Below are positions 1-64,000 of a DNA stretch of 64,000 nucleotides, piece after piece. The DNA is from Clostridiales bacterium GWF2_38_85 (GTDB taxonomy: Bacteria > Bacillota > Clostridia > Oscillospirales > CAG-382): assembly GCA_001797275.1 (NCBI GenBank), contig MGOY01000006.1, positions 4,744-68,743 on the forward strand. The letters are read 5' to 3'. Position numbers and translations under genes: made by a program. Positions within the stretch are counted from its first letter, which is position 1, and every line of letters begins with the position of its first letter. The notes below the pieces were generated by a model that saw only the letters and a program-made list of their open reading frames with translations, ran no database searches and had not been told where the DNA came from.

Positions 1-1
1 T

Positions 2-277
2 AAGTACTATACCGACAACGCAGCAGTCCTTGCAAAGCTGCTTTCCGATAAGGGCATCTTCTACACCGGCGGCACATCCTCGCCATATGTCTGGCTGGAA
101 TGTCGGAACAGCATGAAATCCTGGGACTTCTTCGACTTTCTGCTCGAAACCGCAAACATCGTCGGTACTCCCGGTGCAGGATTTGGCAGCAACGGTGAAG
201 GCTTCTTCAGATTGTCCTCCTTCGGCAGCAGAGAATCAACCCTCGAAGCAGTCGAAAGATTGAATAAATTATTATAA
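2..277 (+). CDS. C-terminal fragment of a PLP-dependent aminotransferase (LL-diaminopimelate aminotransferase-like); 5' end outside window
   Basis: Open frame from window edge translating ...GIFYTGGTSSPYVWLEC...GEGFFRLSSFGSRESTLEAVERLNKLL*; the FFRLSxFG tail resembles DapL-type class I aminotransferases. Confidence 0.5.
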   Translation, partial: KYYTDNAAVLAKLLSDKGIFYTGGTSSPYVWLECRNSMKSWDFFDFLLETANIVGTPGAGFGSNGEGFFRLSSFGSRESTLEAVERLNKLL

Positions 278-463
278 ACTCACATTATAATAATAGAATA
301 ACTCGATATGCTATAAATTTACCATTGTTTATTTTATACATATTATAATAGAATAATTTGGTTGTTTTCCCTATGGATTCTATCCTATATTTATTATATA
401 ATAAATTAACAGTATATTGTAACTTTGTGTATTATATTAAAATCATTTAGTAGAATAAATATA

Positions 464-943
464 ATGAGAAATTTTAAGAAATTTATTTTAGCAATATCCT
501 TAGTACTAATTATTTCTATTACCGCATCAGCACAATGGACTGCAGTTATTAGTGGTCCTTCATTAACTCCACAAGAAAAGAAGTATTCATCTACTCATAC
601 TCTTACAGCTACCAGTGCAGCAACTGGTAATTTGACAACAATGCGGTTTTCAAGCATGGGGCAACTCAGCAGTAATTTGGCTTCTGACAGTACCAGAGTT
701 TTATGGGTAGAATTATGGGAGGATGATTTATTTAACAGTGATGATAGAGTTAAAAATTATCGTGGTGAATTCTCCGGTCGATATTTTGTTAATATTTACG
801 TAACCGTTACTTGGATTCCAGGCGAAATTGAAGATGGTGATAAAACAGTAGAATTATATTGTTCATTCCTTCTAATCAAAAATCCAGATGATGGTACATT
901 TAGTTCTGGCAGCTTCTTTAATTACCAATTTGATGTTGAATAA
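464..943 (+). CDS. small secreted hypothetical protein (signal peptide)
   Basis: ATG at 464 (MRNFKKFILAISLVLIISITASAQW...) with hydrophobic signal-like N-terminus; no recognisable domain. Confidence 0.45.
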   Translation: MRNFKKFILAISLVLIISITASAQWTAVISGPSLTPQEKKYSSTHTLTATSAATGNLTTMRFSSMGQLSSNLASDSTRVLWVELWEDDLFNSDDRVKNYRGEFSGRYFVNIYVTVTWIPGEIEDGDKTVELYCSFLLIKNPDDGTFSSGSFFNYQFDVE

Positions 944-1020
944 TTGACAACCAAGATATATAGGAGTAATTTAATGAATTACTCCTATAATTAATATATA
1001 AAAGGAATATAAATATTAAT

Positions 1021-1575
1021 ATGAATAGAATAATTGTATTATTAATTGTTATTGTTTTATTATTTACGTCGTGTAACAATACAATTAATTATGATAACAG
1101 TAATAGTGTTAATTATATTGCAAAAATTGCATTCGAACAAAAAGATGATGGTTGGATATATTATTTTAATATTGAAAAATCAAAAATCGATCCTGAATCA
1201 GATAATTTTTACGAGTTTAATGGGGTAAATCTTAAACATAAAATTTTACCTGGATACGGTATTAGTGTTATAGACGAGGAAACAAGCAAAGTGATTGATG
1301 TTATAATTCCAAATGTTATGGTATTGGTTAATGGTGAAGATACCCAAAAAGATATTTTAACAATAGGTGATTATTTTAATCAACACCAATTCAATGCTGA
1401 AATTGAATATTCTGACTTAGAAAGCCTAAACACAATTAATATAGATAAAAACGATGTTTTAGAATTATTTAATAAGACAATTACGAAAACGGAAATACCA
1501 TTTGGCAAATACTATAACTATCCTATGAGCATGCTATTACAAGAAGAGTTATTTGTTAAATTATGGTGGCATTGA
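1021..1575 (+). CDS. hypothetical lipoprotein
   Basis: N-terminus MNRIIVLLIVIVLLFTSCNN has a lipobox-like LFTSC; no domain recognised. Confidence 0.45.
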   Translation: MNRIIVLLIVIVLLFTSCNNTINYDNSNSVNYIAKIAFEQKDDGWIYYFNIEKSKIDPESDNFYEFNGVNLKHKILPGYGISVIDEETSKVIDVIIPNVMVLVNGEDTQKDILTIGDYFNQHQFNAEIEYSDLESLNTINIDKNDVLELFNKTITKTEIPFGKYYNYPMSMLLQEELFVKLWWH

Positions 1576-1807
1576 ATTCGTAAATATCGAACTTTTATAT
1601 GAAAGCGAAACATATTTATCAGATATATATGAAAGCGACTCTAAATTATCAGATTTATATTACTTTATAGAAGATTTAGAAGACTTAATTATTAAAAATC
1701 AAGAGTTTTCTTTAAACAGTATTGATACATCAAAATTCAATGATATAGATTTCAATAGATTAGCTTCATTATTAGATGAAATAGAAAACTATCCGAATCA
1801 GGAATAG
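1553..1807 (+). CDS. small acidic hypothetical protein (contains an internal 30-bp tandem duplication)
   Basis: ORF overlaps the previous gene end; the highly acidic product contains a duplicated ESETYLSDIYESDSKLSDLYY segment. Confidence 0.3.
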   Translation: MLNYGGIEFVNIELLYESETYLSDIYESDSKLSDLYYFIEDLEDLIIKNQEFSLNSIDTSKFNDIDFNRLASLLDEIENYPNQE

Positions 1808-1824
1808 TCAAAGAGGTCATATAA

Positions 1825-2709
1825 ATGGAATTGAAAATAAAAGGCATATCAAAAAGTTATAGTGATACCTTAGCAGTTGATAATTTCAATACTAATTTTT
1901 CTCCCGGAGTTTACGGCTTTTTAGGTGCAAACGGAGCGGGAAAGACAACTGTAATAAAAATATTATGCAATATATTAAAGCCTACATCGGGTATAGTATC
2001 TTATAATGGTGAGAAAATTGAAAAACTAAGCAATAAATATCGTTCCCAAATCGGATATTTACCGCAGGATTTCGGTTATTATCCTCACTTTACAGCTTTT
2101 AGCTTTCTGTTGTACATATCAGCTTTAAAAGGAATAGACGACAAAGCTGCGAAAGTAAAAACAAACGAGCTTTTACCCTTAGTCGGTCTGGAAGAATACA
2201 GAAACCGGAAAATCAAAACCTTTTCCGGCGGTATGAAGCAAAGACTTGGTATTGCTCAGGCAATGTTGAACGACCCTAAAATACTAATCCTTGATGAACC
2301 GACAACAGGACTTGACCCGAAAGAGAGAATACATTTCCGTAATCTTATAAGCTCATTTTCAAAGGATAAAATTGTACTGCTTTCGACACATATCGTTTCC
2401 GATATTGCTTCAATCGCAAATGAAATTCTAATAATGAAGAAGGGGAAGCTGATTGTCCGCGGAACAATAAATGAATTATTGACAACGATAGAAAACAAGG
2501 TATGGCAATGCTCGATTGACCGGGTAACAGCAGAAAAAATAAAGTCTGATTATATTGTTATAAACATGACTTTATCAGATGATCTGGTAAATCTGAGAAT
2601 TATATCAGATACCTGTCCATTCTACGGTTCAATACTTGAAAACGCGAATCTTGAAGATCTTTATTTGTATTATTTTCGGGAGGTTGAACACATAGATGCT
2701 AAAATTTGA
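1825..2709 (+). CDS. ABC transporter ATP-binding protein
   Basis: Walker A GANGAGKTT, signature FSGGMKQRLGIAQA, Walker B ILILDEPTTGLD. Confidence 0.9.
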   Translation: MELKIKGISKSYSDTLAVDNFNTNFSPGVYGFLGANGAGKTTVIKILCNILKPTSGIVSYNGEKIEKLSNKYRSQIGYLPQDFGYYPHFTAFSFLLYISALKGIDDKAAKVKTNELLPLVGLEEYRNRKIKTFSGGMKQRLGIAQAMLNDPKILILDEPTTGLDPKERIHFRNLISSFSKDKIVLLSTHIVSDIASIANEILIMKKGKLIVRGTINELLTTIENKVWQCSIDRVTAEKIKSDYIVINMTLSDDLVNLRIISDTCPFYGSILENANLEDLYLYYFREVEHIDAKI

Positions 2710-3892
2710 GATAAAAAAACTATTATACAATAAAATATTATGGATCAGTCTGATTGCAGTACTAATTTACAGTTTTTCAATGTTTTATGGCTCTGTTTTA
2801 AAAAAAGAGGTTTATTACAATCAAAACACTGTCAATACTGATAACCCAGAAATTATATACAATAACAGAATGGAAAAAATCAAGCTTGAAAAAGAATTAG
2901 TAGCACCTTATATCGGCAAAGAATTAGACGATGATTTAGTCACAGAGTTATTGATTCTATATTATGATTTACGAGAAGAAGGTAAAGAATGCATAAATAC
3001 TGCTCCACATACAATGATATGGATGAATTTTTTTCCTATCGCGTATAATGAGAATGCAGAAATAAGTGAAGGTTATCGAATTATAACTATTAACAACGAA
3101 AAATATAAAGTTGAAACAGTTGAACAATTTTATAAAACAGTGAATGCAAATAAACCTATTGTATTTGAATATGGCGAGGGCTGGATAGCTCTGACCGAAC
3201 GGCTTGGCTGGTCATTGATTGTCGGACTTGCCGTCATTGTTATATCACTTGCGGCTGTTTTCTCGGGCGAACATAAATATAGAATGTTCGGGCAAATCAC
3301 ATCAACAAAGAATGGCAAGAACAAGAATGTAAAGTCAAAGGTTCTTGCTTCTTTGATTATAACATCCGCAATGTTTTTTATAATTACAGCCGTTAACATG
3401 CTGATGTATTTATCAGTTTACGGGCTATCCGGCGGAGATACTGATTTATTATTGTCAGTTTTAGCAAATACTGCTTTTCTTAACTTAAATATTGCCGGAA
3501 TAACAGTAATGAATGTTTTCATTTCAACAATTGTTTGTGGTTTTATTGCTTATATAGCTGTTGCAATGTTAACTCTTTTTATTTCATCACTATTAAATAA
3601 CGACTATATCAGTGTTGTTGTTTCATCTGTATTATACTTTTTCCCGATGATTTTAACGAAAATGTTCAGGTTTGATAATTCAGAAGTACTGGTTAATACA
3701 TTGAATCTTATGCCGATTAACATTTTTCCTCTTAGGCTTGAAACAGGAAATTGGCACTGGCAGGTTTCTGATATATCACTCTTCAATTTTAACTTACCAA
3801 GTATTTATATTATATCTTTCTCATATTTAATAATCAGCATTATTAGCTTTTTATTGATTCGAATACATATAAAAAAGATGCAAGATATATAA
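2696..3892 (+). CDS. ABC-2 type transporter permease (polytopic membrane protein)
   Basis: Overlaps the upstream ATPase gene (translational coupling); multiple hydrophobic helices over 398 aa. Confidence 0.7.
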   Translation: MLKFEIKKLLYNKILWISLIAVLIYSFSMFYGSVLKKEVYYNQNTVNTDNPEIIYNNRMEKIKLEKELVAPYIGKELDDDLVTELLILYYDLREEGKECINTAPHTMIWMNFFPIAYNENAEISEGYRIITINNEKYKVETVEQFYKTVNANKPIVFEYGEGWIALTERLGWSLIVGLAVIVISLAAVFSGEHKYRMFGQITSTKNGKNKNVKSKVLASLIITSAMFFIITAVNMLMYLSVYGLSGGDTDLLLSVLANTAFLNLNIAGITVMNVFISTIVCGFIAYIAVAMLTLFISSLLNNDYISVVVSSVLYFFPMILTKMFRFDNSEVLVNTLNLMPINIFPLRLETGNWHWQVSDISLFNFNLPSIYIISFSYLIISIISFLLIRIHIKKMQDI

Positions 3893-3898
3893 AAAAAC

Positions 3899-3931
3899 TC
3901 CCCCGAATTCTAAGATTCGGGGGATCTTATT
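3899..3931. terminator. bidirectional rho-independent terminator between convergent genes
   Basis: aaaaaaaCTCCCCCGAATtctaagATTCGGGGGATcttattatt: GC-rich stem with an A-run before and a T-rich run after. Confidence 0.6.
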
Positions 3932-3932
3932 A

Positions 3933-6416
3933 TTATATAAACAGTGTCGTTCCGGCGTTTTCGTTTTGTGAGATATAGGTTGCGACACCGCCGTATTCGA
4001 TGCCATCGATCAGCTCTTCCTGCTTGATGCCCATCAGGTCCATGCTCATGGTGCAGGCTATGAATTTTACGCCGGCAGCCATAGCGTTCCGTATCATGGT
4101 TTCGATATCGTCGACATTTTTCTTCTTCATAATGCCTTTTATCATCTTCGGTCCCATGCCGAGCATATTCATACTGGAAAGCGGCAGCTTCGCTGCTCCT
4201 CTCGGCATCATACCGCCGAACATTTTCTCGATGAAATTCTTTCTAACCTTAACCTTGTTGTTTTTCCGCAATGCATTCAACCCCCAGAAGGTAAAGAACA
4301 GCGTAACCTTTTTCCCGTTTGCCGCCGCTCCCTGAGCGATTATCATTGATGCTATCGCCTTATCCAACGCACCGCTGAACACAACAATGGTTGCGTTCTC
4401 CTGACTCACGGCCGGTACGGCTGTTTCAGACGAGGTACGACCTTTTTCGATTTCAGCAATATAGCTGCCGTTCTCGTTCCTTATTGAATCGAGCTTATGC
4501 CCGTTGATTTTGCACCAGCTTTCAACATCCTTTACAAAACCGAAATCTGTAGCTGTAACCTTAATGATTGAGCCTTCGGCAGCAGCCTTCACTGCCTTGT
4601 AGGTCGCCATCAGCGGTCCCGGACATTGCAATCCTCTTGCGTCAACCTCAGTTATTGATTTTGGAGCAACAACCTGGTTGTCGATATCAACGGTTGCGGC
4701 AGGCTGTGTTGTAACAATGTTCGAAAGCGGTTTATACTTAGCTGTACTATATGTCAGATAACCTCCTGACAGGTTGTATATATTGCTGAATCCAGCCACT
4801 TTAAGCTGCATAATAGCGACATGCGCTCTCAGCCCTGCCTGGCAGGTAACATACATCGGTTTTTCCATCGCCAATGTAATTTCACTCATTCTTGAACGCA
4901 GATCATCGAGCGGTATATTGACAGAGCCATTGATATGTCCTGCTTCAAACTCAAGCTCAGTTCTGACATCCAGTAAATAGCCGCCGTTTTTTACTATATC
5001 GTCAATTTCATTATAATGAACAAATTTATATTCACCGTCAAGCGTATTCGATGCTATATACCCCAGTATATTAACGGGGTCCTTTGCCGATGAATACGGC
5101 GGTGCATAGCAAAGCTCAAGGTCGGGTAATTCTCTGACTGTTCCGTCCAGCCTTATTACAGTTGATATTACATCGATACGCTTTTCAGTGCCATCTCTTC
5201 CGACCGCCTGTGCACCAAGAATCCTGCCATCTTCGGGTGAAAACAGCAGTTTTAGAGCAATGTTTGTTGCACCAGGATAATAGGATGCATGGTTCGCACG
5301 ATGCGCATGGATTGCGAGGTATGGAATTTTTTTCGCTTTTAACTGTGATTCATTGTTGCCTGTCGATGCGATTGTCAGGTCAAACACCTTTGCAACCGCT
5401 GTTCCCAATGACCCGCCATAACTGATCGGTCTGCCGCTGATATGGTCAGCAACCAGTCTGCCCTGTCTGTTTGCAGGCCATGCAAGCGGAATCGCTGTGG
5501 GGCTACCGTCAATACGGTCAACCACCTCGATTGCGTCGCCGATTGCGTATATATCCTCAACAACGCCGCCTGTTTCAGCGTCAAGCGTTTGCAGCTTATC
5601 GTTCGTTTTTATGTGCCCTCTCGGTCCGAGCGCCAGAGCCGCGCTCTTTGCAAGCGTATTTTCAGGAACAACACCGATTGCGAGTATTACAAGGTCGTTT
5701 GCGACAGTCTTTCCACTTTCGAGTACGACCGTTCTGCCGTTGTCTTTAAATTCCGAGATTCCATCACCGAGTATAAGGTCAACACCGTGTGTATTCAGCT
5801 CCTGATGCACAAACTGCGCCATCTCAAAATCAATCGGGCGTAATACCTGCGGCAGCTTTTCAACCAACGTAACCTTAATGCCAAGATCGCAAAGATTCTC
5901 CGCCATCTCAATACCGATGAATCCGCCGCCGATTACAACTGCGGTTCCGGGTTTATTTTCAGCAACAACAGCTTTAATTTTATCTGTATCGGGGATATTT
6001 CTAAGAACCAATACCCTTTCAGCATCCTGAATACCATTTATCGGAGGTTTTATTGGTTTTGCACCGGGCGAAAGAATCAAAACATCAAATGATTCCTCAT
6101 AGGTGTGTTGTTTTTGCTTGTCATAGACAGTAACCGTCTTTTTGTTGCGGTCAACTGCAACAACCTCGGTCAGGTTGCGGATGTCGAGATTGAACCGCTT
6201 TGTCATTCCTTCGACCGTTTGGACAAGCAAGCTGTCTCTTTCCTTAATAACACCGCCGATATAATAAGGAAGTCCGCAGTTTGCGAATGAGATATACTCA
6301 TCCCTCTCGAACATAATAATATTTGCATCTTCGTTGAGTCTTCTTAACCTTGCAGCAGCGGTTGCACCACCGGCAACACCGCCGACAATAACAATCTTTT
6401 TATTCATATATAACAC
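3933..6416 (-). CDS. multidomain CoA-disulfide reductase-like FAD/NAD(P) oxidoreductase fused to rhodanese, TusA-like and DsrE/DsrF-like domains
   Basis: N-terminus IVIVGGVAGGATAAARL (FAD-binding fold); rhodanese segment ...YVTCQAGLRAHVA...; TusA-like CPGP motif (LQCPGPLMATYKA); C-terminal DsrE-like VVFSGALDKAIASMIIAQGAAANGKKVTLFFTFWGL. Confidence 0.8.
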   Translation of the reverse strand: MLYMNKKIVIVGGVAGGATAAARLRRLNEDANIIMFERDEYISFANCGLPYYIGGVIKERDSLLVQTVEGMTKRFNLDIRNLTEVVAVDRNKKTVTVYDKQKQHTYEESFDVLILSPGAKPIKPPINGIQDAERVLVLRNIPDTDKIKAVVAENKPGTAVVIGGGFIGIEMAENLCDLGIKVTLVEKLPQVLRPIDFEMAQFVHQELNTHGVDLILGDGISEFKDNGRTVVLESGKTVANDLVILAIGVVPENTLAKSAALALGPRGHIKTNDKLQTLDAETGGVVEDIYAIGDAIEVVDRIDGSPTAIPLAWPANRQGRLVADHISGRPISYGGSLGTAVAKVFDLTIASTGNNESQLKAKKIPYLAIHAHRANHASYYPGATNIALKLLFSPEDGRILGAQAVGRDGTEKRIDVISTVIRLDGTVRELPDLELCYAPPYSSAKDPVNILGYIASNTLDGEYKFVHYNEIDDIVKNGGYLLDVRTELEFEAGHINGSVNIPLDDLRSRMSEITLAMEKPMYVTCQAGLRAHVAIMQLKVAGFSNIYNLSGGYLTYSTAKYKPLSNIVTTQPAATVDIDNQVVAPKSITEVDARGLQCPGPLMATYKAVKAAAEGSIIKVTATDFGFVKDVESWCKINGHKLDSIRNENGSYIAEIEKGRTSSETAVPAVSQENATIVVFSGALDKAIASMIIAQGAAANGKKVTLFFTFWGLNALRKNNKVKVRKNFIEKMFGGMMPRGAAKLPLSSMNMLGMGPKMIKGIMKKKNVDDIETMIRNAMAAGVKFIACTMSMDLMGIKQEELIDGIEYGGVATYISQNENAGTTLFI

Positions 6417-6562
6417 CGACCTTTCAAACCAGTAATTCTGTTTACTCTATATAAATATTATATAATAACAAAATTTGAAAGTCAATAAAAACTACATTTG
6501 TTCATATATACAATACAATTATTCAATCGGGTTTACTGATTTATCGTTAAAAATAGTAAAAC

Positions 6563-7759
6563 TTAGGCGGTTATTAATTTGCTGTATTTTCTTGTTTGAG
6601 CTCCGCATATAATCATCGCTACAAAGGGCAGCAATGAAATTATAAATTCAAAGATTCGAATTATACGAGCGTAATCGAAATAAATATTCCATGCAAACAT
6701 AGGAATAAATACACTCAGAAGAACCAGCGGTAAATAGACTGATAATATAATAATCGATACTCTGCTTTTAATGTATTTTGCTGTGACAAAAACACATGCA
6801 AGTACAGCAAAAACAATCTGCGGATTATTACTGAAACCTTTTTCAGATAACAACTGAACTGCTGAGGTCAACAATAGAATAAAACCTGTTGAATTGAAAA
6901 GCATTTTATCAGCAGGGGTTGATTTAATAATGCTGTTTTTAAATATCGCAAATAGTATTACTACAACCGCAAAGCTCAATATCCGCCAGCTCCAATTGGC
7001 ATATGAAAGGTTGAGGAGTGGTGTCATTATTATTTCCGCTGTGTATACTAATTTATATGAAATAAAGATATATCCGCTGAAAACTATTTGAATTGCAAGC
7101 AAAACTGCTGCTGTGAAAATGAAGAAGCTGCCGAACTTCAGAATGAAGGATTTTTCATGATCAATTTGCTTTGAAAAGTCATTTTTATCTGACTTCAGAA
7201 AAATGCCTGTCGCAATAATTATAACCAAAGGCACCCAGGCTTCAATGATGTTCAGATAATAGTTTATGAAATCATGCAGTAATGCCAGTATAACAGTTAT
7301 CCCTGCTCCGATTGCTGAAACAAGCCTTATGCTTTTGATATTGTAATACGAGTTTAACAAGAAGGCTGTAAAGCAAGCTGAAATGGATATGAGTAAGTTA
7401 TGCTGAAACATAACAGAAAAAACATAGGCAACAATCAACGAAAAACCAATCGTATCTATCAGTTGGCTTTCGTTTGGTGTAGCAATTACATTCATCCTTT
7501 TTCTAAGTATAATAAATACTGTAACAATAATTGCTATTACTATTGCTTCAAAGAGCAGATACCCATAATAATTCATCAAAAAATCCGCGACTGGTGCATA
7601 TGTCAGCAAATCAAATTTATAAACATATGTTATATATAAATCAAAGATCAGATTCATAAAAAACCATATGGAATGAATTATAATCAGGAATCTACTTAAT
7701 TCTGTTTTAAAGCTTGTGGATTTTGCTATGTTGCTCATATAAACTCTTCTTTTATTCAA
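6563..7759 (-). CDS. polytopic integral membrane protein, unknown function
   Basis: 398-aa ORF with about ten hydrophobic segments; 8-nt overlap with the upstream zinc-ribbon gene. Confidence 0.5.
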   Translation of the reverse strand: MNKRRVYMSNIAKSTSFKTELSRFLIIIHSIWFFMNLIFDLYITYVYKFDLLTYAPVADFLMNYYGYLLFEAIVIAIIVTVFIILRKRMNVIATPNESQLIDTIGFSLIVAYVFSVMFQHNLLISISACFTAFLLNSYYNIKSIRLVSAIGAGITVILALLHDFINYYLNIIEAWVPLVIIIATGIFLKSDKNDFSKQIDHEKSFILKFGSFFIFTAAVLLAIQIVFSGYIFISYKLVYTAEIIMTPLLNLSYANWSWRILSFAVVVILFAIFKNSIIKSTPADKMLFNSTGFILLLTSAVQLLSEKGFSNNPQIVFAVLACVFVTAKYIKSRVSIIILSVYLPLVLLSVFIPMFAWNIYFDYARIIRIFEFIISLLPFVAMIICGAQTRKYSKLITA

Positions 7760-8372
7760 CCTTTATATCATCAAAATTAACTATGAATTTGGACTCAAGA
7801 TATTCCACTAAACCTTTATAAAATGCAGTGCCTACATTTAATTTTGAAAAATCATAGCTAACTTTATTATTCTTTAGGTCAACAATTACAGAAAAACTTT
7901 TGATCTGATTAAAAATACCAGGTTTTATTTTTTTAAATGAATATACTTCATCATCTATATTTTTACCTACCATAATAATATAACAACAGCCTTGAGCATA
8001 TTTCTTGTTAGCATATGATAAACAAGTTTTATAATATTCTTGCATTAATTCAAGCGTTACATTTTCTGAATAGGTGACATATGTAATAAATTTAAATTTA
8101 TTCTTTATAATTTCTAATAACACTTTATTTCTTATTGGATTTAATGCTACAACGCCGCTTGTTTTAACTTCTACTCCCTGTGGAGATTCTTTCAAATCGG
8201 TAACATCAAAAGAACCAATTTTAATATATTCCTGTGCAAAGTATTTTGCGCTTAATTTCTCTAAATAAGCATTAAATTTGGGATCTTTCGGAGGTGCGCT
8301 GAGTCTGTTTCCACAATGTGTGCAAGTTTTCATACCATTAGGGACATTGTTGCCGCATTTGTTACAAAGCAT
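7752..8372 (-). CDS. zinc-ribbon domain protein, unknown function
   Basis: N-terminus CNKCGNNVPNGMKTCTHCGN (CxxC...CxxC zinc ribbon); the rest is uncharacterised. Confidence 0.5.
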   Translation of the reverse strand: MLCNKCGNNVPNGMKTCTHCGNRLSAPPKDPKFNAYLEKLSAKYFAQEYIKIGSFDVTDLKESPQGVEVKTSGVVALNPIRNKVLLEIIKNKFKFITYVTYSENVTLELMQEYYKTCLSYANKKYAQGCCYIIMVGKNIDDEVYSFKKIKPGIFNQIKSFSVIVDLKNNKVSYDFSKLNVGTAFYKGLVEYLESKFIVNFDDIKVE

Positions 8373-8391
8373 AAAAATTTCTCCTTTAAAT

Positions 8392-10314
8392 TTACTTAAT
8401 TGTTATTTCAAATGTCATTTCAAAGGTTCTATACCAAGGAAGGCGGAATTTATCGAGGGATATTGTTCCGATTGCTTGTTGTTTATATCCATTCAGGTCG
8501 GATATTAAGTGCCCATTATTAAGATTATGCAATATTGATACCGTATTCAGATTATAATCCGTGCTCATCATCCAGCTTGTGATGTTTTTATTTACCGCAG
8601 CTTCGTTCGCAAGATAATAGCTCAGTGAACCCATATCGGCATATCTGCCGCGGCCGATGATGTAGGACATATCTTTAACATACGCAAAGGTCATTGATTT
8701 CAGGAAGCCTTCATGTGATTCGGAGGTTATTTCATCGCTGTACTTCAGATAGGTATAACGGGCGAAGCCCTGCCCGAGAGCTATACCGATTGCATTGCCG
8801 ACAGTATTCCAGCTGCTGTAACCCAAAAGCATTCCCATATCAACCGAAGATATCAATTTAGGCTGCAGGTTACCGAGCTGACCGGATGCGTCGATAACGA
8901 CCGTAGGCAGCTTTTCAGCGATATTTTCGTTCAACCTTGCTACAAGATTATCAACATAGGTTCCGATATATGCGGAATTGCTCGGCTTTGTCAGTACCAG
9001 CACTTCGATATCCGGTGTTACCGAGGTTATTATATCTGCGTTCAGACTTGTCAGATGCGCAGTTACATTGCCCTTAAGCGTACCGTTGTCAAAAGCATCG
9101 GCAGCTGTGTTCTCAAGAGCACCGAAATATTTAACAGCTACCTTGATTGCTTTATTGCATTTTTCTACGCTCAGCTTTGCAACTCCCATCATACCAAGCT
9201 CATCTGTACCGGCAAAGATTGTTCCAGTCGAACCGAGCTTCTGTTTGATGTAGTTGATTTCGTTTGTCTGGATTGTGTTTTCAGGGCTGGAATCATCTAT
9301 CCCGATAAAATAATATGTATTCAGTTGCTTCCCCAGAGTTAAAAGGTAATCAATCAATTTTAGTTTTCTTGCTCTTGCTTTCAGATAATTATCAATAACA
9401 GTATTCGAAAGCGAACTATTAATCGGTTTCCCATCGGTTCCATTTTTATATCCGCTGATAATATTTTCAACAGTAAGCTCCGAACCGCTGAGCAGCTTTC
9501 TTGCAACTTTGCCATACGATCTTAATGCGTTGTACTCAGTAATTGTATATCCGTTAAAATCTACAGTAGATGCAAGACGCATTACAGTATCAAAAAAATA
9601 AACTTTATTGTTTTTGCTTAGTTTTATCAGATAGTCTATAATACCGTACTCAAACATCATATCCTCGTTGTTCATTGATCGCGAGGTTACAAGACCGCCT
9701 GAAAGCATCTGGTCGAGTGATATAACAAAATAATCGCATTCATCATCGACCGATTTCAGCCAGTTCAACAGAGCCTGTCTGTCGCCGTATTTAGTGCCGT
9801 TCAAATTGGTTTTTCTGTTGTCAAGCTGAGTTGCAAATAAATCCTCTTCAGGTATAATCAACTCAAGACCGCCGGATTTTGCCTGATAAATTACTCTGTC
9901 GACATTGACCGGCCTGTTGTCAAGCGGTATATACGCAACCTTGTTGTTGGGTGCTTCGACAATATCGGGCTGTGAGGTTTCGTCGGGGGTGGATGTCTCC
10001 GGAACAGAAGTATCCGAAGGTTTTGATGTTTCGTTCGGTTTTGATGTGTCTGAAGGTTTCGAAGTGTCAGATTGTGATTCTGTTTCACTTTCAACCTGTG
10101 ATACGTCCGGCACATCGGACTCATCTATATTACTTTCTGCATCAGATGCTGCATTGCTTTCAGCAACCGATTCCATAATGTTTTCCATTATCGATTCAAC
10201 GCTTTCATTCATGGAATCATTACCGGCAGATGATATATTACCGCTCCCGCCAGAACAGCTTGATAATAACAGTGTTATTGTTATAATCATAATTAGTACC
10301 TTTTTAAGTTTCAT
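8392..10314 (-). CDS. DUF4127-like lipoprotein with an S/T/P/D/E-rich repeat linker
   Basis: Probable start MKLKKVLIMIITITLLLSSCSGG (lipobox); linker with SDTSKP-type repeats; body begins KVAYIPLDNRPVN..., resembling DUF4127-family proteins as far as I can recall. Confidence 0.5.
   Translation of the reverse strand: MKLKKVLIMIITITLLLSSCSGGSGNISSAGNDSMNESVESIMENIMESVAESNAASDAESNIDESDVPDVSQVESETESQSDTSKPSDTSKPNETSKPSDTSVPETSTPDETSQPDIVEAPNNKVAYIPLDNRPVNVDRVIYQAKSGGLELIIPEEDLFATQLDNRKTNLNGTKYGDRQALLNWLKSVDDECDYFVISLDQMLSGGLVTSRSMNNEDMMFEYGIIDYLIKLSKNNKVYFFDTVMRLASTVDFNGYTITEYNALRSYGKVARKLLSGSELTVENIISGYKNGTDGKPINSSLSNTVIDNYLKARARKLKLIDYLLTLGKQLNTYYFIGIDDSSPENTIQTNEINYIKQKLGSTGTIFAGTDELGMMGVAKLSVEKCNKAIKVAVKYFGALENTAADAFDNGTLKGNVTAHLTSLNADIITSVTPDIEVLVLTKPSNSAYIGTYVDNLVARLNENIAEKLPTVVIDASGQLGNLQPKLISSVDMGMLLGYSSWNTVGNAIGIALGQGFARYTYLKYSDEITSESHEGFLKSMTFAYVKDMSYIIGRGRYADMGSLSYYLANEAAVNKNITSWMMSTDYNLNTVSILHNLNNGHLISDLNGYKQQAIGTISLDKFRLPWYRTFEMTFEITIK
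9990..10100. repeat. 18-bp-period tandem coding repeat (SDTSKP x n) inside the lipoprotein gene
   Basis: gaaggttttgatgtttcgttcggttttgatgtgtctgaaggtttcgaagtg... repeats directly; translation on the minus strand gives SDTSKPSDTSKPNETSKPSDTSVPETSTPDETSQP. Confidence 0.6.
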
Positions 10315-10435
10315 TAATATATGCCCTTCAACAACTTGATTTTTATTCATTGTAACATATTCATGTATCCATTGCAATAATATTTTTCATCATTTTACCC
10401 AATGTGTTGACAGCATATGGATAGGGTGTTATAAT

Positions 10436-13123
10436 ATGTATACATTTTATCGAGGAGGTGTTTTTTTGAGAAGGTTGAAGAATAAATTGTTCTTGGTATC
10501 TGTATTAAGTTTTTTTGCTTTTACACTTTTTTTCGATAATTCACCTATTTACGTGCCAACAATGAAATATATCAAACCTGAAAGTTTAACTATAACAGTA
10601 CAAGATTCTGACTCAGAATATATTATTTTTGATTCAAAATCAACTCTTGAATCCGCATGTTTTAAATTTGATACAACCCAAACATACATACTCGAAAATA
10701 ATACCCGTTCTGATGCAGAATTAAATATATATATTTATACGAATACGTTAAGTATAAATTATGAAGACAAATATTACGAATACATAAAAGTTAATTCGGA
10801 TAGTATTTGTTTTAATATAAGCTCCGACTCATCAATGCAATTTGAAATTTCACCTGATTCCACTGACTTATCATACTCAGGATATTCGGTAGTTTATACA
10901 AATCGAAGTTATTATTTCATAAACGATATGCAGCAACTGAATATAGCGGTTAATAATAGTTCGACCACCGCTGTTGTTCTGCATTCAGATATAGATATTA
11001 ACAGTGATTTTATTATAAGTCATCCATTGAAGCTTGTGTTGAATAATCATAAACTTAATATAGCCGGGAATCTAATATTTCAGACAACCGAAACAGGTAT
11101 ACTTGAAATTGATAACAGCAGCGGTGAAATCACTGTCGGCGGTTTTTTCAGCGAATCGTCTGACTGTTGTATAAAAGTCGCCAAAGACTTTTTCACATTT
11201 CAAGAAAACCATAGTTATTATCTGAATGCTAAGAAATATAACGAAATAGAAATTGAACACGAATACAAGGTTGTAAGAACAACGATTGAACTGCTGCGTC
11301 TTGTTGATGAATCATATTATCCCAAGCTACACAGTGGCGACATAATAATTATTGATGACGATATTATTATTGATGGACTTATAAACTTCACCTTTCCTGT
11401 TTCACTTGAATTAAAAGGTAAAATATCAGGTGAAGGTCAATTTCTCTTTGAATTTGATGAGGTCGGCACAATCAATATAAACGAAACAAAAGCTGATTTG
11501 ATTTCTGCCAATTATATCAGCATCGATGCTCCCAGTTGCGAGCTTATATGGTCGGGCAGCAGTATGCCTGACATCAAGAATGTATCGCTGCTTATGAATG
11601 TTATGAGTTATAACGGTACAAAGATATCAGAATTCGGGCTGGGTGGCAACGGAAAAGGTAAAATTCAATATCTGTTGATGAGAAAGGATGAAAATGAAGG
11701 TCTGGAGTCAAATATTGAGTGGAATATTGATGGCAATCTATTGTATGTTAAAGCCCCGTTTCTAATAAGTGATTCTATTTTAGAAAATGCAAGGCTTGAT
11801 ATAATGCTGTCAGAGGGATATGCAAAGTTCAATTCCGACGCGATCAATGAAGATGGGACAATTGACTTGCTTGCAGATTGCTTTTGTACTGTAACAGACT
11901 TACACGGCAAAACTCGCATATATTCGGTTATTACCGAACGGTCAAAATATAATATTCCTGTTGTATCTGTTTATACCGATGGCGGAAAGGATATAACTTC
12001 AATTGATGAATACATTTCAGCAACAATTCAAATCGAATGCGAAAATAAAGTTATCTTTCCTGAGTTGGAAGAAACGATTGTCAACATTAAAGGCAGAGGG
12101 CATTCGACCTGGAAATGGGACAAGAAGCCTTACAAGCTGAAGTTTAATAAAAAGGTCTCTGTTCTCGGGCTGACCGAAGCAAAGGACTGGGTTTTGCTTG
12201 CAAATTACAGCGATAAATCTCTTATTCGAAATCATCTTGCGATGGATATGAGCAGAGTTCTGAACAATTTACCCTTTACATTGCATCAATATCCGGTCGA
12301 TCTATTTCTCAACGGTGAGTACATGGGCGTTTATACACTTGGGGAGCAGATAGAAGTCAAGACAGGTAGGGTTGAAATCGACGAAAACTATACTGATCCG
12401 AACACCGGATACCTGCTTGAAATAGGCGGGACAGAGAGCGGTATTGATATCAAGGATATTGACTACTTCCATACCGAAACATTGAAATTCATCAGAATTA
12501 AAAGCCCTGACACAAAAACAATGTCAAAAGTACACTTTGAATTTATATACAATTATTTTAAAAAAGCAGACACTGCTGTCAGGAACCTGACAAACTACGA
12601 GGATTACATCGATATAGATTCGGTTATTGACTGGTTTATAATGTATGAAATTTCATATAATATCGACGGCTGCTTTCGCAGAAGCTGTTATCTGACAAAA
12701 GAAAAAGACGGTAAGCTGATGATGGGTCCCATATGGGATTTTGATCCAGCATTCGGCAATTATTCTCAGGACAAAGGCAGATATGATATCTGGGCATCGG
12801 TCGGATGGAAGGACGGATATGTCGGCGTTACATGGATGAACTATCTTATACAAGATAACAGATTCCGAACCAAGCTGAAAGCTCGCTGGGACGAGGTCAA
12901 AGAAGAGCTTCTGTCAACTGCTATGGAAACCATCGATGAAGCTGAACAAACACTGAAGCAATCACAGGCAGCGAACTTTACAGTCTGGAAGATACTTGAT
13001 ATAAAAGCTGGTTATGAACCGTTATTTATGACAAACTACAATACTTTCGAGCTGCAGCTTCAATACTTGCGGGATTTTATCAACAACAGATATAAATGGA
13101 TGGATGAGAATATAAAAGGATGA
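10436..13123 (+). CDS. CotH kinase-family protein with a roughly 500-aa N-terminal extension
   Basis: C-terminal half carries CotH-family hallmarks (YKLKFNKKVSVLGL, ...YLTKEKDGKLMMGPIWDFDPAFGNY); the N-terminus has a TM/signal-like segment. Confidence 0.65.
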   Translation: MYTFYRGGVFLRRLKNKLFLVSVLSFFAFTLFFDNSPIYVPTMKYIKPESLTITVQDSDSEYIIFDSKSTLESACFKFDTTQTYILENNTRSDAELNIYIYTNTLSINYEDKYYEYIKVNSDSICFNISSDSSMQFEISPDSTDLSYSGYSVVYTNRSYYFINDMQQLNIAVNNSSTTAVVLHSDIDINSDFIISHPLKLVLNNHKLNIAGNLIFQTTETGILEIDNSSGEITVGGFFSESSDCCIKVAKDFFTFQENHSYYLNAKKYNEIEIEHEYKVVRTTIELLRLVDESYYPKLHSGDIIIIDDDIIIDGLINFTFPVSLELKGKISGEGQFLFEFDEVGTININETKADLISANYISIDAPSCELIWSGSSMPDIKNVSLLMNVMSYNGTKISEFGLGGNGKGKIQYLLMRKDENEGLESNIEWNIDGNLLYVKAPFLISDSILENARLDIMLSEGYAKFNSDAINEDGTIDLLADCFCTVTDLHGKTRIYSVITERSKYNIPVVSVYTDGGKDITSIDEYISATIQIECENKVIFPELEETIVNIKGRGHSTWKWDKKPYKLKFNKKVSVLGLTEAKDWVLLANYSDKSLIRNHLAMDMSRVLNNLPFTLHQYPVDLFLNGEYMGVYTLGEQIEVKTGRVEIDENYTDPNTGYLLEIGGTESGIDIKDIDYFHTETLKFIRIKSPDTKTMSKVHFEFIYNYFKKADTAVRNLTNYEDYIDIDSVIDWFIMYEISYNIDGCFRRSCYLTKEKDGKLMMGPIWDFDPAFGNYSQDKGRYDIWASVGWKDGYVGVTWMNYLIQDNRFRTKLKARWDEVKEELLSTAMETIDEAEQTLKQSQAANFTVWKILDIKAGYEPLFMTNYNTFELQLQYLRDFINNRYKWMDENIKG

Positions 13124-13143
13124 GGAGCAACCCTCATCCTTTG
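13112..13143 (+). terminator. rho-independent terminator
   Basis: GGATGAGGagcaaCCCTCATCC followed by tttgtttt. Confidence 0.6.
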
Positions 13144-13169
13144 TTTTAATAATATCGTTTTAAATCAAA

Positions 13170-13961
13170 TTAGTATAAATCAACTCTTTCGAGATCGGTT
13201 TTCAGCTGTAACAGCTCATTGATTATCTTCTGTCTCAGTTCATCGTTGCATCTGTAAGCCGGCATATAAACACCTGCTGAGCAAACAATTCTGGTGCCGT
13301 CGCTCGTAAGTATAACCGAAACACCGAAGGTCTCAAGCTCATCGTTATGCTGTAATGCTGTATAATACAACTCTTTTTGTTTTTTCGCAAGCATTGCCTT
13401 AAGCTCTTCAATATTGCATATTCCCTGAGGGTAACCGTATGCTTCGATTATCTTCTGAAGCTCCTCGTCATCGGCATATACTGCAAGCGAAATGCCTGTT
13501 ACAACCGAATATATACTACTGTTGTTCTTTTCGGCAACAGCTTTAACGGGTTTATCAGCTTCAAGCGAAAAAATCCCGTATCTCTTGCCATTTGACAGAA
13601 CAGCAAAAGTCACATTTTCATCGATCGCTTTTCTTAGAACCTTCAACCTTGGCAGCAACACATCATAAAGAAGCTTTTGAGATATCAGCTTGTTTACCAT
13701 ACTAATTTTTGCACATTTTAATCCTGCAGCATATTTCCCTTCAGAATTCTGAACAACATACCCGCATTTTATCATTGACTTAAGTATATTATGCAAGGTA
13801 TTCGGTTTTATTCCGACCTGCTTTGATAGCTCAACAAGACCTATTCCCTTGCGCTCAAGGTCTTCAAAAATAAAGATATCCAATAGCCCGAATGCTTTAA
13901 TTATGGATTTAACCGGATTATCCTTAGCTGTGTTTTCCTTTGTATTTGTATTTGTATTCAT
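13170..13961 (-). CDS. IclR-family transcriptional regulator
   Basis: N-terminal wHTH (VKSIIKAFGLLDIFIFEDLERKGIGLVELSKQVGIKPNTLHNILKSM) plus a C-terminal effector-binding domain. Confidence 0.75.
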   Translation of the reverse strand: MNTNTNTKENTAKDNPVKSIIKAFGLLDIFIFEDLERKGIGLVELSKQVGIKPNTLHNILKSMIKCGYVVQNSEGKYAAGLKCAKISMVNKLISQKLLYDVLLPRLKVLRKAIDENVTFAVLSNGKRYGIFSLEADKPVKAVAEKNNSSIYSVVTGISLAVYADDEELQKIIEAYGYPQGICNIEELKAMLAKKQKELYYTALQHNDELETFGVSVILTSDGTRIVCSAGVYMPAYRCNDELRQKIINELLQLKTDLERVDLY

Positions 13962-15069
13962 TTTCTCTTACTCCCGGATATTTATTATCAAGATACCTGT
14001 CTCTGAACTGGTTTACGCCTTCTTCGACTTCTTCCGGTTCGTTTGTCATCATCCACGAGGGTTTACGATAGAATTTATTATGGAATAGATTCTCGATTCG
14101 CTTCGATTTCTCAAGGCTGTCCATGCAGGCTCTTATACAGCCTCTTGCACCGCAGACAGCAAAATAACCGACCTGCTTCATAATATATCCGTAATATTCG
14201 ATTATATTATCGGTAACAGCATCGTCATATGTCATCCATTTTGCCGTTGCCATAGGATAGCAAAGTCTATAGGCTTCCTCCTCGGTCATTACCGAGTTGT
14301 CAACATCAAACTTCATATTCGGAAATGCTTTTTTATGGAAGGGTGAAATTTTATTATTAAAGCCGTGATGTGTAAGAGTGCATCTGCCCATCTGAACATC
14401 GCCCCAGTATATATCCTTACCACCGACAGTGACGTGCAGCTTCTTATCCTGATCTTTGAATGCTGGGATTGCGTTACCCGGACATTCCTTTGCACATCTG
14501 CCACAGCCGTTACAAATGGTGCCTGTCGAATATATTTCATCCGGTTCAAGCTCTGCATCAGTTAAAATCAGACCCAGACGAACTCTCGGGCCATATTTAC
14601 GGCTGAGAAATACCTTTGAATGGCCTATTTCACCGACACCTGAACCTGCTGCCATTACACGGATATTTATTACAATGTCAGGCGACAGTTTTCCTTCGGC
14701 AACCGGCTCCTTGATACCGTTTCTTTCAGGAACTGCCGGGAAACAAGGGCATGCTTCCCAACCGTGGTCTTCTATAAAGGTTGAAAGCTGATATGTAAGT
14801 CTTGGACGAAAAATTGTATTCAATTTGTTATATGAGTAATATGTATAGTTATGCCAGTGTGTGCCTTCTTCGATACCGCGGTAGCTTCCGCGCGGAATAC
14901 GCATTACAATTACAATTACGGATTTCGCTTCGGGAAAGTAACTTTTCGGTGCCATCAATATCGGAGCGCCGTCAAATGCATCAATAGATGCTATACCGAC
15001 ATCATCGATACCAAGCTCCTTCGCCCGAGCTTTTATCATTTGTGATGTTATTTTTGTTATTGCAGACAT
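13924..15069 (-). CDS. 4Fe-4S protein with an epoxyqueuosine-reductase(QueG)/reductive-dehalogenase-like N-domain (paralogue 1)
   Basis: N-terminus KARAKELGIDDVGIASIDAFDG...EAKSVIVIVMRIP resembles the QueG N-domain; CNGCGRCAKECPGNAIP is a ferredoxin-type motif, followed by a second Cys cluster. Confidence 0.55.
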   Translation of the reverse strand: MSAITKITSQMIKARAKELGIDDVGIASIDAFDGAPILMAPKSYFPEAKSVIVIVMRIPRGSYRGIEEGTHWHNYTYYSYNKLNTIFRPRLTYQLSTFIEDHGWEACPCFPAVPERNGIKEPVAEGKLSPDIVINIRVMAAGSGVGEIGHSKVFLSRKYGPRVRLGLILTDAELEPDEIYSTGTICNGCGRCAKECPGNAIPAFKDQDKKLHVTVGGKDIYWGDVQMGRCTLTHHGFNNKISPFHKKAFPNMKFDVDNSVMTEEEAYRLCYPMATAKWMTYDDAVTDNIIEYYGYIMKQVGYFAVCGARGCIRACMDSLEKSKRIENLFHNKFYRKPSWMMTNEPEEVEEGVNQFRDRYLDNKYPGVRENEYKYKYKGKHS

Positions 15070-15073
15070 AATT

Positions 15074-15943
15074 CTACTCCTTTACCTGTACTGGTTTGGA
15101 GAGAATATCAAAACCCCATGCTTCACGTTTTCTGAAATTATTTGCAAATTTGTTACCGACAAGACCTTCTTCCTCAAGGTGGATCATACAGGTTCTATTA
15201 CAAATTGCAGGAATCATATCAGGCTTTGCTTTCGCAATATGTCTGTTCTGTCTGCAGCCGTTCTTACAGCTTCTGCAAAGGTTATAATCAATCTTTGCTA
15301 CACGCATTGTCTTGCTGCATATTGTTACATCCTCAAATTCTGTCTTTGAAATAGCACCGAGCGGGCAGATATCTGCGCACTTGCCGCATCTGTCACAAAT
15401 ATTACCTTCAAGTATCGGATCCGGCTCAAGCTTTGCATCGGTAATTACCATCTGGAACAACTGGCGTGAACCATACTCTTTTGTAAACTTGAGTCCGGAA
15501 TACGATATTTCACCAAGTCCGCAAGCAACAAAGGCATAATCGAAGTCAGGTGCTACATTTGGAGCAATCTTATCTTTTGAAACCGGAACACCCATTCCGT
15601 AGCTTTCCGGCGGGTTGTTGTATACAGGCACAGCTTCCCAGCCTTCGTCCTCAAGCTGGCGTGTCATGTCGTAACAGGCGATAGCGAGAAACTCATCGTC
15701 AAGCCATGCCGAGCCAAAGAATCCATAATCACCGAAGTTGCTTCCCTCCTCAACGCCTCTTAGAGAACCGCGACAGATTCTTTTACCAACCAGGATTACT
15801 GTTTCGCCTTCCGGAAAAATCGAAAAAGGATTATAACGCGGATCAAGTCCTTCAAATCTGTCCTTTGATGCAAATCCGATAAGGTCAATATCACTTTTTT
15901 TCGCAAAATTAATCAGCTTATTTTTAAGCTCAGTATTGTACAT
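15074..15943 (-). CDS. 4Fe-4S protein, QueG-N-domain-like (paralogue 2)
   Basis: Paralogous to the previous ORF (RICRGSLRGVEEGSNF versus RIPRGSYRGIEEGTHW); CDRCGKCADICPLGAI ferredoxin motif plus a second Cys cluster. Confidence 0.55.
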   Translation of the reverse strand: MYNTELKNKLINFAKKSDIDLIGFASKDRFEGLDPRYNPFSIFPEGETVILVGKRICRGSLRGVEEGSNFGDYGFFGSAWLDDEFLAIACYDMTRQLEDEGWEAVPVYNNPPESYGMGVPVSKDKIAPNVAPDFDYAFVACGLGEISYSGLKFTKEYGSRQLFQMVITDAKLEPDPILEGNICDRCGKCADICPLGAISKTEFEDVTICSKTMRVAKIDYNLCRSCKNGCRQNRHIAKAKPDMIPAICNRTCMIHLEEEGLVGNKFANNFRKREAWGFDILSKPVQVKE

Positions 15944-16106
15944 TTTAATTTACTCCGTTCTTTTATTTCATTATTAATGAATTGTGTTTCACTATTGTTG
16001 ATTACATATGCATTTTATCAATATATATTTACTTTGTCAAGAGTTTTTTAAAAAATAGAAAAAATGCTCATGAAAATCATGAGCATTAATAAATTATATT
16101 AACAAA

Positions 16107-16544
16107 TTATCTCTTTACCTCTTTACCGAACATATAAATTACCTGAGCAATAAAGCATAACACCATATACCATACCGAAACGCAGCCGGTTATAGCGAAT
16201 ATAACCTTTGCCCACATCGGAATCAGGGTTGCGATTATCGAAAGTGATACCAAGACAACAACAATTGCGGAAATAAAAACACACTGAGAAAATCGGGTTG
16301 CACACAGCTTCATTGTTTCAATTCTTGTTTCCTCAATACATTTCCTTTTTGCAGCAACAATAATAAATGTGTTTGTTACTAAAATAACTATCAGCGAAAG
16401 ACAGGATGCAAACATAACCATCAATCTTGTATAAGGCGCATAACCGTTATACCATACCGCAGCACTCAAAAAACCGAGCAGCAAGGCGAAGACAAAAAGC
16501 ACAGCACAGATTATCGAATCTCTTTTATTCGTCGAATTCAACAT
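16107..16544 (-). CDS. small integral membrane protein, unknown function
   Basis: 145 aa with four hydrophobic helices. Confidence 0.4.
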   Translation of the reverse strand: MLNSTNKRDSIICAVLFVFALLLGFLSAAVWYNGYAPYTRLMVMFASCLSLIVILVTNTFIIVAAKRKCIEETRIETMKLCATRFSQCVFISAIVVVLVSLSIIATLIPMWAKVIFAITGCVSVWYMVLCFIAQVIYMFGKEVKR

Positions 16545-16710
16545 ATTAATTCCTCCCTCAATAAAAATACTTTTTATTCAGTATATGATAGATATAGCCA
16601 TTTTGATTAATAAAAAGATAATATATAATTCTTTTATCCTAAACTATTGATTATGAACTTGTAACATGATAAAATTGATTGTAAATCGATGTAATTAGGG
16701 ATGGACTAAT

Positions 16711-17169
16711 ATGAATTGCATAATGTGTGATGAATTTAAAAAAGCAGAAAACAACCCCTTTCTTGTTTATAAGCTTGAAACAGGAATAGTAGAAATGGCA
16801 TGGTATCAGAGATTTAAAGGTACAGCATTATTTATCTGCAGTAAACACGTAACAGAGCTGTATCAATTGCCTCATGATTTTATGATGAAATATCTTGAGG
16901 AAATGGCTTTGATATCTGAAGCAGTCAGTAAAGCTTTTAATTCAGATAAAATGAATTATGAGTTACTGAGTAATGGAGTACCTCATCTGCATTGGCACCT
17001 GATACCAAGACACGACGGTGATTCACCGCAAAAAGGCCCGATATGGTGGGTGCCGAGAGAAGAAATGTATTCTGACGCAGTAAAACCAACTGAAGCTGAG
17101 TTAAATGAAATGGTTAATAAACTCAGACATGAACTTACCATTATCGTTAATAAACCGGAGAGTATCTAA
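16711..17169 (+). CDS. HIT (histidine triad) family hydrolase
   Basis: HLHWHLIPRH histidine-triad motif. Confidence 0.7.
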   Translation: MNCIMCDEFKKAENNPFLVYKLETGIVEMAWYQRFKGTALFICSKHVTELYQLPHDFMMKYLEEMALISEAVSKAFNSDKMNYELLSNGVPHLHWHLIPRHDGDSPQKGPIWWVPREEMYSDAVKPTEAELNEMVNKLRHELTIIVNKPESI

Positions 17170-18047
17170 TGAAATCTTTTTCAGAATTTCATCCGGTTGT
17201 TCTTTTTACATATTTCATATCTCTGCTTGTGATTGCTATGTTTACCTCTCATCCGGTAATTCAGCTTATTGCATTTGTTGGGTTTATTCTGTTTGCATCA
17301 ATAAACGAAGGTAATGCAAATATAAAAGAACTGATAATATCATTACTGATTATTTTAATTATTACTCTTATTAATCCACTCTTTTCGAAAAGTGGAGAAA
17401 CGGTTTTGATATTTATAAACAATAAACCTATTACACTCGAATCGCTTATGAATGGTTTATCAACCGGAACAATGATTATATCAGTAATATACTTGATGAA
17501 AAGTTACTCAAAGGTTATGACCAGCGACAAATTTCTGTTCCTGTTCGGAAGCGTTATACCAAAGCTTGCAATTGTGATTTCGATTACCCTGCGGTTCATT
17601 CCGTTGTTTTCCGAGCAGATAAAACGAGTGTCAGCAGCACAGAAAACTATGGGTTTATACAGTGGAAACAAGCTCTCTGACAAGCTCAGAAACGGAATTA
17701 GGGTATTTTCATCTGTTATAACCTGGTCGCTCGAAAACGCTGTTCTAACAGCCGAATCAATGCAGGCAAGGGGATATGGATTGAAACAAAGATCGAATTA
17801 CTCATTATTCAGATTTAATGCTTCAGATGCAATACTTCTGACAATGATCCTCACATTCTCAGGAATTGTACTTTCGGGATTTCCTACACAAGTTACAACA
17901 TATTCGTTTTATCCGTTTATGACTGATATAAGCATACAGCCTTATGCGTTTACAATATATTCATTCTTCGCAATCCTCGTCTTTTTACCCTCAATAATCG
18001 AAATCAGGGAGAATATCCGGTGGAAATACTTCAAATCAAAAATCTAA
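17169..18047 (+). CDS. ECF transporter transmembrane (T) component
   Basis: Polytopic membrane protein directly upstream of, and overlapping, a duplicated ECF/CbiO-type ATPase. Confidence 0.6.
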   Translation: MKSFSEFHPVVLFTYFISLLVIAMFTSHPVIQLIAFVGFILFASINEGNANIKELIISLLIILIITLINPLFSKSGETVLIFINNKPITLESLMNGLSTGTMIISVIYLMKSYSKVMTSDKFLFLFGSVIPKLAIVISITLRFIPLFSEQIKRVSAAQKTMGLYSGNKLSDKLRNGIRVFSSVITWSLENAVLTAESMQARGYGLKQRSNYSLFRFNASDAILLTMILTFSGIVLSGFPTQVTTYSFYPFMTDISIQPYAFTIYSFFAILVFLPSIIEIRENIRWKYFKSKI

Positions 18048-19714
18048 GCTTCAGATATCCCGAAATGCAGGAATATGCACTCAAGGATATAACATTGAAT
18101 ATAAAAAGCGGTGAGTTCGTTCTTCTCTGCGGTGAAACAGGCTGCGGTAAAACGACTTTGCTGCGTATGCTGAAAAGAGAATTGTCACCATATGGCATAA
18201 AAGAAGGCAATATCCTGTTCGGAGATGTAGAACAGGATGAGCTTGACAGCGTTTCAGCAACCTCCGATATAGGTTTTATTTTTCAAAACCCGGAAGGTCA
18301 GATAATAACCGATAAAGTATGGCACGAGCTTGCATTCGGGCTTGAAAGCCTTGGACTGCCTTCCCAGGTTATCCGCCGCCGAGTCGGCGAGATGTCAAGC
18401 TATTTCGGAATCAGCGACTGGTTTCATGAAAAGACAAGCAGTCTTTCGGGCGGTCAGAAGCAGATACTTAGCCTTGCATCTATTCTTGTAATGCAACCAA
18501 AGCTGTTATTGCTTGATGAGCCGACCGGGCAACTTGATCCTATTGCTGCATCGGATTTCATAACCACTGTTCAAAAGCTGAACAAGGAAACCGGAATAAC
18601 CGTTATTATGGTTGAGCATAGACTTGAGGAAATTTTCCCGATAGCTGACAGAGTAATTGTTATGGATAAGGGCAGTATTACTGTTGATTCGTCACCGCGT
18701 GAAGCTGCAAAAATTCTGAGCAGCAGAAACCATCCGATGATATATGGTCTTCCGAGTGCAGTAAGAATTTATAATATGTTGTCAGAATCATTAACTAATA
18801 ATATGGGATGCCCGCTCACTGTCAGAGAAGGCAGAAACTTTCTCAGCGATAATTTTACAAATGAGATAAATGCAATAAAAATTGAAAAACCTTTACTTAA
18901 TTCACAAAAAATCATAGAAATGACTGATGTCTGCTTCAGATATGAACGTCAGTCACCGGATATACTCAAAAGCTTTGAATTATCAGTATGCAAAGGCGAA
19001 ATTCTCAGCATACTCGGCGCAAACGGTAGTGGCAAGACAACCGCTTTAAATGTTATTGCAGGACTTCTCAAACCGTATAGAGGAACCGTAAAAATCAACA
19101 ATACAAAACTTAAAGAATACAGAAACAATTCATTGTACAAGAACAACCTTGCCTTGCTGCCGCAGAATCCCCAAACGGTTTTTGTTAAAGATACTGTATG
19201 CGAAGATTTAGAGGAAATTTGCCTTGCTTCAGGGTTAAAAAAAGATGATATAAAAGAAGCAGTTGATGCTGTTGCTGAGAAAACCGGAATCGCTCATCTG
19301 CTCAGTAAACATCCTTATGACCTTAGTGGTGGCGAACAGCAAAAAGCAGCACTTGCTAAGATGTTGCTTCTAAACCCGAAAATTATATTGCTGGACGAGC
19401 CAACAAAAGGAATTGATGCCCGTTCAAAGAAGAGTATCGGTGATACTCTGACCGCTTTGAAAAAAGACGGTATAACTATAGTCATGGTAACACATGACAT
19501 TGAATTCGCGGCGAATATATCCGATAGATGCGCTCTGTTCTTCGACGGAGAAATAACCTCCTGCGACACACCATCGGTATTCTTTGCAGATAACAGCTTC
19601 TACACCACTGCTGCAAACCGTATTTCAAGGCATATATATAAAAATGCGGTAACATGTGAGGATGTAGTTTCGTTGTGCCATAAAAACAAAAAGCAGGATA
19701 ACCGACATGACTAA
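18020..19714 (+). CDS. ECF transporter fused (duplicated) ATPase component
   Basis: Two full ABC cassettes (GETGCGKTT...LSGGQKQ...LLLDEPT and GANGSGKTT...LSGGEQQ...ILLDEPT). Confidence 0.85.
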   Translation: MEILQIKNLSFRYPEMQEYALKDITLNIKSGEFVLLCGETGCGKTTLLRMLKRELSPYGIKEGNILFGDVEQDELDSVSATSDIGFIFQNPEGQIITDKVWHELAFGLESLGLPSQVIRRRVGEMSSYFGISDWFHEKTSSLSGGQKQILSLASILVMQPKLLLLDEPTGQLDPIAASDFITTVQKLNKETGITVIMVEHRLEEIFPIADRVIVMDKGSITVDSSPREAAKILSSRNHPMIYGLPSAVRIYNMLSESLTNNMGCPLTVREGRNFLSDNFTNEINAIKIEKPLLNSQKIIEMTDVCFRYERQSPDILKSFELSVCKGEILSILGANGSGKTTALNVIAGLLKPYRGTVKINNTKLKEYRNNSLYKNNLALLPQNPQTVFVKDTVCEDLEEICLASGLKKDDIKEAVDAVAEKTGIAHLLSKHPYDLSGGEQQKAALAKMLLLNPKIILLDEPTKGIDARSKKSIGDTLTALKKDGITIVMVTHDIEFAANISDRCALFFDGEITSCDTPSVFFADNSFYTTAANRISRHIYKNAVTCEDVVSLCHKNKKQDNRHD

Positions 19715-20417
19715 ACGAATTATAAGATATATAATATTATTCGCTGTTATCCCCGCCAGTGTTATCTTAGGTGCGGTTTTTTTCAGCGGCAAGCAGACTG
19801 CATACATATCGTTGGCTGTTACGATTTTTGCGATTGCAGCATTTCTGTTGTCGTTTGAACATAAAAAAAACTCGTCACGTGAGCTGACGGTTATCGCTGT
19901 TATGACAGCTCTGTCGGTTGTAGGACGAATGATATTTGCCTTGCTTCCGGGGTTTAAACCTGTAACCGCAATTGTTGTAATCACTGCAATGTATTTCGGC
20001 GTTGAAGCGGGTTTCCTGACAGGTGCATTGTCGGCTGTAATCTCGAACTTAACCTTCGGTCAAGGTGCATGGACACCTTTCCAGATGCTCTCCTGGGGCA
20101 TAATAGGATTATTAGCCGGATTCCTTTCACCCATTCTTAAGAAAAGTAAAATAATGTTGTCTGTTTATGCCGTTATTTCCGGTATCTTGTTTTCGTTTAT
20201 CATGGATTTCTGGTCGGTTCTTTGGATCGACAATAATATAAACTGGGCAAGGCTCGGTGCTTTTGCAGTCACAGCACTTCCTGTTACAATAGAATATGCT
20301 GTATCGAATGTAATCTTTCTGCTCCTGCTTGCAAAACCAATTGGAAAAAAGCTGGATCGAGTAAAAATAAAATTCGGACTTTTTAAAAAGGAGTTGCCTA
20401 AAATTGAAAAACAATGA
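19707..20417 (+). CDS. ECF transporter substrate-specific (S) component (substrate unknown)
   Basis: 236-aa six-helix membrane protein overlapping the ATPase gene; the T-AA-S order resembles YkoEDC-type modules. Confidence 0.5.
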
Positions 20418-21177
20418 GCTTCAATATCATATAAAATGTAAAGCCGGTGATGTCGGAAGGTATTGTATTTTACCCGGTGATCCCGGTCGTTGTGAGAAAA
20501 TCGCAGCTTATTTTGATAACCCCATTTTTATTGTATCCAACCGTGAATATACTGTGTACACCGGTACCTTGAGCGACGAAAAGGTTTCTGTCTGCTCAAC
20601 GGGCATCGGTGGACCCTCTGCGGCAATTGCTATCGAAGAGCTTACAGCAATCGGAGCCGACACTTTTATACGGGTAGGCACCTGTGGTGGTATAAATATG
20701 AAGGTCAAGGCAGGCGACTGTGTAATCGCAACCGCTTCAACAAGGCAGGATGGCACAAGCAAGGAATATTCACCACTCGAATACCCTGCTGTTTCAGATT
20801 TCGATGTTGCAGCTGTGTTGATTGAAGCAGCAACAAAACTTGCCTATCCATATCACAAGGGTGTAGTACAGAGCAAGGATTCGTTTTACGGACAGCATGA
20901 TCCGCAAAGGATGCCGACTGCTCCCGAGCTGTTATACAAATGGGAAGCATGGAAAAAGCTCGGTGTGCTTGCCAGCGAAATGGAATCATCAACGCTGTTT
21001 GTTGTCGGAGCAACACTCGGAGTAAGATGCGGTGCTATTTTCTACACTGTCTGGAATCAGGAAAGAGTGAATGCCGGTATTGTTGATGAAAATGACGGTG
21101 ACAATTCGAAATCGATAAAAATTGCAATCGAAGCGATGAAAATACTTATAAAAAAAGATAAACTCATAGGAGAATAA
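20404..21177 (+). CDS. udp: uridine phosphorylase
   Basis: Strong resemblance to E. coli Udp: [43 protein letters not shown]. Confidence 0.8.
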
Positions 21178-21179
21178 TT

Positions 21180-23390
21180 TTGCGATCTGTTAATATACTT
21201 TTATTTATTTTAACGCTATCAGTCATTTTACCCGCTTGTGCTTATAATAAAGTACCCACACCATATGAATCGAATATATCCGTTGAAAACAGCAACGAAA
21301 TTTCTGATTTAGAGAGCAATACTGAAATTAATGCTTCTGAAGAAGATAATACTTCAGATGAAAGTATTATTGACGAATCCATAGATGAATCAAGTATTGT
21401 TGATATTACCAGGTTTAATTTACTCAGCCAATTCACAGATTCGCTTGATGAATTTACAAGAGCTCGTATATCGGAGAACTTTATCAATTGGATTTCTGAA
21501 AATTGCGGACCAGAGGTTATTGATGAAATTTTATCAGCTTTAGAAAATAATATTTATGATAAAGAACAATGGTATAAGCTTACTGGGAACACAATAACGG
21601 TTTTATATGACAAGTTCAACGCTACAAATGAAAATATAATTCAAAAACAGGATAATGGCGACGGTATTACATCAATGATTTTCACCGGCGACATATCGCT
21701 GGCTGACAACTGGTATAATATTAAGGACATGGTTGAAAAGAATAAAACTATATCCGATTATATTGACAGTACATACATTAATGAAATGGTCGGTTCAGAT
21801 ATAACGCTTGTAAACAATGAGTTTACGATAAGCGAACAAGGTGAACCGCTTACAGGGAAAAAATATGTTCTTAGAGCCAGTCCTGAGAGGCTGAAAATGT
21901 ACAAAGCACTTGGAGTTGATATAGTATCTCTTGCAAACAATCATGTATATGATTATGGGAAAGCTGCTTTCCTTGATACTTTGAATTATTTGAAATCTGC
22001 CGGTATACCATACATCGGTGCAGGAATAAATTTATCACAAGCAATGCAGCCACAGTATTATATAATCAACGGCAGAAAAATCGCATTTGTCGCAGCTAAC
22101 CGTTCGGAAAAATACATTTACACCCCGGCAGCAACAGATAACAGTCCCGGAGTTCTCAGATGCTATGATACTGCGCTCTTGAAATATGTTATCCAAGAAG
22201 CAAGACAGAACGCAGATTATTTATTTGTATATGTTCACTGGGGAACCGAATTTTCACACAACTTCGATGAGATTCAGCAGGTGCAGGGATATGAATATAT
22301 TGATGCCGGTGCCGATGCTGTTATTGGCTCACATTCGCACTGTCTGCAGGGCGTCGAGTTTTATAAAGGTAAGCCGATTATCTACGGGCTGGGTAATTTC
22401 TGGTTCAGCGGTAACTCAGAAGAGCTTGGTGTATTAAAAATCGTTATTGATGATACAGGGAAAATAAGTTTTCAGATGCTTATCGGCAAAGAAGACAAGT
22501 TCAAAACTGTATATTCAACCGTGACATCAAAAGCTAATCTTCTTGATTTCCTAAAAAATATCTCAAAGAATGTATATATCGATGAAGCCGGAATGCTGAC
22601 ACCGCTTGAAAATCATTATTCATTCTCATCCAATATCACAGACGATTCTATGTTAAATAAACTGCAACAGTTATCCGATTATACAAAACAGTATAGTGGT
22701 ATCAGCATTTATTATAAAAATGCTGATGGTTTATACTACTCCTATAATGCAGATGTTAAATATATAACTGCAAGCACAATCAAAGGTCCGTTTTCACTGT
22801 ATATTTTAATGAAAGCCGATGAAGGTAAAGTTAGTCTTGATACTATGATTGAGTTGAAAGCTTTTCAAATATGGCGGGGCGGCGGAGTAATTAAGAACAG
22901 TCCTGTCGGCACTGAATATTCAATCAGGCAGCTTATTGAATATGCTATAATTGAAAGCGATAATACTGCTTATAAAATGTTGGTTGATTATTTTGGAGTA
23001 ACCGAATTCAATCAGTATGTTACCGAAAAAGGTTTGAGCTTGCAACTTATAGAAGGTAATGGTTACGGTTATTGCACAGCCAGTGAAATGGCTGAGTTAT
23101 ATCTTGATATTTATAATTATAAAGGGAAAAATGCAGATTTCCTTATTGATTGTTTGCTCAAGACAAAATACAGTGTACAAATACAACAAGGTATAACCGA
23201 ATATCCGGTTGCAGAGAAATATGGCTGCCAGGGTGGTATAAAAGGATATCATGATGTAGCTATTGTATATTCACCAACTACCTTTGTACTGTCGATTTTC
23301 ACTTTGATTGATGCTGAAAGTGAAAACAGCGCAGGACCATTTATATATATTTCCGAAGTAATAAATGACATTAATACGGCACTTTCATGA
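21180..23390 (+). CDS. lipoprotein fusing a CapA/PgsA-type (metallophosphatase-fold) domain to a C-terminal class-A beta-lactamase-like serine hydrolase domain
   Basis: Lipobox LPACAY; acidic S/E/D linker; CapA-like IFTGDISLADNW...ANNHVYDYG...VHWGTEFSHN...GSHSHCLQG...GLGNFWF; C-terminal STIK (SxxK), ESDNTA (SDN), EKYGCQG (KTG-like). Confidence 0.6.
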   Translation: MRSVNILLFILTLSVILPACAYNKVPTPYESNISVENSNEISDLESNTEINASEEDNTSDESIIDESIDESSIVDITRFNLLSQFTDSLDEFTRARISENFINWISENCGPEVIDEILSALENNIYDKEQWYKLTGNTITVLYDKFNATNENIIQKQDNGDGITSMIFTGDISLADNWYNIKDMVEKNKTISDYIDSTYINEMVGSDITLVNNEFTISEQGEPLTGKKYVLRASPERLKMYKALGVDIVSLANNHVYDYGKAAFLDTLNYLKSAGIPYIGAGINLSQAMQPQYYIINGRKIAFVAANRSEKYIYTPAATDNSPGVLRCYDTALLKYVIQEARQNADYLFVYVHWGTEFSHNFDEIQQVQGYEYIDAGADAVIGSHSHCLQGVEFYKGKPIIYGLGNFWFSGNSEELGVLKIVIDDTGKISFQMLIGKEDKFKTVYSTVTSKANLLDFLKNISKNVYIDEAGMLTPLENHYSFSSNITDDSMLNKLQQLSDYTKQYSGISIYYKNADGLYYSYNADVKYITASTIKGPFSLYILMKADEGKVSLDTMIELKAFQIWRGGGVIKNSPVGTEYSIRQLIEYAIIESDNTAYKMLVDYFGVTEFNQYVTEKGLSLQLIEGNGYGYCTASEMAELYLDIYNYKGKNADFLIDCLLKTKYSVQIQQGITEYPVAEKYGCQGGIKGYHDVAIVYSPTTFVLSIFTLIDAESENSAGPFIYISEVINDINTALS

Positions 23391-23627
23391 GTGCTGTGTT
23401 TTTTATTTAATATTACCCAAAATATATGCATATATAAATAAAATTTCGCGTATTATTACGAAATTATTTCTATTGATATTTAAAAAAAACAAGCGTATAC
23501 TGTAGCAGGAAACAGGAATATTACTTAAAATAATTGTCTGAAAAACTGATGTTTTTTCAGGCGATTTTTGCGCAATACAATATGCTTCCTTAACACATCT
23601 TTGAGAAAGGATTTTGTGGTATAAACC

Positions 23628-24656
23628 ATGGAAGAACAAACAAAACCTGACCCCTATCCCGGTATAAAAATCGGACTGACCTATAATCTTAAGAAAGAAA
23701 ATCATTCAGGAACTCATGATGAAGAAGCAGAGTATGACAATATCGAAACAATATTCGCACTTAAAAATGCATTTGAAAAAGCAGGTTATCATGTTGAACT
23801 GATGGAAGCCGATGATGACCTCCCCCTAAGACTAAAGAATACAAAGGTTGATATTGTTTTCAACATTGCTGAGGGAAGAGGCGGAAGAGGCAGAGAAGCT
23901 CAGGTTCCCTCATTGCTTAATATGATGGGTATAAAATTCGCAGGCTCCGACGAAACCACTCTTTGTATTGCGCTTGATAAAGCACTTACCAAAAGAGTAT
24001 TATCGACCTATAAGATTAAAACTCCAAAATTCAAAGTAGTATCCGATATCAAAAAAATGGGTAGCTTTAAAGGCTTCCTTTTTCCTGTTATCGTAAAGCC
24101 GAATGCCGAAGGCTCAAGCAAGGGTATTTCGGATGTTTGTATTGCCGAAGATATTACCTCTTTGAAAAATCTCCTTACAGATAACATTACGAGCTACAAA
24201 CAATCTATGCTTGTCGAAGAATACATCGACGGCCGCGAATTCACAGTTGGCATTCTAGGCAACGGAAGAGATACAAAGGTCTTCCGCCCGATGGAGATTG
24301 TTTATCTTGATCAAAACCGTAATTACAGTGTTTACAGCTTCAATGTGAAACAAAATTATAAAAAACTGATTCGTTATGACTGCCCCGCAGCATTAGATCA
24401 ACAGATTGAAGATAAAATGATTAAAACAGCAAGAAAAATCTATGATACGCTTGAATGCAAGGATTTTTCACGCATGGACTTCAGACTGTCAAACGATAAT
24501 GAAATTTATTTCATAGAAATAAATCCGCTGCCCGGGCTTGCACCCGGCTACAGCGATTATCCCATGCTTGCCGATTTCAACGGCACCGATTATGACACAC
24601 TTGTTCAAAGCATAATATACTGTGCTTTGAAACGTTATAATATTCGGAAGGGATGA
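23628..24656 (+). CDS. D-Ala-D-Ala-ligase-like ATP-grasp enzyme
   Basis: VIVKPNAEGSSKGIS and EEYIDGREFTVGILGN match Ddl-family ATP-grasp motifs. Confidence 0.7.
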   Translation: MEEQTKPDPYPGIKIGLTYNLKKENHSGTHDEEAEYDNIETIFALKNAFEKAGYHVELMEADDDLPLRLKNTKVDIVFNIAEGRGGRGREAQVPSLLNMMGIKFAGSDETTLCIALDKALTKRVLSTYKIKTPKFKVVSDIKKMGSFKGFLFPVIVKPNAEGSSKGISDVCIAEDITSLKNLLTDNITSYKQSMLVEEYIDGREFTVGILGNGRDTKVFRPMEIVYLDQNRNYSVYSFNVKQNYKKLIRYDCPAALDQQIEDKMIKTARKIYDTLECKDFSRMDFRLSNDNEIYFIEINPLPGLAPGYSDYPMLADFNGTDYDTLVQSIIYCALKRYNIRKG

Positions 24657-25795
24657 GTGAATTGAACACTGAGGTTTCACAACTTATCAATTCCAACGAG
24701 AGACCTTCATACTGGTATGACTGGAAATGGCAATATAAGAACAGAATTACAACAGTTGAAGAGCTTCGGAGAATAATCACTCTTTCAGAAAAAGAAAAAA
24801 GTGATATAGAATTTTGCCTTACCAACTTTAGGATGGCAATAACCCCTTATTATGCATCTTTGATGCAAAAAGACAACGTAAATTGCCCTATTAGGATGCA
24901 GGCCGTACCGACAATAAACGAAACTGTCAAGCTTGATTGCGAAATGGCTGATCCGCTCAACGAAGAAGGAGAAAGCCCGGTTCCGAATATTGTGCATCGT
25001 TATCCCGACAGAGTCTTGTTCCTCGTAACTCACAGATGCTCAATGTACTGCAGACATTGTACAAGACGTCGCGTTGTAGGCGAAGAAGACAATATCATAA
25101 CCGAAGCGGAGATAAAAACCGCTGTTGATTATATTTCTCAAAATACGAAGATACGTGATGTTCTGATTTCAGGCGGCGACCCGTTTGTTATGAGCGACGA
25201 AAGACTCGAGAGAATTATCTCTGCACTTCGTGCAATTGAACACGTTGAAATAATAAGAATCGGTACCCGAGTTCCGGTTGTAATGCCAATGAGAGTTACT
25301 GAAGGTCTCGTTAACATGCTGAGAAAGTATCATCCTATCTGGATAAATACTCATTTTAACCATCCGAGTGAGCTTACCCCAGATGCAATAGCTGCCTGCG
25401 CCAGAATAGTTGATGCAGGCATCCCTCTCGGTAACCAGAGTGTTTTGTTGCGTGGTATAAACGACAATGTTGATACAATGAAAACACTACTGCTCAAGTT
25501 GGTTAAATCCAGAGTCAGACCGTATTATCTGTATCAATGTGATCTGAGCCAGGGGCTCGGACATTTCCGCACAAGAGTTGAAAAAGGTGTTGAAATTATA
25601 CAAGCACTGACTGGCAATATATCAGGTTATGCTGTACCGAAATTTGTTATAGATGCACCCGGCGGTGGCGGCAAAATTCCTGTTAATCCCGAATATATCA
25701 TATCCGGAGATAATAAGAAATACATTCTCCGCAACTATAAAGGTGATATTTACAAATATCCGCAGCCGCCTGATCTTGCAGACGAATACAAATAA
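24653..25795 (+). CDS. KamA-family (lysine-2,3-aminomutase-like) radical SAM protein
   Basis: HRYPDRVLFLVTHRCSMYCRHCTRRR (CxxxCxxC radical SAM, KamA signature context); ATGA start/stop overlap with the upstream ATP-grasp gene. Confidence 0.75.
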   Translation: MSELNTEVSQLINSNERPSYWYDWKWQYKNRITTVEELRRIITLSEKEKSDIEFCLTNFRMAITPYYASLMQKDNVNCPIRMQAVPTINETVKLDCEMADPLNEEGESPVPNIVHRYPDRVLFLVTHRCSMYCRHCTRRRVVGEEDNIITEAEIKTAVDYISQNTKIRDVLISGGDPFVMSDERLERIISALRAIEHVEIIRIGTRVPVVMPMRVTEGLVNMLRKYHPIWINTHFNHPSELTPDAIAACARIVDAGIPLGNQSVLLRGINDNVDTMKTLLLKLVKSRVRPYYLYQCDLSQGLGHFRTRVEKGVEIIQALTGNISGYAVPKFVIDAPGGGGKIPVNPEYIISGDNKKYILRNYKGDIYKYPQPPDLADEYK

Positions 25796-25839
25796 AACAA
25801 AATAAGATGTCGGTTTTTCCGGCATTTTTATTATTGCGA

Positions 25840-25880
25840 AGAAAAAATCAGGCAGAATCAATCTGCCTGATTAATTTTAA
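25840..25880. terminator. bidirectional rho-independent terminator
   Basis: aaaaaATCAGGCAGaatcaaTCTGCCTGATtaatttt. Confidence 0.65.
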
Positions 25881-25891
25881 TTAAATTTAAC

Positions 25892-27241
25892 TTAGCGAGC
25901 TTTTTTAACTACAACTGCAAGACCGAATAAGCTTATAACTGCGATAACAGCAACAACAGCTATACCATCGCCTGTAGGAATTGTTGAACTTTCAGATTCT
26001 GTCGTAGATTCAACAGGTTCAACATATTCGCCCTTAAGGGTTACAACAGGAGTCTTTGACCAGTCGTTCGAACCAAAGATACCGCCGCCGTCACGAAGAC
26101 GAACAACTCTCTGTTTTGTATCGTATGTGTTTATAGTGAAGGAAACGCCGATTATATTATTATCAGCAACACTGAGTTCGTAACCTTCAATTGCGAAATT
26201 AGCTATAGGAAGTTTTACTTCATATACAGTTTTGCCTGCATCATCATCACGAGTAGCTTTGCCTTCCCATGTGCCGGATGCATTAATCCAGTTAGTTTGT
26301 TTTGTAACGCCGTCATCATTTACGCCAAGACCGATTTGGTACATATAAGTTGTTGCACCGGCGCCATCGAGCCAGTTAAGAGCATGATCAAGGTTTTCCA
26401 TTGTGTTGGGGTTGATTGTAGAGATGTTAATCTGTACGCAGTCAACTGCCCACATTCCGCTGTCTGCTGTAGCAACAGGATAATAGTGATTTTCTGATGA
26501 TATATCCCAGCCGAGATAGATATATTCATCATCATATGTAGCATAGAAATAACCGGTTGCATACTGGTCATTAGCCTCGAACCATCTGTAATCGCAGAAC
26601 TGGCTTTCGCCGTTGATTTCCATTATAGCATCGCCATATTCGCTAGCGCCAATGATACCATCAAGTGTAGGAGCGGAGGTTGTCTTATAGAAATCCCATT
26701 GAATACTTGCAACAGGAAGTCCTTGGACAGCAACAGCATCACCAACTGCATATAAAGCAATGTTTGTTGCATTACTTACGCTTGTTGTCTGCCAAGCTGC
26801 AGCGATTGTATTATCAGGATCAAGAGCTGCTTCCCATTTGTGAGCAAGAAGAACGAAACCGTCTTCCGGAACTTCGATAGCACTCTTGTCAACACCGTCG
26901 CATGGTAATACTTGAGTAACTTCATATTTATATGAAGTTCTGCTGTACTCAACAACAACGCCAGGCCACCAACCGAATGAGCCTGCGTCACCTACTGTGT
27001 CACAAACATCGCCTGTAAGAATAACACAGTCAGCAAGTCCACCTGCTTTGTTCATCTTGTTAATATAAACTGCCTGAGGTGCTGCGCCGGCAGCAGGATG
27101 ACCATCGTTGCCCTTCATCATATAAGCTGATCCGTCAAGATCAACACCGGCTGTACGATCGAAAGTTTCAGCTGAACCAAGAATCAATGTCATTGAAACC
27201 AATAACATTGCAACGAGAAAAATCGAGATAATTTTTTTCAT
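25892..27241 (-). CDS. secreted/cell-surface protein with an N-terminal signal peptide and a C-terminal TM anchor
   Basis: MKKIISIFLVAMLLVSMTLILGSA signal; C-terminus GIAVVAVIAVISLFGLAVVVKKAR; no catalytic motif recognised. Confidence 0.5.
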   Translation of the reverse strand: MKKIISIFLVAMLLVSMTLILGSAETFDRTAGVDLDGSAYMMKGNDGHPAAGAAPQAVYINKMNKAGGLADCVILTGDVCDTVGDAGSFGWWPGVVVEYSRTSYKYEVTQVLPCDGVDKSAIEVPEDGFVLLAHKWEAALDPDNTIAAAWQTTSVSNATNIALYAVGDAVAVQGLPVASIQWDFYKTTSAPTLDGIIGASEYGDAIMEINGESQFCDYRWFEANDQYATGYFYATYDDEYIYLGWDISSENHYYPVATADSGMWAVDCVQINISTINPNTMENLDHALNWLDGAGATTYMYQIGLGVNDDGVTKQTNWINASGTWEGKATRDDDAGKTVYEVKLPIANFAIEGYELSVADNNIIGVSFTINTYDTKQRVVRLRDGGGIFGSNDWSKTPVVTLKGEYVEPVESTTESESSTIPTGDGIAVVAVIAVISLFGLAVVVKKAR

Positions 27242-27451
27242 TTAATTAATTTGCCCCTTTCAAAATTTGTTATCTTGATTGTACCACCAAATTTTAGTTA
27301 TGTCAATAGTATTTTTTAAAAAATTCATATTTTGATTAAAGTGTGTGAGCAAAATATATTTATTAACTACATATTTCTTGCGTATATTAAATATTTGTGA
27401 ACAAAAAATACGATGAATTCTGTTATCCACCGTATTTAAAATAATATTCAA

Positions 27452-28705
27452 TTATCTGATCTGCTTTTCGGCAATTGCAAGTTTAGCGCAACAACACATA
27501 ATCGGCAATGCTTTATTCAATTCTGCAAGTGACGGATAGGTCGGAGCAACACGGATATTCCTGTCTTCCGGGTCCACGCCGTAAGGATATGTGGCGCCTG
27601 CAGGAGTAAGTGTAACACCTGCTTCCTTTGCAAGCTGAACCACCCTCTTTGCCGTACCATTCGGCAAATTCAAACTTATGAAATAACCCCCGTTAGGATT
27701 GGTCCAATTAATATCCTCAACTCCGCTGAGATTTTTTTCAAATGCTTCAAGTACTGCAACAAATTTCGGTTTTACTATTTTTAGATGCTTCTGCATTTGT
27801 TCAAGAACAGATTCAAAGGTTGGAAACATTCTGCAATGTCTGAGCTGGTTTATTTTATCGTAACCAATTGTCTGAACCTTTAGGCCTTCAAGCACCGCAT
27901 TGATATTGTTCTTAGAACAAGCGAGAGCGGCAATGCCAGCACCTGCATATGATATCTTTGAGGTTGAGGTAAATATATAGAATAAATCCTCATTGCCGAC
28001 CTTCTTTGCCGCTTCAAGCACATTGAGAAGCTTATCGGCTTTATCATTGATATCATGGAGTGCATATGCATTATCCCAGAATACTCTGAAATCATCTGCC
28101 TTTGGTTTCAGATTTGCAAATCTCATTACTGTTTCATCAGAATATGTTATTCCTGTCGGATTCGAATATTTCGGGACGCACCAGATACCTTTTATTGTAT
28201 CGTCGTTTTTAATATACATTTCGACAACATCCATATCAGGTCCTTCGGCTATCATCGGAACGTTAATCATATTTATGTTATTATATTCGCAGATTGCGAA
28301 ATGACGGTCATATCCGGGCACCGGACAAAGAAAGGATATTTTGTCGTATTTCGACCAGGGTTTACTTCCTTTTTTTACACCGTGTGACATTGCTCTCGCA
28401 ACTGTATCATACATCAGATTAAGGCTGGAGTTGCCGCCGGCAATAACCTCGTCGGGTGATACCCCGAGAATATTTGAAAACAACTCTCTGACCTCAGGAA
28501 TACCTGTCAGATTGCCGTAGTTGCGGCAGTCGATTCCGTCTCTCGAGAAGCAGTCTGCATTTGTTTGTATAACAGTCAGGATTCTTTCAGCAGTATCCAA
28601 CTGATTTTCAGCAGGCTTGCCTCTTGACATATCAAGCTTCAGCTCTTGTTGCTTGTAACCATTGTATTCATTTAATAAAGCATTGTAATCAAATTTTGAT
28701 TGCAT
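27452..28705 (-). CDS. PLP-dependent aminotransferase (class I/II fold)
   Basis: 417-aa ORF with an aminotransferase-like pattern, including a SKxxxxAGxxxA-type lysine region (TSTSKISYAGAGIAA). Confidence 0.55.
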   Translation of the reverse strand: MQSKFDYNALLNEYNGYKQQELKLDMSRGKPAENQLDTAERILTVIQTNADCFSRDGIDCRNYGNLTGIPEVRELFSNILGVSPDEVIAGGNSSLNLMYDTVARAMSHGVKKGSKPWSKYDKISFLCPVPGYDRHFAICEYNNINMINVPMIAEGPDMDVVEMYIKNDDTIKGIWCVPKYSNPTGITYSDETVMRFANLKPKADDFRVFWDNAYALHDINDKADKLLNVLEAAKKVGNEDLFYIFTSTSKISYAGAGIAALACSKNNINAVLEGLKVQTIGYDKINQLRHCRMFPTFESVLEQMQKHLKIVKPKFVAVLEAFEKNLSGVEDINWTNPNGGYFISLNLPNGTAKRVVQLAKEAGVTLTPAGATYPYGVDPEDRNIRVAPTYPSLAELNKALPIMCCCAKLAIAEKQIR

Positions 28706-28732
28706 TAATTTGTCCCTCTCAAGTTTAACAGT

Positions 28733-30139
28733 TTAAAATTCCGCATTCCCTGCAGTACGCGGGAACGCTTCGACATCGCGGATGTTGGATATACCGGTTA
28801 AATACATAATAAGTCTTTCAAAGCCCAAGCCAAATCCTGCATGCCTGACACCGCCGTATTTACGCAGTTCAAGATACCACCAGTAGTCTTCTTTAGCTAA
28901 ACCAAGCTCATCAAGCCGAGATTCAAGAAGCTCTAAACGTTCTTCTCTCTGTGAGCCGCCTATAAGCTCACCGACACCCGGAACAAGCATATCCATTGCT
29001 GCAACGGTTTTTCCGTCATCGTTCATGCGCATATAAAAAGCTTTGATCTCCTTCGGATAATCGGTTACAAATACAGGTTTTTCAAAGATTTTTTCTGTCA
29101 GATAACGTTCATGTTCAGTCTGGAGATCAATACCCCATGATACAGGATATTCAAATGTTGCTCCGCTGTTTTTCAGAAGCTCTACCGCTTCAGTGTAGGT
29201 TACATGAGCAAACTCTGCATTGGCAAGGTAATTCAGTCTTTCGAGTATAGTATTGTCTACAAATTTATTAAAAAATGCCATATCAGCTTTGCAGGTATCA
29301 AGCACATATGAGATAACATATTTTATCATTGCTTCGGCAAGTGCCATGTCATCTGCAAGTTCAGCAAATGCAATTTCAGGCTCAATCATCCAGAACTCAG
29401 CAGCATGTCTCGGAGTGTTGGAGTTTTCAGCTCTGAAGGTCGGTCCGAAGGTGTAAACACTGCCATACGCAAGAGCAAAGCATTCGGCTTCAAGCTGTCC
29501 CGAAACTGTCAGTCCGGCAGGCTTCGAAAAGAAATCCTTCGAAAAGTCTACTTTCCCATCCTTGTCTCTCGGAGGCTTCTCAATATCAAAGGTTGTAACC
29601 TTGAACATCTCACCCGCTCCTTCGCAGTCACTTGCGGTTATTATCGGGGTATTTACATATACAAATCCTCTTTCCTGGAAGAACTTATGGATTGCATATG
29701 CCGCAGCTGATCTGACTCTAAACACTGCATTAAAGGTATTTGAACGCGGTCTCAGATGTGCTATCGAACGTAAAAATTCCATTGAATGGCGTTTAGGCTG
29801 CAATGGATATTTGGGTGTCGAGGTTCCTTCAATAATTACTTTGCTCGCTTTTAATTCAAAAGGTTGTTTTACGTTAGGTGTAAGAGTAAGTATACCGGTT
29901 ATTCTGAGAGCTGCACCGATATTCTGACCGGTTATTTCTTTATAATTATCTAATTTATTATCTTCAAGTACAATTTGCAGGTTTGAAAAGTACGAGCCGT
30001 CATTTATTTCTGCAAATCCAAATGCATTGGATGAGCGGATTGTTCTTATCCAGCCGCAAACGGTTATCTCTTTCCCATCAAAATAGTTTGTATCACTGAA
30101 TATACGGGAAATCAGAGTTCTGCTGTTTGTATTAAGCAT
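28733..30139 (-). CDS. asnS: asparagine--tRNA ligase
   Basis: Class IIb aaRS: N-terminal OB fold ([13 protein letters not shown]...FAEINDGS); motif 3 tail ...[34 protein letters not shown] typical of AsnRS. Confidence 0.85.
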
Positions 30140-30416
30140 TTATATGACCATGCCTTTCTTGATGAAGTGTTTAAAAGATTTAACTTTCAAACTTAACCCT
30201 CACAATCATTATATTCAATAGCAAGAATATTATAAACTTTTGTGTTGCATTTTTCAATAGCAAAATAGCACATTTTTAAGTTATTTTCAGTTTCTTATTA
30301 GTTGTTATCGTAAAAAATGAATAATAGCAAAAATTATATTGCATTTATAACGCTTTTATGCTAATATGGATGATGTAAAAAATATATTATAGCAGCAAAT
30401 TGAAAGGTCTTGTGCA

Positions 30417-30974
30417 ATGCAATTTAATAAGAATAAAAATTATATGGACGGAAAAAAAGGTTTTATTTTCGATCTTGACGGGACATTGGTAGATTCAATG
30501 CATTGTTGGCGCAGCTTTGACTGGAACATACAAACTGTTGAAGATGCATACAAGATTATGATCCCATTATATCAATCGGAAATTATGGACAAGGTTGATT
30601 CGGTCGAAAGTCTTGAGAAGTTTAATCAGATGGGAATAAAATGCTGTGTTGCGACCGCAACCCGTACAACAATTTGCAAGCCTTGTATTGAAAGAGTCGG
30701 TATCATGCCGCTTATAGAATTTATACTCTGCAGCGAGGATGTCAAATGTAATAAAACCCGTCCCGACATATATTTTGAAGCCGCTAAACGCATGGGGCTT
30801 GAGCCTTCTGAAACAATTGTATTCGAGGACCAACTTTACACTACAGAAACCGCAAAAAATGCCGGGTTCACTGTGGTTGCGATACATGATAAACAAAGCG
30901 AAATAAACGCTGATGCAATAAAAGCAATTGCAGATGATTATATTTATACATATTCGGAGCTTTTCGAAGCATGA
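30417..30974 (+). CDS. HAD-superfamily hydrolase
   Basis: FIFDLDGTLVDS (motif I); downstream VFEDQ...GF (motif IV-like). Confidence 0.6.
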   Translation: MQFNKNKNYMDGKKGFIFDLDGTLVDSMHCWRSFDWNIQTVEDAYKIMIPLYQSEIMDKVDSVESLEKFNQMGIKCCVATATRTTICKPCIERVGIMPLIEFILCSEDVKCNKTRPDIYFEAAKRMGLEPSETIVFEDQLYTTETAKNAGFTVVAIHDKQSEINADAIKAIADDYIYTYSELFEA

Positions 30975-31153
30975 AATATACACATATTATCTGGGATTTC
31001 AACGGAACAATATTGAATGATGTCGATGCCGGTATAAAAAGCATAAATACCCTTCTTGCACGCAGACAGTTACCGCTTCTGGAATCGGTCGATGCTTATA
31101 AAAACATCTTTACCTTCCCCATTTTGGATGATATATCGGATTTGTATTTCTAA
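30971..31153 (+). pseudogene. truncated N-terminal fragment of a second HAD hydrolase gene
   Basis: 60-aa ORF HIIWDFNGTILNDVD... carries a HAD motif I variant, then stops; no remainder downstream. Confidence 0.45.
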
Positions 31154-31198
31154 TGTTAAATTGCCTCACGGTTTTTCGTGAAGCTTTTTCGTATAAAA

Positions 31199-31248
31199 AA
31201 GGAGCACCCCGGACGAAACTGATTATCAGTACCCGTTCGGGGTGCTCG
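31199..31248 (-). terminator. rho-independent terminator of the flotillin gene (hairpin with an A-run on the plus strand)
   Basis: tataaaaaaGGAGCACCCCGgacgaaactgattatcagtacccgttCGGGGTGCTCgg. Confidence 0.55.
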
Positions 31249-31295
31249 GAATATGGAAATGGACATACGTTATAGAGATAAGCTAATTAAAATGT

Positions 31296-32705
31296 TTACT
31301 GAGCGTTATTAGCATCAGTTTGAACTTCTGCGGATTCACTCGGTACATCACTTATTTTTTTACCGAGGATATCAGGAAGCTGCATTCCTGCAAGTGAGAA
31401 TACTTCGCCGAGCGGAGGGACAGACTTCATAAGGTTAGATATGAAATTAGCTGTTGAGCTTGTTCCATCTTTACCCGAATTGCCGCCATCCCAAACAGTG
31501 ATCTTATCGATCTTAATATTCTTGATAGCGTCAACCTGTACACGCATAAGTTCTTCAAGTTTATCACCGATCATAAGCATAATAGCATCCTTGGGGTCTC
31601 CACCGGCAGACTTAACCATTTCAGAAAAACCGGCAGCTTGTTTCTTAAGTATTTCCTGCATACCTCTTGCTTCTGCTTCCATCTTAGCAAAGATAGCATC
31701 AGCATCGCCTCTTGCTTTACGGCGAACCTGCTCAGCTTCCGCTTCTGCTTGTAATTCCATCTGGCGTTTTTTAATTTCTGCCTGAACGATGACATCAGCT
31801 TCAAGGGTAGCTTTTTCTCTTGCAAAACGCGCCTGCTCTGCTGTTTGTTCTGCAGCGTATGATTCTTCGAGTGCTTTCGCAGACTGAATTTTTTCTGCTG
31901 TTATTGCAATTTTCAAAGCTTCAGCTTCTTTTTCACGAAGCATAGCGTTTGACAACGCGATATTTCTTTTTGCTTCATTTTCTCCCTGTATTGCTGTAGA
32001 GTTGGCTTTCGCAACCTGGATACGTTGATCCATATAAGCATTAGCCTGACCGATTGAACCATCGCGTTCTTTCTCAGCAACGCTTTTTTTTGCATCGTTG
32101 ATAGCCTTTGCTGCTGCTTCTTTACCAAGTGCTTCAATATAACCCGATTCATCACTGATATCAGTTACATTTACATTGATAAGTCTTAAGCCGATTTTTT
32201 TAAGTTCGGTTTCAACATTACGACTTACCGATTCAAGGAATTTGTCACGGTCTGTGTTAATCTCTTCGATATCCATCGTAGCGATGATAAGACGAAGCTG
32301 ACCGAAGATAATATCCTTTGCAAGCTCCTGAACCTCGCTAAGCTTCAAGCCGAGAAGTCTTTCAGCTGCGTTTTGCATTATGCCGGGTTCGGTTGAAATA
32401 CCAACTGTAAAGCGGGAAGGTACATCAATTCTGATGTTCTGTCTTGAAAGTGCACTTTTCAAATCAACCGATATCGACAAGGGTGTCAAATCCATAAATT
32501 CATATCCCTGAAATACCGGCCAGATAAATGTTGCACCGCCGTGAATACAACGAGCGCTTTTCGCAGTACCGTCTTTGTTGTGACTTACTCTACCATAGAT
32601 AACCATGATCTTGTCTGAAGGGCATTTCTTGTATCTGCCCAGAATGGTTAGAAGAAGCATAAATGCTACAAGGGCAAGGACTACAATTAAAATTAAATCT
32701 TCCAT
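31296..32705 (-). CDS. flotillin / SPFH (band 7) family protein
   Basis: N-terminal TM, SPFH domain, then a long Ala/Glu-rich coiled-coil (AEQARFAREKATLEADVIVQAEIKKRQMELQAEAEAEQ), typical of FloT/YuaG-type flotillins. Confidence 0.85.
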   Translation of the reverse strand: MEDLILIVVLALVAFMLLLTILGRYKKCPSDKIMVIYGRVSHNKDGTAKSARCIHGGATFIWPVFQGYEFMDLTPLSISVDLKSALSRQNIRIDVPSRFTVGISTEPGIMQNAAERLLGLKLSEVQELAKDIIFGQLRLIIATMDIEEINTDRDKFLESVSRNVETELKKIGLRLINVNVTDISDESGYIEALGKEAAAKAINDAKKSVAEKERDGSIGQANAYMDQRIQVAKANSTAIQGENEAKRNIALSNAMLREKEAEALKIAITAEKIQSAKALEESYAAEQTAEQARFAREKATLEADVIVQAEIKKRQMELQAEAEAEQVRRKARGDADAIFAKMEAEARGMQEILKKQAAGFSEMVKSAGGDPKDAIMLMIGDKLEELMRVQVDAIKNIKIDKITVWDGGNSGKDGTSSTANFISNLMKSVPPLGEVFSLAGMQLPDILGKKISDVPSESAEVQTDANNAQ

Positions 32706-32878
32706 AATATCCTCCTATTTTTTATATTAAGCTTTTGCTTAATTACTCATTTAAAATGTTTAAAATAATAATCTTAAACCCGCATTATTTAATCCTGCTT
32801 CAATTCCTGATTTTGTACTGTCGATAAATTCACTTGCATTATAATCAGGCTAGTAAAAATCTGTCTTGGTAAAAATCA

Positions 32879-33221
32879 AACGAAGCTCTTCGATTATAAT
32901 ATTTTTTGCAATTTCGTGAATCTCATCCACTTTTAAACCAAGCAATCTTTCAGCTGCATTTTGCATAACACCCGGTTCAGTTGAAATACCAGCAGAATAG
33001 ACTTCCGGTAATCCTAAATCCAAATCATTAATTAAGAATTTTTTTCATAATCAATCGATATTTGTATAGGTGAAAGATCAAGAAATTCATATGCCTGCAC
33101 AAATGGAATTATAAATGCTGCGCCGCCATGAATACAAACTGTATTTTTCTTTGTGCCATCCTTACTTTGACCTACCATGCCATATATAACCATGACTTTG
33201 TCTGAAGGGCATTTTTTATAC
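32879..33221 (-). pseudogene. degenerate remnant of a second flotillin gene (5' region), truncated at the left end of repeat element copy A
   Basis: About 75% nt identity to 32270-32650 of the intact flotillin gene (...cagctgcattttgcataacacccggttcagttgaaatacc...); translation has stops and lacks the first ~25 codons. Confidence 0.75.
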
Positions 33222-33328
33222 CTATATTAAACTAATAAATGAATTACCTTAGCGATTTTGAAAAAGCCTTTTCTGTACGGCTTTTTCAAAATCAATAATA
33301 TCCTGATTCATTTGTTAGTTTAATATAG
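33222..33328 (+). mobile_element. MITE-like nested inverted-repeat element, copy A
   Basis: CTATATTAAACTAATAAATGAAT...AAAAAGCCttttctgtacGGCTTTTT...ATTCATTTGTTAGTTTAATATAG; terminal ~23-bp inverted repeats plus a central hairpin. Confidence 0.7.
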
Positions 33329-33398
33329 ACATAATCAATGCGAACATTCCACATATGACTACAAAGATAATTATGACAAATATTATATCTTCCATCTT

Positions 33399-34055
33399 TT
33401 ATCCTTCATTTCTTTTCTTTGCAAGCTCTTCATATAGGCTGGCCTTTTCATTGATCCTTTTCTTAGCACCAATAGCGGAACCTTTTTTTCTTGCAAAGTA
33501 CATTACTGTGTTCCAAATAAACATAATAAGCATCATGCACAACGGTATCAACCAAAAAGCGAAGGCTTTGATATATGAACCATAAATACTGTCTTCAATG
33601 AATACTTCCTCCAACGGAGTCTTGACATCAACAAACCCAAAGATATATGAAACTATATACGCAAGCGGATTAACAATATATGGCATCGCTCCCCTGTTCA
33701 AGAATGACATAAACCAGATTATCAGTATAGCGGCACTTACAATTATCTGCTCGGTAATCAGTGCGGATTTCTTAACTTCCGCCCTGAACATATATGCTCT
33801 TTTCTCTTCGATTAACCTGGAAGCAAAGAATAATATCACCCCTGTAACCAGAAGTTGAATGACAAGGTAAATCGGATAGTATTCCGTATAATACTGTATA
33901 TAGCCATTTTTCAACTCTAAAATACTATGCGGAATCAAGGCTCCTATGACCATTGAAATCAAATTACCTACCGTATCAACAAGATATAGTATAATTAAAT
34001 ATGCAGCAACAAACTTGAAGTCGACACCTAATCGCTTTGTGTTTTCGGAATCCAT
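33399..34055 (-). CDS. polytopic membrane protein, unknown function, carried between repeat copies A and B
   Basis: Probable start MDSENTKRLG (RBS-like aaaggat upstream); the longer track ORF begins inside the repeat's inverted repeat. Confidence 0.45.
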   Translation of the reverse strand: MDSENTKRLGVDFKFVAAYLIILYLVDTVGNLISMVIGALIPHSILELKNGYIQYYTEYYPIYLVIQLLVTGVILFFASRLIEEKRAYMFRAEVKKSALITEQIIVSAAILIIWFMSFLNRGAMPYIVNPLAYIVSYIFGFVDVKTPLEEVFIEDSIYGSYIKAFAFWLIPLCMMLIMFIWNTVMYFARKKGSAIGAKKRINEKASLYEELAKKRNEG

Positions 34056-34074
34056 ATAAAATCCTTTCTTTAAT

Positions 34075-34182
34075 CTATATGAAACTATCAAATGTATTAC
34101 CTTGGCAATTTTAAAAAAGCCTACACTGCATGGCTTTTTTAAAATTAATAATATCTCAATTCATTTGTTAGTTTAATATATA
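34075..34182 (+). mobile_element. MITE-like nested inverted-repeat element, copy B
   Basis: CTATATGAAACTATCAAATGTAT...AAAAAAGCCtacactgcatGGCTTTTTT...ATTCATTTGTTAGTTTAATATAT; same architecture as A, with loop changes that preserve the stem. Confidence 0.7.
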
Positions 34183-34194
34183 TTCAGCAAAATA

Positions 34195-34839
34195 TTATTT
34201 TCTCTTAACAACAAGCGTATTGTTGCCAGAAAGACCGATAACAACCACCTCTTCGCCATATTTGATCGGTGTTTCTTCGTCTGTTACAGCATCGATTTCC
34301 ATATAAGCACCCTGAAGTAAAGTGTTGATTTTACCTTTATCACTTCTTGCCGGAGGAATTGTGATATATACGGTTGCCGACAGACCGAGTGCGTTCTTGT
34401 AATCAACACTGCCGTCGCTTTGTAGCTTCATCATCCATTTGAAGATGAATGCTATAACAAATAATGCAATGGCACCTGCAACAATCGCACCAAATACTGA
34501 AAGAGCTACACCACCATTGTTTCTGGATATCATAATTCCGGTCCAGCCGAAAATCGAGAAGAATGCAATAATTCCTCTGAGTGTGAACAAATGAAGCCCG
34601 GGGTCTGATGCTGCATCAAAGTGACCATCATGAACGCCACTGCCATCTTGTGAACCATCAAATCCGTCATGACCGGATGCATCGAAATCTGAACCATCTT
34701 GTCCGACATCAGCATCACTGTGACCGCTTATTCCGATAGCAGTAAGTATAACCTGAACCAACAACAATACTGTTGAAGGGACTGCAATGTATGCGAAGAT
34801 ACGTTCAAGCTGTGTGAGGGATTCCCACCATTCAAACAT
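34195..34839 (-). CDS. NfeD-family membrane protein (flotillin partner)
   Basis: N-terminal TM, His/Asp-rich segment, TM helices, and a C-terminal OB-fold-like beta-rich tail; sits upstream of the flotillin gene as in nfeD-floT operons. Confidence 0.55.
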   Translation of the reverse strand: MFEWWESLTQLERIFAYIAVPSTVLLLVQVILTAIGISGHSDADVGQDGSDFDASGHDGFDGSQDGSGVHDGHFDAASDPGLHLFTLRGIIAFFSIFGWTGIMISRNNGGVALSVFGAIVAGAIALFVIAFIFKWMMKLQSDGSVDYKNALGLSATVYITIPPARSDKGKINTLLQGAYMEIDAVTDEETPIKYGEEVVVIGLSGNNTLVVKRK

Positions 34840-34858
34840 AATAAACTCTCCTTTTTAA

Positions 34859-35437
34859 CTAAATTTTTAAATCAAGCTCGCCAATCAGCAGTTCGGTCTT
34901 TTTGCTGAGCAAGGCAGAAAGGTGAGCGTTGACCATGATAACCAGAACTTTCTGAAGCCGTTTTTTTGCTCCCGTGAAAGGTTCCTTGTAGTCATGCAGC
35001 ATATTTATAACCGATTCGCAAAGCTTATTGTTATCGATATAACTCACTTCATGACCGCGTTTGTTAAGCTGGACAATCAGGTTAACATAATAATTATATA
35101 ACTGATTATCATCGATTGCATCGTCACTTTCATCTGAGAGTACTCCGTTAATATAAGAAAGCATACCAGTTATTTTGTCCAGTCTGAGTGTGTCCTTTAA
35201 CATATTTATGATGACTATCCTGCAAAACTGCCTTTTTGAATATCTTTTATTTACCGGTGATGATAGAAAACCTCTTTTAACCCAGTTTTGGATTACATAC
35301 GATTCCAGATTTGTGAGTTGCGAAACTTGCGAGAGTACCAGTCCGCCGGCAGCAAAAATATTATCGAATATCTGCTTTGATATATCCTGCTTGTCGAGGC
35401 CGGTCTGTATCGTTGTTCCGGGTAATACAGCTATCAA
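34859..35437 (-). CDS. MerR-like HTH protein (DUF1836-like)
   Basis: GLVLSQVSQLTNLESYVIQNWVKRGFL reads as a MerR-type HTH; the rest is uncharacterised. Confidence 0.4.
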   Translation of the reverse strand: MIAVLPGTTIQTGLDKQDISKQIFDNIFAAGGLVLSQVSQLTNLESYVIQNWVKRGFLSSPVNKRYSKRQFCRIVIINMLKDTLRLDKITGMLSYINGVLSDESDDAIDDNQLYNYYVNLIVQLNKRGHEVSYIDNNKLCESVINMLHDYKEPFTGAKKRLQKVLVIMVNAHLSALLSKKTELLIGELDLKI

Positions 35438-35587
35438 ATCTCATCTCCTCCTTTCGAGGTTGTCTAATTATATCACATGGTCAAGTGATTGTCAATAGGG
35501 TTTTTAAGATTTTTATTGTCTATTTTTCAATATTTTTAAATAAAACGATAATATCAACCCTTTCGGGCTGATATTTCAGAGCTTGAT

Positions 35588-37216
35588 TCAATTTTTAAAG
35601 TCCCATCTGTTTGCAAGCTTCTCAATTTGAGATGCAAATTTTGATATTTCTTTGTTTGCAGCTTGTTTGTGTTTCTCGACAACAGAAATTAAATGCTTCA
35701 TCGCAGCTTCAAGTGTAGCATATGCAGAAGATATATATCTTCTCTGCTCTCCATCGGGCTTCTTGCGCGGCAGCTCACCCGAATCAAGTACTTTATTATT
35801 AACAAGATCAATTATTGTTTTAGGGTTTGGTATATAAGTTTCAAAAGAATTCGAATCAAGCAGTTCTTTGAAAGAAATTGTTGCTTCTTCTTCGCCGTGA
35901 ACAAGGAAAACATTTTCGGGATTCTCTTCAAATGCTGATATCCACTTATAAAGTCCGTTTCTATCTGCATGTGCACTGAGTCCGCTGAAATTATAAATCT
36001 CAGCTTTTACGGCAATTTCCTCGCCAAACAGCTTAACCTTCTTTACACCGTTAAGAATTATTCTGCCAAGAGTACCATTCGCCTGATATCCGACAAAAAC
36101 AATTGAACATTCACCACGCCACAAATTATGCTTCAGATGATGACGGATACGACCTGCTTCACACATACCGCTTGATGATATAATAACCTTTGGTTCAAGA
36201 TCAGAGTTGATCAACTTTGATTCATCCGAGGTTTCAGTCATATGCAGATTGTTGAACCGGAGCGGATTTTGACCTTTTGCTATAATTGCATCGGTCAGTT
36301 TGTCAGCATAACCGGTAAGATCGCCGCTGTATATATTTGTCGCTGCAATTGAGAGCGGGCTGTCAACATATACAGGGAAATCGGGTATGCTTTTAACCAG
36401 CTTACGTTCCTTCATTTCACGAATGAAATAAAGAAGCTCCTGGGTTCTTCCGACTGAGAACGACGGAATTACAATATTGCCGCCTTTTATAAAGGTGGAT
36501 TCAAATATTTGCGCAAGTTCTGCAGCGTAATCCCCGATTTCATCATGGTTGCGGTTGCCGTATGTTGATTCCATTACAACATAGTCAGCTTTTTTCAAAT
36601 AAATAGGATCTCTGATTATTGGTTGATCCAGGTTTCCTATATCACCGGAGAATGCGATAATTTTCTGTACGCCGTTTTCATCAAGATACAATGTGATCGA
36701 AGCCGAACCAAGAAGATGCCCACCGTCAATGAACTCTGCACTGACGCCCTCACAGATTTTTATTCTCTCATTATATTTATGTGGTTCAAGCTGGAGAAGA
36801 GTTTTTTCGGTATCCTCCATCGTATAAAGAGGCTCGATAAATTCGTGCCCCGCACGTTTGCCCTTCTGATTTTCCCATTTTGCATCCATCTCCTGAATTT
36901 TTGCTGAATCACGCAGCATTATCTCAAGGAGCGAACAGGTTGCGCCGGTTGCTATTATCTGCCCTGTGTAGCCGTATTTAACAATCAGCGGAAGCCTGCC
37001 GCTGTGATCTATATGAGCATGTGTAACTAAAACATAGTCGATTTCCGATTGTACAAAATCCATTGTCTTGTTGTCGCAGTCACTGCAGCCCTGCTTCATT
37101 CCGCAGTCAATCATTATCTTTTTTTCGTTCACTGTCAGCATAAAACAGCTGCCGGTTACATTCTTTGCTGCTCCGTAAAATGTAAGATTCATAAATATTT
37201 TCATCCTTTCATTCAA
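35588..37216 (-). CDS. MBL-fold beta-CASP family ribonuclease (RNA-metabolising metallo-beta-lactamase)
   Basis: LVTHAHIDHSGRLP (HxHxDH), later GDIGN, SGMCEAGRIRHHL, SGLSAHAD and VHGEEEA motifs typical of beta-CASP nucleases. Confidence 0.7.
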   Translation of the reverse strand: MNERMKIFMNLTFYGAAKNVTGSCFMLTVNEKKIMIDCGMKQGCSDCDNKTMDFVQSEIDYVLVTHAHIDHSGRLPLIVKYGYTGQIIATGATCSLLEIMLRDSAKIQEMDAKWENQKGKRAGHEFIEPLYTMEDTEKTLLQLEPHKYNERIKICEGVSAEFIDGGHLLGSASITLYLDENGVQKIIAFSGDIGNLDQPIIRDPIYLKKADYVVMESTYGNRNHDEIGDYAAELAQIFESTFIKGGNIVIPSFSVGRTQELLYFIREMKERKLVKSIPDFPVYVDSPLSIAATNIYSGDLTGYADKLTDAIIAKGQNPLRFNNLHMTETSDESKLINSDLEPKVIISSSGMCEAGRIRHHLKHNLWRGECSIVFVGYQANGTLGRIILNGVKKVKLFGEEIAVKAEIYNFSGLSAHADRNGLYKWISAFEENPENVFLVHGEEEATISFKELLDSNSFETYIPNPKTIIDLVNNKVLDSGELPRKKPDGEQRRYISSAYATLEAAMKHLISVVEKHKQAANKEISKFASQIEKLANRWDFKN

Positions 37217-37392
37217 GTAATCCTAAAATCCTCTGTCTTTTAATTTGTTGATTATATTAACATAAAAATTACGAACATCAAAAGTAGCAATATTTTCACG
37301 GTTTGCATCAATCATATCTGCTCGAGCATGTATTTAGTTTGTATACTGTAGTGTAAGTGTATCGGTAGTTTATTTATTATGATTTTCTTTTT

Positions 37393-38247
37393 TCATATTA
37401 ATCCTGTGTTGTGTTCCTTCATACATTTTATTATCCCGTCAAGTGTTGATGAAAAGCTGATACCAGCAGCATTAAGCTTTGTCTGGTCGAGTGACAGATT
37501 GCTGAAGTAGTCGGTACGATTTATTAATTTATTGGTAAGCTCAGCTTTCCCAAGATATTCGAAGATTTTCGTTGCAAGCATATAAGGTGGATAATCGTGC
37601 GGACTGCCGAAGTTGTAGACCCCGCCCGGAGCAGTAAACAACTTTTCGATATTTTCGACAACCTCTCTGACATAGGTTATCCCTCTGTATTCGTTGTTCG
37701 AAAGCGTCAGCTGTCTGCCGTTATTTACCGAATCAAGGAGCATGGTTGCAAAATTTGTTTTTGTAACAAGCTTATCAATCGGAAGATCAAACATCCAAGT
37801 CAGCCTGAGTGAGATTGCATCAGGCAATATCTCGTTTAGCATCTTTTCTGCAGATAGCTTGTCTTGTCCATATTTATTTTTTGGGTTAACAATATCATTT
37901 TCTTTATTCTTTTTGACATGAACGACCGCGGAATAAACCTGATCCGAACTCATCGAAATTAACCTGCTGCCTGTCGTTTTACAAGCCTTTGCAAGGTTGA
38001 CAGGGCCATTAACATTTACCCTGAAGGATTCGTCCGGATGAGCTTCGCAATAGCCTGTATCTGCAATTGCAGCAGTATGTATAATATAATCAGGGTTGTT
38101 TTCCGACACAAAGTGCATACAATCTACTTCGTCTGTTATATCAAGCTCGCTGTGTGAAGGTGCGATAATATTGTAGCTGCTGTCGTAATATTCATATATT
38201 CTTGCGCCGAGAAATCCGCTTTTCCCGGTCAGAAGTATTGTTTTCAT
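37393..38247 (-). CDS. NAD-dependent epimerase/dehydratase-family reductase (dTDP-4-dehydrorhamnose reductase-like)
   Basis: MKTILLTGKSGFLGARI Rossmann N-terminus; about 284 aa, RmlD-like size. Confidence 0.55.
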   Translation of the reverse strand: MKTILLTGKSGFLGARIYEYYDSSYNIIAPSHSELDITDEVDCMHFVSENNPDYIIHTAAIADTGYCEAHPDESFRVNVNGPVNLAKACKTTGSRLISMSSDQVYSAVVHVKKNKENDIVNPKNKYGQDKLSAEKMLNEILPDAISLRLTWMFDLPIDKLVTKTNFATMLLDSVNNGRQLTLSNNEYRGITYVREVVENIEKLFTAPGGVYNFGSPHDYPPYMLATKIFEYLGKAELTNKLINRTDYFSNLSLDQTKLNAAGISFSSTLDGIIKCMKEHNTGLI

Positions 38248-38556
38248 AATATCAATCCCCTGACTTCCATCATTGGTTTTATTATACTTTATCTGAAATC
38301 AATAGTCAAGGATATTCAAACTCAAATCGGATTTTATTGGGAAAATCAACTGTTTAAGATTGACAAAGGAATTTTTTATGGTATGATAAAAATGTATATT
38401 AAAACACAGTTATTTGAAAATAGCAAAATAACGAATGATAATATCAAAATTATTGAGATGTAAAATATATTTCTTACTAACCAAACTGTTTTTCTACCGA
38501 CTATATATTTGTACAAACGAAAGCATTCATGAATGAGATTGAAAGAGCGGAATTAA

Positions 38557-40203
38557 ATGGTTGACAAAGATACGGTTATCGGCAAGTATTTAGATAAGGA
38601 TTTTCTGGACTCGATTTACGGGTTCGCATACAAACGCTGCAATAATTCCTGCGAAGCGGAAGACTTGTGTTCTGAAATAGTTGTTGCGATATTACAGTCG
38701 GTGCGCAATTGCGACAGCATAGACAATTTTTACGCCTTCACTTGGACAATTACACACCGCAAATATGCGGACTATTGTGAAAAACGAAGGATATCATCAG
38801 AAAATATCATTCCAGTCGATTTAAATGACGGCATTATAAGCATTAAAACCGATCCTATCGGTGCATATATTGAAAACGAACAGGAAAAATCTCAGATAAA
38901 AAGGATCAAAAAAGAAATTTCTTTTCTGGCGAGAATGTATCGCGATGTTATGATTATGTACTATATCGATGGAATGAAAATTTCAAATATCGCAAAGAAG
39001 CTTCATACTTCTGAAACTGTTATCAAGCAACGTTTGTTTTCTGCAAGAAACATCATCAGAAAAGAGGTAGATAAAATGGATACAAAAAACATTAGTTTAA
39101 AACCTATTCGTATGATTTGGCACGGCGACGGTGATCCGGTAAAAAGTCATCCGTACGAAAAAGCTGAACGAACCTTTTCACAAAATGTATTATACATGTG
39201 CAAGGATACTCCCAGAACTGCAAAGGAGATTTCGGAGCTGCTTAATATTCCGATGCTGTTTGTCGAGGAAGAACTTGAGATACAATGCAACGGATCAAAC
39301 GGCTCTGACGGTCTTTTGAAAAAGCTTGATAATGGCAAATACATTTCTACATTTATAATGCTCGATTATAATGATTATGATGTAATTCATTCAGCTGTCA
39401 ACAGATATCTTGATAGGTTTGTAGACAAGATATCAAATTATATCGACGAAAAGAAAGATAAAATCCTATCATTCTCCTATCTGAACAAACATGAAGATCT
39501 CAGGTTTATACTCTGGTCGCTTGTCAACCGCATGTGCTGGTCGATGGGCTGGCAGTTGTCGGATAAAATTATTGCAGAATATTATTCGGATATAAAGCTT
39601 GCAAAGAAAGATTACTACCCTTTCGGCTTCAAATTAGAATCAGGTAAGTGCTATTCGGTTGACAGCTATGGTTGCGACGGGATTGATGCTGACAATGTTT
39701 GCGGATATTCACATATTCATATGTGCAACATTTATGGTAAACGCAAGGAGCCTCATTTCCACTGCGGCTTGAATATTTCACTCTCTGCGCCAATTCAAAT
39801 GACAATCAGAGCGATTGGTGGACTTGATATTGAATCTTTATCAGAAAATGAGAAAGAAATCGCGGCAAAAGCAATAGAAACTGGATATCTTAAAAAAGAA
39901 GGCGACAGACTATATCCGAAAATTCTTGTAATACCTTTTGAAAACTCAAGCGAGTTCTATAGCTTTGCATCTCATTTTAATCCTCAGGTTGCAGAGTTTG
40001 CAGACGAGTTCGCTGATGAATTTAATAAATACATTAAAAAATACCTGCCCTCACATTTATATGATCAAGTTGATAAGTTTATCAGCCATACAATGGTAGG
40101 CTTTGACAGTGATGTGATAGAGAAATGTATTGACAGAGGTATTCTGTATGCACCCGAAAACAGTGTCTGTGCTGAAGGAACCTTTATGGTTGTAAGAAAG
40201 TAA
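38557..40203 (+). CDS. sigma-70-family (ECF-like) sigma factor with an approximately 370-aa C-terminal extension
   Basis: Region-2-like EDLCSEIVVAIL...FYAFTWTITHRKYADY and region-4 HTH YRDVMIMYYIDGMKISNIAKKLHTSETVIKQRLFSARNIIRK, followed by a long soluble domain with no TM. Confidence 0.6.
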   Translation: MVDKDTVIGKYLDKDFLDSIYGFAYKRCNNSCEAEDLCSEIVVAILQSVRNCDSIDNFYAFTWTITHRKYADYCEKRRISSENIIPVDLNDGIISIKTDPIGAYIENEQEKSQIKRIKKEISFLARMYRDVMIMYYIDGMKISNIAKKLHTSETVIKQRLFSARNIIRKEVDKMDTKNISLKPIRMIWHGDGDPVKSHPYEKAERTFSQNVLYMCKDTPRTAKEISELLNIPMLFVEEELEIQCNGSNGSDGLLKKLDNGKYISTFIMLDYNDYDVIHSAVNRYLDRFVDKISNYIDEKKDKILSFSYLNKHEDLRFILWSLVNRMCWSMGWQLSDKIIAEYYSDIKLAKKDYYPFGFKLESGKCYSVDSYGCDGIDADNVCGYSHIHMCNIYGKRKEPHFHCGLNISLSAPIQMTIRAIGGLDIESLSENEKEIAAKAIETGYLKKEGDRLYPKILVIPFENSSEFYSFASHFNPQVAEFADEFADEFNKYIKKYLPSHLYDQVDKFISHTMVGFDSDVIEKCIDRGILYAPENSVCAEGTFMVVRK

Positions 40204-40442
40204 ATTTACTGCTACACTCTCTGCAAATTTTGCAGGGAGTGTTTCTTTGTTAATACTCCGTTAATGAAACTGTCGATTGAAAACTATTGTAATCAATTTG
40301 TATTTATGTTATTATAATATCCTGTTAAAAGGATTAATATGAGGATAGGGTTTTGTGCCTTTTTTTCGTATGCGATAGCAAAAGTTTTGCTTCGCAAAAC
40401 ACGCCACAATTCCCCACTACGAAGAAAGGAGTAGTTATTATT

Positions 40443-42392
40443 ATGAGTATTTTCAACAACAAAAAAATCAAGCAATTAGTTGCTTTTTTTATGCTCGCAG
40501 TCATGCTGGTGCCGTTTACGGCATGTGGTGACGGCGACAAAGATAACAGCACTGATTCAACAGGGGAGGCAAGTAATGTGACATCAGAAGCGGAAAGCGC
40601 AAAAGAACTGATTCCGAACGAAAAAGCTGCGGCTGTCTGGGACAGCACATGGGCAGATGAAATAAACGGATTCGCTAATGCATCAACTATATACGGTTTT
40701 GACTTCTACAAAAACCGTCAGCTAAGCAATGACGACGCAAAGGATCTTGCAGAGGATGATTATAAATATATCTTCTTCGGTGAAAACAACTCGCGTGTCG
40801 TTAACCTTACAGACGGTTATGCAATAACCCTACCGACAACAGAATTTACAACAGACTACTCACTCAGCGCACTTCGCAGCCGTTACTACGGTGACAACTT
40901 TGCACTGACAATAACAAAAGAAAATAAAAGTCCTTACGGAAACACTCCCGAAGGATGGAATATATACCTTACTGAATGGGTAATAAGATATATTGACAGT
41001 ATAGACTTCCTTGGCGCAAACAACCTTCGCCGTATACGCAAAAAGCAGGAACTTACAGACATGATTGAAGGCTATACGGTTATCATATATAACATGGAAT
41101 TCCAACTTCCGACCTCATATGAATATCAGAACTACGATATTGCAATTGTCCGCAAGGATGACGAATATGTTGAGTTCTACCTATTCGTTATGAAGTCTAC
41201 AGAAAGACAATACGAAAAACTCGACGAAATACTGAAGTCCTTCACAGAATTGGATGAGGTCGGTGTTGCAAAGAATGATGAAACTCCGTTCGAGTTGAAA
41301 ATACCCGAATACTGGAACGACGAAACAAAAGCATATTTTGATAAGCTTCAAAATCAGACAAATGTAAGCTGGGGTGCGTTCAGTGCATCAATGCCTGATG
41401 ATAAAGACGGCACATATAATATGAGACGCAATCAGATAATAGCCGATCAGGCAAGACTTGAAGCTACATTCGATTACAACTTTGATATTCTCCCAACTTA
41501 TACTGCGTTAAAATGGGGAGATACCTTATTTGACTTTCCAAGCGGACTTGCAAGTGAGCTTGCAGGTGGAAACGGCTTTAACGGAAAACCTGTTCTTCAA
41601 TTCACATATCAATTCACAACACTTAATAATACCAACCTTTATGGCTATAATCCCATGTTCGATATTGCCTGCGGCAAATATGATGAGCAGTTTAATAAAA
41701 TCGCTCAGCAAATAAAAGAATATGACAAACCGGTATTATTCCGTTTGAATAATGAGATGAACTCAGACTGGACCAGCTACGCCGGTATTCTGTCACTGCT
41801 CGATCCCGATGTTTTTGTTTTAACATGGCAGCGTCTTTATGATATCTTCCGCGAAGAGGGTGTTGACAATTGTATATGGATTTTCAACCCGATTGCGAAA
41901 AGCTGCCCGTTTAGTAGCTGGGGTGAATATCTCTGCTATATGCCTGGTGTTGATTATATGCAGCTCCTTGGACTAACAAGCTATGAAATGAACAATAATA
42001 CAAGTGTTGAATCTTTCAAGGATATGTATACCTATGTTTATGAGAAAAATACTCCCTATTTTGAAAACTACTCATGGATAATCAGCGAGTTTGGCTGTGG
42101 CTCCGGCGGTGAAGTATATTATGATTGGGGACAGGGTAAATATTTTGAGAAGCAGCTTGGGCGCAATGAAACACTGCAGGCAAACTGGGTCAAGGAAATG
42201 TTCAAATACTTTAACAACAATCAAACAAATGAAAATGCTTTCTGCAAGAACATTAAAGCTGCAATATGGTTCTCTGTCAACGATTATGTTGATCTTGACG
42301 GTGAAAGCCGTATTGTAAACTTTCTGAAGCTTGATTCTTCACTCACAAAGACACTTGAAGAATTCAGAAAAGGTTTAAACCCCGAAGAATAA
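40443..42392 (+). CDS. secreted lipoprotein glycoside hydrolase, GH26 (mannanase-family)-like
   Basis: Start MSIFNNKK with lipobox PFTACG and RBS aaggag; VLFRLNNEMNSDW (GH26-type acid/base region) and WIISEFG (nucleophile-like). Confidence 0.55.
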   Translation: MSIFNNKKIKQLVAFFMLAVMLVPFTACGDGDKDNSTDSTGEASNVTSEAESAKELIPNEKAAAVWDSTWADEINGFANASTIYGFDFYKNRQLSNDDAKDLAEDDYKYIFFGENNSRVVNLTDGYAITLPTTEFTTDYSLSALRSRYYGDNFALTITKENKSPYGNTPEGWNIYLTEWVIRYIDSIDFLGANNLRRIRKKQELTDMIEGYTVIIYNMEFQLPTSYEYQNYDIAIVRKDDEYVEFYLFVMKSTERQYEKLDEILKSFTELDEVGVAKNDETPFELKIPEYWNDETKAYFDKLQNQTNVSWGAFSASMPDDKDGTYNMRRNQIIADQARLEATFDYNFDILPTYTALKWGDTLFDFPSGLASELAGGNGFNGKPVLQFTYQFTTLNNTNLYGYNPMFDIACGKYDEQFNKIAQQIKEYDKPVLFRLNNEMNSDWTSYAGILSLLDPDVFVLTWQRLYDIFREEGVDNCIWIFNPIAKSCPFSSWGEYLCYMPGVDYMQLLGLTSYEMNNNTSVESFKDMYTYVYEKNTPYFENYSWIISEFGCGSGGEVYYDWGQGKYFEKQLGRNETLQANWVKEMFKYFNNNQTNENAFCKNIKAAIWFSVNDYVDLDGESRIVNFLKLDSSLTKTLEEFRKGLNPEE

Positions 42393-42400
42393 TAAACAAG

Positions 42401-42440
42401 ACCATTTATCTAATATGGATAAATGGTCTCTTGCTTTTAT
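42401..42440 (+). terminator. rho-independent terminator
   Basis: AGACCATTTATCtaatatGGATAAATGGTCTcttgctttta. Confidence 0.65.
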
Positions 42441-42466
42441 ATTAAGTTTAAAAATGAAAAATAGTA

Positions 42467-42757
42467 TTATAATTCGTAATCTACTGCTATGCTGCTTTCT
42501 GCTACTGCATGCATATGCTTCTTAACGACATCAACATGAAATGTGTCGTTCTGATATTCATCAAGCACTTCCCTGCTTTCAAGCGTAACCTGCAGAATTA
42601 AGTCATAGGAACGCTGCGAATGCAGAAAATCTATACCCACAGAAATATCCTTTACTGTCGGTACATTCCCTTGCATTGACATCAGAACATCCTTCGCTTT
42701 CTGACAATTCTCAATGCTGTTATCTTTAAGTTTAAAGCAAACTATATGTTTTATCAT
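42467..42757 (-). CDS. Dabb-family stress-responsive alpha/beta-barrel protein
   Basis: MIKHIVCFKLKD...VGIDF... about 97 aa, typical Dabb pattern. Confidence 0.6.
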   Translation of the reverse strand: MIKHIVCFKLKDNSIENCQKAKDVLMSMQGNVPTVKDISVGIDFLHSQRSYDLILQVTLESREVLDEYQNDTFHVDVVKKHMHAVAESSIAVDYEL

Positions 42758-42920
42758 AATAATTTCCATCCATCTATTATTCCCGATAATTAATAATATC
42801 ACGATTACAAAAAAATAGCAATGAAAAATATATACAGAGACGAAAATTATGTTATTATATTAATATCAGAATATTTTTAAATATAATTACACAAAAGCAT
42901 TATTTTTATAGTCATATATA

Positions 42921-43478
42921 ATGAGAGGGGAGTCATACATCTTGACAAATAAAGAAATAGAGACTTGTGTGCACAATATTTCTATTGGAGATCAAAAAAG
43001 TTTAGAAACTTTATATTATGGATTAAAAGAACCAATTTTTAAATTTGCATTATCAATATTATTTGATTATTATTATGCTGAGGATATACTTCAAGAAACT
43101 TTTTTAACAATAATTAAAAAAGCAAATCAATGCAGATATGAAAATACTAGATCCTGGATTTTTACTATAACAAGAAACTTATGTATGGATGTAATGAAAA
43201 TCAATAAAAATGTTAATGTTGAACCCGATGAAAATTTTGAAAATATTGCTGCAATAAATTCCGATAAATTAGTTACAGATAAACTTATTGTATCCGAAGT
43301 CTTGAATCAATTATCTACTGTTGAAAGACAAATAATAACCCTTTACATATTTGGTGAAATGAAACAGACTGAAATTGCCGAGTGTTTAGATATGCCATAT
43401 CAAAAAATCAGGTCTTTATATAGAAAATCAGTAAAGACAATTAAACAATATTATGAGATACAAAAAATAAATAACTGA
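42921..43478 (+). CDS. ECF-type sigma-70 family sigma factor (true start may be the TTG at about 42942)
   Basis: Region 2 ILQETFLTIIKKANQ...SWIFTITRNLCMD; region 4 ERQIITLYIFGEMKQTEIAECLDMPYQKIRSLYRK. Confidence 0.75.
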   Translation: MRGESYILTNKEIETCVHNISIGDQKSLETLYYGLKEPIFKFALSILFDYYYAEDILQETFLTIIKKANQCRYENTRSWIFTITRNLCMDVMKINKNVNVEPDENFENIAAINSDKLVTDKLIVSEVLNQLSTVERQIITLYIFGEMKQTEIAECLDMPYQKIRSLYRKSVKTIKQYYEIQKINN

Positions 43479-43491
43479 AAGGAAAATCATT

Positions 43492-44604
43492 ATGAGAAAA
43501 AAACAACTGTTTGATTTTTTTAAACAAGAATTTAATGTACCGGTTCCTGATAATTGGGTAAATCTACAAAATATTAAACTTGATAAAAGGAGCAATAGTC
43601 TAAAGTATAAAGCTCCTTCATGGCGTCCAATATCAATTTTTGCGGCATGTTTTTTAATATGTGTAGTATTAATTGTTCCCATTGCTATGAATTTTAATAA
43701 TATTAACCCTCCGATCTCAACCGAAAGTGAAACATTAAGCAGTGATGATACATCAACAACTGATATATCATACAACAATAACACATCAAAAAATAGTGAT
43801 GAATCTATAGTTGATAATACCTCAAGTACAACTACAAGCGAAAATAATGTTTCTATACCTGAACTACCAATCGGAGTAACAGAAATAGACGGTAAATATT
43901 ATCTCAATCTTGAAGGAGGTAATGATATTGATACTTCACAACCATATGGTGATATCGACCAAGCAAATTTAGAATATAATAATTTTGAGACATTTAAAGC
44001 AAAAATGAAATCACTCGATTTCACAGAAGATGAACTACAAATAATACGCAAGAACTTTAAAAAAGATGAATATGGTATTATATTTTGCAATACTGAAAAA
44101 TTTTATGAGCCTATATGGGTACCCGAAGATTATTCTTTACATGGAATCGGATATTTTGGTGGAGAAGGATATACATTTTTATATACTGGAATACAAGAAC
44201 AAACACTATTGATTGAATATACTAATATTGAACGATTTTATAACTCAAAAGATAATATTTTGAAAAACAAAGGAGATTATGAAAGCTTAAAAAATAGTGG
44301 ATTATATAAAAATATACAAGACTCAATAGAAATAGTCGATGGAATTGAGCAACATATATTATCCTATACTTCATTAACCGGTTACGAACGCTTAAAAAAG
44401 AGATGGGATTTCACATTCGATAACATCTCTTATACCATATTTGAAAGTTATTCGCAAGAACAAAATAGTAATGATTTTAACCTTGAATATCCAGAATATT
44501 ATTATATTTTTGCCAATAATGGCAGTAAGTCATTTATTATTAATGGCACAAACATGGGAATAAAGATAACAAAAGAATATGTTTTAAAATTTGGATTGAA
44601 ATAA
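43492..44604 (+). CDS. putative anti-sigma factor (single-pass membrane protein)
   Basis: Follows the ECF sigma gene 13 nt downstream; cytoplasmic N-terminus, TM ISIFAACFLICVVLIVPIAM, then an extracytoplasmic S/T/N-rich domain. Confidence 0.5.
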   Translation: MRKKQLFDFFKQEFNVPVPDNWVNLQNIKLDKRSNSLKYKAPSWRPISIFAACFLICVVLIVPIAMNFNNINPPISTESETLSSDDTSTTDISYNNNTSKNSDESIVDNTSSTTTSENNVSIPELPIGVTEIDGKYYLNLEGGNDIDTSQPYGDIDQANLEYNNFETFKAKMKSLDFTEDELQIIRKNFKKDEYGIIFCNTEKFYEPIWVPEDYSLHGIGYFGGEGYTFLYTGIQEQTLLIEYTNIERFYNSKDNILKNKGDYESLKNSGLYKNIQDSIEIVDGIEQHILSYTSLTGYERLKKRWDFTFDNISYTIFESYSQEQNSNDFNLEYPEYYYIFANNGSKSFIINGTNMGIKITKEYVLKFGLK

Positions 44605-44728
44605 TTTTTAGTAAATATCCACATCATGTTTTATATACTTGTTGTGGATATTTTTTATTATTTTCTATTTATTTGTTGACAATTATATATTTAAAGTATA
44701 TAATTGTTAAAAAGTGAGGTGTATAATA

Positions 44729-46885
44729 ATGTTAAAGAAGTTTTTTCCAATAGTAATTACAATTTTAATTATGTTTTCATGCTTTAATGTATCAGCAATT
44801 AATTATGTCACAGAAAATAATACTATTATTCCTGATGCTATATCATTATATTGTGATAATATCAACACTCATACCAAACGTCTTACTAACGAAGAGACTG
44901 ACTTGAATACCATTGTTTTTCAAAATAGTGATAACACAAATTCAATGTACATTTTTGAACAACCAGTTAAGTATGTTGATGAAAATGGTATAATACAAGA
45001 CAAAAGTACAGAATTAATTGATATTACCAATAAAAACAATGGATATAGATACTCTAATTATAAGAATGATGTGAAGTTATTATTCCCTGATATAATAGAT
45101 AAATCAAAAGGTATAGTATTAGAGTATAATAATATAAAATTAGAATTAATGCCGGTTAGTGATTTACATGGAAATGCAAAAATAAACAGTGTTGACAGAA
45201 AAGATAATAAAAATAATGCTGTGAATTATTCAGATGTATTTTGTGATAATATCTCTTTAAGATATACTGCTACATTTAATGGTGTTAAGGAAGACATAAT
45301 TCTAAATGAATATACTGGTCAAAATATTTTTAATTTTATTATACATACTAATGGTTTAGCTTTATCAGATAAAACAAGCAATATAACAATAAATGATCCA
45401 GTTACAAATGATATTAAAGCTAACTTAGGCGAAATTTTAGTAATTGATAGTAATGGTAAGAATATAATGGGAGAATTATCTTACAAGACTGTCAAAGAAA
45501 ATCAAGAATATTTATTGACAATTATAGTTGACGACAACTATTTAACAGATTCTAACACTACATTTCCTGTATATATTGATCCAAATTTATCTATACCGAC
45601 AGCAGGTGGAATCAGTGCACCTAAAACTATTGTTGATACACCGTTATATTCAAATTGGCCAACATTAGCAGCCGGTGGTAGTTATTATAATAATGTTGGT
45701 AATATGAATAATTCAAATTATGGTTATAGTCGTTCTATAACAAAATTTCCCGCATTGATGAGTAATGTAAGTTTTTTGATGATGCCTTCTGAAATTATAA
45801 ACAGTGTTACATATCAGACACGTGCTATAGTAAAAGGTTCCAATGCTTATGTATATGCATGTTCATACACTGGAAATGCGTGGGATGAAAACACGGTAAC
45901 CAGTGCAAATGGTATGGGATATAGTACAACATGGTCATATGCATATGTCGACGACACTACATCATATAATAATTTTAATATTACATCATGGGCTATTGGA
46001 TGTAAAGCAGGTACTCAAGACCCAGTAAAGGGTATACTTTTAAGAGTAAATCCCACATATGAATCAAATCCGGATTATCTTTTTAGATTTGCATCAACTG
46101 AATACGGTAGTTCCCTTCCTTGGGTTGTTATAAATTATGACAGAACATATACATATAGTTTAGTTAGTAAATATTCCGACAGGTTTGAAGCAGCGTATTC
46201 AAGCGCTAATTCCGGAATATCGGCAGCTCATTCATTTGCTAATACTGTATTTGATGAATATGGAGTAACACTTGTTAATGATAGCATATCTAATCAAGCT
46301 ATGGCCATTGATAATTGCCCGTATGGATATTATAGTAGTTGTACATCAACCTGTGGGACAAATTGTTACGCAAATCATCATCGAAATATATATCGATTAT
46401 CCGATGAAATATATAACGGCACAAGAGAAACAAATCATATTTATACAAGTTGGTATTATATGGGGAGAACTACATTGTGTTCTGGTACCGGTGCAACTCA
46501 TGTATCATATGAAGCTATGGCAAATGTTATCCAAGCTAATGATTCTGCATCAAGAAATATAGTTGATCCCGGAGAGGATTATATTGACTGCCGACCAGTT
46601 ATAGCAGTATATACGCCATCAACTCTTTCAAATGTTGCTTATGATTCAATGAAATTGATACTTGCACATGAATTAGCTCATGTTTTTGGGTTATATGATC
46701 AATACGATGATGATGGCCATGATAATGGAACAACATGGACATGTATAATGAATAACTTTAGTAGTTATTATACAAATAGAGTTGATTTTATTCAAGATAT
46801 TAAAGATGGAAGTGCTCCATTTTGTGCAAGTTGCGATAGTTTATTAGAGAAATACATTATCACGAGATACTTCCTAGCGAATTAA
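44729..46885 (+). CDS. secreted zinc metalloprotease-like protein (HExxHxxGxxD, snapalysin/metzincin-like motif)
   Basis: Signal peptide MLKKFFPIVITILIMFSCFNVSA; C-terminal LILAHELAHVFGLYDQYDDDGHD. Confidence 0.55.
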   Translation: MLKKFFPIVITILIMFSCFNVSAINYVTENNTIIPDAISLYCDNINTHTKRLTNEETDLNTIVFQNSDNTNSMYIFEQPVKYVDENGIIQDKSTELIDITNKNNGYRYSNYKNDVKLLFPDIIDKSKGIVLEYNNIKLELMPVSDLHGNAKINSVDRKDNKNNAVNYSDVFCDNISLRYTATFNGVKEDIILNEYTGQNIFNFIIHTNGLALSDKTSNITINDPVTNDIKANLGEILVIDSNGKNIMGELSYKTVKENQEYLLTIIVDDNYLTDSNTTFPVYIDPNLSIPTAGGISAPKTIVDTPLYSNWPTLAAGGSYYNNVGNMNNSNYGYSRSITKFPALMSNVSFLMMPSEIINSVTYQTRAIVKGSNAYVYACSYTGNAWDENTVTSANGMGYSTTWSYAYVDDTTSYNNFNITSWAIGCKAGTQDPVKGILLRVNPTYESNPDYLFRFASTEYGSSLPWVVINYDRTYTYSLVSKYSDRFEAAYSSANSGISAAHSFANTVFDEYGVTLVNDSISNQAMAIDNCPYGYYSSCTSTCGTNCYANHHRNIYRLSDEIYNGTRETNHIYTSWYYMGRTTLCSGTGATHVSYEAMANVIQANDSASRNIVDPGEDYIDCRPVIAVYTPSTLSNVAYDSMKLILAHELAHVFGLYDQYDDDGHDNGTTWTCIMNNFSSYYTNRVDFIQDIKDGSAPFCASCDSLLEKYIITRYFLAN

Positions 46886-46969
46886 TTACTTAGTAAATAT
46901 GAAATGGCATTTGAAAATATCGATATACGATAAATAACCACCCTTGAACTTCTCAAGGGTGGTTATCAT

Positions 46970-48634
46970 TTAGAACATTGTTTTATCGATGATTTCTTCG
47001 GTCAGGATGTTTTTTGAGAAAAGATATGTGTTATCATATATTGCTCTGACAAGCGGGTCTTCTGACAAGTATGCGTTGTAGAAGACACCGGGTGCGCCGT
47101 CCTGATAATACATCTTGATGCCATCCTTCATATATCCGGTTTTTACACCTCCACGAAGGTATGCGATATATCTTGCGCGCCACTCAGCTTGAGTAATCGA
47201 ACGGTAATCTATCTCCATCTCAACGCACATTCCAAGCATTTTTGCAAGGTCTGCACATTCATATACACGGCTTTCGCTTGCTGTTTTATTGAACATATAA
47301 TTAGGCTGCAAGCAAGCCGAATCAAATCCAAACTGTACCCATTGGTTGAAGCCCTGCGCTTGATAATACGGAATCCAGATGCTCTTATATCCTAATTCGC
47401 GGATATAATCGGTTGTATATCTGAGCAGCTCCATTTCCTCGTCATCATCACCATCGATGCTTTCCTCATACCAATAGAAGCCCCAAAGCTTCATGTTTTT
47501 GAAGTTGCTTTCGTTGAATCTACGCAGTTGCTCATCAATCAACCACTTGACAGCTTTTTTTCGATGCTCGAGTATTCCGAAGTCAAGGCTGACACCGCTG
47601 CCGTCAATGTCGCCAAAATCATGTTGACCTGTCATCGGGCGAAGTATCGAGAGGAATACATTGACCTTGTAATCGTTAATACTAAGTCCGGTCTTTACCT
47701 GTTCAACGGCTTCCTCAAGTGCCGAAATATTCGAGTCTGGATAGTATTGATCATCAATATAATACTGCCAGTCTGAGAAAATGAGGTTACCGGCTTGCAT
47801 TGATTGTCCTGATGGTGCTTTGCTTGTGCAGGGCAGGAACAGAAAGCTGTCGAAATATGTGTCTTTCAAAGCTTTATTCTTGTCATAATAACCGACAAAT
47901 GGCAATAAATCCTCAACCGAATGTCTGCCACGGCGCACCTCAGGATATGAGCAAGTGTAGGTCAAAATAATATTGCTGATACCGCCAAGCTCCTCCGGAG
48001 CTGCAAATTTATTCGGTATTGCTTTTTTCTCAACCGTTGTCGGGACAATATCAACAGCATCAGCTGATATAAATTTCGTACCAAATACCGATATTTCATC
48101 TATGTAAGCATGCGGACCGATTGGATAATATATTCTGACAAAGCGTGCTTTACGTGGTTTATCAAAAACAACATTAACCTCGACACGACTGTCTTTTTCT
48201 GGTATATATTTTGTTATTGATTTATCAAGTAATTCCCATTCGATGCCGTTCTCCGATGCTTCAAAGCGTACACTCTTAGGTGGTTTAATCCACAAACTCG
48301 GTGAATATAGAAATCCTATTGAATAACCGACGATAGTTGATGTATGCATAAGATCATAATAAATTGTTCTTGCAAGACCGCCAAAAGCGTGATGCCATGC
48401 AGGGTCAAGATAGTCCAGTGTACCTGTCTTTCCATCAGTCAATCGGGTGAAGGTGCAGGGAGTGTTGAAATACTCCGTCTGCAATGAGTCGGGAATTGGA
48501 AACTCAGATTCGATGCGTTGTGGCATGCCGAAAACAAGATTCTGGTTCTTATTGTAATCAATGCTATCCGCTAACCAGTATGTAGGATTTACAACTGTCG
48601 GCAGCGGAGAACACATATAATAGCTGGGGTTCAT
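46970..48634 (-). CDS. DUF4855-like protein with an F5/8-type-C (discoidin)-like region; probable glycoside-hydrolase-related
   Basis: Likely start MNPSYYMC after RBS aaaaggag; ...FVRIYYPIGPHAYIDEISVFG...; C-terminal region ...SIWIPYYQAQGFNQWVQFGFD... Confidence 0.4.
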   Translation of the reverse strand: MNPSYYMCSPLPTVVNPTYWLADSIDYNKNQNLVFGMPQRIESEFPIPDSLQTEYFNTPCTFTRLTDGKTGTLDYLDPAWHHAFGGLARTIYYDLMHTSTIVGYSIGFLYSPSLWIKPPKSVRFEASENGIEWELLDKSITKYIPEKDSRVEVNVVFDKPRKARFVRIYYPIGPHAYIDEISVFGTKFISADAVDIVPTTVEKKAIPNKFAAPEELGGISNIILTYTCSYPEVRRGRHSVEDLLPFVGYYDKNKALKDTYFDSFLFLPCTSKAPSGQSMQAGNLIFSDWQYYIDDQYYPDSNISALEEAVEQVKTGLSINDYKVNVFLSILRPMTGQHDFGDIDGSGVSLDFGILEHRKKAVKWLIDEQLRRFNESNFKNMKLWGFYWYEESIDGDDDEEMELLRYTTDYIRELGYKSIWIPYYQAQGFNQWVQFGFDSACLQPNYMFNKTASESRVYECADLAKMLGMCVEMEIDYRSITQAEWRARYIAYLRGGVKTGYMKDGIKMYYQDGAPGVFYNAYLSEDPLVRAIYDNTYLFSKNILTEEIIDKTMF

Positions 48635-48836
48635 ATCAATTCTCCTTTTTTCAATAGGTATCGAATATCGATAACCTTCATGAATTCCTAACAATTATAT
48701 AGTTAACAATTGTATTTGTCAATGAAAAACAGATATTTTTTTATGTAATTATTAATAATACATATTATGCAAAAGAAAAACGCTCACAGAAGGACCGGTT
48801 ATAAAAAGTCAAGGGGTAAAAAAAGAAAAAATAAAA

Positions 48837-49538
48837 TTATGATAAATGCTTTCTTGTGTATGGGCAAACCGCAACACAAATACCACAAGTACCACTTGTC
48901 CTACCATACTCTTTGCCCCTTGATAGAGTGACTTTTCTGCACGCTGAAAAATCAATTAAATCATCCCGGTCAACAGCGACATCCCATATTCGGTTCTTTA
49001 TAACATTGCCAGGGCATGCATCAATGCAAAGGGTGCATTCGCCACATTTGCATTGATAATCCGTTTTTACTACATCCAAAGGCATGTCTGTTAAAACAGA
49101 GGTTAAACGCAATGCACTGCCATATTGAGGTGTAATCAGCAAAGAACTCTTAGAAATCCAACCAATCCCAGAGATTGCCGCAACCGTTTTATGCGGCAAT
49201 AAAGCCCGCCCCGGGATGTATTCGGTTCCATTTGTAGAACGTTGTACCTGCACAAAGCTTATAGTCTGGGGTAAAGCATGATAATTATTATCTTGAATAA
49301 ACTCACTTACCAACACGCAAATCTGATCAAGCTTTGTATTTATGCTTTCATATTCATTACTGTATTCAAGAATGGCTGTTCCAGACGGTATCTTTTCAAC
49401 AACGGAAGAGTTTAATGCAATTCCAATAGAAATTCCATATGGCAAGCTTGAACGGTAATCAGAAGGTATTGCTGAAAGATCGGCGTATCCAACAATATCG
49501 GCACCTAAACTCAATATGTATTCTTTTAAAATGTCCAC
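48837..49538 (-). CDS. 4Fe-4S protein, QueG-N-domain-like (paralogue 3)
   Basis: N-terminus MDILKEYILSLGADIVGYADLSAIP (same family as 13924/15074 ORFs); CKCGECTLCIDACPGN and CGICVAVCPYT ferredoxin motifs. Confidence 0.55.
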   Translation of the reverse strand: MDILKEYILSLGADIVGYADLSAIPSDYRSSLPYGISIGIALNSSVVEKIPSGTAILEYSNEYESINTKLDQICVLVSEFIQDNNYHALPQTISFVQVQRSTNGTEYIPGRALLPHKTVAAISGIGWISKSSLLITPQYGSALRLTSVLTDMPLDVVKTDYQCKCGECTLCIDACPGNVIKNRIWDVAVDRDDLIDFSACRKVTLSRGKEYGRTSGTCGICVAVCPYTRKHLS

Positions 49539-49794
49539 TTTTCTGCCCCTTTCAAAATATAATTATTTCATAACGATTTACTCGATCGTGTTGGCTCATA
49601 TCCATAATCCCTTATATTAAAATCTGAGCTTTTTGACTATATCAAAATTCAGTATGAACATGCATATTAACAATTGTAAAATGCTCCTAAATATGTTATT
49701 AATAATGCCATTATACAATATTACATTTACTAAATCAATACGGCTATGTAAAATTCTAAGCGACCTCATATGAAGTCGCTTAATCTCTGAACTG

Positions 49795-50217
49795 TTATTT
49801 AATTTTCCTAACAGGTCGTAAAACCTGATACCCATGTCCTTCCGGATAATGGCGTTGATAATCCTGGCATTCATCTTCATTCCATTCGTATCCGATTGTT
49901 GTTGGGTCGAAGTTCCATGCTAATTCATGCACTCTTCTCATCACTTCCTCGTTTTCTGCAAGGTAATAAAATGGTGGGTGGCTAAAAACAAGATAATAGC
50001 TTGCCGGAAAAGGTCCTCTCATTTCAAAGCCTTCAGGTATTTCACCATTATAATCAGGCTCGACACCAACACCATAAAAATAATTTCTCTTTCCGTCCTT
50101 CCATGTCCAACCTGCTGTATGTCCACTAATAATCGGGTGTACATCTTTGAAACTTGATACAATTCCGCACATAAGATCGCAGTCATGCTGCGGCCATACT
50201 TCACCGTTTTTTGTCAT
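49795..50217 (-). CDS. GyrI-like small-molecule-binding domain protein
   Basis: ...GVGVEPDYNGEIPEGFEMRGPFPASYYLVFSHPPFYYL... effector-binding-domain pattern. Confidence 0.45.
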   Translation of the reverse strand: MTKNGEVWPQHDCDLMCGIVSSFKDVHPIISGHTAGWTWKDGKRNYFYGVGVEPDYNGEIPEGFEMRGPFPASYYLVFSHPPFYYLAENEEVMRRVHELAWNFDPTTIGYEWNEDECQDYQRHYPEGHGYQVLRPVRKIK

Positions 50218-50477
50218 TGAACGCTTAATAGACACCGATATAATTATGCTCAGTAATGTATTCCGTATGATAGATAGGTAAAACAAGATTTCCCATTGTT
50301 ATATCTCCTCGTATAATAGTTTTTATAATAGATTTTCTTCTCTTTTTCTTCTTCAAAAAAGAAGAGAAAAAGAAGAATGTCAACATAAGGTTGAGTCGCG
50401 CTTGCCGGATAATACGTTGCAGGGCGCTCAAATATATGCTATACTTGAAACAAATCAAGACAACCGGAGGATAATTA

Positions 50478-50674
50478 TGAACGGTATCGGAGGTAAAATC
50501 AAAGAACTCAGAAATAAGAAGGGTATGACACAGGAAACTCTTGCAGAAGCTCTTGGAGTCACGGCTCAAGCGGTTTCAAAATGGGAAAAGGGTATAAACT
50601 CACCTGATATATCGGTTCTGCGAGATATTGCAAATATTCTCGGCATAAGTGTCGATATGCTACCCTCCCAATAG
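50478..50674 (+). CDS. XRE-family HTH transcriptional regulator
   Basis: MNGIGGKIKELRNKKGMTQETLAEALGVTAQAVSKWEKGINSPDISVLRDIANILGISVD; RBS ggagg upstream. Confidence 0.75.
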
Positions 50675-50675
50675 A

Positions 50676-50795
50676 GCCTGTGATATGTACGCCGCCCACC
50701 ATGGAACGATACCGTTTTTTGAAAATCACGGGTTTCTGATTTATAAGGATTTAGGCAACGATGTCATCATGAGAAGGCATTTGGGGAAAAGGTAA
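50676..50795 (+). pseudogene. C-terminal fragment of a GNAT acetyltransferase paralogous to the 55699-56286 gene
   Basis: Translates ACDMYAAHHGTIPFFENHGFLIYKDLGNDVIMRRHLGKR*, versus the 55699 gene's C-terminus CDMYTAHHGTIPFFEKHGFQLYKTLGQDVMMRKPLGENL. Confidence 0.7.
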
Positions 50796-50861
50796 TTATT
50801 ACTGTATCGAAAACAAACTTTAACGACTTTTTGTTTTTTGTGATTGAATAAAGCAAGGCAC

Positions 50862-51078
50862 CCTATGTCATTTTTCGTAGAGCGCCTTGCTCATTTTCAT
50901 CCTTATTCCTCCACATCCACCGTCACGCCGGACTTAAATTCCACGGTGAATTTGTCCGCGGCAACCGAAGTTGCCGTGTAGACGGTGACTTTTTCAATCA
51001 GCCACCGGACAAGCGGCTCGTCATATTCCGTGATGGTGGTGAGCTGTTCTCGCAGAAAAGTGCCCATATCGGCTATGC
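50862..51078 (-). pseudogene. remnant 3' end of a large serine recombinase gene (copy R1) plus downstream att-like flank
   Basis: Minus-strand translation ...IADMGTFLREQLTTITEYDEPLVRWLIEKVTVYTATSVAADKFTVEFKSGVTVDVEE*; this resembles the C-terminal tail (DUF4368-like) of large serine recombinases; homologous blocks at 53740-54075 and 57565-57770. Confidence 0.6.
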
Positions 51079-51650
51079 TGCTTTATGTTTATATGCCCTC
51101 ATCGCAAAGATATAAGCCACAAGCATAATTCCGACGCACCACGCAAGAGCAACCCAAATATCATTTCCGACAGGTTGCCCAGACAGGAGCGCGCGGATGG
51201 CGTCCACTATCGAAGTAACCGGCTGATTTTCAGCAAAAGCGCGGACAGCCGACGGCATCGAATCGGTAGGCACAAACGCCGAACTGATAAACGGAAGAAA
51301 GATAAGCGGGTAGGAAAAGGCACATGCCCCCACAGCGCGGCCGAACGCGCAATCGGCATGGAGTGGAATCGTTCGAAGATACCGCTTTGCATATCCATAA
51401 ACAGACGGTAAGCTGTGTAGGATATGCCGCTTGCAATTGCAATCAGTAGGATGCCGGGCAGCAGGTAATTCACATAGTTGTCCGTTCCGGTTTTGATTGC
51501 GCCGCCGAGCACATAAACGAACAGCAGCATCATCGCGATAGGCGTGATGGTGACCGTGATGATGGTGTCCAGGCTGCGGAAAATATGGCGCATGGAACGT
51601 CCGAGCATCACGCCCATATCGCTGAAAAAATGTTTCTTAGTCGTTTCCAT
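51073..51650 (-). pseudogene. ABC-2 type transporter permease, frameshifted (two overlapping ORFs)
   Basis: N-terminal part 51207-51650 and C-terminal part 51073-51333 overlap in different frames; either an authentic frameshift or a sequencing error. Confidence 0.6.
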
Positions 51651-52409
51651 TTACTTTTCCTCCTTGTTGCCGATGATTGCAAGGAATATATCCTCTAATG
51701 TTGGTTGTTTTTCAACATACTCCACCTTTGCGGGTGGGAACAGCTTTTTCAGTTCCGCGAGTGTACCGTTGGCGATAATCCTGCCCTCATGAAGAATGGC
51801 AATTTGATCGGCGAGTTGCTCGGCTTCATCCAGCATCTGCGTGGTCAGGAATACCGTAGTGCCACTATTAGCAAGTTCTTTGATTGTATTCCAAACCTCG
51901 ATACGTCCTTCGGGGTCAAGCCCGGTGGTCGGCTCGTCGAGGAAAATGAGCTGCGGTTTTCCGATCAGGCTCATGGCGATGTCGAGCCTGCGGCGCATAC
52001 CGCCAGAATAGGTGGAAACCCTACGGTCGGCGGCATCGGTCAGGCCGAAGCGTTTCAGTAGATCGTCCGCAACCTGACGCGGATTTGTGAGATGCCGCAG
52101 TTTGGCGATCATGATCAAATTCTCTCGCCCGGTTAAGATCTCGTCCACGGCGGCGAATTGCCCAGTCAGACTGATCGACTGCCGCACATTATCAGGCTTT
52201 GACGCAACATCGAAGCCGTTGACAGCGGCAGTTCCGCCATCTTGTTTGAGCAGCGTGGTGAGGATTTTGACAATCGTTGTCTTGCCCGCGCCGTTGGAGC
52301 CGAGTAGGGCGAATATACTACCTTTTTCCACCTCGAAATCCACGCCCTTTAGGACTTTCGTTGTCTTGAAGGATTTTTGTAAATCCTTTACTTGAATTGC
52401 TTTTTCCAT
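51651..52409 (-). CDS. ABC transporter ATP-binding protein (DrrA-like)
   Basis: GSNGAGKTT, YSGGMRRRLDIAMSL, IFLDEPTTGLD. Confidence 0.9.
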   Translation of the reverse strand: MEKAIQVKDLQKSFKTTKVLKGVDFEVEKGSIFALLGSNGAGKTTIVKILTTLLKQDGGTAAVNGFDVASKPDNVRQSISLTGQFAAVDEILTGRENLIMIAKLRHLTNPRQVADDLLKRFGLTDAADRRVSTYSGGMRRRLDIAMSLIGKPQLIFLDEPTTGLDPEGRIEVWNTIKELANSGTTVFLTTQMLDEAEQLADQIAILHEGRIIANGTLAELKKLFPPAKVEYVEKQPTLEDIFLAIIGNKEEK

Positions 52410-52425
52410 TCCGATATCCCCCCTT

Positions 52426-52776
52426 TTACTTTGATTTATCTGTAACCTTTTTCATGGCTTTGTTAACTTTTTGGTCAGCAGATTCTTGATAGATGTCAGC
52501 GTAAGTTTTTGAATCTTTGATTAGATCGTCACAGAAAACCGCTACGTCACTGCCCGTCACTTCGAGCACGCCTTTCCCTACGGCCGCGCCCTCCTCAAAA
52601 AGATCGACAATTCCCGAGAACAAAACCATCCCGTCGGTTAGCTCGCCAGCGCCTCCCTTAAAAAGATATTTTTGAATCTCATTATAAACAATCTGATAAT
52701 CTTGCGGGAGCGCTTTGACACGCGCCATGTGCGCTCGCCACTCTTTTTTGCCTTCGATGATATCTTGTATACTCAT
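52426..52776 (-). CDS. DUF1048-family protein
   Basis: About 116 aa; ...KALPQDYQIVYNEIQKYLF... pattern typical of DUF1048 proteins found in PadR operons. Confidence 0.55.
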   Translation of the reverse strand: MSIQDIIEGKKEWRAHMARVKALPQDYQIVYNEIQKYLFKGGAGELTDGMVLFSGIVDLFEEGAAVGKGVLEVTGSDVAVFCDDLIKDSKTYADIYQESADQKVNKAMKKVTDKSK

Positions 52777-52785
52777 TTTATCCTC

Positions 52786-53133
52786 CTATTTACCTAATTT
52801 TTTAGCGATATTATTGTTGAGTTGCTCGCGCCACTTTTCGCGAAAAGACTTTGCCCCTTCTTCGCCGGCCAACGCTGAACAGAAGCCCTTGATATCGTCA
52901 CCCAAAACCTCCCCGACACTCTGACCGTCCGACACCGCTTCTTCGAGCAGGCCAAGCACACCGTCAAGAATTGGCATGAGGTTGCGACCGGTGAAATCTG
53001 AGTGAGTCCAAAGATTGGCATTAATTTTCTCCCATGCCGCTTGATAATCAGTCGGCAGCTTTTTGACTCGCGATTCAAAAGTTTTAAATTCTTTAGTCAT
53101 GTCGCTGCCCGTGATTTTTTCCCAAAAATTCAT
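52786..53133 (-). CDS. DUF1048-family protein (paralogue)
   Basis: ...KKLPTDYQAAWEKINANLW... paralogous to the previous ORF. Confidence 0.55.
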   Translation of the reverse strand: MNFWEKITGSDMTKEFKTFESRVKKLPTDYQAAWEKINANLWTHSDFTGRNLMPILDGVLGLLEEAVSDGQSVGEVLGDDIKGFCSALAGEEGAKSFREKWREQLNNNIAKKLGK

Positions 53134-53465
53134 TATTTTCTCTCCTTTAGCTCGTTAATTTTTGATGATACGAACTCCCATTTTTCCCAGAACTTCCGCA
53201 GCTCCTTGCGCCCCGCGTCGTTGAGCGCGAAAAACTTTCGCGGCGGTCCCATATCGGATGGCTTTTTCGTAATTTCCACCAACTTGTTTTTCTCAAGCCG
53301 CACCAAGATGGTATAAACTGTCCCATCCACAACGTCTGAAAATCCGAGGGCGTTCAGCCGCCGCGTGATTTCGTAGCCGTAGGTTTCCCCTCTGCTGATG
53401 ATTTCAAGGACGCAGCCTTCAAGCACCCCTTTGAGCATTTCTGTTAGATTTTCCAGTACAATCAC
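53133..53465 (-). CDS. PadR-family transcriptional regulator
   Basis: LKGVLEGCVLEIISRGETYGYEITRRLNALGFSDVVDGTVYTILVRLEKNKLVE. Confidence 0.8.
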   Translation of the reverse strand: MIVLENLTEMLKGVLEGCVLEIISRGETYGYEITRRLNALGFSDVVDGTVYTILVRLEKNKLVEITKKPSDMGPPRKFFALNDAGRKELRKFWEKWEFVSSKINELKERK

Positions 53466-53739
53466 CCCTTGCTATTCTGTACAACTGATATTACGTATTA
53501 CTTACTACTGCTATATAGTAACACACAATAGTGTAGCTGTCAAGCAAAAAATAGACCTGTAAAAGTAAAACGGCTGGCGTCAGGGCTTTAGCGTAAATAT
53601 GTGCATTAATAACACGATATCTATACTCATAGCTGCCTTCAATGATACATGCGGCAATCTTATTCAGATCATGCAAAAGTAACTTCATGAGCCAGTTCTA
53701 AACGCCTTTTTTATCTTCGATTCGAATACAAAATAAATC

Positions 53740-54075
53740 AAAGCACCCTATGCTAAAATTTTCATAGAGTTCCTCGTTTATTTTCAGGCTTATTCATGTA
53801 CATCCACCGTTACGCCGGACCTGAATTCTACGGTGAATTTGTCCGCGGCAACAAAGTTGCCGTGTAGACGGTTACTTTTTCAATCAGCCGCCGGACAAGC
53901 GGCTCGTCGTATTCGGTGATGGCGGTTGACTGCTCCTACAGGAATGCGCTCATATCGGCTATCCGTTTGCGTAATTCATCCCGCCCGGCACTTTCCAGCT
54001 GAAGCTTCTGCTTTTCTTCACGCAGGTGGTAAATTTCCTCGGCGACATTCTTGAATATTGACTTGCTTCCGAGAA
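53740..54075 (-). pseudogene. remnant 3' end of a large serine recombinase gene (copy R2) with an in-frame stop
   Basis: Minus-strand translation ...EEIYHLREEKQKLQLESAGRDELRKRIADMSAFL*EQSTAITEYDEPLVRRLIEKVTVYTA...; nt homology to R1 and R3. Confidence 0.6.
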
Positions 54076-54165
54076 CGGATGTATGCTATAATATGGATGT
54101 GTTTCCACGCACGGAAAATGCCTATATAAACGCTAAGAAACCCGACTTTGAAAATCCAATTTTTT

Positions 54166-54255
54166 TGTTCCGCGACAGAGCAGAATAGATGATTGGCTTT
54201 CGCGACAGAACGGATAGGATGTTTTTTTCGGCGAGAGAGCAGATTGGATGTCGGC
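54166..54255. repeat. three imperfect ~28-bp direct repeats (iteron/att-like)
   Basis: cgcgacagagcagaatagatg / cgcgacagaacggataggatg / cggcgagagagcagattggatg; one related copy at about 57822-57845 (ccggagacagagtaggttggc). Confidence 0.55.
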
Positions 54256-54341
54256 ATGAAACTGGCAGTTTATGCGAGCAATAAATCGGAATTTATTACG
54301 AAGATTATTTATATAACATTTAGGAGAATTCAGTCAGCATT

Positions 54342-55247
54342 ATGAAAATCGACCGATTATATGCGATAACCGTATATTTACTGAATCACAGAAAAACACC
54401 CGCTGCGGAGCTTGCTAAAAAGTTTGAAGTTTCAATACGCACGGTACAACGTGATATTGACGCACTCTGTCAGGCAGGTATTCCGATTACCGCTGAAACC
54501 GGCGCATCCGGAGGTTATTACCTTACCGACACATTTCGCATGGACGGACATACGGCGACGCAGGAGGACTATTCTTTTATTCTCACTGCTCTGAAGGGTT
54601 TTTCATCCGCAATAAACGATCCAAAAATCAATGTAACGTTGGAAAAACTGTCGGCACTGACAAAAGATAAAAATGAGAGTATTATTTTGAATTTTTCAGT
54701 GCTGCGAGAAGGCGATGAAAAGCTTCTGCAAACGCTCCAGTCCGCAATACGGACAAGGCATCCGCTCAGATTCACCTATACGAATGCGGATAGTATAATG
54801 CGCATACATACTGTCGAACCGATCGCTGTCGTTTATCGCTGGTATGCCTGGTATCTGCTTGCTTACTCAACTGTTGAAGATGATTACCGAACATATAAAC
54901 TCGTTCGCATGAGTAATGCGGAGGTTGTAAATGCTCCATTCATAAAAGAGCATGACACGGCGGAAACAATACTGAGAGAAAATGATAGAAAAAATACGCA
55001 GGTTTGCACGGCGGTAGCCGTTCGTTGCAAGCCGGATGCGAGAGCAAAAGCTATTGAATATCTAAACGGAAAAATTACCCGTGAATATGAAAACGGATGC
55101 GAAATGACGCTTTATGTTATCGAAAACGAGCATTTTTGGCTTGGAACTCTGCTCTCTCTCGGCGACGGAATTGAGATTATAGAACCAGAACATATAAGGG
55201 CGCGTGTTCTTGATGCCGCGAAAAAAAATCGTTTCTCTATACGATAA
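54342..55247 (+). CDS. YafY-type transcriptional regulator with HTH and WYL domains
   Basis: MKIDRLYAITVYLLNHRKTPAAELAKKFEVSIRTVQRDIDALCQAGIPI (HTH_11-like); 301 aa with WYL-type middle region. Confidence 0.7.
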   Translation: MKIDRLYAITVYLLNHRKTPAAELAKKFEVSIRTVQRDIDALCQAGIPITAETGASGGYYLTDTFRMDGHTATQEDYSFILTALKGFSSAINDPKINVTLEKLSALTKDKNESIILNFSVLREGDEKLLQTLQSAIRTRHPLRFTYTNADSIMRIHTVEPIAVVYRWYAWYLLAYSTVEDDYRTYKLVRMSNAEVVNAPFIKEHDTAETILRENDRKNTQVCTAVAVRCKPDARAKAIEYLNGKITREYENGCEMTLYVIENEHFWLGTLLSLGDGIEIIEPEHIRARVLDAAKKNRFSIR

Positions 55248-55316
55248 ACTATGACATACTGCTGTCGTAGATGCTTTGCTATAATAGGGATACTAAACAA
55301 TTAGGAGGTATTTACG

Positions 55317-55709
55317 ATGATAAACAGGTATAATCTCGATAACGAATTTGCAAACGAATGTGCTTATTCTGAGGTTGTTGAGGCTGGCGATTTTGTTTTT
55401 GTTACATTTTGTGTAGGCAATGTGGGACAATCGATAGAAGCACAGGTGAATGGCGCTTTGGATAATTTGGAAAACCGCCTGAATTTAGTGAAATTATCTC
55501 TCAACGCTGTCGTCAAAGTCGACGTTATGATGCGTGACCCATGGAATATACCGATAATGGAACAGGTTTTCAAACAACGTTTTAAGGGAGGTTACCCAGC
55601 AAGAAAAACCATATCAACGGAATTCGCCCATAATGGCGGTGTAAACGGATTACAGGTACAAATAGACGCAATCGCATATAAAGGACTGGTGAACAAAGAT
55701 GAAACTTGA
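55317..55709 (+). CDS. RidA/YjgF-family (Rid) protein
   Basis: 130 aa with a chorismate-mutase-like fold pattern (...NLVKLSLNAVVKVDVMMRD...). Confidence 0.5.
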   Translation: MINRYNLDNEFANECAYSEVVEAGDFVFVTFCVGNVGQSIEAQVNGALDNLENRLNLVKLSLNAVVKVDVMMRDPWNIPIMEQVFKQRFKGGYPARKTISTEFAHNGGVNGLQVQIDAIAYKGLVNKDET

Positions 55710-56286
55710 CATTCGGCGATTAACCCCGGATATGCTTGACGATTATCTCCATTTCTTTTTGGATATCGCCTTTACTGACCATCCGGAATGGTCCGGGTGT
55801 TGCTGTGTACATTTCCATTGGAACGAAAAATATGAAGCCGAATTTCACAGCGGTGAAAAAAGCGGTACGGACTGGGCTGTAGAAATGGTCAAAGGCGGTA
55901 TCATACAGGGGTATCTTGCGTATATGAACGGTCAGGTTGTCGGATGGTGCAACGCAAACGACAAGCATAATTACGATGTTTTGAAAGTACGCAGTGAACT
56001 GTGGGACGAGAGCGACAAAACCAACCGGGTTAAATCTATAGTGTGTTTTCTTGTTGCGCCGGATATGCGAGGGAAAGGTATAGCGACAAAACTTCTTGAA
56101 CGTGTCTGTGAAGACGCGGAAGCGGAGGGTTATAACTATATAGAGGGATATCCGCCTGCCGGTGAATGTGACATGTATACTGCTCACCACGGAACAATAC
56201 CGTTCTTTGAAAAGCACGGATTTCAACTTTATAAAACTTTAGGGCAGGATGTTATGATGAGAAAGCCGCTCGGAGAAAATCTATGA
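55699..56286 (+). CDS. GNAT-family N-acetyltransferase
   Basis: VGWCNA...; RGKGIATKLLERV (acetyl-CoA binding motif A-like). Confidence 0.65.
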   Translation: MKLDIRRLTPDMLDDYLHFFLDIAFTDHPEWSGCCCVHFHWNEKYEAEFHSGEKSGTDWAVEMVKGGIIQGYLAYMNGQVVGWCNANDKHNYDVLKVRSELWDESDKTNRVKSIVCFLVAPDMRGKGIATKLLERVCEDAEAEGYNYIEGYPPAGECDMYTAHHGTIPFFEKHGFQLYKTLGQDVMMRKPLGENL

Positions 56287-57488
56287 TTACTTTATCCAAC
56301 CGGCAAGCGAGGCAACTTATGCTCCTTAAGCACGGACTGCTTGGCGAATATAAATTTGTTGGCAAACAGGGCGCACTTGATTTCATACATCAAGTGGGCT
56401 GCATTCAATTTGACCCTGTGGATTCCTGCGGAAAGAATGCAGAGCTTACCTTGCAGTCGCGGGTTAAAGGCTTTACCAAGCAAACGCTGAACGAGCTTTT
56501 GTATATAGACCGCAGGCTTGTGGATTATCCCGATAAAAATCTCTCGATTATTCCCGTCGAAAACTGGCCGTATTTCGCGCGGTACCGCCAATCGGCAAAA
56601 GAGAGCGGCTTGCGCTTTGATGGGCTTGCTGAATTAGAGGCACAAGCGATTGACTATCTTAAGACAAACAGTCCTGTCAACTCTGATGAGCTACCCATAT
56701 CCGGCAGTATACATTGGCATTCATCAATCCACTGGAGCGGTGGTTGGAACGGAAACACCAACGCAGCGCGCGCGGTTTTAGAGCAGCTCTATTCCACCGG
56801 AGAGCTTGTTATCCACCACAAGAACGGCACACGAAAGTATTACGATCTTGCCAAAAAATACATACCAGCCGAATTACTGATCGCCGACGACCCCCTGCCA
56901 GATGAATTCGAGCATCAGAAGTGGCGCGTTCTGCGACGTATCGGAGCGGTTGGGCTTCTGTGGAATCGCCCGTCCGACGCGTGGCTGAATATATGGGGCT
57001 TGAAATCGCGGCAGAGAAACGAAGTGTTCAAAGAATTGCTTGATGAAGGGAAAATCCTTGAAATCAAGGTGGAGGATTTGAAGGATAATCTGTTCTGTCG
57101 TGCTGAGGATTTATCGCTTATTGAAACCGTTCTGCAAAAAGATAAATTCAAACCACGCTGCGAACTGATCGCACCGCTTGACTGCATGATGTGGGACAGA
57201 AAGCTCATTCGTGCCCTGTTCGGCTTTGATTACACATGGGAGATCTACACTCCAGCTGACAAGCGGAAGTATGGCTTTTATGTTTTGCCATTACTTTATT
57301 GTGATAACTTTATCGGTCGTTTGGAATCAGTTGCCAATAAAAAAACAAGCACGCTGACGGTTAAGAATATCTGGTATGAGGACAGCGTAAAGCAGAACAA
57401 TATAATCCGAACGGCGATAGAAAAGTGTATAAAACGATTTGCGAAATTTAACGAATGCAATAAAATTAACACTAACGGGCCTGACTAA
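56283..57488 (+). CDS. winged-helix YcaQ/AlkZ-family protein (putative DNA glycosylase for crosslinked/alkylated DNA)
   Basis: About 400 aa; N-terminus MITLSNRQARQLMLLKHGLLGEY typical of YcaQ-family (DUF1006) proteins. Confidence 0.5.
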   Translation: MITLSNRQARQLMLLKHGLLGEYKFVGKQGALDFIHQVGCIQFDPVDSCGKNAELTLQSRVKGFTKQTLNELLYIDRRLVDYPDKNLSIIPVENWPYFARYRQSAKESGLRFDGLAELEAQAIDYLKTNSPVNSDELPISGSIHWHSSIHWSGGWNGNTNAARAVLEQLYSTGELVIHHKNGTRKYYDLAKKYIPAELLIADDPLPDEFEHQKWRVLRRIGAVGLLWNRPSDAWLNIWGLKSRQRNEVFKELLDEGKILEIKVEDLKDNLFCRAEDLSLIETVLQKDKFKPRCELIAPLDCMMWDRKLIRALFGFDYTWEIYTPADKRKYGFYVLPLLYCDNFIGRLESVANKKTSTLTVKNIWYEDSVKQNNIIRTAIEKCIKRFAKFNECNKINTNGPD

Positions 57489-57564
57489 ATAAATTTCTGA
57501 TGTTTCAAACTCCATATAGTAAAGGCAACCTACGCCCAAAATCGTAGAGTACCATACTCGCTTT

Positions 57565-57770
57565 TTATGTATTATGCTTCCACATCCACCGTTACGCCGG
57601 ACTTGAATTCCACGGTGAACCTGTCCTCAAAAACCGTAACCTTTTCAAACAACCGCCGGAACAAACTGCCCCCACTATCAAGTGGGGGTATATTTGTTGA
57701 TTGCGGCGGGCTGCTCTTGCAGGAATGCGCTCATATAGGAAATCCGTTTTTGCAACATTATTGATTGATT
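57565..57770 (-). pseudogene. remnant 3' end of a large serine recombinase gene (copy R3)
   Basis: nt homology to R1 and R2 (ccacatccaccgttacgccggacttgaattccacggtgaa...); the tail translates ...VDVEA*. Confidence 0.55.
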
Positions 57771-57929
57771 TTTCCATAAATATATGATAAACTTAGTTCT
57801 GCCACTTGTATGTCATAGTCCGGAGACAGAGTAGGTTGGCACTTAACATGAAACCGATAGTTTATGTGAGCAATAAACCGGAACTATGAATACTTATATT
57901 TTGCACGGCTCAATTACGGAGGTACGAAA

Positions 57930-58178
57930 GTGTATTTAGATAAATTTATATTGCCCATAGAGGAAGAATCCTCATTGATAGAACAACAAGCTGAACGTAA
58001 TGGTGGTGAATTCGGATATATCGACAATACTTACCCCTGCGGCATTTTCTCAAAAAAACGGTTTCCCGAGTTTAGTTTTTCAAAAATTACTATTCTATAT
58101 GGAGGAAACGGCTCGGGTAAAAGCACACTTCTGAATCTCATAGCTAATAAGCTGGAACTATATAAAACTAATAAATGA
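57930..58178 (+). pseudogene. truncated AAA/ABC-type ATPase gene (N-terminal 82 aa only), ending inside repeat element copy C
   Basis: P-loop ILYGGNGSGKSTLLNLIA; the ORF terminates at TAA supplied by the element's terminal repeat. Confidence 0.6.
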
Positions 58179-58263
58179 ATTACCTTAGCAATTTAAAAGA
58201 AGCCTATACTTTTTGGCTTTTTTAAATTAATAAAATCACAACTCATTTGTTAGTTTAATATAG
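58158..58263 (+). mobile_element. MITE-like nested inverted-repeat element, copy C
   Basis: CTATATAAAACTAATAAATGAAT...AAAAGAAGCCtatactttttGGCTTTTTT...CATTTGTTAGTTTAATATAG. Confidence 0.7.
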
Positions 58264-58426
58264 ATACTAATCCAGTCGACATAAAGCAATGGTGGGAATT
58301 GGAAAACACAAAAGTGTACTTTGATTTTTTTAATAAGCATAAAAGGCTGTTTCTCGACGAAAAAATAAGCTATAAATAAAGTAACTGCTGGTATTGTCAT
58401 ATGATATCTATTTTTTATAGGGAGCA

Positions 58427-58936
58427 TTGATCATGAAAATCATTGAGACTGAAAGGTTGTATCTGAGGGAACTTCGAATTGATGACAAGAAGGAATTAAT
58501 GAAGGTCTTATCCGATCCTGAATCCATGCAATTCTATCCACATCCGTTCACTGAGGAAGAGGTTGAAAAGTGGATTCAATGGAATATTGAAAATTATAAA
58601 AAATATAAACACGGATTATGGGCAGTAATACTAAAAGAAAGTGATATATTTGTTGGAGATTGTGGTATAACCATGCAAAACATCAGCGATAAAACCGTAC
58701 CTGAAATTGGCTTTCATATTATTAAGAAATATTGCAACATGGGTTTTGCATCTGAAGCAGCTCTTGCGTGTAAAGAATACGCTTTAAAGGTTTTACAATA
58801 TCCTGAAGTATTTTCGTATGCTACCTTAAATAATATTTCTTCGCAAAAAGTCGCAGAGAAGATTGGTATGCGGTTTTATGAATATTTTGAAAAGAATGGT
58901 GAGAAGCAAATTATCCAAGTAGCAAGTAAGGATTAA
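58427..58936 (+). CDS. GNAT-family N-acetyltransferase (RimJ/RimL-like)
   Basis: 169 aa; ...GFHIIKKYCNMGFASEAALACKEYAL... GNAT core. Confidence 0.65.
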   Translation: MIMKIIETERLYLRELRIDDKKELMKVLSDPESMQFYPHPFTEEEVEKWIQWNIENYKKYKHGLWAVILKESDIFVGDCGITMQNISDKTVPEIGFHIIKKYCNMGFASEAALACKEYALKVLQYPEVFSYATLNNISSQKVAEKIGMRFYEYFEKNGEKQIIQVASKD

Positions 58937-59355
58937 ACCCCAAAATACAACTAAGGGATAATCAGCGTCAAGTGATATACTTTTTGTATACTCAAGGCAT
59001 CAATTCAGTAAATCAGTATTGTCGAAATGCTGATTTCTTACATATGAATTAAGAATGCGCATATCTTTGCATTTCATTAATTTATTTATTAAATCATTCT
59101 TGTTAGATATCAATAAATCTGTTATAAAAACAGTCGTTTTTTCGCAATGTGTAATTCTTAATTTAGATATATTTATGCAATGAATGAATTTACGAATATT
59201 GAATCCTGCAAAATCGTTAAAATTTTTACTTAATAATTTAAGGAAAAAAGCAAATACTACTTGACATAACCGCATATTTAGATTAAAATATATATATATT
59301 ATGGCTCTTTAGCGACGAGCTAAAATTATGAAGAAAAACACAAAAAGGAGAACTT

Positions 59356-61254
59356 ATGATTATTAAGTATGATCAGATCTTAAAAGATCGAATGAGTAAA
59401 GAAAGCTATTCTAAACTTATAGCTTTAAAGAATGAAAAAGTCGTAGAATTTGTTGGATCATTTATCGAACATTGTGATCCTGCATCTGTCTATGTCTGCA
59501 ATGACAGCGAAAATGATATCCAGTATGTTCGTGACCAGGCTCTGGCTAAAGGCGAAGAGCAATATCTTGCAAATTCAAAGCAAACTATCCACTGGGATGG
59601 TTACGGTGATCAGGGGCGTGATAAAAACGGCACTCGTTTTCTTGTTTATAAAGAAAACATGGAAAAGATGAAAACTCTCAACGCTATTGAATACGAAGAA
59701 GGCTGCAAAGAAATAATGGAGATTTCACGCGGCATTATGCGCGGTAAAGATGCCATTGTACAGTTCTTTGCAGAAGGTCCCACAGAAAGCCCGTTTACCA
59801 TCCCATGTGTTCAGTTCACCGACAGTTGGTATGTTGCTCACTCTGAGTTCATTCTGTACCGCTCAGCATACAACCATTTTCTTAAAATGAAGGATTCCGA
59901 AAAAGACGATTTCTTCCGTTTCATTCATTCCGCTGGAGAACTCGATGAAAATAACAACACCAAAAACCTCGACAAACGCAGAATTTATATGGACACTCAG
60001 AATAACATTGTTTACTCCATGAATGCGCAGTATGCAGGTAACTCTGTCGGTCTCAAAAAGCACTCGATGCGTCTTGCAATCAGCAAGTCAGGCAAAGAAG
60101 GCTGGCTTTGCGAGCATATGTTTGTTATGGCCGCTCTTGATAAAGAAAAGAATCGTAAAACATATTTCTGTGGTGCTTATCCGTCAGCCTGCGGCAAAAC
60201 ATCAACAGCAATGATTCCCGGAGAAAAAATTGTCGGTGATGATATTGCTTATTTCCGTAATATCAACGGCGAATTCCGTGCCGTTAATGTTGAGTTCGGT
60301 ATGTTCGGTATTATTCAGGATGTCAATGCTAAAGATGATCCTGTAATTTTTGATAACTTGATGATGAATCAAGAAGTTATCTTCTCAAATGTTCTTAAAG
60401 GTCCCGATGCTAAACCCTACTGGCTAGGTATGGGCGTTGATGCTCCCAAAGAAGGCCGTAACCATTTCGGCGAATGGTATGAAGGCGTTCAGGATGCAAA
60501 AGGTAAAACAGTACCTCTCGCACACGGTAATGCACGCTACACTATGCGTCTTGATTACCTCGACAATATTGATAAAGAAGGCTTTGAATCCAAAAACGGC
60601 GTAGCGGTTGAAGGTATTCTTTATGGTGGTCGTGACAGCGACACAACAGTTCCGGTTGAAGAATCACCCAACTGGAAGGACGGTATCCTTCTCAAGGCAG
60701 CTACCCTCGAATCGGAAACAACCAGCGCTACTTTAGGCGCTGAGGGCGTTCGTACACCCAGCCCGATGGCTAATATGGACTTCGTTTCATATCCGCTTGG
60801 CGAATATACAATGAACAATATCAAGTTTGGCGAAAATGTTAAGAAGACCCCAAAAATTTTCAGCAATAATTATTTCATGCGCGATGAAAATGGCAAATTT
60901 ATGACCAGCAAGCTCGCGAAAAAAATCTGGCTGCACTGGGCAGACGGTCGTATTCATGATGAGTATGATGCTTATGACACACCGACCGGTAAGATTCCTA
61001 AATATGAGGATTTGGCAAAACTGTTTAAAAAATATCTTAACGAAGATTTCACCGAATCTGTCTATACCACATTGTTTACTTTCCGCTGCACAAAATGGAT
61101 TGAAAAACTGGAAAGAGCAAAGACATATTATACAAAGATGGATTCAAACATACCTCAAGAAATTTTCGATTACTGGAATACTGTCATTGAACGAATTAAA
61201 TCATCCAAAGAAAAATATGGCGATCTGATTAAACCCGGCGAATACAAAGGCTAA
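59356..61254 (+). CDS. pckG: phosphoenolpyruvate carboxykinase (GTP)
   Basis: 632 aa; kinase-1a motif YPSACGKTS and overall GTP-PEPCK pattern. Confidence 0.8.
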   Translation: MIIKYDQILKDRMSKESYSKLIALKNEKVVEFVGSFIEHCDPASVYVCNDSENDIQYVRDQALAKGEEQYLANSKQTIHWDGYGDQGRDKNGTRFLVYKENMEKMKTLNAIEYEEGCKEIMEISRGIMRGKDAIVQFFAEGPTESPFTIPCVQFTDSWYVAHSEFILYRSAYNHFLKMKDSEKDDFFRFIHSAGELDENNNTKNLDKRRIYMDTQNNIVYSMNAQYAGNSVGLKKHSMRLAISKSGKEGWLCEHMFVMAALDKEKNRKTYFCGAYPSACGKTSTAMIPGEKIVGDDIAYFRNINGEFRAVNVEFGMFGIIQDVNAKDDPVIFDNLMMNQEVIFSNVLKGPDAKPYWLGMGVDAPKEGRNHFGEWYEGVQDAKGKTVPLAHGNARYTMRLDYLDNIDKEGFESKNGVAVEGILYGGRDSDTTVPVEESPNWKDGILLKAATLESETTSATLGAEGVRTPSPMANMDFVSYPLGEYTMNNIKFGENVKKTPKIFSNNYFMRDENGKFMTSKLAKKIWLHWADGRIHDEYDAYDTPTGKIPKYEDLAKLFKKYLNEDFTESVYTTLFTFRCTKWIEKLERAKTYYTKMDSNIPQEIFDYWNTVIERIKSSKEKYGDLIKPGEYKG

Positions 61255-61276
61255 TTTCTATATCATTCACACGAAA

Positions 61277-61330
61277 AAAACTGCTGTCAGTCATATATAT
61301 GACTGACAGCAGTTTACTGATTTTTTATAA
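61277..61330 (+). terminator. rho-independent terminator
   Basis: AAACTGCTGTCAGTCATATATATGACTGACAGCAGTTTactgattttttat. Confidence 0.7.
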
Positions 61331-61381
61331 ACACACGATAAGACGGAAAAAAAGAAAACTAAATCTTATCCTTCTGTAGGA

Positions 61382-62397
61382 GTGATTCTTTTGAATACTA
61401 TAACATTGGGCAAAACAGAAATTATCGTAAATAAAAACGGTTTCGGAGCACTGCCAATCCAGAGGATCAACAAAAATGAAGCTCGTACTTTATTAAGGAA
61501 AGCATATGACAACGGCATAAACTTTTTTGATACCGCAAGATTCTATACAGACAGCGAAGAAAAAATAGGTTATGCCTTAAACGATGTCAGAGATAAAATC
61601 TGCATAGCATCTAAAACAATGACTACCAAGGTCATCGAATTTTGGGAACAATTGAACACATCCCTTCGCTTATTGAAAACTGATTATCTGGATATATATC
61701 AATTCCACAATCCTGCCTTTTGACCCACACCCGGGGACGGCGCCGGACTTTACGAAGGATGCTCGAAGCCAAAGCAAAGGGTATGATCCGTCACATCGGA
61801 ATCACAAACCACCGCCTTAAGGTTGCAACAGATGCAGCTGAATCCGGCTTATATGAGACAATACAGTTTCCCTTCAGCTACTTAGCAACAGTCAAAGAAA
61901 TAGAGCTTGTCAAACTCTGCAAAAAGAATGATATCGGATTTATAGCAATGAAAGCATTATCCGGCGGTCTGATAACAAATTTCACGGCTACTTACGCCTA
62001 TCTTGCGCAATATGATAATGTACTGCCCATCTGGGGAATTCAACGGAAATCCGAGCTTGACGAATTTTTATCATATGACGATAATCCGCCAGCACTGAAC
62101 GAGGAGTTAACTTCAATTATTGAGCAGGACAGAAATGCTTTGAGTGAGGATTTCTGCCGTGGTTGCGGGTATTGTATGCCCTGCCCGGTTGGTATTGAGA
62201 TACCCACAGCTGCAAGAATGTCACTGATGCTTAAGCGTGCGCCACTGTCTGTGTGCCTGAGTGATGAGTGGAAAGCAAAGATGGAGAAGGTAAATAACTG
62301 TATTCATTGCAATCAATGCAAAGATCACTGCCCATATGGTCTTGATACACCTAAGCTTCTCAAAAAGAACTGGGAAGATTACAAGAGATACATGTAA
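61382..62397 (+). pseudogene. aldo/keto reductase fused to a C-terminal 4Fe-4S ferredoxin-like domain; disrupted by an in-frame TGA and a frameshift at about 61711-61770
   Basis: AKR N-terminus (FGALPIQR..., DTARFY...); after ...QFHNPAF* the sequence continues in frame 1 as PTPGDGAGLYEG, then another frame gives MLEAKAKGMIRHIGITNH...; C-terminal CRGCGYCMPCPVG and CIHCNQCKDHCP. Confidence 0.55.
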
Positions 62398-62417
62398 GAT
62401 TAAGAAAGGAACCCTAT

Positions 62418-62741
62418 ATGAACTACCAATATGAAACAAATAAAATATATGCAGATGATGATAAAGGTGAGCTGATGGCGGAAGCTGCTTTCAATAATGT
62501 CAGCGATGGCGTTATTGACATAACCCACATTTATGTCAGTTCTGTGCTCCGAGGACAAGGTGTTGCCGGGCAGCTTATGGAGCTTATGGTTGAATATATG
62601 AGAAAAAATAAGCTCAAATCCAAAGCTTCCTGTTCATATGCAAACTCCTGGTTGCAAAAGAACAAGGAGGCCTATGCTGATGTAATCGCTGACGGAATAG
62701 ACGACCAGCCTATAGCCTGCAAAATAGACGGGAAACATTAA
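62418..62741 (+). CDS. small GNAT-like (YjdJ-type) acetyltransferase-domain protein
   Basis: 107 aa; ...RGQGVAGQLMELMVEYMRKN... Confidence 0.5.
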   Translation: MNYQYETNKIYADDDKGELMAEAAFNNVSDGVIDITHIYVSSVLRGQGVAGQLMELMVEYMRKNKLKSKASCSYANSWLQKNKEAYADVIADGIDDQPIACKIDGKH

Positions 62742-62781
62742 GTGTACCAACAAATAAAGCGTAAAGGAGTATGCTGTAACT

Positions 62782-63557
62782 ATGATGAACCTTGTCCTAT
62801 TTTTAGTTGTATTCGGCGTGTTATGGCTCTTAATTGAAATTCTGTCAATTCTATTGAAGATAACCGGACTTGAGTTAAGTAACAAATCATCTCTATTTTA
62901 ACTCATACTGGCTTTACTACCCGGGAGCCTGAGCTTATTGTTCAGCATTCAACCAGACGCCGTATCGCTATATTAAACTAACAAATTAATTGTGATTTTA
63001 TTAATTTGAAAAAAGCTAAAAAGTATAGGCATTTTTCAAATTGCTGTAGTAATTCATTTATTAGTTTTATATAGTATGCTTATGATTTAAGCTACATAGC
63101 ACGGGTATCGTTAATCACCCTGCTATTCGATATGCTCAATGACGAGCAGCAAAACCTTTTAAGCATTCTGATAATTCTCTCGGTTGTGCTTGTTTTTATT
63201 ATTATCGTTACTAAAAACAAATACATTCTGGATCGATTTGAAAGGCTCGCTGAAAAAATACTGTCAAAAAGCATCAGCAAGAATAAAGGCAGTCGGATTG
63301 ACCGGATTCTTAATCTAAATTCTAATTTCAGTATATATGAAGTTGTCGTTGACAACGATAGCCCTATGTGTAAAAAAACATTAAGAGAAAATCGGCTGAG
63401 GGACAACTTTATTCAAGTATTGAAGATAGATCGTGGTTCTGAAATAATAGATTTCCCGACAGCAGATACCATCATCCTGCACGGAGACCGCTTGATTGTA
63501 TACGGAAAAATAAAATCAATATCAAAACTGGTTATGAAACAGGAAGAGAAAAAATAA
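62782..63557 (+). pseudogene. TrkA-C (RCK_C) domain membrane protein gene, interrupted by a frameshift near 62880 and by insertion of repeat element copy D
   Basis: N-terminal TM FLVVFGVLWLLIEILSILLKITGL; shifted frame reads TGFTTREPELIVQHSTRRRIAIL and runs into the element; the frame resumes after it as ...SLITLLFDMLNDEQQ... into the TrkA-C domain (track ORF 63132-63557). Confidence 0.6.
62968..63074 (-). mobile_element. MITE-like nested inverted-repeat element, copy D (inverted relative to A-C)
   Basis: CTATATTAAACTAACAAATTAATtgtgattttattaatttgAAAAAAGCtaaaaagtatagGCATTTTTcaaattgctgtagtaATTCATTTATTAGTTTTATATAG; inner arms are the reverse complement of copy C's inner arms. Confidence 0.65.
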
Positions 63558-63857
63558 TAATGTAACAGAGATTCCATACAACCCCGAAAAATATCTTGCC
63601 GAGACAGATCCGAAAATGAAAAGATATTATGTATGCCATTGTCCGTTCGCCAGAGAAGCAATACTGAGGGGCGAACTTTAAGGATATCAGGAAACTGGTG
63701 TTATTGCAGCGCAGGCTTTGTCAAGCATCCGTATGAGGTCATTTTTTAATTTAATAAGAAACTAAAAGTCGATATGCTGCAGTCAGTTCTCAAATGTAAT
63801 CCTGTCTGCAGGTTTGCGATATATTTAGATTAAAACTCGGTTGAAAGGACCCATATA

Positions 63858-64000
63858 ATGAGAATACCGAAAAGGCTTAAAAAAGAAAACGACAAGCTTG
63901 AATGGAGAAAAGTAGTCGGGTTATTTGTCCTACTCACTCTGATTACATCAATTATTTATGTTATTGTAATGATGATTATTTCACCTTCTGCTGACTCTGC
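63858..64000 (+). CDS. 5' end of a membrane protein gene continuing beyond the window
   Basis: ATG with RBS-like aaagga upstream; MRIPKRLKKENDKLEWRKVVGLFVLLTLITSIIYVIVMMII... (TM helix). Confidence 0.35.
   Translation, partial: MRIPKRLKKENDKLEWRKVVGLFVLLTLITSIIYVIVMMIISPSADS

Follow-up and report, generated by a model that had tools for sequence, protein, structure and literature searches.

The window analysed here is a 64,000-nt stretch of contig MGOY01000006.1 from Clostridiales bacterium GWF2_38_85. On its forward strand, which carries all the features described below, a gene at positions 21180..23390 encodes a 736-aa protein in which a CapA/PgsA-like domain and a class-A-beta-lactamase-like domain are fused. 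The list of open reading frames gives the gene as a single frame with a TTG start and one stop, at its end. A Shine-Dalgarno-like AGGAG (21168..21172) can be read from the sequence 7 nt 5′ of the TTG, and a uridine phosphorylase gene (20404..21177; TIGR01718, 297 bits against a cut-off of 280) ends 2 nt 5′ of the fusion gene. The uridine phosphorylase stop codon (21175-21177) sits between the AGGAG and the TTG, hence the two genes are tightly coupled; they are probably co-transcribed. A 69%-identical uridine phosphorylase also directly precedes the fusion in the MAG L001, while the adjacency is absent from the MAGs L002 and L003 and from the contigs encoding the ortholog P0003. This pairing, which recurs only in L001, is regarded as inherited synteny. 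The other neighbours include an ECF transporter, a Ddl-like ligase and AblA. At the 3′ end of the gene, a consensus scan matched the pattern of a terminator-like hairpin (23373..23400), the stem of which has 12 pairs (4 of them G-C), overlaps the stop codon and is followed by TTTTTATTT; this is a pattern match only.

The reality of the fusion is supported by the ORF list, by Pfam, by an AlphaFold2 (AF2) model and by collinear orthologs. Both PGA_cap and Beta-lactamase2 were called by Pfam far beyond chance, in agreement with the two-domain architecture that had been proposed from the letters of the DNA alone. All the motifs on which that sequence-only reading was built were also found: LPACAY at residues 17-22, GDISLADNW at 170-178, ANNHVYDYG at 252-260, VHWGTEF at 352-358, GSHSHCLQG at 383-391, GLGNFWF at 403-409, STIK at 532-535, ESDNTA at 592-597 and EKYG at 679-682. 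The AF2 model of the whole protein has a pLDDT of 91.1 and a pTM of 0.70, and the inter-domain junction is modelled at a pLDDT of ~87-96. Collinear orthologs with 49-71% identity come from 8 or more independent contigs or MAGs (the proteins P0002-P0005, the MAGs L001-L003 and the metagenome contig L090), and P0003 is encoded on four contigs, each from a different sequencing run. The possibility that two separate genes were joined by a sequencing or assembly error, which had been raised at the outset, finds no point in its favour and is countered by the uninterrupted frame, the confident junction model and the orthologs; its probability is negligible. Since the fusion is retained by collinear orthologs from independent assemblies, an assembly artefact is rejected, and a real, intact gene joining two catalytic-type domains is confirmed.

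The protein begins with a signal peptide (21180..21239, MRSVNILLFILTLSVILPAC) laid out as MRSVN-ILLFILTLSVI-LPAC20 and judged by rule. Its lipobox L-P-A-C, ending at Cys20, aligns in the orthologs with [L/A/T]-T-S-C (LTSC, ATSC or TTSC), so that a lipoprotein is plausible from the sequence pattern. The Pro at position -2 of the lipobox is unusual. Residues 21-68 (21240..21383) form an acidic tether rich in Ser, Asn, Glu and Asp, as judged from composition and from the AF2 model, of which the linker is the sole disordered part (pLDDT below 50 at residues 23-64). In the interval 23-76, 30% of the residues are Asp or Glu and only one is basic; hence the lipoprotein with an acidic linker that had been described at first sight was recovered here. 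Low-complexity linkers of differing length are present in the orthologs too. The tether leads into a helical N-terminal subdomain (residues 69-150; 21384..21629) that belongs to no Pfam family and in which AF2 places six helices at a pLDDT above 90. The subdomain also occurs in CapA-only Clostridia relatives of ~450 aa, the matches of which begin at about residue 90-100, and it has no counterpart in the sequence alignment to MslH.

The first catalytic domain (residues 166-409; 21675..22406) is a calcineurin-fold domain of the CapA/PgsA/MslH type, identified by Pfam and Foldseek. PGA_cap (PF09587) matches along positions 2-253 of the 255 in the profile, with an E-value of 1.1e-59 and 202.5 bits (cut-off 27), which bears out the metallophosphatase-fold domain of the earlier reading. 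It is followed by a beta-rich subdomain (residues 410-478; 22407..22613; AF2 strands at 414-475) that closes the CapA-like half: it is part of the ~450 columns that Foldseek aligns with MslH (437 aa), and the CapA-only relative P0006 ends exactly at its end. MslH is the sole solved structure matching the N-terminal half, with an E-value of 5e-17 in sequence and of 6e-20 in Foldseek (8gqb). MslH, the one PGA_cap relative that is biochemically characterised, had not been considered in the sequence-only reading, and it changes the likely chemistry of the domain. MslH was shown to be a Ca-dependent C-terminal epimerase that uses the dyads His88/Asp91 and His295/Asp11, with Glu44, Asn87, His259 and His261 as Ca(II) ligands (PMC10406935).

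D171, E214, N254, H255, D258, H353, E357, H385 and H387 show no or almost no variation across 154 relatives. MslH residues E44, N87, H88, D91, H259 and H295 align to E214, N254, H255, D258, H353 and H387, respectively, so that three of the four Ca ligands of MslH (the lasso-peptide C-terminal Trp epimerase, PDB 8GQ9) correspond to invariant residues. Asp11 of MslH is left unaligned by phmmer, and Asp171 of the G-D motif is taken as its equivalent from the position of the motif. Both MslH dyads thus appear to be intact, as His255/Asp258 and, with Asp171 assigned in this way, His387/Asp171. The fourth ligand, His261, is replaced by Gly355, while Gly293 of MslH corresponds to the invariant His385; for these reasons the metal sites of the two proteins are not the same. 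E357 and H385, both invariant, are candidates for taking the place of the fourth ligand. The two proteins share only ~17% identity in the structural alignment. They also differ in location and setting: MslH is found in the cytoplasm and its gene belongs to a RiPP cluster, while the fusion protein is a lipoprotein of the cell surface that has an additional helical subdomain and is not accompanied by RiPP genes.

Because the metal site differs, the CapA-like half may instead have a hydrolytic chemistry (phosphoesterase or amidase). The protein would then be a remodeller of the wall with two hydrolases, acting for example on a teichoic-acid phosphodiester or a D-alanyl ester together with a peptide bond. 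The metallophosphoesterase fold is compatible with this, and the G-S-H-x-H motif (His385, His387) and the Asn-His motif are nearer to canonical phosphoesterase motifs than those of MslH. PGA_cap is also fused to a BSP peptidase-like domain in two relatives (P0020 and P0041), and enzymes of the penicillin-binding protein (PBP) fold can be D-amino esterases on teichoic acids, as in the case of FmtA. However, the first phosphoesterase motif has no His (D171-I-S173, with S, C, N or M at position 173 in relatives), which leaves the canonical two-metal site incomplete, and the sole two PGA_cap members with functional data point to epimerisation. A hydrolytic N-terminal half is consequently considered unlikely.

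The second of these two members is CapA/PgsA itself, which for decades has been a protein of unknown function and the membrane complex of which is hard to handle (PMC8179263). Poly-gamma-glutamate (PGA) made by PgsBC without PgsA has a D/L ratio of 5/95, against 75/25 with PgsA (PMC6029982). The authors of the MslH work proposed that CapA is an epimerase, acting on the gamma-linked Glu of PGA (PMC8179263). Direct proof that PgsA is an epimerase was looked for in the literature since 2019, and only reviews were found. Since MslH epimerises a C-terminal Trp and CapA/PgsA has been proposed to do so for gamma-linked Glu, epimerisation is taken as the likeliest chemistry of the N-terminal half.

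A related possibility is that the enzyme matures or degrades a secreted peptide, such as a RiPP, a pheromone or an antimicrobial, the C-terminal residue of which would be converted to the D form before a D-stereospecific serine peptidase trims or recognises it. This would fit the action of MslH on the C-terminus of a ribosomal peptide and the fusion of serine-domain relatives with Peptidase_C39_2, a family akin to the peptidases that process bacteriocins. The gene context speaks against it: lasso-peptide genes are absent among the neighbours of the fusion gene, and neither this gene nor its orthologs are flanked by genes for a precursor peptide, a lasso cyclase or any other RiPP function. In addition, the cytoplasmic location of MslH contrasts with a surface lipoprotein, and the NCBIfam model of MslH (NF038314) gives 74.9 bits against a cut-off of 700. 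A role in peptide maturation is therefore judged quite improbable.

The C-terminal half (residues 479-736; 22614..23387) is a domain of the class A beta-lactamase fold and of the PBP-A type, devoid of an omega loop, as indicated by Pfam, Foldseek and alignments. Beta-lactamase2 (PF13354) matches residues 509-708 with an E-value of 3e-39 and 135 bits against a cut-off of 22. The top Foldseek match is PBP-A (2j9o/2j7v; TM 0.85, rmsd 2.1 Å, 23% identity), and true class A enzymes rank below it (TM ~0.8). Motifs were mapped by an HMM-based alignment against TEM-1 and 161 relatives and by residue alignment to PBP-A and 3cjm. S532-T-I-K535 corresponds to S70/K73 of TEM-1 and is kept in 153-157 of the 161 relatives, S593-D-N595 aligns with S130-D-N132, and K680 and G682 (equivalent to K234 and G236) are conserved. 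The segment of the omega loop that carries Glu166 and Asn170 is gapped in the fusion protein and in 159 of the 161 closest relatives, and relative to PBP-A there is a 5-residue gap at Leu158, the Glu166 position. Glu625, near the missing loop, reads E/E/R/P/P among the orthologs. Because the Glu166 segment is missing and PBP-A is the best structural match, the domain is read as an acyl-serine peptidase of the penicillin-binding type: on alignment and structural comparison, it is predicted to be a PBP-A-type D,D-peptidase rather than a beta-lactamase. The class-A-beta-lactamase-like fold with its S-x-x-K and S-D-N motifs, as first proposed, is thus retained, while a catalyst of the beta-lactamase type is not.

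A genuine class A beta-lactamase conferring resistance and fused to a CapA-like anchor has in its favour the Pfam assignment, the S-x-x-K, S-D-N and K-x-G motifs and many weak matches to named beta-lactamase families. Nevertheless, the omega loop with Glu166 and Asn170 is lacking and all the NCBIfam beta-lactamase models fall far under their cut-offs (63.7 bits against 200 for the class A model NF033103, and 16-39 bits against 320-670 for the named families). PBP-A, the closest structure, was shown experimentally to be a DD-carboxypeptidase/DD-endopeptidase, the omega-loop Glu being its key difference from beta-lactamases (PMC11189452), and it gives no resistance even with an engineered Glu. 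A resistance enzyme is accordingly very improbable. Since the domain is without the deacylation machinery, such genes should not be counted as beta-lactamase resistance in metagenome surveys. In short, the domain shares with TEM-1, CTX-M and BlaZ the fold and the equivalents of S70-x-x-K73, S130-D-N132, K234 and G236, but differs from them by the absent loop, by a Tyr at position 235 and by scores below every curated cut-off.

The third motif, E-K-Y-G, is present as had been noted, but in the form K-Y-G rather than K-T/S-G, and position 235 is Y, V, S, F or T across the subfamily. In classical PBPs and beta-lactamases, the Thr or Ser at position 235 binds the carboxylate of the substrate. With Tyr at this position in place of a carboxylate-binding residue, the substrate may differ from a canonical D-Ala-D-Ala terminus. 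PBP-A (Tll2115 of Thermosynechococcus elongatus, PDB 2J7V/2J9O) has the same A-S-T-I-K and S-D-N-T-A motifs and likewise no catalytic omega-loop Glu; it differs in being periplasmic, in consisting of one domain and in having H-K-T-G, where the fusion protein has E-K-Y-G, an even shorter loop and a CapA-like partner. The preference of PBP-A for amidated iGln is not transferable to the fusion protein. The best PDB match in sequence is 3CJM (E-value 1.7e-10), a putative beta-lactamase of Enterococcus faecalis (EF NP_815223.1) that shares S-T-I-K, S-D-N, a K-I-G with a hydrophobic middle residue and an H-D motif after it, but consists of a single domain. No publication was found for this structural-genomics entry.

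The combination of the two domains had been put forward as one without a described architecture. The literature on PGA_cap/PF09587 and on ‘CapA family protein’ with a serine hydrolase indeed yielded no description of the fusion; yet the pairing is not unique to this gene. In 22 Bacillaceae clusters, the same domains occur in the reverse order (beta-lactamase-like, often SH3_3, then PGA_cap) in proteins annotated only as ‘CapA family protein’, for example in Neobacillus sp. D3-1R (P0278), N. mesonae (P0294) and Bacillus sp. CGMCC 1.16607 (P0282), and P0308 represents a third architecture. These reverse fusions are secreted and have the same two catalytic domains, the catalytic residues of which are kept across all fusion types. 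They differ by their opposite order, by a Sec signal peptide instead of a lipobox, by K-V-G instead of K-Y-G and by a domain identity of ~31-39% to the 736-aa protein. Other long proteins with a C-terminal beta-lactamase-like domain, such as P0233 and P0273, were rejected as fusions: their N-terminus contains fn3, Cu_amine_oxidN1 or no Pfam domain, and not PGA_cap.

When the domains of one fusion are compared with other proteins, dozens of single-domain proteins rank ahead of the other fusion type (ranks 122/74, 49/121 and 113/129). Because so many single-domain proteins are closer, independent fusion events are favoured, which indicates, at the level of sequence comparison, that the pairing arose independently in other Firmicutes. 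Close CapA-only orthologs are devoid of the serine-peptidase module, and the partner is not encoded separately nearby: 77 CapA-only genes have no beta-lactamase-like gene at a distance of up to 8 kb, nor is there one among the neighbours of the Bacillaceae PGA_cap-only genes. The CapA-only genes are surrounded by housekeeping genes in lineage-specific synteny, and forward and reverse fusions have different genes around them. Next to one reverse fusion are genes for an SH3-Amidase_3 protein and for an LCP protein (LytR_cpsA_psr family).

With regard to substrate, the sequence-only reading had suggested a cell-surface enzyme for an amide- or ester-linked polymer, such as poly-gamma-glutamate or peptidoglycan-linked material. 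A surface enzyme with an amide-linked polymer of the wall as its substrate is kept as the best general description, while the poly-gamma-glutamate option has become a rival. The latter holds that the enzyme processes or scavenges PGA or another gamma-glutamyl polymer, the CapA-like half binding or epimerising Glu and the serine domain cutting D-Glu-gamma-D-Glu. No polymer other than PGA has been linked to the PGA_cap family, and the D/L ratio of PGA is under the control of PgsA; every Glu of gamma-PGA has a free alpha-carboxylate, as chemistry of the MslH type needs, and the fusion protein is extracellular. Like CapA/PgsA of the Bacillus PgsBCA complex, it is an extracytoplasmic, membrane-anchored PGA_cap protein, but it differs by its lipoprotein anchor, its added serine-peptidase domain and its gene context. 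Neither pgsB (Mur-ligase-like) nor pgsC is among the five genes upstream and the five genes downstream of the fusion gene, which is why the protein is not regarded as a PGA synthase subunit, and no known PGA hydrolase gene adjoins it. The 77 CapA-only relatives likewise have neither pgsB/pgsC nor a known PGA hydrolase gene beside them, and no PgsB/PgsC-like neighbour recurs in 80 related loci. Known PGA depolymerases have other folds (the NlpC/P60 enzyme PgdS, GGT/CapD and the phage enzyme PghP), whereas PBP-A, the characterised relative of the serine domain, acts on peptidoglycan, and the SH3_3 partners point to the wall. PGA is for these reasons an unlikely substrate.

The most likely role is that of a surface enzyme editing D-amino-acid peptide termini, probably those of peptidoglycan stems. 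Its specific form, a membrane-tethered enzyme in which an MslH-type epimerase and a PBP-type peptidase act sequentially on D-amino-acid wall peptides, is proposed tentatively, at somewhat less than even odds. The flexible acidic tether would hold both modules outside the membrane. The N-terminal module would epimerise, by acid/base chemistry, the C-alpha of an N-acylated residue with a free alpha-carboxylate. The C-terminal module would form an acyl-enzyme on Ser532, helped by Lys535, Ser593 and Lys680, and a penicilloyl adduct would not be hydrolysed for want of the omega-loop glutamate. The two modules would act in turn on the termini of peptidoglycan stem peptides, although the epimerisation, peptidoglycan as the substrate and the sequence in which the modules work are all inferred. 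A wall setting is consistent with the lipobox and tether of the 736-aa protein, with the Sec signal peptides of the reverse fusions and with the SH3_3 wall-binding domains found in relatives of both modules, as they are in amidases, glucosaminidases and M14 carboxypeptidases; the SH3-Amidase_3 and LCP neighbours of one reverse fusion also fit it. The gene context of the fusion gene and its orthologs gives a peptidoglycan role no support.

The recurrent fusion of intact CapA-like and PBP-type active sites suggests that the CapA family handles extracellular D-amino-acid peptides, a link drawn by guilt-by-association from the independent origin of the fusions. More speculatively, and rather doubtfully, the fusion may mark a so far undescribed form of cell-wall editing, in which an extracytoplasmic epimerase of the MslH/CapA type would invert, after wall assembly, a residue of the stem peptide with a free alpha-carboxylate, either the terminal Ala exposed by the fused DD-peptidase or the iso-Glu. 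To our knowledge, post-assembly epimerisation of peptidoglycan is without precedent. If the enzyme does edit peptidoglycan stereochemistry, this would amount to a wall modification of a new type, which would matter for recognition by antibiotics and innate immunity. By extension, the orphan ‘CapA family’ lipoproteins that Clostridia from guts and digesters have in their thousands would epimerise peptides outside the cell and would not be capsule-synthesis proteins. The fusions offer soluble, single-polypeptide systems for the epimerase hypothesis, among them the proteins of cultured Neobacillus.

The gene at 21180-23390 on the forward strand is one open frame of 736 codons starting with TTG, with AGGAG on the same strand 7 nts 5′ of the start codon. 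Its product contains a PGA_cap domain (residues 166-409, Pfam E 1.1e-59) and a Beta-lactamase2 domain (residues 509-708, E 3e-39), both far over the Pfam gathering scores, which bears out the CapA/PgsA-like and beta-lactamase-fold architecture proposed in the sequence-only reading; the motifs listed there were all found where it had placed them. The N-terminus, MRSVNILLFILTLSVILPAC, is built like a lipoprotein signal peptide, and the aligned lipobox position reads LTSC, ATSC or TTSC in orthologs. Residues 23-76 are 30% acidic with a single basic residue, and only there does pLDDT fall below 50 in the AlphaFold model (pTM 0.70, mean pLDDT 91.1). The product is predicted to be a lipoprotein outside the cytoplasm in which both active sites are intact.

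The C-terminal domain was aligned with its 161 closest relatives and the class A reference TEM-1. The TEM-1 positions Ser70, Lys73, Ser130-Asp-Asn, Lys234 and Gly236 are conserved, and 159 of the 161 have a deletion of the omega-loop stretch that bears Glu166 and Asn170. At the Glu166 position, occupied by Leu158 in the DD-peptidase PBP-A, residue-level alignment places a 5-residue gap in the target; Glu625, the sole glutamate nearby, is E, E, R, P and P across orthologs. In Foldseek, PBP-A (TM 0.85, rmsd 2.1 Å) outranks every true class A enzyme. PBP-A was shown experimentally to be a DD-carboxypeptidase/DD-endopeptidase, the omega-loop glutamate being described as its key difference from beta-lactamases, and engineering this glutamate into PBP-A still conferred no resistance (PMC11189452). 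That the C-terminal site is an acyl-serine, penicillin-binding-type peptidase without the beta-lactamase deacylation machinery is well supported. The earlier beta-lactamase-like reading holds for the serine motifs and the fold, but a true beta-lactamase is effectively excluded by the deleted omega loop and by the curated NCBIfam class A score (64 bits vs a cut-off of 200), and the fusion stands as a warning against scoring such genes as beta-lactamases. In place of Thr/Ser, the target clade has Tyr at residue 235 and the fusions of reverse domain order have Val, so a canonical D-Ala-D-Ala substrate should not be taken for granted. The K-x-G and H-D features of the target's subfamily are also present in 3CJM, an unpublished structure from E. 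faecalis. In 5 of the 161 relatives, Cys replaces the nucleophilic Ser70 equivalent; these could represent either thiol variants or inactive proteins. Further fusions of the omega-loop-less subfamily (P0168, P0345-P0352) pair it with Peptidase_C39_2 in several Neobacillus/Bacillus species and, elsewhere, with SbsC_C, fn3 and Cu_amine_oxidN1 modules.

For the N-terminal half, the only solved structures matched were those of MslH (sequence E 5e-17; fold E 6e-20 over ~450 columns). MslH depends on Ca(II) to epimerise the C-terminal Trp of its substrate, a lasso-peptide precursor, and uses the dyads His88/Asp91 and His295/Asp11 and the ligands Glu44, Asn87, His259 and His261 (PMC10406935). Residues were mapped by phmmer alignment and conservation was judged over 154 relatives. 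Glu44, Asn87, His88 and Asp91 correspond to the invariant Glu214, Asn254, His255 and Asp258, while His259 and His295 correspond to His353 and His387, both nearly invariant (1-2 gapped sequences). Asp11 is probably Asp171, as indicated by the G-D motif, no sequence alignment having been obtained for it. Because His261 is not conserved, the target having Gly355 there, and Gly293 is replaced by His385, nearly invariant among the target's relatives, the site is predicted to be MslH-like without full identity. With a peptide precursor as the MslH substrate, the target might be taken to mature a secreted peptide, which we consider very improbable.

The MslH authors proposed that CapA puts D-Glu into PGA via peptide epimerisation (PMC8179263), and in B. 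subtilis, PgsBC without PgsA produces PGA with a D/L ratio of 5/95, vs 75/25 (PMC6029982). These two published lines of evidence link the PGA_cap family to epimerisation beyond MslH. The N-terminal domain would, with moderate confidence, perform MslH-type acid/base chemistry at a C-alpha beside a free carboxylate; a CapA-like domain that is hydrolytic instead of epimerising is unlikely. Processing of PGA or of a gamma-glutamyl polymer, a reading suggested by the CapA-like half, is likewise improbable. A role as a PGA-synthase subunit was ruled out, the gene being without a pgsB/pgsC-like gene among the five on either side. CapA-only relatives of ~450 aa are common in human-gut metagenomes and in the Lachnospiraceae and Oscillospiraceae; no recurrent PgsB/PgsC neighbour was found for them, their neighbours being housekeeping genes. 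Two Clostridia CapA-like proteins (P0020, P0041) are fused to PF04450 (BSP, peptidase-like domain), a second case of PGA_cap with a putative peptidase.

The single-gene fusion read from the sequence proved to be real. Four further 90%-identity clusters (P0002-P0005; 49-71% identity to the target) are collinear through the junction, P0003 was assembled independently in 4 sequencing runs, full-length matches occur in 3 uncultured Clostridia MAGs (L001-L003), and a further metagenome contig (L090) carries the fusion too. An assembly artefact is effectively excluded by this collinearity in independent clusters, runs and MAGs, and no split-gene version was found at the relatives' loci. This forward order is rare: 5 clusters in a search among 5.8 billion proteins, 2 representatives in 1.84 billion 50%-identity clusters, 3 among the best 80 of 284 confirmed relatives (185,579 species-representative genomes scanned) and 1 among the best 80 loci of a metagenome collection.

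The most informative result of the analysis is the recurrent pairing of the two domains. One long relative of the C-terminal domain, P0247, has the reverse order (Beta-lactamase2 53-252, PGA_cap 433-670), and a search with it as query gave 22 reverse-order clusters, often with SH3_3 between the two domains. Members include cultured Neobacillus sp. D3-1R, N. mesonae, Bacillus sp. CGMCC 1.16607 and a Robertmurraya. A third architecture, P0308, consists of a signal peptide, Cu_amine_oxidN1, PGA_cap and the beta-lactamase-like domain. The catalytic residues of both domains are kept in every fusion type. Similarity ranks were computed within the retrieved sequence set, in place of a full phylogeny. 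Ranked by similarity to the target's domains, reverse-order fusions first come in at 122 (PGA_cap) and 74 (beta-lactamase-like), with many single-domain proteins closer; in the other direction the ranks are 49 and 121. The P0308 domains are closest to Bacillaceae-type proteins, the first target-clade proteins standing at ranks 113 and 129. Since each fusion's domains rank nearer to single-domain proteins than to the other fusion type, these tests support probable independent origins.

The beta-lactamase-like module is also gained or lost between close orthologs. P0299 (PGA_cap only, ~75% identical) fills the same syntenic slot as the reverse-order fusion P0278, and P0006, 62% identical to the CapA half of the target, ends exactly at the junction, with an unrelated gene next. 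In two Neobacillus-type loci (L085, L170), a CapA-like gene, with or without the module, is flanked by a dynamin-like gene on one side and an amino-acid ABC transporter on the other, with a PhzF/Pro-racemase-like isomerase gene a few genes downstream. Both families are already known, and the fusion sequences are already public, those of reverse order from cultured bacteria among them; NCBI and UniRef name the reverse-order proteins only 'CapA family protein'. The earlier remark that the combination was not known as a described architecture stands for the literature, in which no description of it was found, but not for the databases. The fusion is of value as a kind of natural 'Rosetta stone' for what CapA-like proteins do, a question of long standing.

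The target ends a string of overlapping or abutting forward-strand genes, whose upstream part (16711-21177) encodes a HIT-family protein, an ECF T component (CbiQ), a duplicated, fused double ECF ATPase, a riboflavin-transporter type S component and uridine phosphorylase. A terminator-like hairpin overlaps the target stop codon. The uridine phosphorylase adjacency was found again in the MAG L001 (ortholog 69% identical) and not in the other fusion lineages examined; it is read as inherited synteny, with no apparent functional reason. Reverse-fusion loci have contexts unlike one another, one adjoining SH3-Amidase_3 and LCP (LytR_cpsA_psr family) genes. Partners of the beta-lactamase-like subfamily are SH3_3, SbsC_C, Cu_amine_oxidN1, fn3 and Peptidase_C39_2, and those of PGA_cap are SH3_3 and the BSP peptidase-like domain; the same SH3 repeats occur in amidases, glucosaminidases and M14 carboxypeptidases. 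These partner domains point to the cell wall. The common substrate of both domains might be the peptidoglycan stem peptide: the DD-peptidase domain could expose or recognise its D-terminus, and the CapA-like domain could act on a residue with a free alpha-carboxylate. Extracellular epimerisation of wall peptides, the most novel interpretation, is a tentative and rather doubtful proposal.

Past the hairpin, at 23628-25795 on the forward strand, a D-Ala-D-Ala-ligase-like ATP-grasp gene (189 bits, under the Ddl cut-off of 243) and a lysine 2,3-aminomutase gene (TIGR03820, 554 vs 525) form a separate unit, translationally coupled by a 4-nt overlap. Their product may be a beta-lysine-containing amide; the pair is not kept beside the fusion in other lineages. 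On the reverse strand, the 449-aa product of 25892-27241 has a signal peptide, a hydrophobic anchor at its C-terminus and an acidic stretch of Ser/Thr/Glu; it gave no match in Pfam and looks like an uncharacterised surface protein. The G+C content of the window is ~38%, with 47% at 4001-6000 and 27-30% at 42001-46000.

Follow-up and report, generated by a model that had tools for sequence, protein, structure and literature searches.

The window analysed here, a 64,000-nucleotide stretch of DNA from Clostridiales bacterium GWF2_38_85 (contig MGOY01000006.1), carries adjacent genes for an ATP-grasp ligase and a predicted lysine 2,3-aminomutase. This pairing points to an undescribed beta-lysine amide pathway, and on balance we judge that the self-contained two-gene operon probably builds a beta-lysine-derived amide. 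A preliminary description of the sequence had suggested that the pair might make beta-lysine and then ligate it, which is still the most economical reading. As it had also stated, the pairing matches no characterised pathway, and full-text literature searches gave no publication connecting either an aminomutase or beta-lysine with an ATP-grasp ligase.

Layout of the locus

Both open reading frames, their ATGA overlap and the motif HRCSMYCRHCTRRR noted earlier are present in the sequence (Table 1). The overlap is formed by the aminomutase start codon ATG (24653-24655) and the ligase stop codon TGA (24654-24656). An in-frame TTG at 24662 is a possible other start for the aminomutase and would leave a 5-nt gap; the two genes are tightly linked whichever start is used.

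Table 1. Features of the ligase-aminomutase locus, in window coordinates.
Feature	Position	Strand	Basis
CapA/beta-lactamase-like gene, upstream neighbour of the pair	21180..23390		
Terminator-like hairpin and T-run after the CapA/beta-lactamase-like gene, upstream boundary of the ligase-aminomutase unit	23373..23400	+	Pattern scan, consensus match only
Candidate sigma-70-like promoter, TTGATA-17 nt-TATACT, in the 237-nt intergenic region	23473..23501	+	10/12 consensus matches, inference only
ATP-grasp ligase gene, Ddl superfamily ("AG1" subfamily), 342 aa	23628..24656	+	Pfam, NCBIfam, AF2 model
Shine-Dalgarno-like GGAAGGG for the aminomutase, within the 3' end of the ligase gene	24646..24652	+	Direct sequence reading
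Lysine 2,3-aminomutase gene, KamA/AblA type, 380 aa, C-terminal domain truncated	24653..25795	+	TIGR03820
Terminator-like hairpin, 9 nt past the aminomutase stop codon	25804..25828	+	Pattern scan
Perfect 11-bp hairpin, terminator-like on both strands	25846..25872	.	Pattern scan

The ligase and aminomutase genes form their own transcription unit, flanked on both sides by terminator-like hairpins found by pattern scan. The 11-bp hairpin sits between the aminomutase gene and a convergent minus-strand gene of 449 aa. Upstream of the pair, the CapA-like gene had been noted as a neighbour, and a peptidoglycan precursor had been named as a possible acceptor. The physical adjacency holds but a functional link is not supported, as the CapA-like gene is absent from every orthologous locus and a terminator-like hairpin and a candidate promoter lie between it and the pair. 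Since this neighbour is neither conserved nor part of the same transcription unit, the link to peptidoglycan is left unsupported as well.

A putative -35-like word, TATTGACAT, occurs upstream of 4 of the 14 orthologous loci compared, and when the upstream regions of 15 orthologous loci were compared by k-mers, nothing beyond this word was shared. Rfam gave no riboswitch or leader RNA match between window positions 20000 and 31000 at E <= 1, nor in the whole window at gathering thresholds, and no osmoregulated context, transporter or riboswitch was found near the pair.

The aminomutase

The window radical-SAM enzyme is, as judged from its sequence, a true lysine 2,3-aminomutase and is predicted to make beta-lysine. 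It scored 553.9 bits with the NCBIfam model TIGR03820 (cut-off 525.4), and grouping with a KamA-like family other than the aminomutases, raised earlier as a point to check, was thus not observed. The preliminary view that it resembles EpmB/YjeK rather than the catabolic KamA had to be abandoned, as the EpmB model TIGR03821 gave only 256.1 bits against a cut-off of 369.3, and alignment with the catabolic-type lysine 2,3-aminomutase of Clostridium subterminale (PDB 2a5h) gave 58% identity over 355 residues with no gaps (E = 3e-145). The models for glutamate and arginine 2,3-aminomutases were also failed (TIGR04368, 470 vs 650 bits; TIGR04468, 428 vs 600 bits).

The CxxxCxxC motif for the [4Fe-4S] cluster and SAM is found at C129, C133 and C136 within HRCSMYCRHCTRRR. 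Cys129/133/136, Arg138, Asp297, Asp334 and Lys341 of the window enzyme correspond to C125/C129/C132, R134, D293, D330 and K337 of 2a5h. In lysine 2,3-aminomutase Arg134 binds the carboxylate, Asp293 and Asp330 bind the epsilon-ammonium group and Lys337 binds PLP, and both aspartates differ in glutamate 2,3-aminomutase. In the set of 52 aminomutases that accompany the ligase family, C125/C129/C132 and R134 were kept in all 52, and D293, D330 and K337 in every enzyme whose sequence covers them.

Compared with 2a5h, the window enzyme is missing roughly 40 residues at its C-terminus and ends about 7 residues past the aligned region, and only positions 1-61 of the 127 in Pfam LAM_C are matched; this missing C-terminal tail is the sole reason why the protein is short. 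The inter-subunit Zn site of 2a5h, reported in 2005 with the structure to comprise C268, C375, C377 and C380, is not retained, with Asn272 in place of Cys268 and the tail absent. In the partner enzymes the Cys268 position is occupied by Ser, Asp, Asn, Thr or Lys. The missing Zn and oligomerisation tail is a structural loss, not a catalytic one.

The ligase

That the partner is an ATP-grasp enzyme of the Ddl family and not an EpmA-type ligase, as first described, is upheld by both profile and fold evidence. Pfam Dala_Dala_lig_C matched it with 135 bits, and the AF2 model (pLDDT 92.7) exhibits the three-domain Ddl fold; in a PDB fold search the top 50 listed matches were all Ddl/Van ligases, with target-normalised TM scores of 0.83-0.87. 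A PDB profile search with the ligase family gave 158 bits for Ddl and about 30 bits for cyanophycin synthetase, and PylC was not among the 60 best matches. Across 120 orthologues there is no variation at the residues of the catalytic, ATP and Mg sites, namely K97, K144, S150, E180, E187, K215, R255, D257, E270, N272, G276 and S281 in the numbering of E. coli DdlB.

The public annotation of the window ligase is "D-alanine--D-alanine ligase". However, all curated Ddl/Van cut-offs were failed (best score 189 bits vs 243, NF002378), and the substrate pocket is altered. In a structure-aware alignment His63 of DdlB is replaced by Glu82, invariant in AG1, the subfamily of aminomutase-associated ligases; MAFFT-auto places His63 on the variable Gly85. 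Gly252 is replaced by Asp279, again invariant in AG1. Leu282 is replaced by Asp310, which does not vary among close orthologues and is present in most of AG1, and Tyr216 is replaced by Gln, Lys or Arg. The Glu15 loop of Ddl appears as an acidic D31-x-E33-A-E35-Y-D37, in an N-terminal loop where the alignment is uncertain. These changes would fit an additional cationic group on the substrate, a reading based on alignment to DdlB, with the same uncertainty in the N-terminal loop. Very likely, the aminomutase-associated ligases labelled as Ddl do not make D-Ala-D-Ala.

Conservation of the pair and its fusion forms

The pairing recurs in other genomes, the neighbourhood check that had been proposed thus coming out in its favour. 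Where the ligase was at least 49% identical to that of the window, the aminomutase was paired with it in 21 of 21 loci. In the wider ligase family, an aminomutase was present in 29 of the 33 loci whose flanks extend 2.5 kb or more on each side, including 10 of 10 with an orthologue above 50% identity. It lies immediately downstream of the ligase gene in all eight GTDB genome loci and in L014-L018 and, starting from the aminomutase side, the ligase was upstream in both contexts sampled. A single-sequence scan of genome contigs returned 12 loci, and a search of a plasmid collection matched only a 29%-identical Rhizobium ATP-grasp protein. Overall, the adjacency holds across about 60 independent loci, which is far beyond chance. 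The exact ATGA junction, in contrast, varies: in orthologous loci the two genes overlap by as much as 20 nt or are separated by up to about 14 nt.

No third gene is conserved with the Clostridial cassette, and since the flanking genes differ in every lineage compared, the pair is sufficient on its own. Clustering of flanking ORFs in about 95 loci, with ORF calling that is crude in high-GC loci, did not reveal efp, epmA or mur genes as conserved neighbours. The two-gene cassette also occurs in the cultured anaerobes Lachnoclostridium phytofermentans and Anaerocolumna aminovalerica.

Fusions of the two proteins occur in both gene orders. Among the top 150 family representatives there are four of the order aminomutase-ligase and one of the order ligase-aminomutase, in addition to a fusion at L088. 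Each fusion forms a singleton or a pair when clustered at 90%. Pairwise identity among the five same-order fusions is only 35-45%, although they align colinearly along some 700 aa, which suggests that the fusion is old and maintained; for the same reasons, assembly artefacts were rejected as an explanation. Because the pairing is conserved and fusions exist, we regard ligase and aminomutase as a functional unit.

Distant relatives

In distant relatives, from Chloroflexota and other groups, the aminomutase is accompanied by two ATP-grasp paralogues and a GNAT, and clusters of these four genes are common among Chloroflexota/Dehalococcoidia, an example from Chloroflexota being L102 (CP070642.1). 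Of the top 150 representatives, 37 have a pair of ATP-grasp paralogues or fused tandem copies. The second ATP-grasp protein was rejected as a true Ddl (119-158 bits vs 243, with different signature residues), and the GNATs, which are weakly RimI-like, were rejected as AblB (TIGR03827, 21.7 bits vs a cut-off of 205). No GNAT is present in the window unit or the two-gene loci. In some relatives the cluster also encodes regulators of its own, of the histidine kinase and sigma-54 types. In a high-GC branch of the ligases (L027, L031, L054) tandem or fused double ATP-grasps were found with no aminomutase in view, and therefore not every family member needs a neighbouring aminomutase.

Proposed pathway and alternatives

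In the pathway that we propose, the radical-SAM/PLP enzyme would convert free L-lysine to (3S)-beta-lysine, as predicted from residue-level homology. Since the residues binding the carboxylate, the epsilon-ammonium group and PLP are all kept, the substrate is taken to be free lysine, and the aminomutase to act before ligation. The Ddl-fold enzyme would then form an acyl-phosphate with ATP and, from it, one amide involving beta-lysine. Beta-lysine may itself be activated at its carboxylate and coupled to an amine, or the activated substrate may be a common amino acid, with the beta- or epsilon-amine of beta-lysine as the acceptor; the product would be a dipeptide or an isopeptide-like small molecule. 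Its physiological role, as a stress protectant, compatible solute or other specialised metabolite, is a guess.

The ligase could instead attach beta-lysine to a macromolecule, either to a protein lysine, as an analogue of EpmA acting on EF-P, or to a cell-wall precursor, for which the ATP-grasp D-aspartate ligase of enterococci is a precedent. EpmB/EpmA shows that an aminomutase and a ligase can serve protein beta-lysylation, the GNATs of the four-gene relatives have their slight likeness to RimI, and wall-related genes lie near the pair in the window (the CapA/beta-lactamase-like gene) and at L014 (Polysacc_synt and NlpC/P60). However, these wall-related neighbours are not conserved, nor are efp, epmA and mur in the 95 or so loci, and the broad occurrence of the four-gene cluster in Chloroflexota/Dehalococcoidia also speaks against a macromolecular target. 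The regulators inside some clusters are unlike what accompanies a housekeeping modification, and no characterised Ddl-fold enzyme is known to use anything but small substrates. We thus find a macromolecular acceptor distinctly unlikely. Somewhat less probable still is a polymerising ligase that would link beta-lysine, by itself or together with a second amino acid, into an oligo- or polyamide, a polycation resembling cyanophycin or epsilon-polylysine. With both a carboxylate and a distal amine, beta-lysine could be used iteratively by one ligase, and the paired or tandem ATP-grasps of the relatives recall polymerases with two active sites such as cyanophycin synthetase, which does appear as a weak profile match. 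On the other hand, the ligase is far nearer to Ddl, an exporter, primer-related gene or hydrolase is not consistently nearby, and we know of no processive Ddl-family enzyme.

A broader view would see in AG1 a large unstudied family whose beta-lysine chemistry forms a new class, found in Clostridia, Chloroflexota and other phyla and represented in its minimal form by the Clostridial two-gene cassette. The product would then lie outside known pathways (a beta-lysine homo-oligomer or polycation, or ATP-grasp beta-lysylation of a protein or envelope component) and not be a simple dipeptide osmolyte; we think this unlikely. We strongly disfavour, as very improbable, that the aminomutase is catabolic and performs the first step of lysine fermentation next to an unrelated ATP-grasp gene or an ordinary D-Ala-D-Ala ligase. 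The identity to the fermentative C. subterminale enzyme and the public annotation of the partner are in line with such a role, but other lysine-fermentation genes are adjacent neither in the window (about 14650-35800) nor in any orthologous locus, the two genes stay paired across phyla and are fused in several lineages, and the ligase scores below every Ddl cut-off and no longer has the His63/Tyr216/Leu282 pocket.

Comparison with known systems

The nearest precedent for the enzyme logic of a beta-lysine amide pathway is PylB/PylC, in which a radical-SAM lysine rearrangement feeds a Ddl-like ATP-grasp ligase, PylC coupling the product of this rearrangement to N-epsilon of another lysine. In contrast to PylB/PylC/PylD, neither a PylD-like gene nor any other conserved third gene accompanies the Clostridial cassette, and PylB is, to our knowledge, outside the KamA family. 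AblA/AblB, which synthesises N-epsilon-acetyl-beta-lysine in methanogens and some bacteria, is likewise a two-gene cassette in which a TIGR03820-type aminomutase makes beta-lysine and a second enzyme caps it via an amide, but AblB is a GNAT acetyltransferase whereas the second enzyme of the window cassette is an ATP-grasp ligase. In EpmB/EpmA a KamA-family aminomutase also supplies beta-lysine to an ATP-dependent ligase. EpmA, however, is a class II aminoacyl-tRNA-synthetase paralogue and not of ATP-grasp fold, and the window system differs further in that its aminomutase fails the EpmB model and efp is not linked.

With Ddl and VanA the window ligase shares the three-domain fold and the ATP, Mg and acyl-phosphate machinery, but it is linked to an aminomutase instead of mur/fts genes, and its pocket residues and Glu15 loop are changed. 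Similarly, the window aminomutase retains all catalytic and lysine-binding residues of C. subterminale KamA but not the Zn tail, and its context is biosynthetic, not fermentative. Carnosine synthase and Ngg, a GNAT plus ATP-grasp enzyme for the osmolyte NAGGN, are precedents for ATP-grasp formation of dipeptide protectants and ATP-grasp activation of a beta-amino acid; they are analogies only, with no detectable specific sequence relationship to the window proteins.

Implications

Three fates of beta-lysine are established: it is fermented, N-acetylated to give an osmolyte, or attached to EF-P or antibiotics. If the proposed pathway is correct, a route via a Ddl-fold ligase would be a fourth fate and would add a new metabolite or metabolite family, and the ligase would represent a new specificity class within the heavily studied Ddl fold, a drug target. 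Since the cassette is small, self-sufficient and present in cultured, tractable anaerobes, the question is directly testable. An annotation correction also follows for hundreds of sequence clusters labelled "D-alanine--D-alanine ligase", many of them in MAGs of Chloroflexota/Dehalococcoidia.

A conserved ligase-aminomutase gene pair

The gene overlap claimed in the preliminary description rests on an ATGA at 24653-24656, in which the aminomutase ATG overlaps the ligase TGA. The ATGA is present, with a GGAAGGG run closely 5' of the ATG, but translation may instead begin at an in-frame TTG (24662), which makes the overlap less than certain; the tight linkage is certain regardless. Two terminator-like hairpins lie 3' of the aminomutase ORF and, with the upstream hairpin and sigma-70-like site (see table), they delimit the pair as a separate transcription unit. 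Neither gene has a paralogue elsewhere in the 64-kb window. The exact sequences of the pair are also found on a groundwater metagenome contig.

Features of the window and of the comparison loci (L-numbered, each with its own coordinates)
Feature	Locus	Position	Strand	Remarks
CapA/beta-lactamase-like gene	window	21180-23390	+	736 aa
Terminator-like hairpin	window	23373-23400		closes gene upstream of pair
Sigma-70-like site	window	23473-23501		upstream of ligase gene
ATP-grasp ligase ORF	window	23628-24656	+	342 aa
Radical-SAM aminomutase ORF	window	24653-25795	+	380 aa
Shared hairpin	window	25846-25872
Predicted secreted protein	window	25892-27241	-	449 aa
Aspartate aminotransferase	window	27452-28705	-	type Ic
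Tandem double ATP-grasps, probably fused	L027; L031; L054	3654-5645; 3114-5135; 3996-6020		GC 0.69-0.71
Four-gene cluster, overlapping gene boundaries	L045; L063; L102 (CP070642.1)	3659-7473; 3622-7463; 7713-11473
Four-gene cluster, overlapping gene boundaries	L085; L096
~580-aa protein directly 3' of GNAT	L042; L046; L063	7000-8739; 7505-9245; 7473-9215
Kinase/regulator insertion	L047, L049, L055, L058	ligase ~5001-5984		aminomutase ~4 kb downstream
Kinase/regulator insertion	L027, L038, L048, L079
Polyamine genes	L102	14255-15708	-	3 kb from four-gene cluster

A gene-neighbourhood check, proposed in the same description, found the pairing conserved in other genomes. The aminomutase lies directly downstream of the ligase in 8/8 close orthologues from GTDB genomes, with hosts including Lachnoclostridium phytofermentans KNHs2131, Lachnospiraceae and Oscillospiraceae, and the arrangement is identical on five further contigs. 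A search from the aminomutase side led to a 1.8-Mb contig and to the genome of Anaerocolumna aminovalerica, and in both the ligase lies 12 nt upstream. Scanning metagenomes with a profile gave 80 more ligase loci. Of the 33 loci overall whose flanks reach 2.5 kb or more on each side, 29 contain the aminomutase, as do all ten of those with a ligase of more than 50% identity.

The genes around the pair vary at every locus compared. The CapA-like neighbour noted earlier does adjoin the pair in the window, but it never recurs at orthologous loci and its gene is closed by a terminator-like hairpin. Its domain combination, PGA_cap (residues 166-409) fused to a class-A beta-lactamase-like Beta-lactamase2 domain (residues 509-708) behind a lipoprotein-signal-like N-terminus (…LPAC…), is unusual and has no link to the pair. 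On the other side, convergent with the aminomutase gene and sharing a hairpin with it, is a gene for a predicted secreted protein with an N-terminal signal-like segment, a sorting/anchor-signal-like C-terminal tail (…IPTGDG, hydrophobic stretch, KKAR) and no Pfam or NCBIfam match. The aspartate aminotransferase beyond it is of the rare Rv3722c-like type (NF053594, 605.6 bits, cut-off 435). Rfam returned nothing at gathering score over all 64 kb, and thus no tRNA, rRNA or riboswitch. The GC content of the window is 0.27-0.30 at 42-46 kb, and 0.46-0.47 at 4-6 kb and 50-54 kb.

Identity of the aminomutase and the ligase

The radical-SAM protein had been placed with EpmB, which proved wrong: it scored 256 against the EpmB cut-off of 369, but passed the lysine 2,3-aminomutase model TIGR03820 (553.9 bits, cut-off 525.4). 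It fell below both curated cut-offs for glutamate 2,3-aminomutase and arginine 2,3-aminomutase. The alignment with the Clostridium subterminale enzyme (PDB 2a5h) is gapless over residues 15-369 at 58% identity. The cluster cysteines, Arg134, Asp293, Asp330 and Lys337 (2a5h numbering) are present, and are retained in 52 partner aminomutases of related loci wherever the sequence is complete there. Asp293 and Asp330 we take, from published work, to be the determinants of lysine specificity. Because all these residues are retained, the protein is predicted to be a genuine lysine-specific 2,3-aminomutase acting on free lysine. The protein owes its short length to a missing C-terminal tail; it covers just positions 1-61 of 127 of Pfam LAM_C, the reference Zn-site Cys268 is replaced by Asn, and all 120 closest homologues are 356-393 aa long.

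The claim of a Ddl-family ATP-grasp partner held. The Pfam domain is Dala_Dala_lig_C, the top PDB sequence matches are Ddl enzymes (~94 bits with the single sequence, 158 bits with the family profile), and for a confident AF2 model (pLDDT 92.7) the top 50 PDB fold matches listed are all Ddl or Van structures (target-normalised TM 0.83-0.87). In the PDB comparison L-amino-acid ligase reached 57 bits, and PylC was not among the best 60 matches. The ligase is nevertheless under the cut-off of all curated Ddl/Van models (top score 189 bits vs 243). In an alignment to E. coli DdlB, whose sequence was checked against 1iov/2dln, none of the ATP, Mg and catalytic residues varies across 120 ligase orthologues. 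In the same family His63 is replaced by Glu, Tyr216 by Gln/Lys/Arg, and Leu282 and Gly252 by Asp, and the Glu15 loop appears to have become an acidic D-x-E-A-E-Y-D motif. Judged by its sequence, the ligase looks active, but its substrate pocket differs from that of Ddl and is more acidic.

A putative beta-lysine pathway

On the evidence of residues and genome context, the aminomutase is a lysine 2,3-aminomutase for free lysine, and the ligase is a catalytically intact Ddl-fold enzyme but not a Ddl and is functionally coupled to it. Beta-lysine from the aminomutase would be a substrate of the ligase, which would make one amide via an acyl-phosphate, and the product of the pathway would be a small molecule. 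Attachment of beta-lysine to a macromolecule, formation of a polymer and a catabolic role for the aminomutase are less probable alternatives. Among known systems AblA/AblB, PylB/PylC and EpmB/EpmA come closest; the pair failed the membership tests of all three, in agreement with the earlier view that the pairing matches no characterised pathway. A full-text literature search found no description of the pairing, curated NCBIfam holds no model for the ligase, and public database names are generic. We class the pair as a putative beta-lysine pathway whose second enzyme is new, and regard it as a solid genome-mining lead, testable in cultured organisms.

The wider family

The top 150 representatives, drawn from a library with clusters at 50% identity, included 92 single-domain proteins, 37 double ATP-grasps and 5 fusions to the aminomutase. 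Both domain orders were seen among the fusions, and those of the same order are colinear despite a mutual identity of just 35-45%. Such fusions are classic Rosetta-stone evidence that the two enzymes belong to one pathway. The double ATP-grasps at three high-GC loci correspond to the two-domain representatives P0121-P0125 (600-720 aa); no aminomutase was found within 4-5 kb in this branch of tandem or fused double ATP-grasps.

Relatives of the ligase at 37-43% identity usually occur in a four-gene cluster, in two alternative gene orders, of aminomutase, AG1 (the subfamily of the window ligase), AG2 (a distinct second ATP-grasp paralogue with its own signature residues) and a GNAT protein (~160 aa). 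The cluster is common in Chloroflexota/Dehalococcoidia, including one complete 1.76-Mb genome, and also widespread in other metagenomic lineages. Both ligases are annotated as D-Ala-D-Ala ligase, yet are below all Ddl cut-offs. AblB was rejected as the identity of the GNAT.

In three clusters the ~580-aa protein beside the GNAT combines a histone-deacetylase-family domain (acetylpolyamine-amidohydrolase-like) with an uncharacterised N-terminal half, which hints at reversible acetylation of the cluster product. In some clusters a PAS histidine kinase, a sigma-54 NtrC-type response regulator and a small receiver protein sit between ligase and aminomutase, suggesting signal-controlled expression in that lineage. 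Genes for a branched-chain polyamine synthase (BpsA_C) and S-adenosylmethionine decarboxylase lie near the cluster in a complete Chloroflexota genome (L102), a proximity that may be coincidence.

Follow-up and report, generated by a model that had tools for sequence, protein, structure and literature searches.

The genome of Clostridiales bacterium GWF2_38_85 (taxid 1797683) harbors at least about 45 dispersed copies of a short repeat, which is very probably a non-autonomous DNA transposon (miniature inverted-repeat transposable element, MITE) that duplicates the dinucleotide TA upon insertion. Four of the copies, labelled c1 to c4, are located in the 64,000-nucleotide stretch of this metagenome-assembled genome (MAG) that was analyzed here, henceforth the window. 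The initial annotation had offered two readings of the repeat, a MITE or a structured RNA/terminator module spread by recombination; dispersed copies, a TA duplication and independent insertions, as expected of a MITE, were all found, and the precise TA duplications together with the reading frames that are restored upon removal of the element argue for transposition. An IS630-type enzyme is likely to be responsible for its mobilization.

The four copies of about 107 bp were present where the initial annotation had placed them, with the end of c2 corrected from 34182 to 34181. Copy c1 (33222–33328, plus strand) consists of a C at 33222, TA at 33223–33224, a 101-bp element at 33225–33325, TA at 33326–33327, and a G at 33328 (target CTAG). 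Copy c2 (34075–34181, plus strand; C, TA, 101-bp element at 34078–34178, TA, T; target CTAT) is the most diverged of the four, followed along the window by c3 (58158–58263, plus strand; C, TA, 100-bp element at 58161–58260, TA, G; target CTAG) and by c4 (62968–63074, minus strand and thus inverted relative to c1–c3; C, TA, 101-bp element at 62971–63071, TA, G; target CTAG). The terminal inverted repeats (TIRs) that had been noticed are imperfect and about 22–24 bp long (TATAWAAACTAAYAAATGAATTAC ... AATTCATTTGTTAGTTTAATA). When the window was searched with their 16-nt core AAACTAAYAAATGAAT at ≤ 2 mismatches, eight matches were obtained, which were exactly the eight copy ends (0.52 expected from shuffles). 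In a four-way alignment the likeness begins with CTATAT and ends with ATATAG, and the flanks beyond are unrelated, hence the copies are not pieces of one larger duplication. All four fold into a long hairpin on either strand (z-scores −3.7 to −11.7). The element (100–101 bp) has no coding capacity, and, read from either end, its consensus runs into a stop codon in each of the three frames within ~35 nt, so that any insertion within a gene truncates the product.

Every copy sits at a gene disruption or junction, as had been proposed: c1, c3, and c4 break reading frames, and c2 occupies an intergenic gap. Copy c1 is inserted at codon 23/24 of an SPFH/Band-7 paralog remnant (32875–33395, minus strand), of which the N-terminal 23 codons (33329–33395) and ~116 further codons (32875–33221) are preserved and the 3′ part is missing. 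As a partial tandem paralog, this remnant corresponds to the 5′-terminal ~420 bp of the neighboring SPFH gene (32287–32705) and lacks the rest; it is 71–73% identical to positions 32287–32636 at an offset of 587–588 bp (repeats D3/D4). Copy c2 occupies the greater part of the space that separates the stop of a Yip1-like gene (34195–34839, minus strand) from the start of a gene for a predicted 218-aa membrane protein (33399–34055, minus strand) that lies between c1 and c2 and has no Pfam match. Copy c3 splits a short AAA/ABC-type ATPase frame (57930–58379, plus strand) just after the Walker A motif, in a frame that was already far shorter than the usual family members, and c4 splits a TrkA-C (KhtT-like) membrane-protein pseudogene (62773–63557, plus strand) with two more frame-breaking lesions near 62880 and 63090. 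Both flanks of c1 and of c4 belong to one gene and the frame hit by c3 runs across the junction, so these are simple, independent insertions and, together with the unrelated flanks, they dispose of the concern that the four copies might be parts of a single duplicated segment. The same data led us to reject c1 and c2 as the borders of a cassette or composite transposon (the two flanks of c1 belong to one gene), as well as an inversion of the 4.7 kb between c3 and c4 (the flanks of c4 form one gene and the frame at c3 is continuous across the junction).

Some further features of these neighborhoods were recorded. The lesion near 62880 costs the TrkA-C pseudogene about 3 residues (ARF) relative to its homologs, and two overlapping ORFs close to c4 (61382–61723 and 61720–62397) are the pieces of a split aldo/keto reductase-ferredoxin gene. 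Between ~50000 and 58000 the G+C content is 0.42–0.47, compared with 0.30–0.41 around it; this block, which may be acquired DNA, contains PadR, DUF1048, and ABC-transporter genes as well as a ~200-bp repeat present three times (50872–51082, 53759–53968, and 57541–57749), and c3 is located at its right edge.

The initial annotation had left it undecided whether the TATA at both ends reflects a TA/TATA target duplication or an extended repeat, and reconstructed empty sites settled this in favor of TA. When c4 was excised leaving one TA (flanks joined as C-TA-G), the encoded protein read ...RRRIASMLMI... and could be aligned without indels to 13 homologs, all of which share the I, A, S, L, and M residues at these columns; the A-S pair is encoded across the rebuilt GCTAGT. 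Excision of c1 with one TA gave MEDIIFVIIIFVVICGMFALIMS|RYKKCPSDKVMVIYG..., which is colinear with MEDLILIVVLALVAFMLLLTILG|RYKKCPSDKIMVIYG of the intact SPFH paralog (31296–32705), 23 residues preceding RYKK in both; assuming no duplication, or one of TATA, broke the frame of c1 and led into stops. A third site was available outside the window, as another copy in the same MAG (L019:7205–7311) interrupts a UDP-sugar pyrophosphorylase gene; its excision yielded one Pfam UDPGP stretch (residues 20–319) with the junction at residue 78. Since the three frames (c1, c4, and L019) are restored only by removing the element plus one TA, the outer TATA is read as a TA duplication around a 101-bp element. 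Excision of c3 with one TA kept the frame open for 38 more codons up to a stop at 58377–58379 and extended the ABC_tran match from residues 51–76 to 51–85, which is weaker support for the TA duplication than that from c1, c4, and L019. These empty sites were all rebuilt from reading frames, and additional lesions are present in two of the three host genes; the other assemblies of the loci, in which natural empty alleles were looked for, all show the same arrangement or break at the MITE. The comparison of frames before and after excision thus indicates that the target-site duplication is the 2-bp TA, with the layout X-TA-[101 bp]-TA-Y.

Target statistics were compiled for the copies of the whole genome. 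TA is found next to nearly all of them, and no direct repeat is visible beyond the TATAT ends. The commonest insertion targets were CTAG (12), TTAG (12), CTAT (7), CTAA (4), and GTAG (3), with the outermost base varying like the flank. After correction for the search pattern, C or G lies outside the TA in about 47% of the ends, so the preference is roughly Y-TA-R and often CTAG. Scoring all copies by frame class was uninformative on the duplication length because most of them are intergenic.

An ENA contig from a groundwater metagenome (SRR1658473, PRJNA268031) matches the window at 100% identity. An exact 20-mer TIR scan of the metagenome collection returned at least 60 stretches; among those listed, 38 belong to a single metagenome (Ga0209417), where they lie on large contigs, and L064 carries one more true copy. 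Proteins encoded on the copy-bearing contigs are identical to proteins of the Clostridiales bacterium GWF2_38_85 MAG, from which it follows that all true copies derive from one genome. The genome-wide search that had been suggested thus recovered at least 40 distinct full-length copies (105–107 bp) at unrelated loci of the same MAG, each with different flanks, on which BLAST, a TIR-pair search, and nhmmer agreed, along with ~9 further copies that are partial, internally deleted or diverged. The copy count is a lower bound, and the window's own contig is absent from the 60 listed stretches. Most copies are intergenic.

Two internally deleted copies (L009:1964–2037, 74 bp, and L056:1646–1725, 80 bp) kept both TIRs and lost the central hairpin; in addition, one copy (L018:5402–5499) has no right TIR, and a lone 22-nt TIR is located at a gene end (L033:7875–7897). 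Assemblies often break within copies (L064, L070, L073, L026, and L056). On L017:1–1198 (Ga0209417_1109467, same MAG) a copy at 19–125 lies inside an IS3-family element or at its end. That element has frameshifted rve-type ORFs (353–1063 and 192–377, minus strand) and inverted repeats TAGACAGTTGAAATAACAAAAA at 123–144 and 1150–1171; the MITE copy plus 18 nt of flank also ends contigs L026 and L056, and thus represents an assembly-graph junction. Outside the MAG, 16 human-gut loci from the metagenome scan (L003, L004, L014, L020, and 12 more) were rejected as copies, since all of them represent the same orthologous coding locus in Clostridium sp. CAG:451, a common gut species. The chance match there comprises 24 nt equal to the MITE TIR (CTATATTAAACTAATAAATGAT) at the 3′ end of a conserved gene, with no other likeness to the element. 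An exact 20-mer scan of the GTDB species representatives (n = 185,579) gave seven matches, which were chance 20–22-mers without wider likeness, and one of the viral collection gave a single chance match; no true copy was found in either.

Conservation differs between the parts of the element: mean pairwise identity is highest for the TIRs (94%), followed by the spacers (79%), the inner stem (77%), and the loop (70%). TIRs that remain 94% identical while the interior drifts are the pattern expected if a transposase selects the ends. The TIR helix comprises 24 pairs, with 92.8% of the cells paired, and contains two lasting mismatches (A.A at columns 7/101 and T/G at columns 15/93), which argue against a wholesale homogenization of the arms. 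At another locus, a twin with ≥ 99% identity exists for 12 of the 40 copies, and 21 copies make up one young subfamily; such near-identical sequences point to recent activity, presumably in bursts from a few master copies.

In the center of the element lies a second helix. In c1 the inner hairpin (33254–33293, plus strand) is formed by GATTTTGAAAAAGCC, a 10-nt loop, and GGCTTTTTCAAAATC, i.e., a stem of 15 bp that has an A-tract in one arm and a T-tract in the other. The core AAAAAGCC-N10-GGCTTTTT that the initial annotation had assigned to every copy is exact in c1 and c2, whereas c3 reads AAGAAGCC, which makes a G.T pair, and c4 contains a C.A mismatch (GCC/AGC). Likewise, the compensatory changes described there do exist, but they lie outside the 8-bp core, in the lower part of the ~15-bp stem (G:C in c1 vs. 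A:T in c2 at two positions). Folding the 41-copy alignment and checking it for covariation, as had been advised, returned a two-helix structure with 92% of the cells paired; both sides were changed in 8 of the 15 pairs of the inner helix, none of 500 shuffles reached the observed covariation score, and controls with slid partners paired at 38–50%. RNAalifold independently predicted the same two helices. The stem differs between subfamilies, its left and right arms being CAATTTGAAAAATGCC and GGCTTTTTTCAAATTA in the largest one (c3/c4-like), CAATCATGAAAAAGCC and GGCTTTTTCATGATTA in the subfamily of L024, L027, and L028, CATTCGAGAAAAACC and GGCTTTTTTTCGAATG in L031:3196 (related to L039, L054, L056, and L057), and the above arms of c1, GATTTTGAAAAAGCC and GGCTTTTTCAAAATC, in the subfamily that c1 shares with L016 and L036. 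The covariation of the hairpin is one between subfamilies, with few independent events, and arm-to-arm copying within a palindrome could also yield it.

A mechanism that would account for these features is as follows. An IS630/Tc1-mariner-type DDE transposase would recognize the TIRs and move the element in trans by cut-and-paste; the element would insert at TA, which would be duplicated, and a few master copies would be amplified in bursts. The inner ~15-bp hairpin with its A- and T-tracts may bend or fold back the short DNA and so unite the ends, or act as a weak bidirectional stop. IS630/Tc1-mariner transposases are known to bind the TIRs and to carry out cut-and-paste on their own, and they insert almost exclusively at TA, which they duplicate (PMC2170065). 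As the DNA searched yielded no autonomous element whose ends match, it is the 2-bp TA duplication by itself that argues for the IS630 family. The search for such a partner, which had been recommended at the outset, covered about 390 kb of the MAG and, for the metagenome, genome, and viral collections, the listed exact matches of the 20-mer, and none was detected. The copy loci contain no TIR pairs at the distance of an insertion sequence (IS), as the matches either pair at MITE distance or stem from truncated copies, cut copies or solitary ends, and no long repeat is common to the copy loci of the MAG. A tblastn search with an approximate ISY100-like query, which is a weak test, gave no match. 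The IS on L017 was rejected as a partner, since it is an IS3-family element that was itself hit by a MITE copy and is thus a target.

Several other explanations were weighed against the TA-duplicating MITE. The strong fold, the covarying inner stem, and the A- and T-tracts beside a G-C clamp would all suit a module that acts as a structured RNA or a bidirectional terminator and whose copies arose through recombination or gene conversion. Weak hints of such a role are that G.T mispairs outnumber A.C mispairs in one orientation (39 vs. 17) and that, of the 18 copies in tandem context, 12 are oriented with transcription and 6 against it, a bias that is not significant. T-runs of the hairpin are present on both strands. 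Precise TA-duplicating insertions within reading frames and TIRs that are far better conserved than the hairpin speak against such a module, and so do the genomic data, in which no enrichment at gene 3′ ends was seen (18 tandem, 9 divergent, and 5 convergent copies), a terminator scan of 32800–34400 did not call the hairpins of c1 or c2 (10-nt loop, three G-C pairs), and no Rfam match was found. We consider this explanation very improbable: the evidence does not favor a terminator role, and of the second option of the initial annotation only the structural part keeps some room owing to the covariation, not the spread by recombination. Even less credit, close to none, is given to REP/BIME palindromes moved by a RAYT (Y1) transposase or to integron attC-like sites flanking cassettes. 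REPs are 20–40 nt long and make no target duplication. The copies are indeed palindromic, multi-copy, and mostly intergenic, and c1 and c2 are direct repeats on both sides of one 218-aa gene, but an element of 101 bp with long TIRs and a TA duplication does not match the size of REP/BIME sequences or their lack of a duplication, its ends do not fit the attC core RYYYAAC/GTTRRRY, and c1 lies inside an SPFH-paralog frame whose N-terminus is located between c1 and c2, which is at odds with a cassette.

The closer competitors accept a MITE and differ in the enzyme or in the role of the hairpin. IS5-type elements prefer the target YTAR, and IS5 proper duplicates 4 bp. The Y-TA-R context of the insertions resembles this preference and no IS630-like partner with TATAWAAACTAAYAAATGAAT ends was found in the DNA searched, so the MITE could derive from or be moved by another transposase family, either an IS5 subgroup that makes short duplications containing TA or an enzyme that is unrelated or has been lost (in which case the family would be an orphan like Correia). 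This is unlikely, because each of the three reconstructed sites shows a duplication of exactly 2 bp (TA) and a strict TA duplication is a hallmark of IS630/Tc1-mariner elements (PMC2170065). Somewhat more plausible, and still doubtful, is an orphan MITE without a cognate transposase in its host, whose hairpin would be functional in its own right, through folding or bending in cis for synapsis of the ends or as a bidirectional stop or small structured RNA exploited by the host; if that were true, the family would be more than a decayed IS. For the TA-duplicating MITE that we prefer, the inner hairpin probably serves the element itself in cis. DNA of 101 bp is shorter than the DNA persistence length, so a bendable or extrudable center would help the two ends to meet; a role of the hairpin as a weak bidirectional transcription stop is possible.

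Judged against Rfam, plasmids, phages, GTDB representatives, and the literature, the family is most likely undescribed, as the initial annotation had supposed, and the element is of a well-known kind (RUP/Correia-like). That supposition is consistent with the absence of a match in Rfam, plasmids, phages, and the 185,579 GTDB representatives. No Rfam family reached the gathering threshold, with sub-threshold similarities confined to plant miRNA-precursor hairpins (23–28 bits vs. thresholds of 94–211), and annotated plasmids and phages gave no match at E ≤ 0.01, while what appeared on relaxing the cutoff to E ≤ 10 was noise. No paper was found that names Clostridiales bacterium GWF2_38_85, nor one that joins MITE, IS630, and Clostridia. 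The element adds a well-defined and, as judged from its near-identical copies, recently active MITE family to the Clostridia, for which few have been characterized, and its host is an uncultured groundwater organism. Three broken reading frames in the window and several contig breaks in the MAG assemblies are explained by the element, and the ORF fragments that flank its copies in the MAG are to be annotated as insertion-disrupted genes. Furthermore, its about 45 copies, with several subfamilies and compensatory changes, constitute a data set for the question of why very short MITEs keep an internal hairpin.

Among the known systems, the resemblance to RUP and Correia is one of architecture only, as judged from their descriptions. 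With IS630, ISY100, and other Tc1-mariner elements as well as the eukaryotic Stowaway MITEs, the element shares the strict insertion at TA and the 2-bp TA duplication; those encode a DDE transposase or have a known relative that does, whereas here only the non-autonomous form was seen. Correia/NEMIS elements of Neisseria are ~107 and ~155 bp long, with TIRs of ~24–26 bp and a terminal TA with target duplication, they give rise to long stem-loop transcripts, and their copies are found between and inside genes (PMC2229807). Size, TIR length, and TA termini are thus shared with the element of GWF2_38_85, but the Correia hosts are proteobacterial, the sequence is another one, and the IHF site, outward promoters, and RNase III processing of Correia are not evident here; a promoter scan found none in c1 or c2. 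The second counterpart, RUP of Streptococcus pneumoniae, is a 107-bp element with about 100 copies, TIRs, insertion at TA, and stops in all frames, for which mobilization in trans by an IS630-family transposase (IS630-Spn1) was proposed and which also inserts into IS elements (PMC2229807). In 2008, RUP was the only one among the reviewed bacterial repeat elements for which a transposase partner had been proposed (PMC2229807). It differs from the GWF2_38_85 MITE in host and sequence, in its TIRs, listed as 9 contiguous bp (PMC2229807) vs. about 22–24 bp, in the IS630-Spn1 partner, an equivalent of which was not found here, and in having no reported counterpart to the covarying central hairpin. 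Both are nevertheless Firmicute MITEs of the same size class with a TA target and stops in all frames, and the GWF2_38_85 element, too, has a copy in an IS element (IS3 family).

Follow-up and report, generated by a model that had tools for sequence, protein, structure and literature searches.

A MITE insertion at a TA target in a TrkA_C-domain pseudogene of an uncultured groundwater Clostridiales bacterium

We examined a window of 64,000 nt from Clostridiales bacterium GWF2_38_85 (contig MGOY01000006.1, positions 4,744 to 68,743 of the forward strand; positions below count from the start of this window). Toward its right end lie two ORFs on the same strand, about 230 nt apart. The first (62782-62901) encodes 39 aa, comprising a transmembrane (TM) helix and the sequence KITGL. 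The second (63132-63557) encodes 141 aa and is identical to A2Y17_05525, annotated as a "hypothetical protein" of this bacterium. A first-pass annotation, drawn from the sequence, had read these ORFs as parts of a single TrkA_C-domain membrane protein gene, separated by an inverted copy of a repeat element at about 62968-63074. That copy, here called D, is indeed the reverse complement of three others in the window, A (33222-33328), B (34075-34181) and C (58158-58263). Immediately upstream is a gene for an aldo/keto reductase with a C-terminal 4Fe-4S domain (61382-62397), split by an in-frame TGA at 61721-61723 (...HNPAF-stop-PTPGDG...) and by a 1-nt deletion near 61752. It is a second pseudogene, with no element involved, and its sequence is the same in an independent assembly.

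For comparison with other proteins the reading frame was repaired by eye, giving a 223-aa query. Pfam TrkA_C (PF02080) matches the C-terminal part of the repaired protein with E = 4.7e-14. We found 161 homologues, nearly all of 199-241 aa (as are almost all of the 120 best matches) and most of 221-228 aa. Identity in the best of them reaches 73-74%; a near-identical intact allele is not present in the 5.8 billion clustered proteins searched, where the top match is 74% identical. Eleven full-length orthologues (221-232 aa) align to the lesion-repaired protein without interruption, at 58-75% identity. In this alignment the window gene matches TM helix 1, KITGLELS, ISILTHTGFTTRE.ELIVQH..RRRIA, the second hydrophobic stretch and the RCK_C domain, and the repaired protein carries the family motif KxTGL...ISILTHTGFTTRESELIVQHPxRRRIA together with the N-terminal and second TM helices. 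The product of an intact gene has two TM helices, a THTGFTT motif and a TrkA_C/RCK_C domain. The alignments confirm the two ORFs as the two ends of one gene of about 221 aa.

Alignment of the window gene at the DNA level with three orthologous loci from public assemblies (L001-L003; 69-75% identity) gave exactly three length differences: a 10-nt deletion, a 103-nt insertion and a 1-nt deletion. The first lies between 62882 and 62883, where the orthologues read AGCTAGATTT/ATCCAGATTT (KARF/KSRF), and costs the window gene its KARF; this is the frameshift previously suspected near 62880. Beyond it the present frame of segment 1 (Table 1) stops at TAA 62899-62901. Segment 2 covers a conserved re-entrant/pore-like motif region whose columns are invariant or nearly so in the orthologues. 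Its shifted frame (...QIISILTHTGFTTREPELIVQHSTRRRIA) enters the terminal repeat of the element, as the first-pass annotation had noticed, and reads ...RRRIAILN before a stop at 62979-62981. The 1-nt deletion, between 63087 and 63088 where the orthologues have a G, had been missed, as had the TA/CTAG target described below. The 13 nt after the element (GTATGCTTATGATT) ancestrally encoded (S)MLMI in a frame different from that of the downstream ORF; frame 2 of the excised reconstruction reads RRRIASMLMI and then a stop. Because the 1-nt deletion puts the downstream part in frame, the sequence looks open again from the end of the element. The earlier claim to that effect holds in that the frame is open from 63075, and fails in that the first 13 nt are not in the ancestral frame.

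Judged by its sequence, the gene is an ordinary decaying pseudogene with three lesions. Sequencing error was rejected as the source of the frameshifts: one of them removes 10 nt, and the same sequence comes out of independent assemblies. The 10 nt absent at 62872-62883 read AGCTAGATTT in the two closest orthologues (L001 and L003) and contain CTAG, the preferred target of the element; as pure speculation, the deletion could conceivably be the scar of an earlier insertion followed by imprecise excision.

Table 1. Positions of the pseudogene segments, of the element copies in the window and of the divergent-subfamily copies found in metagenome loci (the latter with locus names)
Feature	Position	Strand	Basis
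Pseudogene segment 1: start codon, TM helix 1, KITGLELS(K), ancestral frame	62782..62882	+	ORF list, protein and DNA alignments
Pseudogene segment 2: QIISILTHTGFTTREPELIVQHSTRRRI(A), shifted frame	62883..62968	+	frame 2 of excised reconstruction
TA target-site duplication, left copy (target gC-TA-Gt, codons Ala63-Ser64)	62969..62970	.	excision and DNA alignment
MITE copy D, 101 nt	62971..63071	-	repeat finding, alignment, hairpin fold
TA target-site duplication, right copy	63072..63073	.	
Pseudogene segment 3: (a)GT ATG CTT ATG ATT = (S)MLMI, ancestral frame, then 1-nt deletion	63074..63087	+	DNA alignment
Pseudogene segment 4: LSYIARVSLITLLFD..., TM helix 2, TrkA_C/RCK_C domain	63088..63557	+	Pfam, protein alignment
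MITE copy A (with flanking TA)	33223..33327	+	repeat finding, alignment
MITE copy B (with flanking TA), between 230-aa membrane ORF and gene at 34195-34839	34076..34180	+	
MITE copy C (with flanking TA), at junction of internally deleted P-loop ATPase gene	58159..58262	+	
Divergent-subfamily copies	L084:3197-3301, L100:189-291, L138:10891-10995, L142:3763-3868, L143:5005-5109, L135:9084-9186		

The inserted DNA is exactly 103 nt, the 101-nt element plus one TA of the duplication. This 103-nt insertion is clean against all three orthologous loci. The 107-bp insert first proposed is longer by the outer bases: counted with the target C and G, copy D occupies 62968-63074, 107 nt. With 62971-63073 (or, equivalently, 62969-63071) excised, the sequence reads cgt atc gct agt atg ctt atg att and encodes RIASMLMI, which continues the frame of the upstream QIISILTHTGFTT...RRR and agrees with the orthologues (RRRIASMLMI in P0005, RRKIASMLMI in P0010). 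Only TA is duplicated across the insert; further out, the two flanks differ. None of the 11 aligned orthologues has a gap or an insertion at this point, giving an empty site at both protein and DNA level that is known from orthologues at 69-75% identity, not from a sister strain. From the reading frame and the orthologue protein sequence we infer gCTAGt as the target of copy D; the three closest orthologues have GCCAGT, not GCTAGT, there.

Copy D, inverted relative to copies A-C, has terminal inverted repeats of 22 nt (the 62971-62990 region and 63052-63071) around a central A-run/GCC...GGC/T-run hairpin. It contains no transposase gene, its only ORF being one of 22 aa (63006-63074). It is identical to its subfamily consensus at 103 of 105 positions. 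The two private substitutions, which fall in the central stem and in a terminal repeat, weaken the fold from -30.4 to -19.9 kcal/mol. With its 101-nt length, terminal inverted repeats, TA duplication, empty site, dispersed copies and lack of a transposase gene, the element is a MITE.

Eight matches to the 23-nt terminal repeat are present in the window at up to three mismatches (four elements with two ends each), against none expected from shuffles, and the inverted repeats are 22-23 nt long with 0-3 mismatches in all eight ends. Scanning metagenome contigs with the terminal repeat yielded at least 49 copies in at least 41 loci of one metagenome, Ga0209417, whose contigs reach 337 kb and whose GC content is 37.4% (38.1% for the window). 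The flanks of these copies are unrelated, with no flank match longer than 150 nt. Most copies listed are 103-106 nt including both TAs; there are also short variants of 71-78 nt (L034:1965-2036, L103:3849-3919, L138:1647-1724) and a divergent subfamily that keeps the terminal repeats around a different core, again an A-run/stem/T-run hairpin. Outside metagenomes, a 20-nt terminal-repeat pattern run against 185,579 species-representative genomes (a collection that lacks the source MAG) gave 30 single matches in unrelated taxa, none extending beyond 20-23 nt, which we dismissed as chance. A scan of viral contigs gave seven single matches resembling these, and blastn of the subfamily consensus against a plasmid collection found no match.

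Among the matches listed, 46 copies have flanks. TA is found at the start of 44 and at the end of 42, the exceptions being diverged copies. The base just outside TA, at the 92 ends of these listed copies, is C in 52 (57%, against a C background of 13%), T in 23 (25%), A in 13 and G in 4. There is a strong target preference for CTAG/YTAR, which is why the element had at first been seen as "CTATAT...ATATAG". The neighbours of the 46 listed copies are 44 gene starts and 28 gene ends, and not one of the 46 lies inside an ORF of at least 110 aa; genic insertions are therefore the exception, surviving only in decayed genes. As a second test of the TA duplication, we sought other copies whose excision restores a long ORF and found none that was convincing, the copies being intergenic. 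The subfamily of copy D has at least 10 members, each 0-2 private substitutions from the consensus; this star-like pattern indicates a recent burst, with young copies.

Folded over its full length, the element makes a long hairpin, with z scores of -9.8 (subfamily consensus) and -13.1 (copy A). The terminal repeats form the outer helix and hardly vary. The inner helix, which joins alignment columns 32-42 to 68-78, shows compensatory double changes across subfamilies at 6 of its 11 pairs, with 98% of cells paired overall. These counts stand for a few subfamily-level events and not for many independent ones; the covariation score was reached by none of 500 shuffles, and slid controls scored far lower. 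The core hairpin (A-run, GCC, 10-nt loop, GGC, T-run, with three G-C pairs) looks like a terminator to the eye. A terminator function is not supported, since a simple terminator scan fails in copies A-D and there is no excess of copies downstream of genes. A scan of the whole window with Rfam at gathering thresholds returned no family. A larger proposal, which we think unlikely, is that the element is more than a selfish MITE. On this view the compensatory changes at 6 of 11 pairs, together with a divergent subfamily of the same architecture, would mean that the hairpin itself is under selection, for instance as a mobile transcriptional insulator, an RNA-processing site or a DNA hairpin required for transposition; the family might also actively drive deletions and gene loss in this lineage, which the positions of the window copies would fit.

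Three of the four window copies sit at gene-remnant junctions: D at a simple insertion, C at an internal-deletion junction and A at a truncation junction. Around copy C (region 57930-58427), a P-loop (ABC/AAA_21-like) ATPase gene retains its first 77 residues (...GGNGSGKSTLLNLIANKLEL, ...NKLEL), joined through the element to the last 38 or so residues of the family (DTNPVDIKQWWELENTK...). Longer homologues of this ATPase carry extra sequence between the two segments, and most database matches are fragments. The junction suggests an element-associated internal deletion, or a possible recombination between two copies. The left terminus of copy A (33223) is the exact end of homology of a decayed flotillin (Band 7) paralogue (32766-33223), a 5'-truncated fragment that is 44-67% identical to the neighbouring intact flotillin at 31296-32705, whose residue 24 marks that end; since the homology ends at the terminus, copy A marks a gene-truncation junction. 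A 230-aa membrane ORF on the minus strand (33399-34091) is enclosed by copies A and B, which share one orientation and are separated by 853 nt. Its neighbours are the flotillin remnant on one side and the gene at 34195-34839 on the other. It looks like a possible MITE-flanked passenger segment; it has no Pfam or NCBIfam match and no second copy in the fetched loci.

Some features elsewhere in the window were also recorded. The segment 50000-58000 has 42-47% GC, compared with 30-40% for most of the window. Three diverged copies of a module of about 210 nt (50872-51082, 53759-53968, 57541-57749; 67-85% identity) resemble a gene end plus a gene start on the minus strand, the third lying in a stretch without long ORFs. 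This segment may be an acquired island with decayed paralogues.

We consider it very probable that the 101-nt MITE, which has no coding capacity, inserted by cut-and-paste transposition into the TA of CTAG at codons Ala63/Ser64, duplicating the TA, and that it was most probably mobilised in trans by an IS630/Tc1-mariner DDE transposase recognising the terminal repeats. Transposases of this group excise by double-strand breaks. The insertion shifts the frame by +1, and translation meets a stop four codons inside the element, so that the protein is cut off behind the conserved RRRIA; the insertion alone is sufficient to truncate it after residue ~63, ahead of TM2 and the RCK_C domain. An order in which the insertion came first and the 10-nt and 1-nt deletions followed as later decay would be compatible with the young star-like subfamily and with the two private substitutions of copy D. 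Scaled to the 666-nt gene, a divergence of 2 in 105 nt would mean a dozen or so neutral substitutions, with one or two indels, after the insertion, so that the deletions could be later decay.

The first-pass annotation had gone further, taking the locus as its clearest evidence that the element moves and inactivates genes. Movement is borne out by the at least 49 other sites with unrelated flanks. The inactivating role is less secure, given two further frameshifts in the gene and the lack of listed copies in ORFs of 110 aa or more. The gene may instead have been a pseudogene already, through the 10-nt deletion, the 1-nt deletion or both, with the element landing later in dead DNA and marking rather than causing the loss. 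To this order of events we give a considerable chance, somewhat short of even; the local context fits it as well as it fits an insertion that came first. Three independent lesions speak for it, as do the adjoining aldo/keto-reductase pseudogene, which carries no element, and the presence of copies A and C in gene remnants as well; the absence of all 46 listed copies from ORFs of that length is expected if only neutral insertions persist. On the other side, nothing dates the deletions, and the divergence that copy D has already built up would make two small deletions after the insertion unremarkable.

That an IS630/Tc1-mariner enzyme mobilised the element is suggested by the combination of a 2-bp TA duplication and a CTAG preference, the signature of that group. 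Both were observed here, the duplication at copy D and C outside TA at 52 of 92 ends among the matches listed. Elements of the IS630 family insert at TA with a 2-bp duplication (PMC2170065), and IS630 is described as favouring the TA in 5'-CTAG-3' (Tenzen & Ohtsubo 1991, cited in PMC2170065). An autonomous partner, sought as a pair of terminal repeats at IS-like spacing (400-4000 nt) enclosing a transposase, was not found in the window and some 311 kb of Ga0209417 loci (among the matches listed). The three best-spaced pairs (L108, L019 and L109) were rejected, as they contain unrelated ORFs and not transposases. A solo terminal repeat in L087 was rejected as a partner end too: it is the end of a broken oxidoreductase gene. 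The gene (L087:7075-7896, Ga0209417) is pyridine-nucleotide-disulfide oxidoreductase-like and split into two ORFs, with the solo repeat at its 3' end; it is possibly another gene remnant beside an element end. All-against-all BLAST of the window and the Ga0209417 loci listed, about 375 kb, revealed no IS-sized repeat, and a regular-expression search for the IS630-type DDE motif YSPxLNPIE, run on all six frames of every sequence fetched, found none.

Short duplications that contain TA also arise at YTAR with some subgroups of the IS5 family. The assignment to the IS630 family is therefore not exclusive, and mobilisation by a transposase outside IS630/Tc1-mariner, whether of such an IS5 subgroup (with its YTAR target and short duplication) or another enzyme, as for Correia, is conceivable; we judge it rather unlikely. 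The bases outside TA, C in 57% and T in 25%, do make the target YTAR-like, similar to that of IS5-type elements, and the fetched sequence holds no IS630-type transposase or motif. Those negatives, however, cover only about 375 kb of the host genome, and the duplication at copy D is exactly 2 nt, TA, rather than CTAG or a repeat of 3-4 nt. A 2-nt TA duplication is the defining feature of IS630/Tc1-mariner integration (PMC2170065).

The sequence comes from a metagenome-assembled genome, and a repeat-induced chimeric join or a collapsed repeat might imitate such an interruption. A separate megahit assembly of run SRR1658473 (L152, a 77.9-kb contig) agrees with the window at 100% identity from 60132 to 64000, all three lesions included. 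From a second run, SRR6487860, a Logan assembly gave a contig (L153) whose first base lies within the element, at 63047, and which matches the window at 100% identity from that point, so that L152 alone spans the whole insertion. A contig break inside the element is the expected behaviour of a dispersed repeat in short-read assembly. The two gene halves are moreover collinear and share order and strand with an intact gene, and removing exactly the element and one TA restores the orthologous reading frame. Misassembly is unlikely because two independent assemblies reproduce the sequence wherever they cover it, and we regard an artefact as very improbable. Neither of the refuting conditions named in the first-pass annotation was borne out: the assemblies, over the stretches they cover, gave no sign of misassembly, and the alignment to orthologues gave 11 proteins with no natural linker and an empty site. 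Intragenic, translated MITEs do exist in other bacteria (PMC2759123, PMC2229807), yet a functional gene in which these 107 nt serve as a natural linker of this lineage, or as an in-frame repeat that is tolerated, is scarcely credible, since the insertion of 103 nt is not a multiple of 3, a stop follows four codons in (62979-62981), none of the 11 orthologues has a gap or insertion here and the gene has two additional frameshifts.

Among the known systems closest in architecture, the level at which we compared them, is RUP, a 107-bp TA-targeting MITE of S. pneumoniae attributed to IS630-Spn1 for the same reasons (PMC2229807): the size class (101-105 against 107 bp), the lack of coding sequence, the terminal inverted repeats and the TA target with its duplication are shared. 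RUP also resembles the present family in its Firmicutes host, its roughly 100 copies per genome, mostly intergenic, its near-identical copies suggesting recent mobility, and its occurrence in pseudogenes and other repeats (PMC2229807, PMC10969869). The window MITE differs from it in having longer terminal repeats (22 nt, against 9 contiguous bp listed for RUP) and a CTAG preference, and in that RUP has a candidate partner, IS630-Spn1, while none was found here.

The Correia/NEMIS elements of Neisseria are likewise MITEs (100-155 bp) with terminal repeats of ~24-26 bp and a TA duplication, the whole element forming a long hairpin whose cognate transposase is not identified (PMC2229807, PMC3184786). 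They differ in belonging to another phylum and in that Correia carries IHF sites and promoters, whereas scans of copies A-D flagged neither a promoter-like nor a terminator-like site. The Correia/NEMIS sequence is not known to be related to that of the window MITE. IS630 of Shigella sonnei and ISY100 share integration at TA with a 2-bp duplication, and IS630 a CTAG preference (PMC2170065, with Tenzen & Ohtsubo 1991 for the latter); unlike the 101-nt non-coding element, they are autonomous, of 1.0-1.2 kb, and encode a DDE transposase. A small interspersed repeat with a hairpin core between A and T runs (PMC10969869, PMC3049150) is similar to the MITE core, which differs in its hairpin of three G-C pairs and a 10-nt loop that fails the simple terminator scan. 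The intrinsic-terminator features of SPRITE-like repeats were not found in copies A-D, and the copies listed adjoin 44 gene starts compared with 28 ends.

We regard the element as a new, previously undescribed MITE family from an uncultured groundwater Clostridiales lineage, TA-duplicating and of IS630-like kind; with RUP and Correia compared by architecture alone, we do not place it in either of those families. It is biologically ordinary and leaves knowledge of how such elements work unchanged. What the locus offers is a clean MITE hit in coding sequence, resolved to the base pair, in GWF2_38_85, an uncultured groundwater Clostridiales, and with it a new family of 101-nt elements with a TA duplication, a CTAG preference, at least 50 copies and a young subfamily. 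For annotation of this genome, the 141-aa "hypothetical protein" A2Y17_05525 is the tail of a pseudogene, and the family accounts for contig breaks in short-read assemblies of the bacterium. The terminal repeats (TATATAAAACTAATAAATGAAT-type) provide a handle for finding the transposase of the family.
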